A stretch of DNA of 32,050 nucleotides, taken from contig JBCCGX010000002.1 of assembly GCA_039029035.1 (NCBI GenBank), positions 1 to 32,050 of the forward strand. The letters are read 5' to 3'. The DNA comes from Acidobacteriota bacterium (lineage in GTDB: Bacteria > Acidobacteriota > Thermoanaerobaculia > Multivoradales > J023). The translations under genes were made by a program, and so were the position numbers. Every line of letters begins with the position of its first letter. Positions within the stretch are counted from its first letter, which is position 1. A model generated the notes under the pieces. That model did not search any database, had not been told where the DNA came from, and worked only from the letters and a program-made list of their open reading frames with translations. Below, in pieces: positions 1-32,050 of the stretch.

Positions 1-610
1 AGAGAATGCCACCGCCAGTGGCGGCGCGCCACAGGAGCTCCCCGGTGTCGGTGTGCAGCGCATAGACGTGGTGATCGAAGGCGCCAAAAATCACCCGTTC
101 ACCAAAGATCGCCGGCGAGGACTGCTCGCCGCCCGGGCCGAGCTCGTAGCGCCAACGCTCCTCGCCGCTCACTGCATCGAGAGCGTAGAAACGGTCGTCG
201 TCGGCACCGAAGAAAACGTTGCCATTGACGACCGACGGCGAAGCACGCACCAGAGCTCCGACCGGGAAGCGCCACAGCTCGCGGCCGGTGGTCGCGTCGA
301 GGGCAAAGAGGTGCTCGTTGAACGAGCCGACGAAGAGGCGTCCGTTCCACACCGTGGGGGACGATTCCACCTTGCCACCGGTATCGAAGCGCCACAGAAG
401 TTTAGGTTGGCGCAGGAGCGTGACTGGAGACAAGGCCCCGGTGCGCTCCATGTTGCCGCGAAACGTCGGCCACGGGGCGTCTTTGCCGGAAACCTTGGCT
501 GAGGGAGGCTCGGATGTTGCTGGCGCCTCTTTCAGCGCCTCTTCCGGTGCTTCACCGGCGCCGCCGCCACAGCCGAGGAGTGCGATCGCGAGCAACTTTA
601 GAGTCCGCAT
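1..610 (-). CDS. PQQ-like beta-propeller repeat lipoprotein (BamB/PQQ-enzyme-repeat fold), N-terminal ~203 codons; the 3' end lies beyond the left window edge
   Basis: Absent from the ORF track because it runs open to the window edge. My minus-strand translation from ATG 610-608 reads MRTLKLLAIALLGCGGGAGEAPEE..PWPTFRGNMERTGA..LLWRFDTGGKVESSPTVWNGRLFVGSFNEHLFALDATTGRELWRF..VNGNVFFGADDDRFYALDAVSGEERWRY..GERVIFGAFDHHVYALHTDTGELLWRA. It has a lipobox LLGC and three consecutive blades of the form (F/Y)ALD-x2-(T/S)G-x3-W. Confidence 0.85.
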   Translation of the reverse strand, partial: MRTLKLLAIALLGCGGGAGEAPEEALKEAPATSEPPSAKVSGKDAPWPTFRGNMERTGALSPVTLLRQPKLLWRFDTGGKVESSPTVWNGRLFVGSFNEHLFALDATTGRELWRFPVGALVRASPSVVNGNVFFGADDDRFYALDAVSGEERWRYELGPGGEQSSPAIFGERVIFGAFDHHVYALHTDTGELLWRAATGGGIL

Positions 611-651
611 GGATGGATTCTATCGGACAGGAGGAGACGGGGCTCTCGCTG

Positions 652-730
652 CTAGCGCCGGTCTCGGCAGGGGGCTCGAAACTTGGGCTCGGCGCGCATC
701 TCGAGCTGCGCCTGCGCCGAGCTAGAGCGG
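652..730 (-). pseudogene. Short relic of a CHAT-gene 3' end (QAQLEMRAEPKFR...RR-stop)
   Basis: Minus-strand frame gives ..SSAQAQLEMRAEPKFRAPCRDRR*. The intact CHAT protein 330 bp away ends ..LRQAQLELRAEPEFRDPYYWAAFAVYGDWRR*. By hand alignment, 11 of 13 residues and about 85% of about 40 nt (677-718 vs 1009-1050) are identical. The rest of the ORF shows no similarity. Confidence 0.35.
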
Positions 731-892
731 CGGGGGGACTGCGCTCGATCCCAATCAGATTGTCTGACGCTAATCTTCTCCGACTTCTCCGATGACGATG
801 TCCCAGCCAAGTCCGTGCCTTGCTTCAGGCGCTGAGGCACCGTGCCAGGTAGGACAACCGCTTGAAGCTCCATGCTGCTTCATTGAGCAGCC

Positions 893-926
893 CAGCGGGC
901 TTCGCCAAAAGCGGCGAAGCCCGCTG
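893..926 (-). terminator. Strong GC-rich hairpin about 30 nt downstream of the CHAT-1 stop; likely an intrinsic terminator without a trailing U-tract
   Basis: Perfect 14-bp stem CAGCGGGCTTCGCC (893-906) / GGCGAAGCCCGCTG (913-926) with a 6-nt loop (GCUUUU on the minus strand). No T-run follows the stem. Confidence 0.5.
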
Positions 927-956
927 CCCCTCGGCAGGCCTCACTATGGCCTACTC

Positions 957-3900
957 CTAGCGCCGCCAGTCGCCGTAGACGGCGAAAGCAGCCCAATAGT
1001 AGGGATCACGAAACTCGGGCTCGGCGCGCAGCTCGAGTTGGGCTTGGCGGAGGGCGGCGGCCGGGTTGATGCGCTCCGGTCGTACGGGATCGGCCAGCAG
1101 GCGGCGATAGAAACGATCCATGAGTTCGGCCGCGGCGCGGTCCTGCACCCGCCACAGACTGGCGACCAGGCGACGGGCACCGGCAGCGAAGAAGCCGCGA
1201 GTGAGGCCGACGAGTCCTTCACCACGAACCTCGGGGCCGAGGGCGGTACGGCAACCGCTCAGCACCACCAGCTCGGCGTCGAGCTGTAGGTTGTAGATCT
1301 CGGGCAGGCGCAGGAAACCGTCGCGCGGCTTGCCGTCGACATCATGCATCGACAGCACCAGGGCCGAGAGCTCGGGGTGCTCCGCGTCGATAATGCCGTG
1401 CGTGGCGAAGTGCACCATACGATAGTCGCGCAGCCGTTCGCCTGCGACGGCGTCGAGGTTGGCGTCGAAGCCGAGAGACAAGGCCGCTTGATCTTTGCCG
1501 GCGTGCGCGGCGATGGCCTCGGCCTCCCAACGGCTCCAGGCCAGGCGCTCGTAAGCGAAGTTGCGCAAGCGGTGGCCGTGCAGCCTCACCGACGCCGCAA
1601 CGTCGGCTTCAGCCGTCAAGCTGCCGGAGCTGTCGAGCCTGGAGTCTGGCGGACCGAAGACCGGATCGGCCAGGATCGCCAGCCCTTTGGGTGCGGTGGG
1701 GCGAGTGGCCAGCGTTCGGCGCTGCACAGCCAGAGCCGAGGCGGAAGGGAGAGCGATGACTTCGTGGCGCGCGAGAAGGGGCTCGGAATCATCGAGAGGG
1801 TGCGGCAAGGCGGCGAAGGGTAAGTAATGTAGCGCGCCGTCGGCGACGATCACCAGCCGCTGATCCGTCAGGCGGTGGGCCACCGGGCTTAGGACGATTT
1901 CGCTCAGCTGGTGCAGCGCTGCGGCATCGGCGGCCTGCGCCCGCGGATCCAGTAAGCGTAGGCCCTCGTAGGCCCGGCGCGTCGTGGATTCGATCGCCGC
2001 CCGCCCGGGTAGCTCGAAGCTGTTGATCGCCTGGTCGGTCACCGACCACAGATAGGTCTTGTCTTCTCCCAGAGCGTATTGCAGCAGGAGAGTTCCCGGG
2101 TCGAGCAAGGCGCGAATCGCGCGAGCTCGCAGAGGCTTAGGATGGACGATAGCTCCCCAGGCCGGGCTCTGGCGACGAATCTCGTTGTCGATATCCTCCA
2201 GCTGGGTGAGGATCTCTCTTTCCTCGCCGGCCAATCGCTTGGCCTCGATCGACTTCTCCGGCTGACCGAAGAGTCGCCTGCGGCGCTCGGTTCTGAGGCT
2301 CAAGCGTTCGAGGAGCCCCTTCTGACGTGTGAGCAGGTCCCTGTTCGCCGTCTGCCTCAGGCCGGCTCTCGATTCCTTCAGCAGGTCGAGCAGGTTGCGT
2401 GCGCGAGCTCGTTCGCTGATCTCGAGAGCGTTTCCGGCCCATCCGCCGGTTGGGTCCAAGCGGTGCAGTCGCATCGCGAGGTCCATCGCCAGCTCGAAGG
2501 CGGTGGCATGTCGGGCCAGCAGGGAGGTCCGCAGCCCTAGGCTGTCGACATCGGCGCGGCGAGCCTCGAGCAGCTCGAGGGCGCGAGCAGAGTGTCGGTA
2601 GGCCGCGTGGATCTGCGGCCCGTCGTGTCCATCAAGCCTGATTCCCTTGGCGCGAGCCAGGGCCACGAGCGCTGCGCTCTCTCCGATCGCATCGCCGGTG
2701 GCGCGAAAAATCCCCAGAGCACGCTCGAGTTGTGCGATCGCCGCTGGCGCATCACCGGAGGCCCTCGACACTTCTCCCAGAACAGTCAGAGCGAGCCCCT
2801 GGCGCCATCGATGGGCGCCGTGTTCGAGAAGGGCCAGAGCGTCCTCGAGATACTCGGTGGCTCGTGTCAGTTGGCCGGACTCTTTCTCTACCCGTGCGAG
2901 ATCGATGAGCGTGGTGGCCTCACCCCTGCGATCGCCGTTCTCGCGCCATAGATCGAGAGCCTTCGAGTAGAGCTCGATCGCCGCCTGCTGCTCGCCCTGG
3001 GCGGCATGGGACAAGCCGAGATTGGACAGGGTGAGTGCTTCACCGCGTCGGTCCCCGGCCTTGCGTCGTAGAGCGAGAGCGGCTTGCAGAGTGCTGCGAG
3101 ATCGTGCCAAGTCGCCGAGCCGCCAGTAGGTCATTCCGAGGTTGTTGAGCACCCGGGCCTCGCCGCGGCGGTCGCCCAACTGGCGCCGCGCTTCGAGCGC
3201 CAAGCGGTAGGTTTCCAGGGCTTCCTGGAGCCGTCCGGTGCGGCGGTGTATCGAAGCCACGTTGTTCCAGACCGCTGCCTGCTGCTTGCGGTCGCCAGCG
3301 CGGTGGTGCAGCGCCAGCGCCAGCTGATAGTGCTGCAGAGCTTGCACCGGCTCGCCCAGTAGATCGAACACACCGCCGAGATTGTTCAGCACCCGTCCTT
3401 CCTGGCGGATGTCGCCGATCTGGCGGAAGAGTTGCAAGGCCTGCTGGTAGGGCAGCAGAGCTCCTTGGGGAGTCGTTCGGGCGTGCACCAGGCCGAGGTA
3501 ATTGAGGGTCCGAGCCTGCCCGGATCGATCGCCCAACTGTCGCCAGAGCACGAGCCCCTCTCGGTAGCGCTCTACAGCCTCTTCGGTCTCACCCAGGCGC
3601 CGGGCTACGGAGCCCATTTCGATCAAGGCGCGAGCCGTGCCGCGACGGTCCTCGAGACCTTGCCAGAGAGCCAGCGCCTGGCGAAGCTCGGTGAGGCCGG
3701 CCTGCGCCTGACCGAGCTTGCCGTGGATCATGGCGAGCAGGAAGTGGGTGCGGGCGACGGCTGCGTCTTGCTGCAGTCGCCGCCAGGCGACGAGGGCTTC
3801 TCGGAGCTGGCTCAGGGCCTGCGCGAGAGCCGCCGAGGTGTTCTCGACGTTGAGCCGCCCGGCCTCGCTGGCGGCCCGCTCGGCAGTCAGGCGGAGTCGA

Positions 3901-4367
3901 TCTTCGACACTGTCACCGACGCGTCGCTCGACACCGAGACTATAGCGGCCCGGCGCGACACCCGGTGCCGGAGAGCGGATCTCGACGACGTACTCGACAT
4001 CGGCCTTGGCCCGGAAGAGCAAGCTCTCACGACCCCATTGACCGTTCGGGTTGTCGATTTCGATCAACCCCGAGCCATCCGGGCCGAAGAGCCTGAGGAT
4101 CACATCGATTCCGCCTTGGGTCACCTCCAGGTACAGGTCTTCGTCACGATCCAGTGTCAGGGGGAAGCGATGGGCTTCACCGCCGGCCAGGGTTCGCGCG
4201 AGAGACGTGCCAACCTTGGGAAGGTGATGCTCCTCGTCGGCCCGAAGCCCGACCGCGGCAAGTGCGAGCCACATTGGCCACAAGACAAGGGTGGCCCTCA
4301 CCACCGGCCTATGTTTCGACCCAAGGCTGCCGGTGGCCCCGTCGCCGCCCTCAGCTAGCTCTAGCAC
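957..4367 (-). CDS. Exported TPR-repeat CHAT-domain (caspase-like, clan CD) protease, paralog 1
   Basis: 1136-aa ORF. GTG start at 4367 lies 3 nt after GGAGG; alternative GTGs at 4304/4301. Basic N-region followed by the hydrophobic segment LVLWPMWLALAAVGL (signal or anchor), then a beta-sandwich-like segment. More than 10 TPR-like units carry the recurring G(D/E)RxGEAxxLxNLG. C-terminal CHAT domain has His in HFATHG and Cys in VVLSGCRT. Confidence 0.95.
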   Translation of the reverse strand: MLELAEGGDGATGSLGSKHRPVVRATLVLWPMWLALAAVGLRADEEHHLPKVGTSLARTLAGGEAHRFPLTLDRDEDLYLEVTQGGIDVILRLFGPDGSGLIEIDNPNGQWGRESLLFRAKADVEYVVEIRSPAPGVAPGRYSLGVERRVGDSVEDRLRLTAERAASEAGRLNVENTSAALAQALSQLREALVAWRRLQQDAAVARTHFLLAMIHGKLGQAQAGLTELRQALALWQGLEDRRGTARALIEMGSVARRLGETEEAVERYREGLVLWRQLGDRSGQARTLNYLGLVHARTTPQGALLPYQQALQLFRQIGDIRQEGRVLNNLGGVFDLLGEPVQALQHYQLALALHHRAGDRKQQAAVWNNVASIHRRTGRLQEALETYRLALEARRQLGDRRGEARVLNNLGMTYWRLGDLARSRSTLQAALALRRKAGDRRGEALTLSNLGLSHAAQGEQQAAIELYSKALDLWRENGDRRGEATTLIDLARVEKESGQLTRATEYLEDALALLEHGAHRWRQGLALTVLGEVSRASGDAPAAIAQLERALGIFRATGDAIGESAALVALARAKGIRLDGHDGPQIHAAYRHSARALELLEARRADVDSLGLRTSLLARHATAFELAMDLAMRLHRLDPTGGWAGNALEISERARARNLLDLLKESRAGLRQTANRDLLTRQKGLLERLSLRTERRRRLFGQPEKSIEAKRLAGEEREILTQLEDIDNEIRRQSPAWGAIVHPKPLRARAIRALLDPGTLLLQYALGEDKTYLWSVTDQAINSFELPGRAAIESTTRRAYEGLRLLDPRAQAADAAALHQLSEIVLSPVAHRLTDQRLVIVADGALHYLPFAALPHPLDDSEPLLARHEVIALPSASALAVQRRTLATRPTAPKGLAILADPVFGPPDSRLDSSGSLTAEADVAASVRLHGHRLRNFAYERLAWSRWEAEAIAAHAGKDQAALSLGFDANLDAVAGERLRDYRMVHFATHGIIDAEHPELSALVLSMHDVDGKPRDGFLRLPEIYNLQLDAELVVLSGCRTALGPEVRGEGLVGLTRGFFAAGARRLVASLWRVQDRAAAELMDRFYRRLLADPVRPERINPAAALRQAQLELRAEPEFRDPYYWAAFAVYGDWRR

Positions 4368-4774
4368 TCACCTCCGTCACCGCCCTCTTCCGCTTCCCAG
4401 GTGCCCGGGTCGGGGTCTTCTCCCGGCAAACCAGGCCGTTGATAGAGCAGGCCCTTGATTCGTTTCTTGCCGAACATCGATGGCTTCCAGCGGTAGATGA
4501 CGAAGTCGCATGGGGGAGGCGATTCCCCGCCTTCCGTTTGCACGTTCGGGTTGACCGATCCACAGAGGGTATTGCCATCCGGGCTGGAATAGTCGACCTG
4601 CCAGAAGTTCGGGCCGGTATTCGGCACCACTGCGGTGACCTGCTTCGTGGTGCCCAGATGCTCGGGCGCAATGTCGATCTTCGGATCGCCGTCCATCGGC
4701 GGAGGGAGGATGGCCTTAGCCAATCCGCTTCGAGAGGTGACTTTCCAGCTACCGTACAAAGGGTGATCTGTCAT
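4361..4774 (-). CDS. Hypothetical 137-aa protein with an acidic Gly-rich C-terminal tail, in the operon between the anti-sigma and CHAT genes
   Basis: ATG 4774 is preceded by GAGGAA with a 5-nt spacer. It starts 9 nt after the anti-sigma stop, and its last codons contain the CHAT-1 RBS and start (7-nt overlap). I see no signal peptide and no family I can name. Confidence 0.75.
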   Translation of the reverse strand: MTDHPLYGSWKVTSRSGLAKAILPPPMDGDPKIDIAPEHLGTTKQVTAVVPNTGPNFWQVDYSSPDGNTLCGSVNPNVQTEGGESPPPCDFVIYRWKPSMFGKKRIKGLLYQRPGLPGEDPDPGTWEAEEGGDGGEC

Positions 4775-4783
4775 GGTGTTTCC

Positions 4784-5506
4784 TCACTTCTCAAGATTGT
4801 TGCGTTCCGAGTACTCACCGCGTCGCACACGGAAAGGGAACCGCATCACCTGCGGTGACCCGCCCGCTGGGCTCGACGGTGCCAGCTCCAGGGTGTAATC
4901 CGCCGCCTCGAGCCAGGTCGAGTGGATGCTGAGCACCACTTGACCAGCAGCATCGGGGGTTAGCGACTCGCTGTGCCAGAGGACAGGGCCCCCGGTCTGG
5001 ACGAGGCGACCTCGATACGATGCTGCGGCCGAGTCGGGGGGGAGTTGGAGAGCGAAGGCCATCCACTCGGGCTCGGAGGTCAACGTCAGCTGAACGCTGG
5101 GCTCGTCGCCCGGGGCAGAACGCTCCGGGCTGAGGACGATACCCGTGCCTGTCGGTCGCGGTGCCAAGGCCTGGTCGAGCTCGCCTCGCAGGTCGGAGAT
5201 CCGCGAACCGAGCCACACCGAAGGCAAGATCGCTACCGCTATGAGGCCGAGGACCAGGACGCCTTGCAGCGGCCGGCCGTAGCGCGCCAGCCAGGCGAGC
5301 ACGGCGCTCCGCGCCACGGTCTTTGTCCCTTCCTCGGCCGCCACTTCGCGCAAACCTTGCACCAGCCGCTTGCTGAGCTCGAGCTGTTCCAAGCACTGCG
5401 AGCAGTCGAGGTAGTGCTCCTCGAATTGCCCTGCCTCTCCGGCTGTGAGCTGGCCCAGCAAGTAGCGCTCCACGATGTTGTGCTCCTCGATGCTCGAGTG
5501 ATCCAT
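4784..5506 (-). CDS. Anti-sigma factor: N-terminal zf-HC2 anti-sigma domain, one TM helix, extracytoplasmic C-terminal domain
   Basis: MDHSSIEEHNIVERYLLGQL..EEHYLDCSQCLEQLE matches the H-x3-C-x2-C signature. TM helix is VLVLGLIAVAILPSVWLG. AAGGAG lies 6 nt upstream of ATG 5506. The gene sits directly downstream of the ECF sigma gene. Confidence 0.85.
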   Translation of the reverse strand: MDHSSIEEHNIVERYLLGQLTAGEAGQFEEHYLDCSQCLEQLELSKRLVQGLREVAAEEGTKTVARSAVLAWLARYGRPLQGVLVLGLIAVAILPSVWLGSRISDLRGELDQALAPRPTGTGIVLSPERSAPGDEPSVQLTLTSEPEWMAFALQLPPDSAAASYRGRLVQTGGPVLWHSESLTPDAAGQVVLSIHSTWLEAADYTLELAPSSPAGGSPQVMRFPFRVRRGEYSERNNLEK

Positions 5507-5609
5507 CGCCTGTCTCCTTAACCCGCTTGCCGACTTGAGTCGTGCGTTGGCGAGTCCCCGTCTACAGAGTGCATTATTCGGCGCGCTATCTCACCCGAAT
5601 TTGAAAATC

Positions 5610-6233
5610 TCATGTTTCAGCCTCGCTGAAGCCCGGCAGCCTCTGCCTCTTGTGGTAGCGCTGCACCAGATCCTTGAGCCGTCCGCGAGCCCGGTGTAGA
5701 ACGCGGTTGAAGTGGAGGCTGGAGAGGTCAAAGGCGGCGCAGATGTCTTCTTTACGGTGCTCGGCGATAAAGAAGCGAAAGAGGATCTGGCGGTCGCGCT
5801 CGGGCTCGAGCTCGGCCAGCAAACGGCGCACGATGGTGGCGTTCTCTTTTGCGAGCAGGCGAGCCAACGGGCTAGGCGCGGGATCGGGTGGCGGCGCCAC
5901 GTCGTCCGCACCGCCGCCCGAGACCGTTGGCTGTTTGACCCCTTTGCGGTATTCGGCGATGAACAGATTGCGCGCGATCTGACGGATGAAGGCGGCGAGC
6001 TTGTCGGGATCGCGCAACTCGCCGTCACGGACCTTCTCGAGTGCCAGCCTGAAGGTCTCCTGGTGCAGGTCGTCGGCCCGCGCCGGATCACGAGTGAGCT
6101 CGAGCAGCAGAAACTTGACACCGCGACTGAAGCGCTCGACCATCTCGACTTCGGCCTGAGCTTCGCCGGCCAAGATTCGGCGCACCAGCTCGGCGGGAGC
6201 CGCTGGGGAAGTCGGATCCAGAGGTGTCATCAT
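5610..6233 (-). CDS. ECF-type RNA polymerase sigma-70 family factor
   Basis: Region 2 (DDLHQETFRLALEK..FIRQIARNLFIAEYRK) and region 4 (RQILFRFFIAEHRKEDICAAFDLSSLHFNRVLHRARGRLK) are recognisable. The ORF is open to 6284, but the ATG-ATG pair at 6233/6230 gives a typical N-terminus, so the start is uncertain. Confidence 0.92.
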   Translation of the reverse strand: MMTPLDPTSPAAPAELVRRILAGEAQAEVEMVERFSRGVKFLLLELTRDPARADDLHQETFRLALEKVRDGELRDPDKLAAFIRQIARNLFIAEYRKGVKQPTVSGGGADDVAPPPDPAPSPLARLLAKENATIVRRLLAELEPERDRQILFRFFIAEHRKEDICAAFDLSSLHFNRVLHRARGRLKDLVQRYHKRQRLPGFSEAET

Positions 6234-6348
6234 CGACGCTGCAAGCGGTCTGAGCGGAATATGGCGAACCTCTCCACGATACATGAGATTGCCGTCCTCG
6301 TCGATGTGCTCGCGAACAATCCGAGTGGATTAAAATGTCGGCTGGGGA

Positions 6349-6374
6349 ACCGCTCGGCGCCGGCACCGAGCGGT
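6349..6374. promoter_or_regulatory. 9-bp inverted repeat in the divergent sigma/thioesterase promoter region
   Basis: ACCGCTCGG (6349-6357) / CCGAGCGGT (6366-6374) with an 8-nt loop, 40 nt upstream of ATG 6414. Function unknown; it could be an operator or a 5'-UTR hairpin. Confidence 0.25.
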
Positions 6375-6413
6375 ATCGTTTCGGGGTCGGTCGAATCTCG
6401 AGCAGGAGGTCGC

Positions 6414-6923
6414 ATGGAGGAGAGTGGACACGACGGGTCGCCGAAGGACGGGCTGCCGAAAGATGATTCGTCGGAGGACGACGTCCTCGCGGTCGCCCGT
6501 CGAATTTTCCAAGAGAAGGTCCCCTTCCATCGCACCCTCGGCTTCGAGATCGCGGTCGACACGGCCGATCGCGTCGCCCTGCGCTTCGATTTTCGCCAGG
6601 GTTTGATCGGTAACCCGGTGCGCGGTGCCCTGCATGGTGGGGTGATCTCCGCTGCCTTGGACTCGATCGGCGGCTTGGTCGCCTTCGTCGATCAACTGGA
6701 GAAGATGCCAGAGGCGAGCAGCGAAGAGAAACTGGCTCGCTTACGGCGCATCGGCACCGTCGACCTACGGGTGGACTACCTGCGGTCGGGCGTCGGCGAG
6801 TACTTCCTGGCGACGGGCGAGGTGCTCCGGGCCGGCAACAAGGTGGTGGTGACCCGCATGGAGTTGTGTAACGACGCAGGCACCAGGATCGCAGTTGGCA
6901 CCGGGACCTATCTGGTCAGCTAG
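6414..6923 (+). CDS. PaaI/hotdog-fold thioesterase family protein
   Basis: This is the C-terminal part of the 403-aa track ORF. ATG 6414 is preceded by AGGAGG (6404-6409). The motif NPVRGALHGGVISAALDSIGG plus the ..VVVTRMELCNDAGTRIAVGTGTYLV pattern is typical of PaaI-type thioesterases. Confidence 0.9.
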   Translation: MEESGHDGSPKDGLPKDDSSEDDVLAVARRIFQEKVPFHRTLGFEIAVDTADRVALRFDFRQGLIGNPVRGALHGGVISAALDSIGGLVAFVDQLEKMPEASSEEKLARLRRIGTVDLRVDYLRSGVGEYFLATGEVLRAGNKVVVTRMELCNDAGTRIAVGTGTYLVS

Positions 6924-7513
6924 CCTGCCATTCGTCCGTCGAGCTCGAGCTCGGCGGCGACGCCTTGCATTGCTTCCAGCACGTTGCCGACGTGTTGCCA
7001 GAGCTCCAGCTTGTCGTCGAAGCATTGCTGGCTGAACGCCGCGGCGGCTTCCTGGACTTCCTGACGGTCGACGGCGGCGCAGAAATGCTTGTCCTTCCAG
7101 TTGCGCTTGACCGACTTCACTTTCATTCGCCGCAGGTCCTTCTGCGGCCGCACGTAGGCCCCAGCGATGATGATGCCGGTGATCTCGTCGCAGGCGCAGA
7201 GGGCAAAGTCCATCGGTGCTGCGGGGTGCACTCCGCTACCGGCGGGGTTGTGGGCCAGGATCGCTTGCACGACCTCGTCGGGACAGCCACGCTGGCGCAG
7301 GATGGGGGCGCCCTCGGCAGGGTGCTGCTCGGTCGTCGGATGAATCTCCCAATCGAAGTCATGCAGGAGGCCGGCCAGACCCCAGGCCTCGGGATCGCCG
7401 TCCAGCTTCGGGGCATACCAGCGCATCGCTGCTTCGACGGCCAGCATATGGCGCCGCAGGCCAGCGTCCTGGACGTGCTCGGTCAAGATTTCCCACCCGG
7501 TCGCTCGATCCAT
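6920..7513 (-). CDS. HD/HDIG-superfamily metal-dependent phosphohydrolase
   Basis: Contains LAGLLHDFDWEIHP and ..VVQAILAHN. AAGGAG lies 6 nt upstream of ATG 7513; the upstream Arg-rich extension to 7627 looks non-coding. The stop overlaps the thioesterase stop (CTAG 6920-6923). Confidence 0.88.
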   Translation of the reverse strand: MDRATGWEILTEHVQDAGLRRHMLAVEAAMRWYAPKLDGDPEAWGLAGLLHDFDWEIHPTTEQHPAEGAPILRQRGCPDEVVQAILAHNPAGSGVHPAAPMDFALCACDEITGIIIAGAYVRPQKDLRRMKVKSVKRNWKDKHFCAAVDRQEVQEAAAAFSQQCFDDKLELWQHVGNVLEAMQGVAAELELDGRMAG

Positions 7514-7632
7514 CGCAGGCTCCTTGGTCATCTCTGGGGGGCGCGATCTTAGCAGGGACGGCCGACGGCGGTTCAACCTCGGCCGGTGATTCGATACCAT
7601 GGGCCGAGCTCGACGCACGCGGGACAATACCG

Positions 7633-8382
7633 ATGAAAACGACCCTTCTGCCGACCGACGACGCGGTGACGCTCGAATTCGAAGCGGTGCCGGAGGTGGA
7701 GAAGTTCTTCACCGACGTCAAGGCGCAAGCCGGCTTCTATATCCAGCTCAATCGTGAGCTCAAGCAATACCAGCGCCTCACCTTCACCGCTATGGCGCCG
7801 CCGGCCTTCGAGTTCGGCTTCGAAGCCGAAGTGATCCAGGTCGTGCCTGGGCACGCTGGCTGGGGAACCGCCTTTCAGCTCTGCTGGCGGCCCGGACAGT
7901 CCGAGGAGCTCGATCGCAAGCTGAAAGGCCGTTCCCGGCGCGACAACAAAGACGACGCCTCGGTCAACTCGCCGCTGTTTCGCATCAAGAACATGAATCC
8001 CACCGAGCGTTTCCTGCTCGCTACCAAGGCTTCGCGGACCGAGCGCCAGATCCTGCTGCGAGATACTGCACCCCAGGTCCTGCTCGGCCTGCTAGCCCAT
8101 CCCCGGTTGGAGGCCAAGGAAGTTCTGGAACTGGTCAAGTCGGCCCACGCTACGGGGGCTATGATGGACCGGGTGGCGGGCAACCGCAAATGGATGTCGA
8201 ACCCCGAAGTGCAGCTAGCTATTCTCAAGAGCCCCAAGACCTCGCCGCCTCTGGCGATCAAACTGCTCGAGACCGCTCGCACCCAGGATCTGCGGATGCT
8301 GGCTAAGAGCTCCGCAACGCGCGAGCAGGTGCGCCGCGCCGCGCTGCGGGTCTACCTCAAGCGCACCGGGCAGAAGAAGTAG
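7633..8382 (+). CDS. Hypothetical protein: small N-terminal beta domain plus a C-terminal helical (HEAT/LRV-like) repeat region
   Basis: In-frame ATG 7633 of the 388-aa track ORF; the upstream part is Arg/Pro-rich antisense of the HD gene. It has repeated helical units (..APQVLLGLLAHPRLEAKEVLELV..NPEVQLAILKSPKTSPPLAIKLL..). The family is not identified. Confidence 0.8.
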   Translation: MKTTLLPTDDAVTLEFEAVPEVEKFFTDVKAQAGFYIQLNRELKQYQRLTFTAMAPPAFEFGFEAEVIQVVPGHAGWGTAFQLCWRPGQSEELDRKLKGRSRRDNKDDASVNSPLFRIKNMNPTERFLLATKASRTERQILLRDTAPQVLLGLLAHPRLEAKEVLELVKSAHATGAMMDRVAGNRKWMSNPEVQLAILKSPKTSPPLAIKLLETARTQDLRMLAKSSATREQVRRAALRVYLKRTGQKK

Positions 8383-8399
8383 ACCGAGTAGGAGAGCTG

Positions 8400-9128
8400 T
8401 CAGGAGAGCTTCGGAAAGAGGTAGCCGAAGCCGCGCCGGGTGAGAATGTAGTGCGGCTTGCGCGGTGAGGCCTCGATTTTCTTGCGTAGCCGGTAGACGT
8501 GTGTCCTGAGGGTGTCTTCGTAGACGTCTTCGTTGGGCCACAGGCGTCGCAGCAGAAATCCTGTGAGCATAGTGTGCCCAGCGTTGCGCATCAGGATGTA
8601 GAGCAGCTTGTTCTCCGTCGGCGTGAGCACAACCGGCTGGCCAGAGACCCAAGCGGTCTGGCGGGCGAATTCGATTTCCAGCCGATCATCGATCCGCGCT
8701 CGGGGCTCCTGGGCATAGGAGAAATCGCCGATTCGCCGTAGCAGGCGCTCGACCCGAACGATGACCTCAGCCGGCTCGAAAGGCTTGACGATGTAATCTT
8801 CTGCCAGTCGGCGTATGGTGTCGACAACCGTGCGGGTGTCACTCACCCCGGTCAACATGATGATCGGCAGATCGATGAACTCCTGGATCCGAGCGCAAAG
8901 CTCGATACCGGTCATGCCCGGCATCATGATGTCGATCACTGCTAGATGGGGTAAGCCGCGAGTCTCCAGAATCTCTAGCGCTTCCTGGCCGGACGAAGCC
9001 GACCAGACCTTGTACCCAGCAAGCTCGAACTCCGAACGCAGTAGCTCGGAGATCGCCAGATCGTCGTCGACCGTCAAAATACGATGATTGGCCTGCGGCC
9101 AGACCGCGGAGTCGCTCGGCATGCTCAT
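8400..9128 (-). CDS. OmpR/PhoB-family response regulator (receiver + winged-helix DNA-binding domain)
   Basis: Receiver features are ILTVDDD, AVIDIMMPGMTG and YIVKPF. The C-terminal trans_reg_C pattern is LTPTENKLLYILMRNAGHTMLTGFLLRRLW...LRTHVYRLRKKIE...ILTRRGFGY. Confidence 0.95.
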   Translation of the reverse strand: MSMPSDSAVWPQANHRILTVDDDLAISELLRSEFELAGYKVWSASSGQEALEILETRGLPHLAVIDIMMPGMTGIELCARIQEFIDLPIIMLTGVSDTRTVVDTIRRLAEDYIVKPFEPAEVIVRVERLLRRIGDFSYAQEPRARIDDRLEIEFARQTAWVSGQPVVLTPTENKLLYILMRNAGHTMLTGFLLRRLWPNEDVYEDTLRTHVYRLRKKIEASPRKPHYILTRRGFGYLFPKLS

Positions 9129-9227
9129 CCCCCCAGAGGTGGCGGAGAAGCAAACTACCTGCCGTTCGATTCCTTCCCCTTGTTCGCCAGGGCCTCACCA
9201 GCGAAGCGCCGCATAGCGAATTGGGCA

Positions 9228-9256
9228 ATTATAACGATTGCAGCCGAATGGTACAA
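9228..9256 (-). promoter_or_regulatory. Candidate sigma-70-type promoter for the OmpR-family regulator gene
   Basis: The minus strand reads TTGTAC - 17 nt - TATAAT (perfect -10 at 9233-9228, -35 at 9256-9251), about 100 nt upstream of ATG 9128 in an AT-richer spacer. Confidence 0.4.
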
Positions 9257-9270
9257 TTAGACGCCCAAAT

Positions 9271-9759
9271 TCAAGAGATCTGTGGAACACCCACCGTGCG
9301 ACTGGCCTTCCACGGGTAGTGGTTCCAATCCAGCCAGTAGCCACCGATATCGTTCATCAACTGAGCGAATTCAGCAAAATCGATCGGTTTGACCAAGTAG
9401 CTGTTGGCCCGGTGGTTGTAAGCTCGGCCGACATCCGTATCGGCACGGGACGTAGTCAAGATCACGATGGGCATCTCGTCGAACTGGCCTGAAGTCCTGA
9501 CCTGGTTGAGCACGTCGAGTCCGTCCACTTTGGGTAAGCGCAGATCGAGCAAGACCATCTGTGGGCGGGGGAATTGTTCGGTGTCGGCATAGGCTCCGCG
9601 GCCGAACAAGTAGTCTAGCGCTGCTTCGCCATCGCTAATGTGAGTGATCTGAGCTGCCGGGTGGTTCCTGAAGCTACGCATGACCAATTCGGCATGATCA
9701 TCATTGTCCTCGACGAGCAAGATATGAACCGGGTAACTGATCTCGAGGTTTTTCGTCAC
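9271..9759 (-). CDS. Single-domain CheY-like response regulator (Rcp1-like class with C-terminal W-x3-N tail)
   Basis: Contains ILLVEDNDDHAELV, MVLLDLRLPKVDG, YLVKPIDFAEF and GGYWLDWN. I prefer GTG 9759 (AAGGAA 6 nt upstream); the ORF is open up to ATG 9933, so the start is ambiguous. Confidence 0.9.
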   Translation of the reverse strand: MTKNLEISYPVHILLVEDNDDHAELVMRSFRNHPAAQITHISDGEAALDYLFGRGAYADTEQFPRPQMVLLDLRLPKVDGLDVLNQVRTSGQFDEMPIVILTTSRADTDVGRAYNHRANSYLVKPIDFAEFAQLMNDIGGYWLDWNHYPWKASRTVGVPQIS

Positions 9760-9942
9760 GGCGATTTCCTTGGCGGTGGTTCCGAGGGGTTGAACAAGCT
9801 TTTGGACGAGAGGACGGTGTCCGAGAGACCTGCCTGTCGAAGGTCGGGCAGAGACGGCTTGGCCCCGGGGCAAGGGTGCGGTTTCGCTGTCCCAAAGCGA
9901 GGCCGCTGGAAAGATCTGAGGGGAGTATTGCATCGCAGTAAC

Positions 9943-9960
9943 ATGACGTTACCTATGACA
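9943..9960 (-). promoter_or_regulatory. Site A: phased direct repeat TGTCAT-N6-CGTCAT (minus-strand reading)
   Basis: Plus strand ATGACGttacctATGACA in a 12-bp register. It lies upstream of, and co-oriented with, the CheY-like regulator gene: 184 nt from GTG 9759, or 10 nt from ATG 9933. Confidence 0.5.
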
Positions 9961-10264
9961 GCACGAACCCATAAGAGTGCGTCATCGGGCGGGCACCATC
10001 GGGCCCCACGACAGCTGGGCTGGGGCAGCGAGGCGGATACTCGGCTCGTCGCGCCGGGTGATCAGACCTGGGATGGGGGGAAAAGACTGCGCCAAACAAG
10101 GAGGGGCGCCGCCCCGCGAGCGGGCGGCGCGAAGCTACAATCGACTTCCGCCAGGACGGCGTAAAGAGGCTCGTAGCAGCGGTGAGGTCAGGGCTGGAGA
10201 GAGTGAGCCCCGACAAACGTTGCGGAGGTTGAGGTAGGCTTCATCGGACTTGGCGATGGGCGGC

Positions 10265-11650
10265 TCATGCAGCCGCCTGGGGTGTGGCGATCGAAGTTTC
10301 ATCCAGCGCTACGAGTTGCTCGAGCTTGCGCTGCAATTGCTCGTGGCGAAAGGGCTTCTTCAGAAAGTCGATGTCGCGAGCTCCACCGAGCAGCTCACTG
10401 AGGGTCTCGCGATCCTGGGTGTAGCCGGAAATGAAGACGATCTTGGTCTCCGGGCGGTCCGCCTTGATCGTCTGCGCCAGCTCCAGCCCGTCCATGCGCG
10501 GCATGACGATGTCGGTCAGCAGGAGGTCGATCGGACCGTCATGCTGCTGGGCCAGCTCGACGGCGGCGACGCCGTCCGCCGCAGCCAGCACATGCCAGTT
10601 CCTCTGTTGTAGGAAAGCCCTGAGCACCAGCTGCATGGTGGGGTCGTCTTCGGCCAACAGCAAGGTTCCCGGCCGGCGTTGGTGTTCGACTTGGCGTATC
10701 GCCGACTCAGCCGGCTGCTGGTTGCTTGCCCTGGGCTCCTGAGCTACCGCGGTTCGAGGAAGATAGACCCTGAAGACGGAGCCGCGACCCGGTTGACTCT
10801 CGACGCGGATCTGGCCGCCGCTCTGCTTGACCCAGCCGTAAACCATCGACAGCCCGAGGCCGGTGCCGTTGAGGTTGGCCTTGGTCGAGAAGTAAGGCTC
10901 GAAGATTTTTTCGTAGCTCGATTCGTCGATCCCGTAGCCAGTGTCGCGTACCTCCAGCAGTACATAGCGGCCGCGGTGAATCCCGAAGTGAGCAGGGGAA
11001 AGGTGGTCGAGGGTCAGCTCGCGGGTCTTGAATGTCAGGCGTCCGCCCTCCGGCATAGCTTTGAGGGCGTTGGCTGCGAGCTGCGCCAGGATCGCCTCCG
11101 CTTGGTTGGGGTCGACGCGTACAGCGTCCGGGCCGGCTCGTAGGTCGACCTCGACCTCGACCGTGTCTGGCACCTCGGGGAGCAGTTGCCGTGCCGCCGC
11201 AGAGACGATGGGATCGAGAAGCACAGGTCGGCAATCGAGCAACTGCTGCTGACTGAAAGCGAGCAGCTTCTTGACCTGATCGCTGGCCAGATGTGCAGAG
11301 TTGGCAATCTTCTCTAGGTAGAGAGCCCGATCATCGCTGGATTCGCTGTGGCTCGCTAAGTCACAGAAACCAACGATGCCGGCCAGCAGGTTGTTGAAGT
11401 TGTGCGCCACGCCGCCGGTCACCCGGGCGATCGCTTCCATCTTCTGAGCTTGCGCAAGCTGGCGAATTTGTCGCTTGCCGACCGCCATCGGCTCCGTTGG
11501 GACCCCCGACTGAGAGGGCTCGACCGAGCGTCGCCGCCGTGAGCGACGGCTGGCTGGTCTGCTCTGATCGGCAGCCGTTGGTGTGAGCAGCCGTAGATCG
11601 AGCAAGGGATCGTGCGCGGGCAGATGTGCGAGTCTCTCAACGGACGACAT
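10265..11650 (-). CDS. Soluble hybrid histidine kinase (HisKA-HATPase_c-REC) with no recognisable sensor domain
   Basis: H-box is GGVAHNFNNLLAGIVG and the ATPase G-boxes are RDTGYGID and GTGLGLSMVYG. The C-terminal receiver has LLLAEDDP, LLLTDIVMPRMDG and FLKKPF. There is no TM segment. Confidence 0.93.
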   Translation of the reverse strand: MSSVERLAHLPAHDPLLDLRLLTPTAADQSRPASRRSRRRRSVEPSQSGVPTEPMAVGKRQIRQLAQAQKMEAIARVTGGVAHNFNNLLAGIVGFCDLASHSESSDDRALYLEKIANSAHLASDQVKKLLAFSQQQLLDCRPVLLDPIVSAAARQLLPEVPDTVEVEVDLRAGPDAVRVDPNQAEAILAQLAANALKAMPEGGRLTFKTRELTLDHLSPAHFGIHRGRYVLLEVRDTGYGIDESSYEKIFEPYFSTKANLNGTGLGLSMVYGWVKQSGGQIRVESQPGRGSVFRVYLPRTAVAQEPRASNQQPAESAIRQVEHQRRPGTLLLAEDDPTMQLVLRAFLQQRNWHVLAAADGVAAVELAQQHDGPIDLLLTDIVMPRMDGLELAQTIKADRPETKIVFISGYTQDRETLSELLGGARDIDFLKKPFRHEQLQRKLEQLVALDETSIATPQAAA

Positions 11651-11754
11651 GACTTCCCTTCCTAAACACTACGCGGGCCTACCGGTGCCCTCGACGGCTC
11701 GTTCGGCGCTATGGGGTGACCGCCGAGTTGATTGGGCTACTAGACCGCATCAAA

Positions 11755-11772
11755 ATGACGTTCCAGATGACG
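11755..11772 (-). promoter_or_regulatory. Site B: exact direct repeat CGTCAT-N6-CGTCAT (minus-strand reading)
   Basis: Plus strand ATGACGttccagATGACG, about 105 nt upstream of, and co-oriented with, the hybrid kinase start at 11650. Confidence 0.55.
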
Positions 11773-11855
11773 CGTCGATGGTTTTTCTGGCCGGGTTGTG
11801 AGAGGCGACCGCGAGCTGTGCCACAGCCCGCAGCAGACTCGGTAAAGGGCTCGGC

Positions 11856-12281
11856 TCAGGTCGCTGCACCGTCGTCGTGCGGCTCCACCGGCACTTCGAT
11901 CAATTGCTCTTCGCCGAAGGGCAAGCAGAGGCTCATAGCATCGGCCGCCTCGTACTCGACCTGGAACTCGCCCAAGCGGTTGCTTCGGGTGGCGGCCAGA
12001 AGCTCGTCGCCGGCGACGAGATAGACCGGTAGGCCGGATAGGGGTTTGAGCGGGTCTTTGCGGTCGGCGAGTTGGCCGACGATCGTTGCAGCAGCGGATT
12101 GGGGTGCTTTGTCGAGCCGTATGTCGAGGCAGAAATCCTCCACTTCATAGAGCAGGTGCCGGCTCGTGGTCCCGCTACGGCGGGTGCCGGCGGCCATGGC
12201 ACGGCTCGCGGTATCGAAAATCAGCTTGGCTTGCATCGGCGTGCGGCGACGTAATATTTCGGATCGGTCGAATCGTTCCAT
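11856..12281 (-). CDS. Hypothetical 141-aa protein, possibly with a small beta-sandwich domain; acidic C-terminus
   Basis: ATG 12281 is preceded by GGAGGA with a 7-nt spacer. The coding-like composition looks good. It is separated from the upstream CHAT gene by a 329-bp spacer that contains site C. No family assignment is possible by eye. Confidence 0.7.
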   Translation of the reverse strand: MERFDRSEILRRRTPMQAKLIFDTASRAMAAGTRRSGTTSRHLLYEVEDFCLDIRLDKAPQSAAATIVGQLADRKDPLKPLSGLPVYLVAGDELLAATRSNRLGEFQVEYEAADAMSLCLPFGEEQLIEVPVEPHDDGAAT

Positions 12282-12485
12282 GATCGATTCCTCCAGGGCG
12301 GAACGGCAGCTGCTCGAAAGACGCTACCAACGAGAAAAGACAAGTCAGGAATGAGTTCTCGAAGCAAGCTAGCGGTTTCCGATCCCAAGAGTCCGATCAG
12401 GCGGCGCTGGCCACGGACTTGAGTCTCTCGCTCAGCTCAAATGATCACTCGACCCTCTCCATGGCAGGCATTAGAGAAAATCAAT

Positions 12486-12514
12486 ATGACGATCTATATG
12501 ACGGGTGCATGACA
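12486..12514 (-). promoter_or_regulatory. Site C: triple direct repeat TGTCAT-N5-CGTCAT-N6-CGTCAT (minus-strand reading)
   Basis: Plus strand ATGACGatctatATGACGggtgcATGACA in 12- and 11-bp registers. It sits in a local AT-rich patch about 205 nt upstream of, and co-oriented with, the 141-aa gene. Confidence 0.55.
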
Positions 12515-12610
12515 TCTTCCGGGGGGCTTTCACACGCTCAACCCTCCCTCGCGCTTGCTCGCTCTACCAACAGAGCCTACTGCTCTAGCCGTCATTTCCG
12601 GCGGGGCCAC

Positions 12611-15541
12611 TTAACAGCCCGCGCAGGGCTTTCCGATCAGGACGAAGGGGGCCCAATGGTAGGGCTGTGGATGGCTCTGGCGGAGCTCCAACATGGCTTG
12701 TCGCACCGCCTCCGCCCGGTCGTCGGTGGTGGCGAGCCGGCGGTATAGCAGGGTCATGAACTCGGCTGTCGAGGCGTCGTTGACATCCCACAAGCTCACC
12801 AGGGCGGAACGTGCGCCGGCGTAGAGCAGACCCCGGGTAAGGCCGATCAGCTCGTCACCGCTTTCGACCGCGTGGGTCCCCGTGGCGCAGCCGGACAGCA
12901 CCACCAACTCGGCCTCCAGCTCTAGCTGGTAGAGATCGAAGAGGGTCAAGCGCGAGGTACCCAGCTGGATGGCCGAGAACATCGGGTTGTCGAGCCGAAA
13001 GAAGCCGTGGGTCGCGATGTGCACCAGCCGACTGGACGGACCGTGGTCGCGCAAGCGGGCCTCGGTGGCCGCTTCGCCGACGAAGAGCTCGGAATCCGGC
13101 AGGGAAGCGGCTACGGCTTCTACTTCGTCGCGGATCTTCGGCGTCAGCTCGTCCGGCACTCCGAGCACCAAGGCGCCGGAGCTGGAGGCTTCGGGCTTGG
13201 CGCAGCACATGGCGAGAACGCTGGCACTCGGAGCGTAAGAGAGGGTAAAGCGATCGATCAGAAAGCGGTCGCCGTCCCAGAAGGCATGGAAGGGGAGGTA
13301 GTGCAATGCGCCGTGCGGCACGATAATCAGCCGGTCCGCTTCGAGGTGCTCTTCGATCGGCGCGACCAGGGCGTCATAGAGCTCACCGAGGTGCGCGAGC
13401 GCGTCGTGGTAGATCCTGGCGCCGAAGACCTCCAGGTAGTCCGGCGTGAGCTGGAACTTGGCCAGCTGGAAATGCAGCAGCTGTTGGTGGGATAGGACCG
13501 CATCGACTTTGCCCAGGGGTTGCACTGTGAGCCGATCGGCGCCAAGCACAGCGACGAAGAAGGTGCCGCGGGCAGCGAAGTACTCGAGCAACAGGGTTGC
13601 TTGAGGCAGCGCGGCGCGCAGAGTCTCGAGGTCGAGGCTGCCGGCGGCCTGCAGCGAGCCGAGCTCTAGGTCGCCTGAACGGATCTCGGCCAGGAGGCGT
13701 AGGACGCGCTCTTCCTGCTCGCGGCAACGCTGCCGCAGATGCGGCAGGTCGCTGGCCGAGACCGCTGTGGGGGTCTCGGTCTGTCGCGGCGCGGTGGCAT
13801 CACGCCGTCCTGTCGGCTCGGCCTGCCGGGCGAGCTTCGATTCGCACAAGTTGATCTGGCGGTAGGTCCAGTTGAGCTCCTCGCGGCGTTGGCGAAGCTC
13901 ATCGACCAGCGCCTGGTGGCTGTGTCTCGCCGCCGGCAAAGCATCGGCGCGGAAGGCGACGAGGTCGGCCAAGCTGCGCGACTTCGCCTGCTCCATGTAG
14001 AGCAGGGCGGCGGCCTGGTCGTCGGCGCTCGGCGCGTCGGCCAAAGTCATCCAGATCAGACTCTCGTAGATCTCGTATTTGTCTTCCAAGAAGGCGATCT
14101 TGAGCTCTTCACCGCGCAGATGGCTGTGCAGGTCTTCCAGCGCCTCATGGGCTTGACGAAAGGTCGCGAGGGCTGCCAGACGATTGCCCAGCGCCTCTTC
14201 CACCTGGCCGAGCAAGTGATACGCGCGGCAGGTCGTGGCCGGTACTTCGATCGCCTGCAACTGCGCGAGAGCCGAGAGGCAAAACTCCCGGGCGGCGCGC
14301 GGCTTGTCTTGGGCCAGTTCGAGGCGAGCCAGGAGCAGTTGGCACAGAACCGCCTTGCCGGCCTGGCCGAAGCGCCGGAAGCGCGCCATCGCTCGGTCAG
14401 CCGATTGCCGGGCTGAAGAGAAGTCTCCTTGCTGTTCGAGGATCAGGGCTCGATAGAGGTCGATCGTTGCCGGCCAGATCCGGTTGCCCTCTTGGCGGAA
14501 GAGCTCGTGTGCCTGGGCGAAGAGCTCGAGCGCCTGTTGCACGACGCCCTGCCGGCCAGCGGCGATGGCGCGGAAGGTCATGGCCTTGGCGGCTTCATAG
14601 CCGTTGCCGAGCTTCTCGAAAGCAGTGAGAGCCCGGTCGGCGAAGTGCGCGCCGTCGGCCGTCAGATTGAGCTCGAGATAGATTTCGGCCTGATCGAGGT
14701 CGCACAGAGAGCTATGGTAAGGATCGGCCAAGTCGGCTAGCTGGTGGCGCGTCTTGCGGTAGAGCTCGAGGGCGCGAATGTACTGGCCGCGCAGGAAGTA
14801 GAGGTAGGCGATGTTGTAGTCAGCCTGGGCAGCAACGGGCCACATCTCATGCTGCTGGCAGTGGTCGGAGAGCTCTTCGTAGGCCGCCAGAGCAGCGGGA
14901 AGCTCGGTCAGCCCGATCCGGCAGACGGCGATGTTGTAGAGTGCCGCGGCGACGTCTTGGGGCTCACCGTCGGTACGAAAGGCGGCCAACACGCGCTCGA
15001 AGCGTTGCAAGGCTTCGCCGAGCTGGCCTTGTCGCATGAAGATCTGCGCTTCGTTGCTGTCCAGCCTGGCGAGCAGCAGCGGTTCCTTGTGTTGCTCGAA
15101 GATCTCCCGCGCCGCGACGGCAGCGGTGAAGGCCGCTTCGTAGCTCCCGACCAGGATCAGTGCGTGGATCGAGCTCGACAACGTGATCGCCGCATCGACC
15201 TCGGCGCCCTGGGCTTGGAAGAGCCGGGTGGCGGCACGGTAGTGCTCGAGGGCGCCGTCGTAGCGCCCGGCGACATAAGCCAGGTTGGCGAGGGACTTGG
15301 CGGCCAGGGCGCGGCCAAAGTCGTCGTCCAGCTCGTCCGCCAGCCAACGGCTGGCGCGCGCCAGCCGCTCGGCCAGCTCACGATCCTGGCGCAGGGCCTT
15401 GAGGACTTCTTGGCTGAGCCGTTCGAGAGCCGTGCGGTTGCGCAGACTCGGGCGTCGGGCGAGCAGCTCGGCTCGTTGGGCATCGCCCTCCAGATGGGCC
15501 AGCTCGTCGATCCAGCGGCCTAGCTGCCCGTCGGTCGCCAA
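12611..15541 (-). CDS. Cytoplasmic TPR-repeat CHAT-domain (caspase-like) protease, paralog 2
   Basis: 976-aa ORF. TTG start at 15541 has GAGGAA 5 nt upstream; there is no in-frame ATG for about 170 codons. It has no signal peptide, a long TPR-like helical-repeat N-half, and a CHAT domain with His in HIATHG and Cys in VVLSGCATG. Confidence 0.95.
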   Translation of the reverse strand: MATDGQLGRWIDELAHLEGDAQRAELLARRPSLRNRTALERLSQEVLKALRQDRELAERLARASRWLADELDDDFGRALAAKSLANLAYVAGRYDGALEHYRAATRLFQAQGAEVDAAITLSSSIHALILVGSYEAAFTAAVAAREIFEQHKEPLLLARLDSNEAQIFMRQGQLGEALQRFERVLAAFRTDGEPQDVAAALYNIAVCRIGLTELPAALAAYEELSDHCQQHEMWPVAAQADYNIAYLYFLRGQYIRALELYRKTRHQLADLADPYHSSLCDLDQAEIYLELNLTADGAHFADRALTAFEKLGNGYEAAKAMTFRAIAAGRQGVVQQALELFAQAHELFRQEGNRIWPATIDLYRALILEQQGDFSSARQSADRAMARFRRFGQAGKAVLCQLLLARLELAQDKPRAAREFCLSALAQLQAIEVPATTCRAYHLLGQVEEALGNRLAALATFRQAHEALEDLHSHLRGEELKIAFLEDKYEIYESLIWMTLADAPSADDQAAALLYMEQAKSRSLADLVAFRADALPAARHSHQALVDELRQRREELNWTYRQINLCESKLARQAEPTGRRDATAPRQTETPTAVSASDLPHLRQRCREQEERVLRLLAEIRSGDLELGSLQAAGSLDLETLRAALPQATLLLEYFAARGTFFVAVLGADRLTVQPLGKVDAVLSHQQLLHFQLAKFQLTPDYLEVFGARIYHDALAHLGELYDALVAPIEEHLEADRLIIVPHGALHYLPFHAFWDGDRFLIDRFTLSYAPSASVLAMCCAKPEASSSGALVLGVPDELTPKIRDEVEAVAASLPDSELFVGEAATEARLRDHGPSSRLVHIATHGFFRLDNPMFSAIQLGTSRLTLFDLYQLELEAELVVLSGCATGTHAVESGDELIGLTRGLLYAGARSALVSLWDVNDASTAEFMTLLYRRLATTDDRAEAVRQAMLELRQSHPQPYHWAPFVLIGKPCAGC

Positions 15542-17301
15542 AATAGTTCCTCAGCATTCCACAGCGTGTGATGCGGCAGGACCGCAGGACGAAAGTTACC
15601 CAGGCTCGACCGAGCACCGACCAGGACGTTGGGGCTCACTAGGCTGAGGACCGGCAGATTCTCGGCCACCAACTCTTGCACTCTGTGGTAGCGTTCCCGC
15701 CGGGCCTCGAGATCGAGGGTGGAGCGTTGCTCGTCCATGAGTCGGTCGATCTCGGCCTGCCAGGCGCCTTCTGGCGCCTGACCCAGGCGCCAGAAGTGAT
15801 TGCTCCCGGAAGAGGTCAGCACACTGACCATGGGATTGGGGCCGCCGCTGCCACCGCCTAGAGCGATCAGACATAACTCGTAATCGAAGCTCTGCAGCAG
15901 GCGTTCGGAAACGGCGCCGAGGCTCAGGGCAGCAACTCGAACCTCGACACCCAATGGGCGCAGATCCTCCTGGATGACAGTGGCGGCCGCCGTCATTTCG
16001 GGCCGGCTGGCGACGGTCAACAGCGACAGCTCCACCCGTTGCCCGCGGTCGTCGTGCAGGCGGCCGGCGTCATCCCAGCCAAACCCGGCCCCGGCGAGCC
16101 GCCGCCGGGCGTCCTCCAGTGAGGTCTTTGGCGGCACCAGATTGGCGCTAGGCCAGTCCCTGCTGCCGGGAGAAACGAGCGCCGCCAGAGGTGTTGCTCG
16201 ACCCTGGAAGACCAGGCGCACCAGGCCTTCGACATCGATCGCTGCGCGCATCGCCCGGCGGAAGGCCAGCTGGCGGAACCAACGCTGCTTGTCCGCAGTG
16301 TTGGGCAGGCCCTTGGATGTGAGGTCGTTGAGGTTGAAGAACAGGAAGTAGAGGTCGAGGCCGGCGCCCAAGTCTGCGAGCTGCAGCTCGCTTTGTGACG
16401 CCTGCCGGTTGAGCAAGGCGAAGTCCGCTGGACTGATGCGATCGGCGATGTCCAGGTCGCCAGACATCAAACGCAGGGTCTGGGCCTCCTTGGCGACGAA
16501 GAGAAAGACTAGCTTATCGAGGTAGGGTAGTGGCTGGCCGGCGGCGTCGCTCCGCCAGTAGAAGGGGTTGCGCTCCAACACCAACCGTTCGCCTGGAACC
16601 ACCTCGCTCAGGCGGAAGGGGCCCAGTCCGGCGATGTCTTGGGGGGCCACATCGAGGCCCCAGGCTTGACGCAAGTGGCCCGCCCGGTAGATCGGCTCGA
16701 GGCGATGGCGGGGCAGGATGGCGATGCCGTCGAACAGGCGTTCGCCAGCGGCGTAGGGTTCCGCTAGCTCGACCTCGACCGTCAGGTCGTCGATTCGCCG
16801 CACGTCTGGTGCCACGCCGCCGACCCGCAAGAGGGCGCGTTCAGGGGAGCCGATGGCTTCATCGAGGTAGACCTCGAAGGAGAAGAGTACGTCATCAGCC
16901 GTCGCCGGATGCCCATCCGAGAAGCGCAGGCCGGGGCGCAGCTGCAGGGTGATGCGCCGCCCGTCTGGTGTCGTCTCCCAAGACTCGGCCAGCGCCGCCA
17001 CGGGCTCCTGGGTCCGACGATCGATGTGCACCAGATTGGCCGTCATGCGATGGACGATCGCGCGCGACTGAAGATCAGTGACGAGCACTGGGTTGAGCGT
17101 CAAGGGCTCGGCCGAGAGCGCGACCACCAGACGCCCACCGGAGTGCCCGATCTCGACCGTCTCGCCAGAGGCCGATCGAACAGGAACCTCGGCCGGCGGC
17201 GTGGCTGGTCGAGTGCACGCCAGAATAGCTAGCAAGGCCGCAGTCAACCGCCAGCGCGGCGCGGCTTGGGCGCGCAGCTCTTTCCCCTTCCCTATTTGCA
17301 T
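15520..17301 (-). CDS. Family-5 (peptide/nickel/opine type, DppA/OppA-like) ABC substrate-binding lipoprotein, orphan
   Basis: The lipoprotein signal ..RLTAALLAILAC is followed by typical SBP_bac_5 content (TLNPVL, LRFSDGHP.TADDV, ERNPFYW). I prefer ATG 17301; GTG 17310 is also open. The stop at 15520 lies 22 nt inside the CHAT-2 ORF. Confidence 0.92.
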   Translation of the reverse strand: MQIGKGKELRAQAAPRWRLTAALLAILACTRPATPPAEVPVRSASGETVEIGHSGGRLVVALSAEPLTLNPVLVTDLQSRAIVHRMTANLVHIDRRTQEPVAALAESWETTPDGRRITLQLRPGLRFSDGHPATADDVLFSFEVYLDEAIGSPERALLRVGGVAPDVRRIDDLTVEVELAEPYAAGERLFDGIAILPRHRLEPIYRAGHLRQAWGLDVAPQDIAGLGPFRLSEVVPGERLVLERNPFYWRSDAAGQPLPYLDKLVFLFVAKEAQTLRLMSGDLDIADRISPADFALLNRQASQSELQLADLGAGLDLYFLFFNLNDLTSKGLPNTADKQRWFRQLAFRRAMRAAIDVEGLVRLVFQGRATPLAALVSPGSRDWPSANLVPPKTSLEDARRRLAGAGFGWDDAGRLHDDRGQRVELSLLTVASRPEMTAAATVIQEDLRPLGVEVRVAALSLGAVSERLLQSFDYELCLIALGGGSGGPNPMVSVLTSSGSNHFWRLGQAPEGAWQAEIDRLMDEQRSTLDLEARRERYHRVQELVAENLPVLSLVSPNVLVGARSSLGNFRPAVLPHHTLWNAEELFWRPTGS

Positions 17302-17492
17302 GGTTTCCACCCAGCACTGATTCTATGAAAGAACCGGTCCTGCGGCAGGTGTCTTGGAAATATTTCAGTGATCCCTGTGTGTTTATTCTCCTACCGACCA
17401 TTCGGCACGATGTCGTCGCTCAATTTGAGACCGCTCGATTTTCTATTGCCAATATCTTGGTGGTGGCTATATTTCAAGGTTTTCTCGGTCGA

Positions 17493-17596
17493 TGCCATGT
17501 TTGTCGTCATGTTCACTGTCTCCTACCGTCATATTGGTAGTCGTCATGTTCGCCGGCATATTGCGCCTGTTATGTGATCTGTAACTTCGACGTCAT
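17493..17596 (+). promoter_or_regulatory. Site D: array of about 6 CGTCAT-type direct repeats in the AT-rich divergent spacer between the binding-protein and S8 protease genes
   Basis: Hexamers start at 17493 TGCCAT, 17505 CGTCAT, 17527 CGTCAT, 17542 CGTCAT, 17554 CGGCAT and 17591 CGTCAT. There are two 12-bp-phased pairs (17493/17505 and 17542/17554). The exact 12-mer GTCGTCATGTTC occurs at 17503-17514 and 17540-17551. Confidence 0.5.
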
Positions 17597-17970
17597 CTTT
17601 TTTGTCAGGTTGAGATCATCAAATGGATTTGTCGAGAACACAAGACAGGGACTGATCGAACGCATAGTCAAGAACTTGACTGTTTATCGGCGCATTGTTT
17701 CGGCGATGCGTCGTTCGAGGCCGGATGCTCGGGCATGGTCGTCGCGAGCTGCTGGCGAACAGGTTCCCGCGTCAGCGCCCTCCGGGTTGACTTCGGCCTT
17801 CATCCGCAGCGAGCCGATTCGACCGAAATCTCCTCATCGGTTCTCCCGGGGGGCGCTGCTTTTTCGAGACCTGGATGATCGGCAGGTGACGCGTTTGGAT
17901 CGGCGGTCTGAATTGGCTCCCGTCGACATCGACTCACAACGTCGCAACTGGCAGAAGATAGGAGGGTTTG

Positions 17971-19413
17971 ATGTTAGCTCGTACCACCCGTTCGTTGCTC
18001 CTTATCGTCGTTCTCGCACCCTTGGGGCTCGCACCCGCACTAGCGCAACCGCCAACTTCGCCGCCCGACAACGACTTCATCCTGCGCGGCTCGGCGACGG
18101 GCCTGGCGTCGGTTCTGGCGAGCCACGGGCTGACCGAGATCGACCGCCTCGACTCGCAGCCCGCGGGGGAGGATGTCTGCCTGGTGCGCGCCGACGCCAT
18201 GGCGGATCCGCAGCAGGTGGTTGACGACCTGAGCCTCGAGCCAGCGGTCAACGCGGTGGAAGAAGTCTTGCTCGCCAACCTACCGGAGACCTACAGCAGC
18301 ATGGACCTCGAGCCGCTGATGTCGGTCGTAACCGGGGCGCTGGGCGACGCCAGCACCGTGGCTTTCGGTACCGATGCGGCGGGGAACAGTCGCTCGGTCT
18401 GGACCAGCTATGTCGATCAGACCGCTGCCCAGATCCTTCGAATCAGCGAAGCGCAGAGTACCTATGACGGTAGCGGAGCGATCGTCGCGGTCATCGACTC
18501 CGGCATTGACCCTGACCACCCGCTCTTCGCCGGCCACTTGGTACCGGGCTACGATTTCGTCTTGGATCAGCCCGGAACCGCGTCCGAATGGTCTCTACTC
18601 AACGAGTCGAGTATGGCGATCCTCGGCGAGTCTTCGATGGCGATTCTCGGCACCGAGGATACGGTGCGGATCAATGAGTCGTCGATGGCGATTCTTGGTG
18701 ATCATCAGGCCAACGATCTGGTGGTCGAAGACATTCCGCCTGCCTTCGGCCACGGCACCATGGTCGCAGGCATCATCCACCGTGTCGCGCCGGGCGCCAA
18801 GATCATGCCGCTGCGGGCTTTCGACGGCGACAGTACCGCCAGCCTGTTCAACATCGTGCGCGCTATCCACTACGCGGTAGACAACGGTGCGACGGTGATC
18901 AACATGAGCTTCAGCCTCGAGACTTTTTCTTGGGAGCTGGTGCGGGCAGTGGGCTACGCTCTGTCGAACGGTGTGAGGCTGATCGCTTCGGTGGGCAACG
19001 CTGGCAGCAACATAGTGGTCTTCCCTGCCGGCTTGCTCGGCGTCTTCGGTGTCGCGTCGTCGGACGATGTCGACAGCCTGAGCGGCTTCTCCAACTTTGG
19101 TCTGCTTCAGGCGACCATCGCGGCGCCGGGCGAGAACGTGATCACGGCCTACCCGGGCGGCGGTTGGGCAGCAGCTTCCGGTACCTCGTTCGCCGCGCCC
19201 TGGGTCAGCGGTGCGGTCGCCTTGTTTGCCGACAAAAGGGGAAGTGGTGGTCCAGGCGAGGTGAGGACGCTCGAGATCCTCAGTGCTCTCGGAGCGGACG
19301 ATCCGCTTTATGGGGCCTCACCCAACAGTGTGTTCCACGAACGGCTCGACATCAAGGCGGCCCTCGACTCAATTAGCGAGGGGGGCGCAGGACCGTGGTG
19401 GTGGGGTAATTGA
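17971..19413 (+). CDS. Secreted subtilisin-like serine protease (peptidase S8)
   Basis: GGAGGG lies 4 nt before ATG 17971 (TTG 17968 is also open). The signal peptide is MLARTTRSLLLIVVLAPLGLAPALAQ. The catalytic triad motifs are VAVIDSGID (Asp), HGTMVAGI (His) and GTSFAAPWVSG (Ser). Confidence 0.95.
   Translation: MLARTTRSLLLIVVLAPLGLAPALAQPPTSPPDNDFILRGSATGLASVLASHGLTEIDRLDSQPAGEDVCLVRADAMADPQQVVDDLSLEPAVNAVEEVLLANLPETYSSMDLEPLMSVVTGALGDASTVAFGTDAAGNSRSVWTSYVDQTAAQILRISEAQSTYDGSGAIVAVIDSGIDPDHPLFAGHLVPGYDFVLDQPGTASEWSLLNESSMAILGESSMAILGTEDTVRINESSMAILGDHQANDLVVEDIPPAFGHGTMVAGIIHRVAPGAKIMPLRAFDGDSTASLFNIVRAIHYAVDNGATVINMSFSLETFSWELVRAVGYALSNGVRLIASVGNAGSNIVVFPAGLLGVFGVASSDDVDSLSGFSNFGLLQATIAAPGENVITAYPGGGWAAASGTSFAAPWVSGAVALFADKRGSGGPGEVRTLEILSALGADDPLYGASPNSVFHERLDIKAALDSISEGGAGPWWWGN
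18604..18699 (+). repeat. In-frame 24-nt periodic repeat inside the S8 gene encoding ESSMAILG three times (units 1, 2 and 4; unit 3 = TEDTVRIN)
   Basis: Unit 1, 18604-18627: gagtcgagtatggcgatcctcggc. Unit 2, 18628-18651: gagtcttcgatggcgattctcggc. Unit 4, 18676-18699: gagtcgtcgatggcgattcttggt. Every nucleotide difference among the three units is synonymous. Confidence 0.9.
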
Positions 19414-19481
19414 GCTACACGATTGGGGGTTTTGCATTGTCACTGGTCAAAGTGGCGATTTTGCCTCTCAGGCACGCTGAC

Positions 19482-19571
19482 GAGCGTCGATCGGGCAACT
19501 CTCGCGCTGGAGGTGGGCGATCGAGCTTCGATCACGAGGTTGATCGTGGCGACAACTGACGATCGACGCTC
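19482..19571. repeat. 12-13 bp inverted repeat flanking a GATC-dense non-coding segment
   Basis: GAGCGTCGATCG (19482-19493) pairs with CGATCGACGCTC (19560-19571). The interior holds a further GATCGA-gct-TCGATC hairpin. The surrounding 19480-19720 carries about 9 copies of (C/T)GATCG and has no ORF of 60 aa or more on the plus strand. Confidence 0.7.
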
Positions 19572-19858
19572 GATCGCCGTATGCGCGGCCTCGACTTGAC
19601 CGGAACGAGCGGAACGAGCGTCGTCGCGGTCATCTCGACTCGGTTTGATCGGCGATCGAGGCTCGTTTGCCAGTTGATGGGATGCGAGATAGGGCGATCG
19701 ACGGTCGATTGACTCTTTGACCGTCACGCGAGTTGTAATTTTTCAGTGATTGGAATTGTCAGGTTTGGAGTGTGGAATGACACTCGGCATCCGGTAAAAG
19801 TCGCGCCCGAGTGGGCGAAGGGTAAGCAAATCTCGCCGGATTCCAGGTGTGAGACCCG

Positions 19859-20422
19859 ATGACTCGAGAACAATCCAGGAACGACCCTGGAAGGATCTTT
19901 GCCAAGTCTGATCGAGCCGCGAAGAGAGCTTGCCGGCGTGCGGCGAGGCGCAAGGGGCGCGCTGAGGTCGCATCGGATCCGGCTGATGTCTACAGCCGGA
20001 TCATGCTGACGGGGGTCTTGGCCCTCGGCTTGGCGGGTGTGGCGGGCGGCGGTTACGCCGTGGCCAAACTCCAGCAGGCGGTCGAGTCGGAGCTCGAACC
20101 CTCCCGAGTTGCGGGGCCATACCCCGGTGCGGCAGTCCTCCCGGCACAGCTGGTCGAGGAGGGGTATGGCCCCTCGCCTCTGACGTGGGCTGTAGGTTTG
20201 GTTTTTTCGCTGGCGGTGGCCTTTGCCGTCGCACGCTGCCTCGAGCGATGTATTGCGTGCCCGCTCTCTCGTCCGGCAGCCACCGCCAGCGAGCTCCCGG
20301 GGGGAGCTGCCGTCGTCATTGGCCCGGCTCTCGACACCCGGATGCCGATCACGCTGGCGTTGACTCACGGCTGGCGATCGTCGGAACGGACAGTTCGAAA
20401 GGTAAGTTTTGGCAAGTCCTGA
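19859..20422 (+). CDS. Possible small membrane protein (two predicted TM helices), hypothetical
   Basis: 187-aa ORF with a basic N-terminus and two hydrophobic helices (IMLTGVLALGLAGVAGGGYAVA and LTWAVGLVFSLAVAFAVA). GC3 is moderately high, and the overlapping minus-strand ORFs are Arg-rich junk. The RBS is weak (AGGTG, 9-nt spacer). Confidence 0.4.
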   Translation: MTREQSRNDPGRIFAKSDRAAKRACRRAARRKGRAEVASDPADVYSRIMLTGVLALGLAGVAGGGYAVAKLQQAVESELEPSRVAGPYPGAAVLPAQLVEEGYGPSPLTWAVGLVFSLAVAFAVARCLERCIACPLSRPAATASELPGGAAVVIGPALDTRMPITLALTHGWRSSERTVRKVSFGKS

Positions 20423-20514
20423 CAGGAAAGTGTTGGCGCGCGTGCGCCCTTCGGGTCAGTTGTCGGTCCTCTTTGGCAGTCGATGGCTCCTCCTCGACTC
20501 GCTGTGTCCCGGAG

Positions 20515-20536
20515 GGCGCCGCTTTTTTTCGGCGCC
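20515..20536 (+). terminator. Hairpin with a T-rich loop downstream of the 187-aa ORF (non-canonical terminator candidate)
   Basis: GGCGCCG (20515-20521) / CGGCGCC (20530-20536) with loop CTTTTTTT. The T-run is inside the loop rather than after the stem. Confidence 0.3.
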
Positions 20537-20662
20537 GACAGGTTCTCGCCCAGTGCTTTCCGATCCAACTCCTGCTCCCCAGCCGCCGGCTCTCGGGCAG
20601 GAAGGAAACTCGAAAGCAGACGGCGGCTCGGAGAGCGAGTTATTGAAATTTATGGATTTCAA

Positions 20663-20680
20663 CGTCATTTAGGCCGTCAG
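20663..20680 (+). promoter_or_regulatory. Site E: direct repeat CGTCAT-N6-CGTCAG
   Basis: CGTCATttaggcCGTCAG in a 12-bp register, in an AT-richer patch. It is co-oriented with the downstream small ORF (327 nt away) and the hybrid kinase (516 nt away). Confidence 0.45.
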
Positions 20681-20799
20681 ATTGCTCGCCTATTCTCATT
20701 CTCAGCCGGTCAACGAAGTATCTTGAAGCCGGTCGTCGACGACCTAGTCGTTGAATCCACTGAGGTGATCTAGAGCACTTTCCTGCTGTATAGCTCGAG

Positions 20800-20823
20800 G
20801 GACTCAGTCGCCAGGCTGAGTCC
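20800..20823. other. 8-bp stem hairpin
   Basis: GGACTCAG (20800-20807) / CTGAGTCC (20816-20823) with an 8-nt loop, in non-coding DNA. Confidence 0.3.
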
Positions 20824-20849
20824 GATCCTTTCCAAACGCAGAGTCGGAC

Positions 20850-20864
20850 GTGATCTGAGATCAC
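20850..20864. promoter_or_regulatory. Perfect 15-bp palindrome, candidate dimeric-regulator operator
   Basis: GTGATCT-g-AGATCAC. It lies about 145 nt upstream of the 44-aa ORF and about 330 nt upstream of the hybrid kinase start. Confidence 0.35.
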
Positions 20865-21006
20865 ATGACTCTTAGCAGAAAGTCGCGGCCAGGTTGGTAG
20901 TGGCAGGGCCGCGTGTAGTGCAGTTAACCCAGGCCCGGAATTGGCCCGGCAAAGGCCCCCTGGCCGGCCAGTCGCCCGAGTACGGGCGAGAAGGAAGAGG
21001 TTTGCC

Positions 21007-21141
21007 ATGATCCCAAAACGCAACGTGTTGCTGTGCCTTGCTAGCGCGTGGTTGCTCGCGACCTTGCTGCGATGGCCCGCGCCGCGCCTCGTCGACACTG
21101 AAGTCATCGAGACACAGCACGGCGGATTGACCGCTAGCTGA
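21007..21141 (+). CDS. Candidate 44-aa small protein with an N-terminal signal/TM-like segment
   Basis: AAGGAAGAGG ends 6 nt before ATG 21007. The peptide is MIPKRNVLLCLASAWLLATLLRWPAPRLVDTEVIETQHGGLTAS. It ends 55 nt before the hybrid kinase start. It is too short to judge coding potential by eye. Confidence 0.3.
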   Translation: MIPKRNVLLCLASAWLLATLLRWPAPRLVDTEVIETQHGGLTAS

Positions 21142-21195
21142 GAAGCGCTGGCGCGAGACCGTTCAGGCGGTGAGGCGACTGATAGGAGCGCGACG

Positions 21196-24100
21196 ATGAG
21201 GACGAGAGACTTACGAGGCGTAACATTGTCGAACCCACTGGGACGACAGGCTTGGCAAAGGGCTGGAGGTGTCAGCAAAGCGGTCCGCAGGCTCTCTATG
21301 ATCGGCTTGTTGGGGCTGATGTCAGCCTGTTCCTGGGGCTCGCCGTCGTCGACTTGCTGCGACGGTTTTGGGGGCGAGGCGTCGAACAACGCCGGGGTTT
21401 GGAGCCGTGCGGGGTTCGAGTCGGCTGGCGAGGGCTCGCCAGGGCTGTGGAGGGCGGGCTGGGGCTATGGCGCCTATGCCCTGGTCCTGGCAGTCGTGCT
21501 GCTGCTTTTCGTCCGTGCCCTCGATCGTAAGAGGATCCGCGGCGCCGAGCTGGCGCGGGCCAACGAAGTACTGAAGCGTGAGATCGCCCAGCGCCGGGAG
21601 CGGGAAGAGGAGCTTCAGCGCGAGAAAGAGAAAGCGCAGGCAGTGCTCGACGTTGCTGAGGTCGTGATGGTGGCGATCGACCCGCAGGGCAAAGTGAGCC
21701 TAGTCAACCACGCCGGCTGTCGCTTGTTGGGCTATTCGGAAGAGGAGATCCTGGGCAAAGACTGGGCCGAGCACTTCGTGCCCGATGAGTTGCGCGACGA
21801 CGTGCGGGCTCGGCTCGGCAACCGCCACGCGAACAACGCCTACTCGTATCCGGTGCAGACCGCCGACGGCGAGGTTCGGCTCTTGGAATGGCGCACCGCC
21901 CGGCTGCCAAGGCACGATGATCAGCCAGCCGGAACCCTGAGCTCGGGCTCTGATATCACCGAGATCCGGCGCCTGGCAGCGGCAAAGGAGACGGCCGAGA
22001 TCGCCAGCCGTGCGAAGTCGCAGTTCCTGGCCAACATGAGCCATGAAATCCGCACGCCAATGAACGGCGTCATCGGCATGCTCGAGCTGCTCAGCGAATG
22101 TGAGCTCTCGGGGCGCGAGCGACGCTTCGCCGATACCGCCTATCGCTCGGCCAAGAGTCTGCTCGACATCCTCAACGACATCCTCGACTTCTCCAAGATC
22201 GAAGCCGGCAAGCTGGAGCTCGAAGCGGTGGACTTCGACTTGCGGGACCTGGTTGAGGATCTCTCGGACCTCTTCGCCGAGCGCTCGCGGGAGAAAGGCT
22301 TGGAACTGGTGGCACAAGTGGCCCATGACCTGCCGACGGCGTTGCGAGGCGATCCCACGCGGTTGCGCCAAATTCTCTCCAACTTGGCGGGCAATGCGGT
22401 CAAGTTCACCGAGGCCGGCGAGGTGGTCATCCGAGTTTCGGGCTGCCCATTCGGTGAGCAAGCTGTCGGCGTGCGTTTCGAAGTCTCGGACACCGGGGTC
22501 GGTCTCGATACGGAAGCCAAGGCGCGGATCTTCGAGTCGTTCCAGCAGGCGGACGGCTCAACCACGCGGAAGTTCGGTGGCACCGGCCTCGGCCTGGCGA
22601 TCTCGCGGGAGTTGGTGGCACTGATGGGTGGCGAGATCGGCGTCGAGAGCACCCTGGGTGGCGGTTCGACCTTTTGGTTCGTGGTCCATTTGGATCGGCA
22701 AGTTGGAGTGCGTCGTCGCGAGTTGCCGCCGTTCGAGGGCAAGCTGCCGCGGGTCATGGTGGTCGACGACAACGCTTCGAGCCGGCGCAGTTTGCTCGAT
22801 CAGCTCGAAGGGTGGGGGCTGCCGGTCAGCGCGGTCGGCGATAGCTCGCAAGCATTGCACATCCTACTCACCTCAGCCCAGCGCGGCGAAGCCTTCGATC
22901 TGGCGCTGATCGATCAGTGCATGCCGGGGATGGACGGCATGGTGCTGACCCGCGCCATCCGTGCAATATCCGACCTCGAGGCGTTGGCCTTGGTGCAGTT
23001 GGTCAACGGCGCTCCAGTGGATGACACCGAGCTTTGGCAAGCCGGCATCCGGGGCCATCTGACCAAACCGATTCGGCGCGCCGACCTGCACGCCGCGATT
23101 GCCGGTCGGAGTGGCTCGGCCGCCATCATCAAGCGGGGCAAAGCGGCCGCCGGTGAGGTGTTGCCTGATGTGCGGATCCTGGTCGTGGAGGACAACCTGG
23201 TCAATCAAGAAATGGTGATGAGCATCTTGGGCAACTTGTGGGCCGAGGCCGACTTGGCAGAGAACGGCCGCACGGCGGTCGATCTTGCCGCGCGTCGGCC
23301 CTACGACCTGATCCTAATGGATTGTCAAATGCCGCTCATGGATGGCTATGAAGCGACCCGGGCAATCCGTCGCATCGAGTCTGTCGAGGGGCTGCCGTCC
23401 GGCGAAGGAGCGGGACAAATCGGTACACCCCAGCGGGTGCCGATTATTGCCATGACGGCCAATGCCATGAAAGGGGACCGCGAGCAGTGCCTTGATTGCG
23501 GCATGGACGATTATCTGAGCAAGCCCTTCGGTCAGGCCCAGCTGCGTGAGATCTTGGGGCGCTGGCTGCCGGGGTCCGCTTGGCAGGAGGCCGGACCAAA
23601 GGTTCCGGCGGCCGAAGTCGACAGCCCTGGTCTGCCGTCTGGCGCCGGTGCTGTGGTGCGGGGAGGCGGCGCGCCGAGCCCCGGAAGGACGACGGGCGAA
23701 GTGACGAAGCCCAGTAGGGATCTGCTCGCCGGACTGGACATTCTGCTGGTCGACGACAGCGAGCTCAGCCACCACGCGGTCGGTGGTATGCTCGAGCATC
23801 TCGGAGCCCAGGTCGAGGCAGCGGTTAACGGCCGTGAAGCCGTGGATCTGATCTCTCGTCGAGATTTCGACCTGGTGCTGATGGACTGTGAAATGCCTGT
23901 CATGGATGGGTACGCAGCGACTCGGGCGATTCGCCAGCGTGAGGTCGCCAAGCAACTGGCGGGAGAAGAGAAGCCCCTGGACCGGGGCAAAGGGCGGTTG
24001 CCGATCATCGCCATCACCGGCAACGTCGCGCCGGTCGATCAGGAAAAAGGGCTATCGGCCGGCATGGATGACTGTTTGCCCAAGCCTTTTGGTTTGGCGG

Positions 24101-24582
24101 AGCTCTCACGTTGCCTCGAACACTGGCTGCTGGGCAACCGGCGGCCGCTGGCGAGGCGTCCGGTGGAGCAACTGGCAGCGGTCCCGCTGTCGGCTGCGCC
24201 TGCTGACTCGCCGTCGGCTGTTGGCCTGGCAGTCCTCGAGCCCGGTCCGATCGAGGAGATCCGCGCGCTAGAAGCGCAGGGTTCTCGCGGGCTGCTCGAG
24301 CGCATGGTCCGCGGCTACATCCAGAGCGCTCGCGAGCTTCAGGCGGCTCTCGGTGAAGGGATCGCCGTCGGTGACCTCGAAAAAATACGCTATTCCTCCC
24401 ACACTCTGAAGTCGAACAGTGCCAGCCTCGGTGCGGTTCGCCTGGCATCACTCTACGAACGCCTCGAGGGTATGGCGCGCCGTGGCGTCACCTCCGGGGC
24501 GACGCGACTCCTGGCGGATGTCGAGCCCGAGATGGCCCGCGTCCGGGCCGCACTCGAGGCCGAGTGTCACCGCGTGTCGTGA
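21196..24582 (+). CDS. Membrane-anchored hybrid sensor histidine kinase: TM-PAS-HisKA-HATPase_c-REC-REC-REC-Hpt
   Basis: AGGAG lies 7 nt before ATG 21196. The TM helix is [13 protein letters not shown], followed by a coiled coil and a PAS-like segment. The H-box is [18 protein letters not shown], with G-boxes SDTGVGLD and GTGLGLAIS. The three receivers carry [42 protein letters not shown] and [24 protein letters not shown]. The C-terminal Hpt motif is [14 protein letters not shown]. Confidence 0.95.
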
Positions 24583-24717
24583 GCGCGGTAATGCGCTTCG
24601 TAATGTTGTCCTCATACTCTCTGACTCGAGCGGCGAAAGCGTCGCGCCACCGGATCGCCAGCGATCCCTACAACTGGGTCAAGGCGGGCTCGTCCGCCAG
24701 CATCGAGAGGACACGGA

Positions 24718-25167
24718 ATGAGCGCTGTCAGCCCCGAGCTTCAAACGGTCCTGCAAGAGGCCCGTATCTTGCTCGCCGACGACAATCCGATCAGCCAGAA
24801 CACGACGCGATTCATGCTCAACTACCTGGGTGCCGAGGTCGATATCGCCGAGCACGGCCGCGCCGCTCTGGAGCTCGTGTCGCAGAAGCCTTACGATCTG
24901 ATCCTGATGGACTGCCAGATGCCGGTGATGAATGGCTATGAAGCCACGCGTGCGATCCGCGAGCACGAAGAGCGGGCGACAGAGCAGAGCCCTACGTCCC
25001 AATGGACCCGCACACCACGCGTGCCGATCGTCGCCTTGAGTGGCCGGGTGATGGAAGGGGATCGCGAGGAGTGCCTGGACCACGGCATGGATGATTGTCT
25101 CGGCAAGCCTTTCGACCTGGCCAATCTGCGCAGCTGCCTTGAGCGTTGGCTGTCGGCCAGCGAGTAA
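24718..25167 (+). CDS. Single-domain response regulator (receiver only)
   Basis: Contains [24 protein letters not shown] and CLGKPF, with an insertion (EHEERATEQSPTSQWTRTPR) before beta-4. It resembles the kinase's own receivers. Confidence 0.93.
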   Translation: MSAVSPELQTVLQEARILLADDNPISQNTTRFMLNYLGAEVDIAEHGRAALELVSQKPYDLILMDCQMPVMNGYEATRAIREHEERATEQSPTSQWTRTPRVPIVALSGRVMEGDREECLDHGMDDCLGKPFDLANLRSCLERWLSASE

Positions 25168-25175
25168 CGGTGGTC

Positions 25176-25439
25176 TTAGCCGCTTAGTCGGGCATCCCGC
25201 AGCCACAGTAGGCCGAGCACTGCGCTCGAAGTGGCCGTCGCCAGGCTGCGCACGTCGTAGCTCGCCAGGCCGCCGAAACCGAGGGCGGTGGCGAGCAGAC
25301 CACCGACCAGGGCCCCACCAACGCCGACACCGGCGACTTGCCACCAACCGAGGGGCGGCTCGCCGGGTAGGAGCCAGGCGGCGAGCAGGCCAGCCAGCAG
25401 GCCGATGGTGAGCCAGGAGATGAGGCCGAGTAGCAGCAT
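25176..25439 (-). CDS. GlsB/YeaQ/YmgE-family (transglycosylase-associated) small membrane protein
   Basis: 87 aa, Gly-rich with three hydrophobic helices: MLLLGLISWLTIGLLAGLLAAWLLPG...VAGVGVGGALVGGLLATALGFGG... Confidence 0.85.
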   Translation of the reverse strand: MLLLGLISWLTIGLLAGLLAAWLLPGEPPLGWWQVAGVGVGGALVGGLLATALGFGGLASYDVRSLATATSSAVLGLLWLRDARLSG

Positions 25440-25511
25440 GGTCGTGTAGGTCTTGGCGATCGAAGCCAGGCACGTCGGAGTCTATCGCGGTAGGGATACA
25501 ATCGCCGGATC

Positions 25512-28163
25512 ATGAGTGAACGACCCCGCCTCTACCTGATCGACGGCTATTCCAACGTTTTCCGCGCCTACTATGCCATCCGTGGCTTGTCGAGCTCCAA
25601 GGGGGAGGCGACCAACGCGGTGTTCGGCTTCCTGCAAATGCTGCGTAAGCTGCTGGCCGACGAGCAGCCGCAGTATCTGGGCGTTGCTTTCGATGTCTCG
25701 TCCGACACCGTCCGCAAGGAGCGCTTCAGCGAGTACAAGGCCAATCGCAAGCCGATGCCGGAGGACCTGAGGCCGCAGATCCCGTGGATCCGCAAGGTGG
25801 TGGAGGCGTTCAAGATTCCCCTTTTGGAACTACCCAAGTACGAGGCCGACGATGTCCTCGGTACCCTGGCGCGCAAGGCGTCGGCGGCAGGCTACGAGGT
25901 CGTACTGGTGAGCCCAGACAAGGATCTCATGCAACTGGTCGGCGACGGGGTCTTTCAGTACCACACGACGCGCGACAAGCTCTACGATCCGATTGGGGTG
26001 GAAGAGGATTTCGGCGTGCCGCCGGGCCAGGTGGTCGATGTGCTGGCGCTGATGGGTGATAGCTCCGACAACGTGCCCGGGGTGCCTGGCATAGGGCAGA
26101 AGGGCGCCACCAAGCTGGTCAAGGAATACGGTCCGCTCGAAACTCTGCTGGAGCGCGCGCCGGAGATCAAGGCGCGGGGCTACGGCAAGAAGCTGTTGGA
26201 GCACCGCGACGCAGCGGTCCTGTCGAAGGAGCTGGTGACCATCCACACCGACCTGGCCATCGACTTCGACGCCCAGTCGCTGGCGATCGAAGAGCCGGAC
26301 TACGAGGCCTTGCGCGAGATCTGCTGGCAGCTCGACTTCAACAGTCTGGCGCAGGAGCTCGAGGCCGAGCAAGGCAAGACTGCCGAGCCCCTGGAGCCAG
26401 CCGGCGACCTGGAGACGGCGGACGATTGGGCGCGTGTCGCAGGTGGCGCGCGGTCCGCGGACGACGAGATCTTTCTCGGCACAGTTGGCGAGGGCGAGGC
26501 GGCCAGTGCCGTGGGCCTCTCGGTGCTCGACGGTGAGGGCCAGCCCTGGCTGGCCGATTTTCGGCGTGACGGTCTGCGCGCCGCAGTAACGGCGACTCTG
26601 GCCGAGTGGGCCGTCGACGGCGACCTCACTCTGGTGGGCTACGACCTCAAAGAAGTGCTGCGGCTCCTACCGTCACGGACCCCGGTCGCTTGCCGGCTGC
26701 TCGACGTCATGCTGGCCTCCTATCTCACCCGCTCTGCTCTGCGCAGTCACGATTTCCCGGCCGTCGTCCTGGAGCATCTGCATCTACCGGCGATCACCGC
26801 CGCCCAGGCTGGCTTCACCCGCGGTGCCGAGCCACTTTCGAGCGACTCCAAGCTGCTGTCCTATGCTGCTGAGCGGGTCGAGCTGCCGCGGCGCATGGCG
26901 GAGGCACTGAGCAAGGATCTCGACGGCCAGGAGCTGCGCCAGGTCTACGAAGCCTGTGAAGAGCCTCTGTTGGCGGTCCTGGCGGATATCGAAGAGACCG
27001 GCATCGAGCTCGATACCGACTACCTGGCAGGGATGTCCGACGAGCTGGATGGCGAGACGTCGGCCCTCGAGGAAGAGATCTACGAGCTGGCCGGCGAGCG
27101 CTTCAATATCAATTCGCCCAAGCAGCTCGGCGTCATTCTGTTCGAGAAGCTCGGCATGCCGATCCTGCGCAAGACGCGCAAGACCAAAGCCTACTCGACC
27201 GGCGCCGAGACCCTGGAGGAGCTCGCGGCGCGTGGTTTCGAGCTACCCGAGCGCCTGCTGCGCTACCGTGAGCTGAGCAAGCTCAAATCGACCTATGTCG
27301 ACGCCCTGCCGGCCTTGGTGGCCGATGACGGCCGCCTTCACACTCGCTTCAACCAGGCGGTGGCGGCCACCGGTCGGTTGTCCTCGGCCCACCCCAACCT
27401 GCAGAACATCCCTATCCGCACCGAGCAGGGCAACCGCATACGCAAGGCCTTTCGCGCCGGCGCCGGCCGTGCACTGGTGGTCGCCGACTACAGCCAGATC
27501 GAGCTCCGGGTGCTGGCCCACATCGCCGAAGAAGAGGCGATGATCGACTCCTTCCGTGCCGGCGAGGACATCCACGCCTCCACCGCCGCGGCGGTGTTCG
27601 ATGTGTCGCCACTTCTGGTCAACTCCGAGCAGCGGCGCATGGCCAAGACGATCAACTTCGGCATCATCTACGGCATGAGCGGCTGGGGCTTGGCGCAGCG
27701 CCTCGGCATCGCCAAGAAAGACGCCGAGCGTTTCATCGCTGCCTACATGGAGCGCTACCCGGGCGTCGCTCGCTACACCGAAGAGACCCTGGCCGAGGCC
27801 CAGGAGACCCTGCGGGTCAAGACCCTCTACGGGCGTATCCGCTTGCTGCCCGACATCCGCAGCCGCAACTATTCCCTGCGCGAGAACGCCAAGCGCATGG
27901 CGATCAACGCCCGCATTCAAGGGACGGCTGCCGACCTCCTGAAGTTGGCGATGATCGCCGTCGATCGCCGGCTCCGCCGTGAGCTGACCGACTCGCGTCT
28001 GCTACTCACCGTGCACGACGAGCTCGTCCTCGAAGGGCCCGAAGGTGATGTCGAGAGGCTGAGTGTCGCGACGGTGGAGGAGATGCAGAACGTCGCCGAG
28101 CTCGCCGTGCCCCTGGTCGTCGATGTCGGCAGCGGTCCGACCTGGTACGACGCCAAGAGCTGA
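25512..28163 (+). CDS. polA: DNA polymerase I
   Basis: The 5'-nuclease N-terminus is LYLIDGYSNVFRAYYA..GDSSDNVPGVPGIGQKGA. The polymerase motifs are motif A (VVADYSQIELRVLAH), motif B (RRMAKTINFGIIYGMS) and motif C (LTVHDELVLE). The central 3'-5' exonuclease-like domain lacks the acidic catalytic residues (see findings). Confidence 0.98.
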   Translation: MSERPRLYLIDGYSNVFRAYYAIRGLSSSKGEATNAVFGFLQMLRKLLADEQPQYLGVAFDVSSDTVRKERFSEYKANRKPMPEDLRPQIPWIRKVVEAFKIPLLELPKYEADDVLGTLARKASAAGYEVVLVSPDKDLMQLVGDGVFQYHTTRDKLYDPIGVEEDFGVPPGQVVDVLALMGDSSDNVPGVPGIGQKGATKLVKEYGPLETLLERAPEIKARGYGKKLLEHRDAAVLSKELVTIHTDLAIDFDAQSLAIEEPDYEALREICWQLDFNSLAQELEAEQGKTAEPLEPAGDLETADDWARVAGGARSADDEIFLGTVGEGEAASAVGLSVLDGEGQPWLADFRRDGLRAAVTATLAEWAVDGDLTLVGYDLKEVLRLLPSRTPVACRLLDVMLASYLTRSALRSHDFPAVVLEHLHLPAITAAQAGFTRGAEPLSSDSKLLSYAAERVELPRRMAEALSKDLDGQELRQVYEACEEPLLAVLADIEETGIELDTDYLAGMSDELDGETSALEEEIYELAGERFNINSPKQLGVILFEKLGMPILRKTRKTKAYSTGAETLEELAARGFELPERLLRYRELSKLKSTYVDALPALVADDGRLHTRFNQAVAATGRLSSAHPNLQNIPIRTEQGNRIRKAFRAGAGRALVVADYSQIELRVLAHIAEEEAMIDSFRAGEDIHASTAAAVFDVSPLLVNSEQRRMAKTINFGIIYGMSGWGLAQRLGIAKKDAERFIAAYMERYPGVARYTEETLAEAQETLRVKTLYGRIRLLPDIRSRNYSLRENAKRMAINARIQGTAADLLKLAMIAVDRRLRRELTDSRLLLTVHDELVLEGPEGDVERLSVATVEEMQNVAELAVPLVVDVGSGPTWYDAKS

Positions 28164-28325
28164 CGGCCGCTCGAAACTTCGGTTTGGGCAAGCCCTGCCA
28201 CATTCTCGCCACAATTGGTCTCTATATTGCCCTAAGTTCCGATCAAGAAAGGCATTCGCGGACGATGGAATGCTTTCGAGCCGGTGCCACTCGGGCTCGG
28301 CATCGTCCGTACTAGGAGACCACGC

Positions 28326-28538
28326 ATGTTCGTATGCAGGCGCAGTGGGAAGGTTTTTGGCCGGCCGGATGCAGTGATGGAGGGACGGGGCGACGAGCCG
28401 GACCGGCCCCGGTTCGGGCTCGGCGAGGGCGGTCCGGTATTCGTACCACGGCGCAAACCATCGGCGATTGCCCTGGCGCTTCTGGCCGATGTCGCCAGCG
28501 CCGAGAGCGCGGCCTCATCGAGCGACCTCGGGCGCTAA
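28326..28538 (+). CDS. Possible 70-aa hypothetical protein in the polA/permease spacer
   Basis: AGGAG (28314-28318) lies 7 nt before ATG 28326, and GC3 is fairly high. The sequence has no recognisable features, and several overlapping ORFs of similar length exist. Confidence 0.2.
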   Translation: MFVCRRSGKVFGRPDAVMEGRGDEPDRPRFGLGEGGPVFVPRRKPSAIALALLADVASAESAASSSDLGR

Positions 28539-28640
28539 CGCCGCGCGCGCTGCCGTGCAGCGGGCGAAACAGCGGCGCAGATAATCCGTATACCTGGCAT
28601 TGGCGAAGCCACCAGGTGAACGACAACGGATGATCGCGCT

Positions 28641-31043
28641 ATGCTGTTGCAAAACTTGAAGCAAGGACTCCGCGCGCTGCGCCGCGAGCCCTCAGTCTCA
28701 CTCCTCGCTATCTTGACCCTCGCTCTCGGGATCGGCGCCACGACGACGATCTTTACCGTGGTCAATGCGGTGCTCTTCTCGCCGCTGCCCTACAACGAGC
28801 CCAGCGAGCTGGTGCGGGTCTACGCCACCAAGCCGGATCAGGGCATCGAGCGCTCGGGGCTGGCGGGGGCTGACTTCGTCGATTTCAGTGAAACTCTCGA
28901 CAGCTTCGAGCACCTCGGTTCCTACCGCTGGTTCGGCCTGGCGCTGGGCGAGGAGCGTCCCCGGGAGCTGGCGACCATTCTCTTGACGCCCGGCCTGCTG
29001 GCCGAGCTAGCACCGCCGATCCTCGGCCGTACGTTCACGCCCGAGGAAGGCCAGCCAGGCGAAGGCTACGCGATCGTCTTGAGCCATGCGCTTTGGCAAT
29101 CGGAGTTCGGCGGTGACGAGGGCGTGGTGGGCCGGACGCAACCCCTCGACGGCAGGGAATACACCATTGTCGGTGTGATGCCCGAGGGCTTTTCGTTTCC
29201 GGCGCCAGGGATCGAAGTCTGGGCGCCACGGACCTTCGATCGATCGAGCCTGAGCCGCGACAATCACTCCTGGAACGTCATCGGGCGCCTCGCTCCGGGG
29301 GTGTCGGTGGAAGCGGCCAACGAAGAGCTGCGCACCGCTGCCGGTGCCCTGGAAGAACAGTTTCCGGATTCCAACGCCGGCTGGTCGGCCTTCGCCGTAC
29401 CATTGCACGAGCAGGTGGTCGGCGCCGCCCGCCCAGCTCTGATGGCGCTCCTACTGGCCGTGGGGCTGGTGCTCGCCATCGCCTGCGCCAATGTCGCCAA
29501 CCTGCTCTTGGCACGTGGCATCGGCCGGCAGCAGGAAATGGCGCTGCGCCTGGTGCTCGGCGCCGGTCGCGGTCGCCTGGTGCGCCAACTGCTGACCGAG
29601 AGCTTGCTGTTGGCAGGGATCGGTGGCCTACTCGGGATCGGTCTGGCGTACGTTGGCGTGCGGTCGTTGATCCGCCTCGAGCCGGACGGTCTGCCGCGGG
29701 TGAGCGAGATCGCCGTCAATGGGCAGGTGCTCGGCTTTGCTCTGCTGGTGACTCTCCTCACCGGCCTGGCGTTCGGCATTCTGCCCGCCTTGCGCGGTGC
29801 GGGCCGCGAGCTCGGTCACAAGCTGCGTGACGGCGGCCGCAGCGCGGTCGGCCTGCAGGGTGGCCAGCGGCTGCGTGGCGCGATCACCGTGGCGCAGATC
29901 GCCCTGTCTCTGGTGCTACTGGTCGGTGCCGGCTTGATGTTGCGCAGCTTCCTGCACCTGGTGGATGTCGACAGCGGCTTCCAGCCGGAGCGGCGAGCAG
30001 CGCTGCAACTCTTCGTTTACGGCGAAAAGTACCGTGACCCGGAGCAGCAGCGCCAGTTCTACGATCGTTTGATCGAAGAGCTCGAGGCCCTGCCGGGCGT
30101 GCGCTCCGCTGCCGGCATCAACACCTTGCCTCTGTCGCCGATCGGCGGCGGCCGGACCCCGATCCATGTGCTCGGGCGGGCTGAGCCGGAAGACATCATG
30201 CTGGGCTATCGCATCGTTACCGAAGGATACTTCGACACCATGGGCACGAACGTCCGCGCCGGCCGTGCCTTCAATCGCGGCGACGGGGCGGAGTCGGCCC
30301 AGGTCGCTCTGCTCAACGAGGCGGCAGCGCGCCGATTCTTTCCCCAGGGTGATGCCGTTGGCTCGTTCCTGCGCGGCGACAGCGACGACGATCGCACGGA
30401 GATTGTCGGTATCGTCGGCGACGTGCGCCACCAGGGGCTCGAGCAGGATCCGGTACCCGAGATCTTTCTGCCGTTCCAGCAGAACGTGACCGGCACGATG
30501 AGCGTCGTCGTCGAGACCGAAGGCGACCCATCGGCCCATTTCGCCACTTTGCAGGAGCGTGTTTGGGTGGTGGATCCCGGCCAGCCGATCTGGGGCACCG
30601 TTACCCTCGATACGTTGGTCGAGCAAGACACGGCGCAGGAGCGCCTGCAGAGCTCCTTGGTGAGCCTCTTCGCCGCCGTGGCTTTGATTCTCGCCGCAGT
30701 CGGCCTCTATGGGGTGTTGTCCTACGCCGTCGCTCAGCGCCGGCGGGAGATCGGCGTGCGCATGGCGGTCGGTGCCAACACCTCACAGATTCTCAACTTG
30801 GTCTTGCGCAGCGGCTCGCGCTTGGTGGGCTCCGGTCTCGCCGTCGGCTTGCTTTTAGCCATGGGCCTCGTCGCCCTGTTCTCACGCCTCCTGGCGCCGC
30901 TGCTCTTCGGCATCGAGGCGCAGGATCCCTCGACCTTCCTCACCGCCGGGCTTCTGATGGCGATCGTCGGACTGTTCGCCTGCCTGGCACCCGCTCTGCG
31001 GGCAAGCCAAATCGATCCGAACAAAGCACTGAGCGACGATTAG
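28641..31043 (+). CDS. ADOP-family duplicated FtsX/MacB-type ABC permease (acidobacterial duplicated orphan permease type)
   Basis: The N-terminus MLLQNLKQGLRALRREPSVSLLAILTLALGIGATTTIFTVVNAVLF is characteristic. There are two MacB-like periplasmic domains, each followed by an FtsX 3-TM bundle (..IACANVANLLLARG.. and ..RRREIGVRMAVGA..). No adjacent ATPase gene is present. Confidence 0.93.
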   Translation: MLLQNLKQGLRALRREPSVSLLAILTLALGIGATTTIFTVVNAVLFSPLPYNEPSELVRVYATKPDQGIERSGLAGADFVDFSETLDSFEHLGSYRWFGLALGEERPRELATILLTPGLLAELAPPILGRTFTPEEGQPGEGYAIVLSHALWQSEFGGDEGVVGRTQPLDGREYTIVGVMPEGFSFPAPGIEVWAPRTFDRSSLSRDNHSWNVIGRLAPGVSVEAANEELRTAAGALEEQFPDSNAGWSAFAVPLHEQVVGAARPALMALLLAVGLVLAIACANVANLLLARGIGRQQEMALRLVLGAGRGRLVRQLLTESLLLAGIGGLLGIGLAYVGVRSLIRLEPDGLPRVSEIAVNGQVLGFALLVTLLTGLAFGILPALRGAGRELGHKLRDGGRSAVGLQGGQRLRGAITVAQIALSLVLLVGAGLMLRSFLHLVDVDSGFQPERRAALQLFVYGEKYRDPEQQRQFYDRLIEELEALPGVRSAAGINTLPLSPIGGGRTPIHVLGRAEPEDIMLGYRIVTEGYFDTMGTNVRAGRAFNRGDGAESAQVALLNEAAARRFFPQGDAVGSFLRGDSDDDRTEIVGIVGDVRHQGLEQDPVPEIFLPFQQNVTGTMSVVVETEGDPSAHFATLQERVWVVDPGQPIWGTVTLDTLVEQDTAQERLQSSLVSLFAAVALILAAVGLYGVLSYAVAQRRREIGVRMAVGANTSQILNLVLRSGSRLVGSGLAVGLLLAMGLVALFSRLLAPLLFGIEAQDPSTFLTAGLLMAIVGLFACLAPALRASQIDPNKALSDD

Positions 31044-31081
31044 CCTATCGATTCGTATGCGGTGCTTCGAGCCTAGTTGGT

Positions 31082-31495
31082 TCATTCCTCCGCCTCGTCG
31101 GGCTCCACCAGCTGGGTCATCACTCCCAGGGTGTCGGCCATCTCGAGGTCGACCAGTTTCCAGCCCTCGACGCCGCGGCGCGGGGTCGGGTTGACCACGC
31201 CCAGGCCTCCGGCGGCCAGGGCGCGGCCGGTGGCTTCGGCATCGTCGACCTGGTAGGCGATGTGGAAGAAGCCTTCGCCGTGTTCGTCGAGGAAGGCCTG
31301 GACCGGGCTGTCGGCGCGGGTCGGCTGCACCAGGATGATCCACAGGCCGCCGACGTCGAAACGCACCAGGTCGATGCCGCGTTGCGGTAGGGTCTCGCGA
31401 CCGTGGGGCTCGCGGCCCAGGATCTTGCGGTAACGCGCCGTGGCCCGCTCCAGGTCGCGGACCACGAAGTCGATGTGATGGACGCGCTCGACCAT
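31082..31495 (-). CDS. VOC-family (glyoxalase/bleomycin-resistance/methylmalonyl-CoA-epimerase fold) protein
   Basis: Internal ATG 31495 gives MVERVHHIDFVVRDLERATARYRKILG..FFHIAYQVDD.. The upstream Arg/Pro-rich extension to 31822 overlaps the receptor gene. The start overlaps the receptor stop (TGATG). Confidence 0.88.
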   Translation of the reverse strand: MVERVHHIDFVVRDLERATARYRKILGREPHGRETLPQRGIDLVRFDVGGLWIILVQPTRADSPVQAFLDEHGEGFFHIAYQVDDAEATGRALAAGGLGVVNPTPRRGVEGWKLVDLEMADTLGVMTQLVEPDEAEE

Positions 31496-32050
31496 CAGAA
31501 GCGGTAGGCGAGCTCGACGCCGACCCGGCGCAGAGCCCCGGGATGGATGAAGGAGCCGCCGAACTCCGGCGCTGTGATGACCTCTTCTAAGTACTCCTCG
31601 TCGCCGAGGTTGTTGGCGAACAGGGTGATGCCCCACTTGGCGGTGGTGGCGCCGAGGCGCAGATCGAGGGTCTCGTAGCTGTCGCGCCGAGTCAGCGAGT
31701 AGTCGGCGACACCGAGGCCGGGGAAGAAGGCGTTGAACAGGGTCACGCGTTCCTCCTCCTGCACCGTGTGGAACCAGGTCTCGCCGACTAGATTGAGGTA
31801 AGCGCTGGCGGTGAAGATCCACCGATCGGAGATCGGTTTGGAGAAATCGAGTGCCAGGTTGCCGGTGAACTCCGGTGTATAAGGGGACTCGTTGCCGATG
31901 GTCGCGGGGCGCGAGGTGTTGGCCTGAATCTCGCTGTCGACCCAGTTGAAGCCGGAGTAGAAGGTCAGGTAGTTGTTGGCCCGCCAGTTGAAGCCGAGCT
32001 CGGCGCCCTGGATCTCCACCTCGTCGATGTTGGAGACCACGCGCAACAGG
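31495..32050 (-). CDS. TonB-dependent receptor, C-terminal beta-barrel part; the 5' end lies beyond the right window edge
   Basis: The frame is open to the window edge; the M at 32046 in the track is an internal TTG Leu. It shows an alternating beta-strand pattern and the canonical C-terminus ..RRVGVELAYRF with a terminal Phe. Confidence 0.85.
   Translation of the reverse strand, partial: LLRVVSNIDEVEIQGAELGFNWRANNYLTFYSGFNWVDSEIQANTSRPATIGNESPYTPEFTGNLALDFSKPISDRWIFTASAYLNLVGETWFHTVQEEERVTLFNAFFPGLGVADYSLTRRDSYETLDLRLGATTAKWGITLFANNLGDEEYLEEVITAPEFGGSFIHPGALRRVGVELAYRF

Follow-up and report, generated by a model that had tools for sequence, protein, structure and literature searches.

In Myxococcus xanthus, the protein DdvA is a ZAS anti-sigma factor fused to a periplasmic TPR-CHAT region, for which CHAT site-1 self-cleavage ahead of RseP has been proposed but is unproven (PMC11506125). 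The bulky periplasmic domain of DdvA blocks RseP-dependent degradation, and the DdvA/DdvS pair regulates a CBASS-CRISPR island and confers protection from phage Mx4 (PMC11506125). Type III-E Craspase, composed of Cas7-11/gRAMP, the TPR-CHAT protein Csx29, Csx30/Csx31 and CASP-sigma, shares the logic of a caspase-like protease liberating an ECF-type sigma factor. In canonical regulated proteolysis (RseA/DegS/RseP; RsiW/PrsW/RasP), a single-pass anti-sigma factor with a cytoplasmic anti-sigma domain (ASD) and an extracytoplasmic domain must be cut at site 1 before a site-2 protease can act. The site-1 proteases known to us are serine proteases or metalloproteases and are encoded elsewhere.

The locus described here, from a soil-type bacterium, lies in a 32-kb window (the whole stretch of DNA analysed, 32,050 nucleotides) and consists of four co-directional minus-strand genes encoding an ECF sigma factor, a ZAS-type anti-sigma factor, a 137-aa protein and a TPR-CHAT protein; they are surrounded in the window by genes of housekeeping and two-component function. 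We tentatively read it as an extracytoplasmic signalling module complete in itself, a "split" counterpart of DdvA/DdvS made of two polypeptides, in which CHAT would be a site-1 protease acting in trans. The features are as follows.

5610-6284, minus strand: ECF sigma factor, 224 aa (longest open reading frame; alternative ATG at 6233), with Sigma70_r2 and TIGR02937 matches
4784-5506, minus strand: single-pass ZAS-type anti-sigma factor, 240 aa, from invariant ZAS residues, family profile matches and the AF2 model
5321-5506, minus strand: cytoplasmic ASD of the anti-sigma factor, aa 1 to about 62
within 4784-5506, minus strand: transmembrane helix of the anti-sigma factor, aa about 78-113, hydrophobic core 82-100
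5120-5161, minus strand: juxtamembrane periplasmic linker and first loop of the anti-sigma factor, aa 116-129 (P116, Q/R117 ... L125-S-P-E-R129-S), from conserved residues
4820-5146, minus strand: periplasmic Ig-like beta-sandwich of the anti-sigma factor, aa 121-229, from the AF2 model
4361-4774, minus strand: small acidic leaderless protein, 137 aa, net charge -6, N-terminal GxW and C-terminal DPGTWEAEE, from synteny, motif and GC3
957-4367, minus strand: TPR-CHAT caspase-like protease, predicted to be exported, 1136 aa, from CHAT and TPR profiles, AF2 and Foldseek
4239-4316, minus strand: signal peptide or signal anchor of the CHAT protein, aa about 18-43, KHRPVVR-ATLVLWPMWLALAAVGLRA followed by DEE, from hydrophobicity and charge distribution
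3921-4205, minus strand: N-terminal 8-stranded beta-sandwich of the CHAT protein, aa 55-149, from AF2 strands (pLDDT about 90)
2148-3908, minus strand: TPR superhelix, aa about 154-740, from Pfam TPR_12, TPR_1, TPR_2 and other matches and about 30 consecutive AF2 helices
972-2093, minus strand: CHAT protease domain, aa 759-1132 (PF12770 match at aa 817-1133)
1398-1400, minus strand: catalytic His990
1251-1253, minus strand: catalytic Cys1039

The positions given for all four genes in the initial annotation match these, with the ATG at 6233 as possible a sigma start as that of the longest reading frame. Its 9-nt gap between the anti-sigma and 137-aa genes and 7-nt overlap of the latter with the CHAT gene are also correct, provided that CHAT begins at GTG 4367 (GTG 4304/4301 are alternatives). 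Its statement that the ribosome-binding site of each downstream gene lies inside the preceding gene fails for the anti-sigma gene, whose AAGGAG sits in the 103-nt spacer outside the sigma gene. At homologous loci the junctions are overlaps of 4-13 nt or gaps of 6-7 nt, and a search across loci for a common ECF promoter found none.

The sigma factor matched Sigma70_r2 (3.8e-8, Pfam profile search) and TIGR02937, sigma70-ECF (48.9 bits, over the 42.9 cutoff), its closest solved relatives are SigR and SigH, and its orthologues adjoin the anti-sigma gene at all related loci. The anti-sigma factor, earlier called a zf-HC2 protein, scored only 16.8 bits against Pfam zf-HC2, under the cutoff of 22.2, but its ZAS type is borne out by the H3...H31-x3-C35-x2-C38 residues, invariant among 28 homologues, and by family profile matches to the ZAS anti-sigma factors RsrA (0.0038) and RslA (0.0059) as well as to DdvA-Nt (0.13). 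Its KD hydrophobicity peaks at 2.31 over residues 82-100, and its AF2 model (pLDDT 86) gave only generic Ig-like matches in Foldseek. Among the same 28 homologues, with identity down to 27%, P116 and R129 never vary and Q117, L125 and P136 hardly do, making residues 116-129 a candidate protease-recognition region. The lowest pLDDT in the model (61) falls at residues 111-120; in the SPER loop the confidence is fair (pLDDT about 82), so the invariant residues there may serve the structure and not mark a cleavage site.

The CHAT domain was matched by PF12770 (E=2.3e-66) and the repeats by TPR_12 in six stretches (E=6e-49). H990 and C1039 (HFATHG/VLSGC) are invariant in 30 homologues at 39-59% identity, in agreement with the earlier description of an intact dyad. 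By its AF2 model (pLDDT 86, pTM 0.83) the protein is of the separase/DdvA/Craspase fold class, its best Foldseek matches being separase (3.8e-18), DdvA 8rw5 (3.5e-15) and Csx29 7y84_C (1.1e-13). The basic stretch and following hydrophobic segment noted at its N-terminus are present at residues 18-41, with an isolated helix modelled at 25-39, and an equivalent Sec-type leader occurs in 28/30 homologues. These leaders, together with the predicted transmembrane helix and Ig-like C-domain of the anti-sigma factor, support the proposal that the TPR-CHAT body is extracytoplasmic and shares the periplasm with that C-domain. The N-terminal beta-sandwich of the CHAT protein, which is also conserved in A4, was found in 19/20 sigma-linked versus 10/20 unlinked homologues (Fisher p=0.003).

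A neighbourhood survey seeded with the anti-sigma factor found a CHAT gene at all 10 loci with usable flank, in at least three gene orders and between unrelated flanks, and at least 8 further anti-sigma matches lie on contigs equal in size to those of close CHAT matches. Because the arrangement recurs in many unrelated contigs it goes far beyond chance, and the four genes stand as a conserved module. The order sigma-anti-small-CHAT is seen in the window and at L001, L002, L003, L005 and L093; CHAT-(small)-sigma-anti at L009, L011, L012, L094, L095, L017, L029, L031 and others; and CHAT-small with sigma/anti on the opposite strand at L027 and L028. Among more distant CHAT-seeded loci the same sigma/anti-sigma family appeared at 24/80, or 12/32 where flanks were at least 2 kb. 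No sigma/anti-sigma pair adjoins about two thirds of the related TPR-CHAT genes, indicating that the protease family has other jobs. One such gene, a paralogue, lies within the window itself.

This distribution bears on a reading that we consider somewhat unlikely, in which CHAT is the output of the circuit: the sigma pair would sense an envelope cue in some other way, and the operon would deliver an exported CHAT effector, with the small protein as its cytoplasmic chaperone or inhibitor; the targets that this effector might remodel or degrade would be proteins of the envelope or of foreign origin. Autoregulated ECF operons typically carry their own targets, and co-transcription of CHAT with sigma is equally expected if CHAT belongs to the regulon. 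CHAT closes the sigma operon in the clade to which the window belongs, where the genes overlap or nearly abut; most related CHAT genes have no sigma partner; and the small protein goes with CHAT, not with the sigma pair. Yet most sigma-linked loci have CHAT upstream of sigma or on the opposite strand, an uncommon placing for a simple target; the anti-sigma family was never seen without CHAT (10/10); the beta-sandwich is enriched in sigma-linked CHATs; and the ZAS-TM-TPR-CHAT fusion in DdvA, as a Rosetta-stone link, argues for physical partnership between anti-sigma factor and TPR-CHAT.

From gene content, linkage, topology, fold class and catalytic residues we infer a split-module scheme of binding and cleavage. 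The ECF sigma factor would be held at the membrane by the zinc-binding cytoplasmic ASD of the anti-sigma factor, whose periplasmic Ig-like domain would be where the exported TPR-CHAT takes hold. The TPR superhelix and/or the N-terminal beta-sandwich would sense a cue in the periplasm that activates the His990/Cys1039 site, and CHAT might then cut in or near the juxtamembrane PQ...SPER-S region, a step that is unproven for DdvA also. A housekeeping site-2 protease of the RseP type and cytoplasmic proteases would free the sigma factor to transcribe its own operon and a further regulon. The candidate site-1 protease would differ from canonical ones in being a clan-CD caspase-like CHAT with a TPR sensor of about 600 residues, encoded within the module.

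DdvA, not Craspase with Csx30 as the initial annotation had it, is the closest precedent, and since CHAT site-1 cleavage was already proposed there, the idea is less novel than was assumed. Both systems have an ECF sigma factor, an anti-sigma factor with a zinc-binding N-terminal ASD and one transmembrane helix, a periplasmic TPR-CHAT whose His/Cys dyad is conserved, a common fold class, and the same hypothesised mechanism of CHAT followed by RseP. Here, in contrast, anti-sigma factor and TPR-CHAT are separate polypeptides, so that cleavage would occur in trans rather than by autoproteolysis; the anti-sigma factor carries an Ig-like periplasmic domain of its own, the protease comes with a separate signal peptide and an extra N-terminal beta-sandwich, and a small acidic protein is added. 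The ASD match is marginal (E=0.13), no sequence similarity is detectable between the CHAT domains, and the lineage is Acidobacteriota-type, not Myxococcota. A split module could make the protease-frees-sigma mechanism proposed for DdvA directly testable.

The effect of the DdvA periplasmic domain on RseP also suits a reading that we regard as improbable, in which TPR-CHAT is a non-proteolytic co-sensor that uses its TPR or beta-sandwich to bind the Ig-like domain and keeps a generic site-1 protease away from it until a ligand releases the guard. RseB protects RseA in this manner, TPR arrays are protein-binding scaffolds, and the beta-sandwich correlates with sigma linkage. The invariance of the dyad and its surrounding motifs across 30 homologues argues instead for retained catalysis, and the anti-sigma factor already has a folded periplasmic domain of about 110 aa that could by itself block a site-2 protease.

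The resemblance to Craspase extends to the TPR-CHAT fold (Csx29 chains, E~1e-13, TM up to 0.60) and the sigma-liberating logic, but the protease here is predicted to be exported rather than cytoplasmic, its presumed trigger would not be RNA-guided, and sigma is inhibited by a membrane anti-sigma factor of the classical ZAS kind. No cas genes, Csx30/31 or CRISPR array were found within the window, upholding the claim of Cas-independence. An antiphage role like that of DdvA/DdvS, with periplasmic TPR-CHAT detecting a phage component and sigma turning on defence genes elsewhere, would be compatible with the split-DdvA mechanism, and sigma factors set free by a protease are met repeatedly, in Craspase, CalpL/T/S and SAVED-CHAT systems. 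We nevertheless think this role doubtful: PADLOC gave no defence-specific match for any of the four proteins, only generic TPR and weak oxidoreductase models on the CHAT protein; the window neighbours are of the housekeeping and two-component kinds, with no CBASS or CRISPR regulon nearby; and flanks differ at every locus, with no recurrent defence genes. Even among DdvA-like pairs only a subset is near defence systems, many of them sharing with this module the lack of adjacent defence genes.

The 137-aa protein had no match in Pfam, NCBIfam, PADLOC or the PDB, a word-index search with its reading frame returned zero homologues, and only two true relatives were found among 1.84e9 representative proteins. 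High-GC DNA yields many spurious reading frames, and the frame might be a non-coding artefact beside genes adjacent by accident, an explanation with very little probability that the survey refuted. The module recurs in dozens of independent contigs; syntenic relatives of the small protein occur at L001/2/3/5, L093, L040, L027, L028 and others, and identities among syntenic small genes are 27-48%; and the C-terminal motif G[TS]WxAE[ED] occurs in 9/6690 reading frames. Eight of these have a CHAT gene on the same strand at a distance of 0-82 nt, and the contig of the ninth stops before CHAT would be reached. In-frame GC3 is 0.72 versus 0.50 and 0.60 out of frame. The gene is genuine and fast-evolving, and represents a new family travelling with the CHAT gene; we know of no counterpart of its C-terminal motif.

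Neither the 137-aa protein nor 14 collected relatives has a signal peptide or transmembrane segment, bar an internal hydrophobic stretch in L009. The protein is therefore probably cytoplasmic and unlikely to be a substrate of a periplasmic protease, which makes it a poor candidate for the CHAT target that had been suggested. The small gene is missing at several sigma-linked loci (L012, L017, L029), so it is not essential to the circuit. By analogy, a role as dedicated chaperone or pseudosubstrate inhibitor, acting on CHAT in the cytoplasm before export, fits better and is most likely, as in the pairs staphostatin/staphopain, securin/separase and PCi/PCaspase. There is precedent for cysteine proteases whose small inhibitor is co-transcribed with them (PMC2873492; bioRxiv 10.1101/2023.06.23.546230); in these pairs and in Spi/SpeB, as here, the small protein is encoded right beside the cysteine protease. 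No sequence similarity of the 137-aa protein to staphostatins or any other inhibitor was detected, and inhibition here is putative. Staphostatins are lipocalin-like, and the title of one paper on such pairs speaks of cytoplasmic control of a secreted protease zymogen; the 137-aa protein is leaderless and begins with a lipocalin-like GxW.

The four minus-strand genes of the module lie where the initial annotation had placed them:

5610-6284, minus strand: ECF sigma factor, with an in-frame ATG at 6233 as alternative start
4784-5506, minus strand: anti-sigma factor, 240 aa
4361-4774, minus strand: 137-aa small protein
957-4367, minus strand: TPR-CHAT protein, 1136 aa, starting at GTG 4367, with GTG 4304 and 4301 as alternatives

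The 9-nt spacer before the small gene is seen in the DNA, and the 7-nt overlap between the small gene and the CHAT gene holds if the latter starts at GTG 4367. The ribosome-binding site of the anti-sigma gene had been assigned to the interior of the sigma gene, which is incorrect; AAGGAG sits in the 103-nt spacer between the two. Of the proposed domain assignments, CHAT, TPR and Sigma70_r2 were matched in HMM searches and zf-HC2 only below threshold, with 16.8 bits on the single anti-sigma sequence against the Pfam gathering cutoff of 22.2. The sigma factor matched TIGR02937 (sigma70-ECF; 48.9 bits, cutoff 42.9) over residues 44-205 and Sigma70_r2 with 33.4 bits (cutoff 24); with the ECF-level model above threshold it belongs to the ECF (group 4) sigma-70 factors, which have only the sigma2 and sigma4 regions. 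Elsewhere the window is ordinary chromosomal DNA, encoding PolA, hybrid kinases, response regulators, a MacB/FtsX permease and a subtilase. Downstream of the CHAT gene, across a gap of about 340 nt, is a lipoprotein gene (2-619, minus strand; lipobox LLGC) with PQQ/BamB-like beta-propeller repeats that runs past the window start. Divergent from the sigma gene is a 4HBT thioesterase gene (about 6430-6923, plus strand), whose stop is overlapped by the 3' end of an HD-domain protein gene (6920-7627, minus strand). None of these three genes is kept beside the module in other loci.

The anti-sigma factor represents a family of 47 proteins (the window's own and 46 relatives, with identity down to 27%), and an alignment of 28 of them has H3, H31, C35 and C38 invariant, constituting the ZAS zinc motif. 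Class I ZAS proteins have an N-terminal helical ASD with the pattern H/C-x23-26-H-x3-C-x2-C, and the invariant H/C residues, the profile matches to RsrA and RslA and the helical ASD of the AlphaFold2 model place the family in this class. The best PDB matches of the family profile were the ZAS anti-sigmas RsrA (0.0038) and RslA (0.0059), with the N-terminal domain of DdvA, the Myxococcus xanthus anti-sigma fused to a periplasmic TPR-CHAT, at 0.13 in the same search. In the model (pLDDT 86) the ASD helices are followed by a long helix (78-113) with a hydrophobic core at residues 82-100, a short low-confidence linker and an eight-stranded beta-sandwich (121-229); Foldseek searches with this model returned generic Ig-like folds only, giving no functional clue. 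Also found in the alignment of 28 was a juxtamembrane motif, PQ...L-SPER-S, in which P116 and R129 never vary and Q117, L125 and P136 rarely do, and which is kept even in anti-sigmas with a coiled coil of about 50 residues inserted after the TM helix.

The 1136-aa protein carries a CHAT domain (PF12770, E=2.3e-66, 224.6 bits) and six stretches matching TPR_12 in Pfam, and has more than 411 homologous proteins at E<1e-30, with source names that include Acidobacteriota, Thermoanaerobaculia, Holophagales, Blastocatellia and some cyanobacteria. The catalytic dyad is intact, as proposed: across 30 homologues (39-59% identity) H990-G991 (HFATHG) and C1039 (VLSGC) do not vary, and the domain match with the intact His-Gly...Cys dyad assigns the protein to the clan-CD caspase-like peptidases. 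That CHAT acts as a non-catalytic guard or co-sensor seems quite improbable. A Sec-type leader, comprising a basic n-region and a hydrophobic core of 12-20 residues, is present in 28 of the 30 homologues, indicating that the family is exported and supporting the earlier placement of the TPR-CHAT body on the extracytoplasmic side, with the C-terminal domain of the anti-sigma factor; one of the two homologues lacking the leader is an N-terminally truncated call.

The AlphaFold2 model of the CHAT protein (pLDDT 86, pTM 0.83) consists of a leader helix (25-39), an eight-stranded beta-sandwich (55-149), a TPR superhelix (about 154-740) and the CHAT domain (759-1132). Sequence searches against the PDB matched TPR proteins only with the full protein and nothing with the CHAT domain alone. 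Foldseek with the model ranked human separase first (3.8e-18), followed by DdvA (8rw5, 3.5e-15; 8rot, 2.7e-13) and by Csx29 chains of Craspase (about 1e-13, TM up to 0.60); as judged from this model, the protein's likeness to DdvA, Csx29 and separase shows in the fold alone. Two loops of the modeled CHAT domain, 914-936 and 1041-1050, have pLDDT <50, the latter directly after the catalytic Cys1039, and they could be flexible active-site or regulatory elements comparable to caspase L-loops or the three-helix region of DdvA. A second TPR-CHAT paralogue is encoded at 12611-15541 (minus strand; 976 aa, CHAT E=1.6e-69), directly downstream of an SBP_bac_5 solute-binding protein gene (15520-17310, minus strand) with a 22-nt overlap. 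It has no N-terminal beta-sandwich and no sigma/anti-sigma pair beside it, a hint that the protease family also works with another partner system.

Linkage of these genes recurs widely. Among loci gathered with the anti-sigma factor as seed and having usable flanks (the window, L001, L002, L003, L005, L007, L009, L011, L012 and L095), 10 of 10 have a TPR-CHAT gene beside sigma/anti-sigma, and the flanking genes are unrelated from locus to locus; 8 further anti-sigma matches are implied, by equal lengths of their longest contigs, to lie on the same contigs as close CHAT matches. A scan of GTDB genomes with a narrow anti-sigma alignment returned only one locus, a figure that under-samples taxonomic breadth among isolates and MAGs. 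The gene orders seen were sigma-anti-small-CHAT, CHAT-(small)-sigma-anti, CHAT-small with anti-sigma and sigma on the opposite strand, and anti-sigma immediately 5' of CHAT. Linkage that outlasts rearrangement is a classic sign of functional coupling, and chance adjacency of the genes is refuted. The four-gene arrangement that the initial annotation had singled out is recurrent as a sigma/anti-sigma/CHAT linkage in several orders.

When the CHAT gene was the seed, 80 metagenomic loci with CHAT genes 32-43% identical were screened with purpose-built iterated HMMs, and the module's sigma and/or anti-sigma family was found within 4 kb of CHAT in 24. Where at least 2 kb were available on both sides (n=32), 12 loci were sigma/anti-sigma-linked and 20 unlinked. 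Given 10 of 10 anti-sigma loci with CHAT and 12 of 32 long-flank CHAT loci with sigma/anti-sigma, the linkage is asymmetric, the anti-sigma family apparently needing CHAT and the CHAT family also working alone, as exemplified by the paralogue in the window. Of the sigma-linked CHATs, 19 of 20 have the N-terminal beta-sandwich, and of the unlinked ones, taken only from loci with long flanks, 10 of 20 have it (Fisher p=0.003, with loci that are not phylogenetically independent). The beta-sandwich of CHAT and the Ig-like domain of the anti-sigma factor are likely docking partners.

Several loci depart from the common plan. A DDE transposase (IS) gene lies between sigma and anti-sigma in L007 (5452-6843, minus strand), in an otherwise intact CHAT-sigma-anti-sigma module, and may uncouple sigma from its inhibitor. 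L007 and L093 belong to the same 8.8-Mb genome assembly, which shows that one genome can carry two modules. At L082 (7001-17318) the module is locally amplified: two sigma/anti-sigma pairs in tandem come after a CHAT gene, and a further CHAT-like gene comes after them.

The closest precedent is DdvA, a ZAS anti-sigma factor with a periplasmic TPR-CHAT of about 900 residues carrying a His/Cys dyad (Bernal-Bernal et al., 2024, PMC11506125). DdvA lacking its periplasmic domain undergoes RseP-dependent degradation, and its authors proposed, and could not show, that CHAT clips the DdvA linker as a site-1 protease (PMC11506125); the core idea of CHAT as site-1 protease of an anti-sigma factor is therefore already published. 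DdvA-like proteins were reported only from Myxococcota and one Comamonas, only a subset of them near defence systems, in a search designed for fused proteins only (PMC11506125). Like DdvA, the module encodes, along with an ECF sigma factor, a periplasmic TPR-CHAT whose His/Cys dyad is conserved. Unlike DdvA, in which ZAS, TM helix and periplasmic TPR-CHAT share one polypeptide, its 240-aa anti-sigma ends in the Ig-like domain and the TPR-CHAT is a separate gene product with its own signal peptide; the module is not a DdvA-type fused anti-sigma. DdvA is also a dimeric arrow whose CHAT active site is without the three-helix motif; the CHAT protein of the window was modeled as a monomer. We found no description in the literature searched of a separately encoded TPR-CHAT partner of an anti-sigma factor. 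Numbered ECF groups (Staron 2009; Casas-Pastor 2021) are defined by a group-specific HMM and a conserved genomic context; CHAT goes unmentioned in the main text of the ECF reclassification, whose supplements, or the ECF Hub, may hold a context note.

Proteolytic release of a sigma factor is also known from cytoplasmic systems: Craspase, CalpL/CalpT/CalpS and SAVED-CHAT/PCaspase, of which the last includes a small inhibitor, PCi. Unlike Craspase, neither the window nor related loci have Cas7-11/gRAMP, a crRNA array or Csx30/Csx31, and in contrast to cytoplasmic Csx29 the protease is exported, so the module does not belong to the Craspase family. The 32-kb window is free of CRISPR arrays and of cas, CBASS or defence-specific PADLOC matches, in agreement with the proposed Cas-independence of the locus; on the module itself the PADLOC matches were limited to the CHAT protein, one to a generic TPR model and one to a weak oxidoreductase model. 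DdvA differs here too, in that no CBASS/CRISPR-Cas defence island adjoins the module within 32 kb. A DdvA-like antiphage role, which concerns biological role and is compatible with the mechanism proposed below, is accordingly given little credence.

What is conserved, then, is an ECF sigma factor, a single-pass ZAS anti-sigma factor whose periplasmic domain is Ig-like and an exported TPR-CHAT whose dyad is intact, a set in which predicted topology puts the protease and the outer domain of the anti-sigma in a common compartment and for which DdvA is the Rosetta-stone fusion. Most plausibly the module works like DdvA with its two halves on separate polypeptides, plus a new small-protein family. 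The exported TPR-CHAT would sense a periplasmic cue via its TPR array or beta-sandwich and cut the anti-sigma near the conserved juxtamembrane segment, after which a site-2 protease and cytoplasmic proteases would free the sigma factor. This route as a whole is plausible, if slightly short of probable. The initial annotation had proposed CHAT as site-1 protease of the anti-sigma or of the 137-aa protein, with Craspase as precedent; the conserved module, the common periplasmic side and the Cas-independence stand, and the 137-aa substrate and Craspase as best precedent do not. A different account, in which CHAT is an output of the sigma regulon, is rather doubtful. Searches upstream of the sigma genes for a shared ECF promoter yielded GC-rich noise only, both by k-mer pair enumeration (19 loci) and by alignment of 5 sigma-first loci, and a scan for sigma-70 promoters and terminators gave nothing above background.

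The 137-aa protein had no match in Pfam, NCBIfam or PADLOC, and the profile of its family matched nothing significantly among PDB chains and Pfam families. A word-index search returned the window's own product only, a false negative caused by fast divergence, as relatives were recovered by synteny, phmmer and motif search. Exhaustive phmmer against 1.84 billion representatives found two true relatives (P0170 and P0173); long multi-stretch matches to P0169, P0171 and P0172 were repeat or low-complexity artefacts, and a 190-aa gene of L007 considered as a homologue turned out to be the sigma factor. In all close homologous loci the equivalent slot is occupied by a small gene, and the encoded proteins are 27-46% identical and have in common an N-terminal GxW and a C-terminal DPxDPGTWEAEE, and loci of other gene order have more divergent small genes with the same end motifs between CHAT and sigma. 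Within the final 30 residues of ORFs from 92 loci and the window, the pattern G[TSAN][WFI].A[EQHND][EDAN] matched 9 of 6,690 ORFs. Eight lie within 0-82 nt of a same-strand CHAT gene, and the ninth, also this small gene, is on a contig that stops short of CHAT; among the matches were L027 and L028, which had been left out of the pattern derivation. GC3 of the 137-aa gene is 0.72 in frame vs 0.50 and 0.60 out of frame. Judging from sequence, the gene is real, fast-evolving, of a new family and tied to the CHAT gene.

An N-terminal leader is absent from all 15 small proteins collected (that of L009 has an internal hydrophobic stretch), and all but one are acidic, with net charges from 0 to -18. 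As they have no export signal they are predicted to be cytoplasmic, which makes the 137-aa protein an unlikely periplasmic substrate of CHAT. Several sigma-linked loci (L012, L017 and L029) lack the small gene, suggesting an accessory function. Small inhibitors co-transcribed with cysteine proteases include the lipocalin-like staphostatins, Spi and Bacteroides Bfi (PMC2873492; bioRxiv 10.1101/2023.06.23.546230). Staphostatins are 8-stranded lipocalin-like barrels with a conserved Gly in the binding loop, and the small protein resembles them only in context (adjacent, co-directional, leaderless) and in its GxW N-terminus, with no sequence match. Being leaderless, acidic and strictly beside CHAT, it might, with low confidence, be a cytoplasmic chaperone or pseudosubstrate inhibitor acting before export. 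The fuller scheme, an in-trans DdvA circuit with a signal-gated separase-like site-1 protease dedicated to the neighbouring anti-sigma and a new family of leaderless acidic securin/staphostatin-like pseudosubstrate chaperone-inhibitors, with a G[TS]WxAE[ED] tail, silencing the protease until export, is speculative and on balance unlikely. A subfamily of 152-159 aa (L031 10237-10713; L094 9438-9917) has F[VL]GTWYI at its start and, in place of GTWEAEE, GDP[ED]Q..VWG..G.PPP at its end, possibly the sign of a separate specificity class of the protease partner.

With protease and candidate substrate on separate polypeptides, cleavage can be assayed in trans from purified parts with a Cys-to-Ala control, even before the natural cue is identified, offering a cleaner experimental handle on the mechanism proposed for DdvA. 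The partnership of TPR-CHAT and ZAS anti-sigma is much commoner than reported, occurring in Acidobacteriota-type soil and marine bacteria and widening a supposedly narrow DdvA-like system to another phylum-level lineage, and the newly described small-protein family may serve specifically to regulate separase-like proteases of bacteria. DegS and PrsW are site-1 proteases in ECF signalling; if the proposed route is true, caspase-like proteases would join these and others as a class, and, if the in-trans reading holds, caspase-type proteolysis would be a general route of ECF sigma activation beyond CRISPR and defence and well past Myxococcota.

A CHAT-sigma cluster of another kind is found in L009 and L095 (14116-16461 to 12541 and 9215-10425 to 7636, respectively, both minus strand), some 5 kb away from the first. 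It encodes a shorter CHAT protein (774-781 aa), a 96-aa protein whose start resembles a signal peptide, an ECF sigma (162-199 aa) and a 226-aa protein, and suggests that CHAT-ECF pairing arose in more than one architecture. In P0092, a database protein of 1331 aa, CHAT/TPR domains and Sigma70_r2 occur in one protein call; either adjacent CHAT and sigma genes were read through or mis-called, or the fusion is genuine. Several modules are followed, after a few kb, by Peptidase_S8 genes with PatG_D/PatG_C domains (cyanobactin-type macrocyclase-like):

L003 13489-15681: Peptidase_S8 with PatG domains
L093 10334-12532: Peptidase_S8 with PatG domains
L007 11022-12965: Peptidase_S8 with PatG domains
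L008 3369-5258: Peptidase_S8 with PatG domains

Those of L007 and L008 stand among several ORFs of 79-125 aa, and a RiPP cluster may recur near the modules. The window has a plain subtilase at 17968-19413.

Follow-up and report, generated by a model that had tools for sequence, protein, structure and literature searches.

The DNA analysed here is a stretch of 32,050 nucleotides (hereafter the window) from an Acidobacteriota bacterium. On the minus strand it encodes a response regulator of the OmpR/PhoB family (8400-9122; Pfam Response_reg and Trans_reg_C), a CheY-like single-domain receiver of 162 amino acids (9271-9759), a hybrid histidine kinase of 461 amino acids with the architecture HisKA-HATPase-REC and neither a sensor nor an Hpt domain (10265-11650), and a 141-aa protein predicted to be an all-beta sandwich (11856-12281). 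On the plus strand lie a secreted S8 subtilase (17971-19413) and a large hybrid kinase, PAS-HisKA-HATPase-3xREC-Hpt (21196-24582), whose Hpt domain is the only one found within the window. All of these genes except that of the OmpR/PhoB-family protein are predicted targets of a repeated motif built on the hexamer CGTCAT. An earlier note on this DNA had named the OmpR/PhoB-family protein as the DNA-binding regulator of the window; that protein is indeed present, but the note overlooked a second DNA-directed regulator, an ECF sigma factor encoded at 5610-6284.

The same note had located the motif in five places, and the letters at 9943-9960 (-; site A), 11755-11772 (-; site B), 12486-12514 (-; site C), 17493-17596 (+; site D) and 20663-20680 (+; site E) are exactly as it gave them, all five sites being intergenic. 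Site A (TGTCAT-aggtaa-CGTCAT; 34.0 bits on the position weight matrix, or PWM, described below) is the predicted promoter of the CheY-like regulator gene, with a predicted -10 hexamer, TGCAAT, at 9927-9932 (-), 10 nt past the proximal hexamer. The ATG at 9933 beside it, taken as a start in the list of open reading frames, overlaps this -10 element and is no start codon, the gene beginning at the GTG at 9759, and a terminator-like hairpin (10115-10103, -) lies between site A and the upstream kinase gene. Site B (CGTCAT-ctggaa-CGTCAT; 35.7 bits) is the predicted promoter of the 461-aa hybrid kinase, with TCTAGT at 11739-11744 (-) as its predicted -10 hexamer, and site C (TGTCAT-N5-CGTCAT-N6-CGTCAT), at 40.4 bits the best match in the window, that of the 141-aa gene, with TCTAAT predicted at 12470-12475 (-).

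Site D, upstream of the S8 protease gene, is an array on the plus strand as described, although it extends further, to 17608 rather than 17596, and comprises some ten units resembling the hexamer, spaced roughly 12 bp apart (starting at 17493, 17505, 17517, 17527, 17542, 17554, 17568, 17580, 17591 and 17603). Its PWM matches D3, D2 and D1 score 30.7, 19.5 and 17.8 bits, and its best promoter fit is the promoter-proximal pair at 17591-17608, which overlaps the range first given only in part and has a predicted -10 hexamer, TCAAAT, at 17619-17624 (+). In a second assembly of the same organism the array carries a 5-nt insertion at 17522/17523. Site E (CGTCAT-ttaggc-CGTCAG; 21.6 bits), with TATTCT at 20691-20696 (+) as the predicted -10 hexamer and a terminator-like hairpin directly upstream (20504-20519, +), is predicted to be the promoter of a small ORF (21007-21141) and the large hybrid kinase, and possibly serves the receiver gene at 24718-25167 as well.

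The single hexamer is common, occurring 29 times over both strands of the window, so that the rarity formerly claimed for it does not hold; the improbable part is the pairs. Exact hexamers on the same strand show a sharp peak at a spacing of 12 bp (13 pairs, as against two at 11 bp), and the site consensus is CGTCAT-gtnnAT-CGTCAT-gTTG, that is, two head-to-tail hexamers 12 bp apart from start to start, with three hexamers at the 141-aa gene and up to about ten at the S8 protease. A regular expression proposed in the earlier note matches nine times in the window, seven of them within the 16% that is non-coding, and CGTCAT-N6-CGTCAT with at most two mismatches is found 13 times against 2.5 expected, a count reached in none of 100 shuffles; the five matches with at most one mismatch are the five sites above. 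Coding and non-coding segments were also shuffled separately, which controls for the AT-richer composition of intergenic DNA, and the window then gives five non-coding matches against 0.02 expected and none in coding sequence. Over the window and three related loci, pairs with at most one mismatch number 16 in non-coding DNA (13.5 kb; about 0.08 expected) and one in coding DNA (70 kb; about 0.36 expected); phased pairs are thus concentrated in non-coding DNA, and neither coding nor shuffled sequence is equally dense in them. When a PWM was made from the relatives alone, with the window sites left out, sites C, B, A, D and E were the top five matches in the window, whereas shuffled windows yield 0.5 matches at 8 bits or more.

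The relatives compared are about a dozen related contigs, from Acidobacteriota MAGs and from marine or other metagenomes, and the head-to-tail pairs are kept in them upstream of orthologous genes, namely those for the 141-aa protein, the hybrid kinase, the CheY-like receiver, the S8 protease and the large-kinase operon. Such pairs occur in L002, L003, L004, L007, L009, L010, L018, L020, L021, L022 and L030, and in variant form in L008 and L019. The CheY-like gene has them in L002, L003, L004 and L010, the small hybrid kinase gene in L003, L004, L007, L010 and L021, and S8 genes are preceded by multi-hexamer arrays in L002, L003 (two genes) and L008, while in the TARA contig L018 a pair at 5816-5833 stands ahead of an operon ending in the orthologue of the large hybrid kinase. 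At the 141-aa gene, every one of the 13 loci has upstream a hexamer pair with a -10-like hexamer after it, and most add a third hexamer 11 bp further upstream; across these 13 promoters the commonest base has a frequency of 0.75 within the 34-nt motif block against 0.42 and 0.45 in the flanks, which is background. L008, which lies on a different contig of the same MAG, holds a second copy of the S8-SBP-CHAT-141aa module, and the fact that it keeps variant sites while lacking two-component genes fits a factor acting in trans. Two outcomes that the earlier note had listed as refuting its idea, an equal density of phased pairs in coding or shuffled sequence and a lack of conservation in relatives, are thus both contradicted. 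Judged from this record, the CGTCAT repeat is genuinely a promoter element, and one that has been conserved among related uncultured members of the Acidobacteriota.

The repeats point toward the downstream gene and stand at a fixed distance from a -10-like hexamer (TnnAAT). Of 32 sites, 16-18 have exactly 10 nt between the promoter-proximal hexamer and this element, as compared with three or fewer at almost every other offset. No -35-like hexamer was found at the proper distance in any aligned site. Some sites match the -10 element poorly, e.g. the L003 S8 sites and L018 3753. In L020 the predicted promoter lies about 20 nt ahead of the start codon.

By analogy, this layout of repeats, a 10-nt gap and a -10 element lacking a -35 is that of E. 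coli Pho-box promoters. At phoA, the proximal repeat TGTCAC is followed after 10 nt by TATAGT, and at PhoB-activated promoters (phoA, pstS) the repeats replace the -35 element and the proximal one ends 10 nt before the -10. In the Pho box, two direct-repeat units of 11 nt are bound head-to-tail (PMC4415409); at PphoA the box occupies the -35 position (PMC8601176). The likeness to the Pho box drawn in the earlier note fits, as regards layout, more closely than that note could show, including the head-to-tail direct repeats with a (C/T)GTCA(T/C) core, arrays of more than two units at some promoters, and a winged-helix OmpR/PhoB-family regulator encoded nearby. It is limited in other respects: the unit here is 12 bp, occasionally 11, rather than 11 bp (PMC4415409); there are no pst, pho or phn genes, PhoR or PhoU in the window or the related loci; and the genes predicted as targets code for signalling proteins, S8 proteases and an uncharacterised beta-sandwich protein. 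The regulator also falls short of the NCBIfam PhoB equivalog models (142 bits against a cut-off of 296, and 132 against 270) and of those for MtrA (155 against 300) and RpaB (161 against 330), and by these scores it is a generic OmpR-family protein and not a PhoB orthologue. By sequence, the solved structures nearest to it are those of MtrA, RpaA, RegX3 and M. tuberculosis PhoP, and its recognition helix, LRTHVYRLRKKIE, is preceded by a one-residue deletion relative to PhoB and MtrA. The operators of MtrA, M. tuberculosis PhoP and RegX3 share the tandem-dimer logic, being direct repeats with a GTCA-type core, but the spacing differs from that of the present sites, and the recognition helix from that of the local regulator. 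Characterised OmpR/PhoB-family members mostly use a register of 10-11 bp, as against 12 bp here. M. tuberculosis PhoP binds as a cooperative dimer to 7-bp motifs that are repeated directly with 4 bp between them (PMC4832192).

We consider it likely that these are activator-dependent promoters read by an OmpR/PhoB-family regulator, first of all the 8400-9122 protein, in a relay-phosphorylated and self-reinforcing circuit. The CGTCAT repeats would be the operator half-sites of this promoter class: once phosphorylated, copies of the winged-helix regulator would line up head-to-tail on them, as a tandem dimer or oligomer covering the -35 position, and would bring in RNA polymerase holoenzyme in the manner of PhoB at the Pho box. 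The genes turned on in this way would be those for the S8 protease(s), the 141-aa protein, the CheY-like receiver and the small hybrid kinase, together with the operon that comprises the small ORF, the large Hpt-bearing hybrid kinase and a receiver. Through the motif, a single response regulator of the two-component type probably activates a set of kinase, regulator, protease and uncharacterised genes. We infer the membership of the binding protein in the OmpR family, its identity, activation in place of repression, and the phosphorelay route, in which phosphate would pass from the hybrid kinases to the regulator via the Hpt domain of the 21196-24582 protein. The regulator itself would be made from an ordinary promoter of its own (TTGTAC-17-TATAAT, within 9123-9270), and its gene, having no repeats upstream, lacks classic autoregulation; self-reinforcement of the circuit would come from the kinases and receivers that the regulon itself encodes. 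Like the ArcB/ArcA, TorS/TorR and BarA/UvrY phosphorelays, the cluster combines hybrid kinases (10265-11650 and 21196-24582) with an Hpt domain, stand-alone receivers and a separately transcribed DNA-binding regulator; unlike in those systems, the kinases and receivers are here the regulator's main predicted targets, and the phosphotransfer partners are not assignable from sequence. Such a regulon is well supported but of an ordinary bacterial kind.

That the 8400-9122 protein is the reader we infer from its linkage and from the behaviour of its family. Orthologues with 63-76% identity, whose recognition helix is near-invariant like the hexamer, lie inside the cluster in L002, L003, L004, L010, L021 and L030. 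Every locus of sufficient length, six in all, thus has the gene no more than a few kb from sites, and this unbroken linkage makes it the best candidate. The rearranged L030 has a minimal arrangement of site, 141-aa gene and regulator, the last two adjoining. The sites could instead be genuine operators of another reader, either an OmpR-family paralogue or an unrelated factor whose gene lies elsewhere in the genome, with the 8400-9122 protein a bystander linked to the conserved 249-aa and HD genes next to it, an explanation we regard as unlikely. L002 encodes a second paralogue, 64% identical and with almost the same recognition helix, so that the reader is not uniquely assignable; the regulator's own promoter is of a constitutive type free of sites; and the 249-aa and HD proteins, whose genes adjoin its own in convergent orientation, are 74-85% conserved, far above the regulon genes, as if the regulator might belong to a housekeeping block. 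The variant sites of L008 likewise stand at a locus lacking a regulator gene. The family is moreover very large and well conserved (1955 proteins at E<=1e-60), with Anaerolineae homologues 57-62% identical; the single Anaerolineae locus examined has no CGTCAT pairs, and the homologue there differs at three positions of the recognition helix. Against a reader elsewhere stand the linkage in six of six loci and its adjacency in L030, the finding that none of the other conserved proteins of the cluster has a recognised DNA-binding domain, and the predicted beta sandwich of the 141-aa protein, which matches no DNA-binding fold.

It is improbable, in our assessment, that the sites are repressor operators at which a protein bound over -35 to -10 blocks otherwise active promoters. 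Repressors do use positions overlapping the core promoter, and a sigma-70-like TTGCCA-16-TATATT at 17446-17473 would leave most of the site D array downstream of the start; that match is, however, no more than chance would give (two such matches found against 2.2 expected). Promoters lacking a properly spaced -35-like hexamer should be weak without an activator, and the fixed 10-nt gap and gene-ward head-to-tail orientation match the geometry of PhoB activation (PMC8601176).

Far less probable still is that the hexamer serves as the -35 element and TnnAAT as the -10 element for an alternative sigma factor such as the ECF sigma at 5610-6284. CGT-type elements are frequent in ECF promoters, and the window encodes this sigma factor together with a weak zf-HC2 anti-sigma candidate, but ECF or sigma-70 promoters are spaced at 16-17 nt, which matches neither the 10 nt from the proximal hexamer nor the 22 nt from the distal one. 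Sigma factors need no tandem repeat of two to ten copies, and no counterpart of the ECF gene could be detected in the related loci where the motif is kept; on these three grounds it was rejected as the reader. Lastly, we give practically no weight to chance, base composition, codon usage or small mobile repeat remnants, already refuted in spite of the many single hexamers and the look-alikes in receiver-domain codons, for the segment-wise shuffles do not produce the non-coding pairs and the 13-promoter alignment of the 141-aa gene conserves the sites and not their flanks, the similarity stopping at the 34-nt block, as it would not in a mobile element.

Two weaker candidate sites were found in addition. 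Site F (19722-19778, +), upstream of a 187-aa ORF (19859-20422), reads CGTCAC-N6-TGTAAT-N5-AGTGAT-N6-TGTCAG followed after 10 nt by TGGAAT, with repeats spanning 19722-19762 (+) and PWM scores of 16.1 and 15.0 bits. Site G (24587-24620, +; 10.1 bits), upstream of the receiver gene at 24718-25167, has the repeat pair GGTAAT-N6-CGTAAT at 24587-24604 (+), then 10 nt and TACTCT; a receiver gene of this type in L007 (6696-7130, -) has a clear pair upstream of it, at 7572-7589 (-). Look-alike pairs within receiver-domain codons occur, for example, at 9445-9480 in the window and at 15448-15465 in L003.

The CGTCAT direct repeats from which the earlier note proposed a shared regulon stand in the sequence just as that note gave them at all five sites, namely site A (9943-9960(-), before a CheY-like receiver gene), site B (11755-11772(-), before a hybrid kinase), site C (12486-12514(-), before the gene of a 141-aa protein), site D (17493-17596(+), before an S8 protease) and site E (20663-20680(+), before a small ORF and a large kinase). 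The note's degenerate pattern matches the window nine times, seven of them within the 16% that is non-coding, and CGTCAT-N6-CGTCAT with up to two mismatches occurs 13 times against 2.5 expected, a count that no shuffle reaches. Coding and non-coding segments were then shuffled separately to cancel the AT-richer composition of intergenic DNA, and pairs with at most one mismatch number five in the non-coding part of the window (0.02 expected) and none in the coding part; across the window and three related loci, the counts are 16 non-coding (~0.08 expected) and one coding (~0.36 expected). Exact hexamers on the same strand are spaced by 12 bp in 13 cases and by 11 bp in two, with other distances seen once or twice. 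Enrichment, exact sequences and spacing together show that the observation is real. The register is essentially 12 bp, and the 11-bp step serves chiefly to place the distal one of three hexamers at the 141-aa promoter. Copies of the (C/T)GTCAT core always follow each other in direct orientation, and inverted arrangements are rare. Look-alikes occur in receiver-domain coding DNA (window 9445-9480(-) and 8910-8927(+), and 15448-15465 of the TARA contig L003) at codons for PIVILT and VIDIVMPG, and are the chief source of false positives for the motif's position weight matrix (PWM). Searches of the sites and leaders against Rfam gave no gathering-score match for the window, nor for five related loci.

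The window has a G+C content of 64%, its closest named relatives are Acidobacteriota MAGs, and its genes were mapped by Pfam and NCBIfam annotation together with the gene calls made on a nearly identical public contig. They are a TPR-CHAT protease of 1136 aa (957-4367(-)); two unknown ORFs for proteins of 137 and 240 aa (4361-5506(-)), the second a weak zf-HC2 anti-sigma candidate; an ECF sigma factor (5610-6284(-)); a 4HBT thioesterase (6414-6923(+)); an HD protein (6920-7513(-)); a 249-aa protein (7633-8382(+)); an OmpR-family regulator (8400-9122(-)); the CheY-like receiver, with a GTG start (9271-9759(-)); a hybrid kinase (10265-11650(-)); the 141-aa protein (11856-12281(-)); a second TPR-CHAT protease (12611-15541(-)); a family-5 solute-binding protein (15520-17301(-)); the S8 subtilase (17971-19413(+)); ORFs of 187 aa (19859-20422(+)) and 44 aa (21007-21141(+)); the large hybrid kinase PAS-HisKA-HATPase-3xREC-Hpt (21196-24582(+)); a 149-aa receiver (24718-25167(+), Pfam E 2e-25); and, from 25512, PolA, a MacB-type permease and a glyoxalase. 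A 264-aa ORF on the minus strand at 24679-25473 is probably spurious, the real gene being the plus-strand receiver, of which the apparent conservation of this ORF in relatives is an antisense shadow. The stretch 957-6284(-) is an apparent operon of the ECF sigma factor, the 240-aa protein with its weak zf-HC2 match (anti-sigma type), the 137-aa protein and the 1136-aa TPR-CHAT protease, and CGTCAT sites are absent from it. Orthologues of the large kinase (L017 2835-8411 and L018 10001-15631) are 1858-1876 aa long and carry an N-terminal Reg_prop/Y_Y_Y propeller sensor of ~800 aa that the window protein is without; a search for remnants of this sensor around site E and upstream of the kinase came up empty, so site E is not part of a decayed gene.

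A position matrix of 30 instances reads CGTCAT-gtnnAT-CGTCAT-gTTGannnn-TyyAAT. At 16-18 of 32 sites, a -10-like hexamer (T in both first and sixth position and A in the fourth or fifth, or else four or more of six matches to TATAAT) starts exactly 10 nt past the proximal hexamer, while nearly all other offsets occur three times or fewer. Proximal hexamer, spacer and -10-like hexamer are CGTCAT, gttactgcga and TGCAAT at site A; CGTCAT, tttgatgcgg and TCTAGT at site B; CGTCAT, attgattttc and TCTAAT at site C; TGTCAG, gttgagatca and TCAAAT at the proximal pair of site D (D3, 17591-17608); and CGTCAG, attgctcgcc and TATTCT at site E. The aligned sites have no conserved -35 hexamer, and the repeats are predicted from sequence to span about -40 to -23; as expected where a -35 hexamer is lacking, a consensus promoter scan misses these predicted promoters. 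The regulator gene 8400-9122 has instead a promoter with TATAAT, a weak -35 TTGTAC and a 17-nt spacer, with no repeats, and in its orthologues the corresponding position is taken by TATAGT or TATAGA. The lineage thus makes use of TATAAT-type -10 elements, and promoters with repeats appear to depend on an activator. Sites A and E each have a terminator-like hairpin just upstream, consistent with new transcription units beginning there. Predicted leaders are 80-345 nt long in the window, and in one related contig (L020) the predicted promoter is ~20 nt before the start codon.

The number of units varies among promoters, with the 141-aa promoter usually carrying one more hexamer, 11 bp upstream of the other two, site D about ten hexamer-like units (17493-17608), and the S8 genes of L003 also four or more. 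Two further candidates in the window are weak: site F (19722-19778(+)), with four degenerate units and TGGAAT upstream of the 187-aa ORF, and site G (24587-24620(+)), with GGTAAT-N6-CGTAAT and TACTCT upstream of the receiver 24718-25167, which is somewhat supported by a clear site that precedes the equivalent receiver gene of the related contig L007. A Logan assembly of the same organism (SRR22824298) is 99.94% identical to the window over 18.7 kb, with seven substitutions and a single indel, a 5-nt insertion (cattt) in the site D array (window 17522/17523; L001 about 2996-3001) that puts the distal hexamers in a different phase relative to the middle ones. On L003, tandem GGGG(A)ATTTC units of ~11 nt (~9770-9815) directly precede the three hexamers at the 141-aa promoter, and two S8 genes have nearly identical duplicated promoter segments (4191-4208 and 6113-6150(-)), which contain an overlapping CGTCATGACGTCAT arrangement that forms the palindrome ATGACGTCAT.

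Contigs carrying orthologues of the 141-aa protein (~18, at 44-65% identity), of the large kinase and of the regulator were compared, and in these relatives there is a syntenic cluster of S8, in some cases a solute-binding protein, TPR-CHAT, the 141-aa gene, hybrid kinase, CheY-like receiver, in some a GGDEF/EAL protein, OmpR-type regulator, 249-aa gene and HD. Head-to-tail pairs stand upstream of the orthologous genes and point toward them. The 141-aa gene is preceded by a pair in 13/13 loci; pairs are also found upstream of the hybrid kinase, the CheY-like receiver and one or two S8 genes, upstream of an operon ending in the large kinase (on a TARA contig), and upstream of divergently transcribed receiver genes in L007 and L010. 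When the 13 promoters of the 141-aa gene are aligned by the proximal pair, the mean frequency of the commonest base is 0.75 in a 34-nt block and falls to background (0.42-0.45) in the 50-60 nt on each side. A PWM built from the relatives alone gives C, B, A, D3 and E as the window's five best matches, at 40, 36, 34, 31 and 22 bits, compared with 0.5 matches of at least 8 bits in shuffled windows. A second S8, solute-binding protein, CHAT and 141-aa module on another contig of one MAG (L008, OFTM223) has variant sites with CGTTAT and TGTCAT units and no signalling genes, which fits a trans-acting factor.

The motif is confined to the closer clade, since soil homologues of the 141-aa protein that are more distant (34-42% identical, L011-L016) have no CGTCAT repeats. 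In these homologues (e.g. L011 573-1259), the N-terminus is extended by a region with a weak zf-HC2-like H-x3-C-x2-C motif. Wherever upstream DNA can be seen, their genes come directly after CHAT genes. A conserved gcctatattttc element precedes them in place of the CGTCAT repeats; the pairing of CHAT with a 141-aa-type domain is thus older than the motif.

The resemblance to the Pho box suggested in the earlier note is partial. The Pho box consists of two 11-nt direct-repeat units, each with seven conserved and four less conserved positions, bound head-to-tail by the winged-helix domain, and in E. coli its core is CTGTCAT with 6-7 bp conserved (PMC4415409); it occupies the -35 position of PphoA, and exchanging it for the -35 hexamer suffices for regulation (PMC8601176). 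The sites described here share with it at least two head-to-tail direct repeats, a GTCA core and, as far as can be read from DNA, placement at -35 at a fixed short distance from the -10 with no -35 consensus. What does not carry over is the 11-nt unit, which is 12 bp here, the regulator and the phosphate targets: the regulator 8400-9122 is not a PhoB orthologue (NCBIfam PhoB model TIGR02154, 142 bits against a cut-off of 296; Bacteroidetes PhoB model, 132 against 270), no PhoR-type kinase lies beside it, and Pfam and NCBIfam reveal no phosphate-acquisition genes (pstSCAB, phoA, phoU etc.) in the window or related loci. The predicted targets are mostly the system's own kinases and receivers, together with S8 proteases and a TPR-CHAT-tied unknown protein. 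The repeats work like a Pho box yet are not one, and are best filed as a predicted new OmpR/PhoB-family operator and regulon in an uncultured acidobacterial clade. With operators of that family in general they share tandem half-sites about one helical turn apart, directed toward the promoter, and genetic linkage of the putative sites to a REC and Trans_reg_C regulator; their 12-bp spacing falls at the upper end of the range known for such half-sites. We found no prior description in the literature of CGTCAT direct repeats or of an OmpR motif in Acidobacteria.

By analogy with PhoB-dependent promoters, whose geometry the sites have, we commit to a tandem-binding activator of the OmpR/PhoB family as the predicted reader of the repeats, and the candidate is the regulator 8400-9122. 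It has REC and winged-helix Trans_reg_C domains (Pfam), is linked to the sites in 6/6 loci that extend far enough (in L030 its gene directly follows the site-bearing 141-aa gene), and has a recognition helix, ED(T/A)LRTH(V/I)YRLRKKIE, that is near-invariant across orthologues. That a different protein reads the sites is unlikely, as the cluster conserves no further protein with a recognised DNA-binding domain and the 141-aa protein was rejected as a DNA-binding reader, its AlphaFold2 model being an all-beta sandwich (pLDDT 82) with no significant PDB match (best E 0.015). In favor of such a reader, conservation is much higher in the convergent neighbours (249-aa and HD) than in the regulon genes, so linkage alone does not prove the case for the regulator; its gene is not preceded by sites of its own, and a close paralogue whose helix is nearly the same is encoded in L002. 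Repression through the repeats in place of activation is decidedly improbable in view of the Pho-like geometry and the lack of a -35 anywhere. An ECF sigma gene does lie in the window, and an ECF promoter is a single-copy -35/-10 pair ~16-17 nt apart; with gaps here of 10 or 22 nt, an element present in 2-10 copies and no counterpart of the sigma gene detected in motif-keeping relatives, this explanation is hardly credible and was ruled out. Chance or a mobile repeat is refuted almost beyond doubt by the segment-wise shuffles (16 against ~0.08) and the background-level flanks of the 34-nt block.

The regulator to which we assign the repeats as candidate reader falls below every equivalog cut-off, with RpaB, MtrA and PhoB as best matches, and belongs to a very large family with members 57-62% identical in Anaerolineae. 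At one Anaerolineae locus (62% identical homologue) there are no CGTCAT pairs in 16.7 kb and the recognition helix differs at three positions. In the Anaerolineae contigs L024-L029, homologues of ~62% identity form a conserved operon of two genes with a sensor-less kinase of 256 aa, and this operon is divergent from hrcA-grpE-dnaK-dnaJ. The family is thus widespread across phyla, usually with a simple kinase, and the orphan in the window differs.

Domain content suggests a phosphorelay in which the hybrid kinases would pass phosphate to the Hpt of the large kinase (residues ~1037-1118) and from there to the regulator. We raise tentatively, as a possibility against the odds, a lineage-specific, self-amplifying phosphorelay switch of uncultured, largely marine Acidobacteriota, in which the orphan OmpR-type regulator, binding in an unusual 12-bp register, would polymerise over arrays of up to ten units and switch on secreted subtilases together with a new beta-sandwich protein, the constant partner of TPR-CHAT (caspase-like) proteases; if true, this would be a proteolytic or cell-fate module gated by transcription, for which no counterpart has been characterised. 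To our knowledge, almost no transcription-factor sites are known for the phylum Acidobacteriota. The prediction, unusually well supported for an uncultured lineage, amounts to a concrete, testable regulon for which operator sequence, promoter geometry, candidate regulator and targets are all given, and ties a two-component relay to a conserved uncharacterised module of TPR-CHAT proteases, S8 subtilases, a peptide-binding protein and the 141-aa beta-sandwich protein. The predicted -10 hexamers and the TATAAT promoter of the regulator give a first view of promoters in these organisms. The mechanism is conventional, and the understanding of how the OmpR/PhoB family works is unchanged.

In relatives, the stretch from the stop codon of the 141-aa gene to the kinase promoter contains a conserved hairpin element of ~70 nt (L002 10500-10575, L003 10541-10615, L004 1197-1272, L007 8600-8675, L010 5509-5582, and also L021). 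The element has no T-run and no Rfam match; it consists of a 14-bp outer stem and a 9-bp inner hairpin with an invariant CCGTTGGTCCGGTC, and shows compensatory changes at seven pairs among five sequences. Its equivalent in the window, at about 11790-11850(-), looks partly deleted.

Follow-up and report, generated by a model that had tools for sequence, protein, structure and literature searches.

The window analyzed here, a 32,050-nucleotide stretch of an Acidobacteriota genome, carries on its minus strand a gene for a family-5 (peptide/nickel type) solute-binding lipoprotein, the SBP (15520..17310), followed by one for CHAT-2, a 976-aa cytoplasmic TPR-CHAT caspase-like protease (12611..15541). 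The SBP ORF encodes 596 aa (593 aa in the database call, which starts at M4) and belongs to SBP_bac_5 (cluster C), scoring 233 bits against PF00496 (E 6e-69) where the gathering cut-off is 32.4. Its nearest solved structures are SPH1118 and the nonapeptide binder AppA. We detected over 3800 homologs, mostly from Acidobacteriota, with 50-65% identity among the best 120 listed. This assignment does not fix the ligand class, because family-5 SBPs bind sugars, opines, and metals too. CHAT-2 matches PF12770 with 235 bits (E 2e-69) as well as TPR_12, and its His-Cys dyad (H845/C885), which the initial annotation had described as intact, is invariant among 24 homologs. The protein opens straight with its TPR region, has neither a membrane helix nor a zinc motif and, like its homologs, has no signal peptide. 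The SBP possesses an N-terminal hydrophobic stretch and an ILAC lipobox, read by eye, and the initial assignment of the two products to different compartments, a predicted exported lipoprotein and a predicted cytoplasmic protease, is upheld.

A second TPR-CHAT gene, CHAT-1 (957-4367; PF12770, E 2e-66), is located 8.2 kb from CHAT-2, in agreement with the earlier remark that two such genes lie close together. The window's sole ECF sigma factor gene (5610-6284) is part of the CHAT-1 module, whose anti-sigma gives just a weak ZAS-type N-terminal match (E 3e-4). A 137-aa ORF beside CHAT-1, considered as kin of the 141-aa protein described below, was rejected as unrelated. Rfam and tRNA scans of the window returned nothing.

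Are the SBP and CHAT-2 translationally coupled, as originally proposed? Direct reading of the junction (15520..15552, minus strand) confirmed the 22-nt overlap of the SBP ORF (15520-17310) with the CHAT-2 ORF (12611-15541), the TTG start at 15541-15539, and the GAGGAA Shine-Dalgarno at 15552-15547, 5 nt ahead of the TTG; the SBP stop codon, TAG, occupies 15522-15520. The TTG start is effectively forced: from the in-frame stop upstream to W10 ('WIDEL'), the earliest conserved position (aligned with WLGEL or WIGHL of homologs), no other ATG, GTG, or TTG occurs, and the first 47 readable codons of CHAT-2 contain no other start codon. An identical 22-nt overlap with a TTG start and GAGGA(A/G) recurs in loci L004 and L086, and a TGATG stop/start overlap is present in five more distant genomes (L001 and L005-L008); the junction is therefore not a product of chance. 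Judging from these junctions, we take translational coupling from the SBP to CHAT-2 to be real. A search for RNA-seq runs with the window's sequence returned none, the sole run containing it being a marine DNA metagenome. A 1502-aa 'SBP::CHAT fusion' (P0133, from L001), considered as Rosetta-stone evidence, was rejected as an artefact: the CHAT frame runs open upstream owing to a frameshift within the SBP gene, whose C-terminus (query 499-592) is encoded in a different frame that has a stop of its own and a TGATG junction. The initial annotation had also stressed that one message yields products for two compartments. The coupling and the differing predicted locations stand, but the arrangement is not unusual, since any binding-protein-dependent ABC operon does likewise.

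The initial annotation overlooked the divergent subtilase gene, a conserved partner, and recognized neither where the 141-aa protein comes from nor that the two-component genes are syntenic. The 141-aa protein (11856..12281, minus strand) is a cytoplasmic beta-sandwich protein, the counterpart of the C-domain in the cluster's anti-sigma. Its family, with 982 cluster representatives, lacks a membrane helix, and most members are 200-235 aa long with an N-terminal HLxxGCxxC motif. The window's protein aligns to the anti-sigma C-domain only and carries no HxxxCxxC motif; no zinc anti-sigma remnant is visible in the 329-nt gap between CHAT-2 and the small gene, and no sigma homolog was found between the SBP and CHAT-2 in the window. 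AlphaFold2 (AF2) predicts an all-beta structure (pLDDT 89.2), for which Foldseek against the PDB returned only generic beta-sandwich (MG/Ig-like) matches with E of at least 0.01. On the plus strand, divergent from the SBP gene, lies a gene for a 481-aa S8 subtilase (17968..19413; PF00082, 122 bits, E 4e-35) with an N-terminal signal peptide, as read from its sequence. Across 61 homologs neither the catalytic triad D177/H262/S407 nor N344 varies, and AF2 models a pro-subtilisin fold (pLDDT 90.9; Foldseek E 6e-25). An insert between the catalytic Asp and His (18604..18699, plus strand) holds three identical ESSMAILG units, at residues 213-220, 221-228, and 237-244.

Beyond the small gene, the minus strand encodes a soluble hybrid histidine kinase-receiver (10265..11650; HisKA, HATPase_c, and Response_reg domains), a single-domain response regulator (9271..9933) with the CGTCATGTT motif just upstream (9940-9948), and an OmpR-family DNA-binding response regulator (8400..9128; Response_reg and Trans_reg_C). 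All three are syntenic: homologs of the hybrid kinase occupy the matching position in L084 and L085, and 67-73% identical homologs of the OmpR-type regulator the corresponding position in L084-L086. A cis motif is common to these genes and the SBP/CHAT-2 cluster. The window has five copies of CGTCATRTT where 0.12 would be expected, each in an intergenic region of the cluster, and relatives have the motif at corresponding places; a relaxed form of the pattern gives seven copies (0.65 expected), and in L084 and L085 the motif stands upstream of S8 too. By motif counts, a cluster of CGTCAT(N)TT in the divergent S8/SBP intergenic region (17505..17599, plus strand) is probably a regulator-binding array. 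Alignment of five clade members together with motif statistics identified a conserved intergenic block (12470..12513, minus strand) of three direct GTCAT repeats spaced by 11-12 nt and followed by TAAT, a putative promoter, dependent on a response regulator, that would serve the small gene along with the two-component genes. The OmpR-type regulator is a candidate reader of the CGTCAT repeats.

A profile search of GTDB species genomes detected at least 527 relatives of CHAT-2, nearly all in Acidobacteriota. Upstream genes were counted at the 56 loci with enough flanking sequence, downstream genes and S8 at 58 loci. The SBP is close upstream of the CHAT gene in 47/56 loci, and the adjacency described in the initial annotation is not unique to the source genome. 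A complete ABC importer (fused ATPase and two permeases) accompanies the SBP in 43/56 loci, in the order ATPase-permease-permease-SBP upstream of CHAT. The gene in the gap between SBP and CHAT encodes an ECF sigma factor (Sigma70_r2 and r4); the order SBP-sigma-CHAT is present in 42/56 loci, and a Sigma70_r2/r4 gene adjoins CHAT in 47/56. Downstream of CHAT, a homolog of the 141-aa protein is encoded in 50/58 loci, and an S8 homolog adjoins CHAT in 51/58. The full operon reads: fused double ABC ATPase, two permeases, family-5 SBP as the fourth gene, ECF sigma factor, TPR-CHAT protease, soluble anti-sigma with a zinc HxxxCxxC N-domain and a beta-sandwich C-domain, and one or two secreted S8 enzymes, often followed by an HD protein. 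L014 and L015 each hold two paralogous systems. Upstream of the ATPase gene, the Ca. Angelobacter group has the conserved blocks AAGGTAACTTGTT and TGCxGCATAATG, which might be promoters.

This distribution does not support the notion of a self-contained SBP-CHAT pair, given the importer in 43/56 loci and the ECF sigma gene that usually separates SBP from CHAT. The description of the SBP as an orphan is partly retained. Locally it has no transporter: tblastn with a relative's ATPase and permeases gave zero matches within the 32-kb window, in keeping with the reported lack of flanking transporter genes, and no permease or ATPase genes were found in the 10-kb flanks of the closest relatives (L004, L084-L086). 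Ancestrally it is no orphan, as cognate transporter genes stand beside the SBP in those 43 more distant loci. From the window's marine clade the permease/ATPase genes, the sigma factor, and the N-domain of the anti-sigma have disappeared; S8, SBP, CHAT, and the small protein have stayed, with the conserved two-component genes after them. L004-L008 and L001 are without a sigma gene and without the zinc anti-sigma (ZAS) N-domain, and L084-L086 preserve the block S8 / SBP-CHAT-small-HK/RR-RR-OmpR. Within that block, the SBP is absent from the L084 cluster, and an S8 gene is inserted between SBP and CHAT in L085. Gene order and content show that the SBP and CHAT genes came into direct contact secondarily, once the sigma gene had been lost, and that the SBP can be dispensed with or moved inside the window's own clade. 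Since this clade has no importer genes, and L084 has no SBP and L085 a displaced one, the import step may have ceased there; any surviving import must rely on a transporter encoded elsewhere. We give about an even chance to the view that the window's SBP/CHAT-2 pair is a reduced, rewired copy of an Acidobacteriota-wide signaling operon.

What would such an operon do? Our best model, in which our confidence is evenly balanced, is import-and-sense signaling with the CHAT protease as the cytoplasmic transducer. We infer its ligand, activation step, cleavage target, and output as follows. The secreted subtilases would make a short extracellular peptide, perhaps the species-specific octapeptide that the subtilase itself contains in identical tandem copies. 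The SBP would bind this peptide and the importer would carry it inward, where the TPR array of the CHAT protein would detect it. The activated CHAT protease would then cleave its beta-sandwich partner and, in the full operon, free the sigma factor. In the window's clade, where the SBP gene would have become coupled directly to the CHAT gene after the losses, the hybrid kinase and response regulators conserved downstream would most likely receive the output.

The S8 repeat units are under selection. The three units of the window are identical as peptides, yet 2-3 of their 7 codons differ, and all three show Q -> E relative to L004. Relatives carry QSSMAIL, QSTVAFL, QETTPIL, and others. At least two identical 7-mers were detected in 97 of the 116 S8 homologs where both catalytic motifs were found, and the repeat-bearing Asp-to-His interval is a fixed 83 aa. 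Identical units differ at a fraction of 0.48 of their codons, where independent draws of codons would give 0.58. Within a genome the units are identical, between species they differ, and the 56 loci yield 28 distinct versions; where a locus has two S8 genes, these have a common unit in 10/13 pairs, and the second paralogous system of L014 has its own octapeptide unit. One S8 paralog of the clade comprising L001 and L005-L008 has degenerate repeats. Each unit appears to end in a subtilisin-type Ile/Val-Leu cleavage context. Because identical units take helix, coil, and strand conformations in the AF2 model, their identity is not explained by fold alone.

The cluster could be read as a previously unrecognized peptide-pheromone pathway of Acidobacteriota (quorum or kin recognition), with a subtilase-embedded octapeptide, re-import by the SBP and ABC transporter, TPR-CHAT readout, and destruction of the anti-sigma; we hold this to be rather unlikely. 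Were it true, the unit variants, 28 in 56 loci and distinct in paralogous systems, would be pherotypes, and the window would represent a marine lineage with its sensor re-plumbed to a two-component output.

Why not nutrition? The gene content fits a substrate-induced protein-scavenging regulon equally well: the S8 enzymes would be digestive, the ABC system would import generic peptides as food, and the sigma/anti-sigma/CHAT module would merely induce the operon upon cytoplasmic peptide build-up. The S8 repeats would then be a structural or zymogen-control element, and the window's SBP would serve another Opp-type transporter. Nutrient import is the classic role of family-5 SBPs and Opp-type systems. 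The S8 insert is modeled with confidence by AF2 (pLDDT about 79-93) and may therefore be a structural element and not a released peptide. Co-variation of the repeat unit with the SBP, which would favor signaling, was not detected: a partial Mantel analysis set repeat-unit distance against that of SBP, TPR, and CHAT, with permease and ATPase distances as controls, and gave partial r 0.12 (p 0.16) for the SBP and 0.04 (p 0.32) for the TPR region, values that are uninformative because the control permeases themselves scored p < 0.002, above SBP and TPR. Scavenging leaves unexplained, however, why units stay identical in any one genome although synonymous divergence between them is near saturation, are common to paralogous S8 genes, and differ both between species and between the two paralogous systems of one genome. 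We regard it as possible but unlikely.

Could the window's copy instead be a decaying remnant, its SBP and CHAT-2 without joint function and their overlap a deletion relic? The disappearance of the sigma gene, the ZAS domain, and the permease/ATPase genes, together with loss of the SBP in L084 and its displacement in L085, would fit. However, the four core ORFs are all intact with conserved catalytic residues and are kept across relatives of only 55-67% identity, three genomes have the identical 22-nt junction, and the S8 repeats remain identical with synonymous differences and the shared Q -> E change relative to L004. The cis motif common to the cluster and the neighboring two-component genes likewise argues against decay, which we consider improbable.

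Still more improbable is an anti-phage or conflict system with CHAT and subtilase as abortive-infection effector and the SBP/ABC genes as bystanders. CHAT and subtilase domains are found in defense systems, CHAT-SIR2 and nSTAND genes occur near the L001 locus, and PADLOC gave weak matches to BovA (3e-9) and to a subtilase (2e-17). These matches were domain-level, for CHAT-2 and S8 only, and correspond to no known anti-phage system in PADLOC, whose models match none of the SBP, small protein, sigma factor, or anti-sigma. The operon order is stable across the phylum and tightly packed with the importer, the S8 enzymes are secreted, and hallmarks of mobile elements or islands were not seen in the window. 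Finally, a system of just these two genes, with an orphan SBP signaling to cytoplasmic CHAT and no transport involved, would suit the absent local transporter and the coupling conserved in three genomes, but deserves next to no credence given the importer in the ancestral and majority state (43/56 loci), the impossibility of direct contact between an exported lipoprotein and a cytoplasmic protein, and the dispensability of the SBP in L084.

Why does import-and-sense signaling merit attention? Acidobacteriota are among the most abundant soil bacteria and, to our knowledge, almost nothing is known of communication among them; a literature search found no paper on peptide signaling in this phylum. 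The operon, present in at least 527 species-level genomes, is an unstudied arrangement of five well-understood parts: an Opp-type importer, an ECF sigma factor, a zinc anti-sigma, a caspase-like protease, and a subtilase. If the model is true, it would account for the striking concerted evolution of peptide repeats within an enzyme. The window's trimmed copy is a natural experiment, in which S8, CHAT, and the beta-sandwich protein stay together without sigma and transporter.

The initial annotation knew of no description of this pairing, and our literature search found no paper describing the cluster; the nearest match, one of gene context only, is ECF54 of Actinobacteria (Huang et al. 2015), for which similar neighbors are known. 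In the summary of that work given by PMC8999054, the sigma gene is conserved beside genes for carboxypeptidase(-regulatory-like), subtilase, and CHAT proteins, proteolytic control of sigma is proposed from comparative genomics only, and the group is said to be without an anti-sigma factor. Compared by gene context, the two share an ECF sigma factor with subtilase and CHAT neighbors. In contrast to ECF54, the acidobacterial beta-sandwich protein carries a zinc anti-sigma motif, and the operon includes a complete SBP-dependent ABC importer and S8 octapeptide repeats that evolve in concert, whereas the window's copy is without any sigma factor.

In craspase (type III-E CRISPR, Cas7-11 with Csx29), it is established that the TPR-CHAT protease Csx29 cleaves Csx30, an inhibitor that binds an ECF-type sigma factor (see PMC10028731). 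Both systems have a cytoplasmic TPR-CHAT protease, and the CHAT domain of CHAT-2 matches Csx29 chains (E 1e-7); cleavage of a sigma-holding partner, established there, is only inferred here. CHAT-2 scores 51.7 bits against the NCBIfam Csx29 model (NF041237), below its cut-off of 300. Unlike craspase, the cluster has no Cas7-11, CRISPR, or Csx30, no cas genes were found among the window's ORFs, and the input would be an imported small ligand where that of craspase is target RNA. DdvA of Myxococcus xanthus, an anti-sigma factor with a TPR-CHAT domain, similarly brings together a zinc anti-sigma domain, a TPR-CHAT module, and the ECF sigma factor DdvS (PMC11506125). DdvA, however, is one protein that spans the membrane, places its TPR-CHAT domain in the periplasm, and has an incomplete active site. 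CHAT-2 does not have this architecture (zinc anti-sigma, membrane helix, and periplasmic TPR-CHAT in one protein); in the acidobacterial cluster the CHAT protein is separate and cytoplasmic with a complete dyad, and the anti-sigma is soluble. Craspase, DdvA, and the ECF54 context count as precedents in favor of our model. If it is true, the protease-gated sigma release of craspase and DdvA would extend to small-ligand sensing.

RRNPP systems (Rap/Phr, NprR, PlcR, Opp) follow the logic proposed for the operon: proteolytic maturation outside the cell, family-5 SBP/Opp-type import, and a cytoplasmic TPR receptor. Phr peptides of Firmicutes are matured by subtilisin-type enzymes. Sequence likeness is confined to the TPR repeats, where CHAT-2 gives generic matches to RapF and RapJ (E 1e-9), and the phylum is a different one. 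A separate pro-peptide gene, as in RRNPP systems, is absent here, the candidate peptide being embedded in the protease, and the output would be a CHAT protease in place of a phosphatase or HTH regulator. If import-and-sense signaling is correct, the acidobacterial operon would be a Gram-negative counterpart to RRNPP signaling.

Direct reading of the junction between the solute-binding lipoprotein (SBP) gene and CHAT-2 bears out the translational coupling proposed in the initial annotation. The SBP gene (15520-17310, minus strand; 596 aa, PF00496, 233 bits) ends in a TAG at 15522-15520, while CHAT-2 (12611-15541, minus strand; 976 aa, PF12770, 235 bits, and TPR_12) starts from a TTG at 15541-15539, giving a 22-nt overlap with GAGGAA (15552-15547) five bases 5' of the TTG. 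This TTG is the sole ATG, GTG or TTG between the upstream in-frame stop and W10, the first homolog-conserved residue, and none of the three codons occurs again within the first 47 codons. The SBP was correctly described as an exported lipoprotein, with an N-terminal signal sequence and an ILAC lipobox; among solved structures, SPH1118 and the nonapeptide binder AppA are closest to it. The CHAT-2 dyad is intact (H845 and C885, invariant in 24 homologs), and neither CHAT-2 nor any homolog looked at has a signal peptide. Other points of that annotation also hold: a tblastn search of the window with ATPase and permease queries from a related locus found no such genes, and a second large TPR-CHAT gene, CHAT-1 (957-4367, minus strand), lies 8.2 kb from CHAT-2. 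The same junction, with a 22-nt overlap, a TTG start and GAGGA(A/G), occurs in the related loci L004 and L086, and L001 and L005-L008 have a TGATG stop/start overlap. An apparent 1502-aa SBP-CHAT fusion in L001 (P0133; L001 10001-14509) is an artefact: this long-read MAG has a frameshift within its SBP gene, and the real junction is TGATG.

How widespread is the pairing? Homologs of the SBP and of CHAT-2 were hit on contigs of equal length. A CHAT-2 profile scan of GTDB species genomes returned at least 527 relatives, nearly all in Acidobacteriota, from which 80 loci were kept; gene neighbors were counted by tblastn with proteins of the window and related loci as queries. One cultured carrier, Ca. 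Solibacter usitatus Ellin6076, encodes a CHAT-2 homolog (P0192). Of the 56 loci with enough flank, 47 have an SBP gene no more than 2.6 kb upstream of CHAT, so the pairing is not confined to this genome. The pair is conserved, but it is not the stand-alone unit first proposed: it belongs to a larger operon, in which a fused double ATPase and two permeases accompany the SBP (43/56 loci). In most loci the SBP-CHAT gap, ~600 nt long, is occupied by a gene for an ECF sigma factor (Sigma70_r2 and r4 domains); such a gene was found in 47/56 loci and sits between SBP and CHAT in 42/56. Downstream of CHAT are a homolog of the window's 141-aa protein (50/58 loci) and an S8 subtilase (51/58). Usually, a small-protein homolog is ~210 aa long and free of membrane helices, carries an HLxxGCxxC zinc anti-sigma motif in its N-terminal part and is homologous to the 141-aa ORF over its C-terminal domain. 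AF2 models this domain as an all-beta sandwich (pLDDT 89.2), and its sequence bears a carboxypeptidase-regulatory-like signature; a Foldseek search with the model gave nothing specific. The canonical order thus runs ATPase, permease, permease, SBP, sigma, TPR-CHAT, soluble anti-sigma and S8, the last as a single gene or a pair, often with an HD protein after it.

Two paralogous SBP/sigma/CHAT/small/S8 systems adjoin in one genome in L014 (1-9000 and 9400-19500) and likewise in L015, where S8 was not detected in the second system. In the Ca. Angelobacter group (L033-L060), ~200-250 nt 5' of the ATPase gene, conserved blocks AAGGTAACTTGTT and, downstream, GGTGAACA...TGCxGCATAATG are possible sigma-dependent promoters of the operon. 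Near the canonical cluster of L001 (22426-24509), an nSTAND1 NTPase gene and a CHAT-SIR2 gene form a pair that resembles a conflict system and has no relation to the operon.

The window is a derived, trimmed copy of this operon. Loss of both the sigma gene and the anti-sigma N-domain is confined to L001 and L004-L008, the loci closest to the window, in which SBP and CHAT adjoin directly. The importer is still present in L001 and L005-L008, and its genes were not found in the window, L004, L084, L085 or L086, searched over 10-kb flanks where the contig extends that far. The conserved block of this innermost clade comprises a divergent S8 gene, SBP, CHAT, the small protein, a hybrid kinase-receiver, a response regulator and an OmpR-type regulator, after which come an opposite-strand gene of ~250 aa and an HD protein gene. 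SBP is absent from L084 and, in L085, is parted from CHAT by an inserted large S8 gene (1174 aa). L085 also carries tandem CHAT genes (10001-16007; 977 and 979 aa, 64-66% identical to CHAT-2). The window's hybrid kinase-receiver, single-domain response regulator and OmpR-type regulator (8400-11650) are syntenic in the marine clade to which it belongs (L084-L086) at 45-73% identity, and L084 has an additional, inserted GGDEF-EAL gene. Beyond them, ORF calls at 6920-7627 (minus) and 7216-8382 (plus) overlap each other and are both syntenic in L084-L086; by homology, the former is probably the HD-domain gene, and the plus-strand gene, of ~250 aa, probably starts later than the longest ORF.

Five copies of CGTCATRTT are present in the window, where 0.12 would be expected, and all of them fall in intergenic stretches of the S8/SBP/CHAT/small/two-component cluster: at 17505, 17527 and 17542 in the S8/SBP divergent region (array 17505-17599), at 12483 in the CHAT-small gap (block 12470-12513), and at 9940-9948 directly 5' of the response-regulator gene. 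Relaxed copies lie at 17591 and 11752-11760, and the motif recurs at equivalent places in L004 and L084-L086. Alignment of the CHAT-small gap (230-330 nt) reveals a block conserved in all five clade members, in which three GTCAT direct repeats spaced 11-12 nt apart precede TAAT. Judged from its placement, CGTCATRTT is probably a response-regulator operator that ties the S8, small and two-component genes into one probable regulon, with the cluster's OmpR-type regulator as its candidate reader.

The subtilases carry a second kind of repeat. In each S8 linked to the cluster, the interval from the catalytic Asp to the His, almost always 83 aa, contains an insert whose 8-aa slots follow the pattern Q-S-[ST]-x-x-[IV]-L-[DG]. 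In the window, ESSMAILG occurs three times identically (18604-18699; aa 213-244); elsewhere QSSVVIL and QSTVAFL each occur four times within one protein and QSTVSLL eight times in a longer array. Such units are seen also in loci L004-L083 and homolog proteins P0241-P0360, and at least two identical 7-mers occur in 97 of the 116 S8 homologs with both catalytic motifs found. The units differ among species, with 28 distinct ones in 56 loci, and two S8 genes at one locus have a common unit in 10/13 pairs. In L014, the second system's S8 has eight identical copies of QSTVSLL versus four of QSTVAFL in the other, as might be expected of orthogonal channels. Why are units identical within a protein? 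Fold constraints alone do not account for it: in the AF2 model of the window S8 (pLDDT 90.9) the insert is folded confidently, and its three identical units adopt helix, coil and strand. Recent duplication or gene conversion is disfavored by the codons of identical units, which differ at 0.48 versus 0.58 expected for independent draws from the gene's own usage, with synonymous differences that include TCN/AGY serine switches. Identical peptides despite such differences argue that unit identity is maintained by selection on the peptide. The conserved Q-S start and the I/V-L before the terminal D/G may be positions needed for subtilisin-type cleavage, and variable positions 3-5 would then carry specificity.

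Of the products of the canonical operon, SBP and S8 are exported, and three remain in the cytoplasm as soluble proteins: the sigma factor, CHAT and the anti-sigma factor. The importer is the sole element able to carry information inward. From gene content, the most economical reading would be peptide import in four steps. The subtilases would produce, or be the source of, an extracellular peptide; the SBP would capture it for uptake by the ABC importer; the TPR array of the CHAT protein would sense it; and the CHAT protease would then cleave the anti-sigma factor, releasing the sigma factor. Candidate cognate octapeptides are, for example, DQSTAAIL for a canonical system and ESSMAILG for the window. 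At the whole-protein level, co-variation of the repeat unit with SBP sequence (partial r 0.12, p 0.16) or TPR sequence (partial r 0.04, p 0.32) was not significant, and control proteins scored higher. The sigma route is gone from the window's clade. There CHAT and its beta-sandwich partner have been kept, and the next genes always encode a sensor-less hybrid kinase plus two response regulators, from which we infer that output has been rewired to the two-component genes.

No description of this operon was found in the literature searched. The proposed logic resembles the RRNPP signaling system of Firmicutes and, in the cleavage of an anti-sigma factor by CHAT, that of Craspase, in which the sigma-binding protein Csx30 is cleaved by Csx29. 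The nearest published statement concerns the gene context of actinobacterial ECF54, in which carboxypeptidase, subtilase and CHAT proteins are conserved, proteolytic control is proposed and an anti-sigma factor is assumed absent (PMC8999054). DdvA is a zinc anti-sigma factor fused to a TPR-CHAT module (PMC11506125). CHAT-2 belongs neither with the DdvA-like anti-sigma factors nor with the PADLOC systems, nor with Csx29, against which it scores 51.7 bits, below the cut-off of 300. A second, different sigma/CHAT module at 957-6284 (minus strand) comprises an ECF sigma factor (5610-6284), a zf-HC2 anti-sigma factor (4784-5506), a 137-aa ORF unrelated to the 141-aa protein (4361-4774) and CHAT-1, whose N-terminal hydrophobic segment suggests that it is probably exported; the module resembles a split version of DdvA. 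Set beside these systems, the acidobacterial cluster is a widespread, uncharacterized and putative form of protease-gated sigma or peptide signaling with an unexpected repeat phenomenon.
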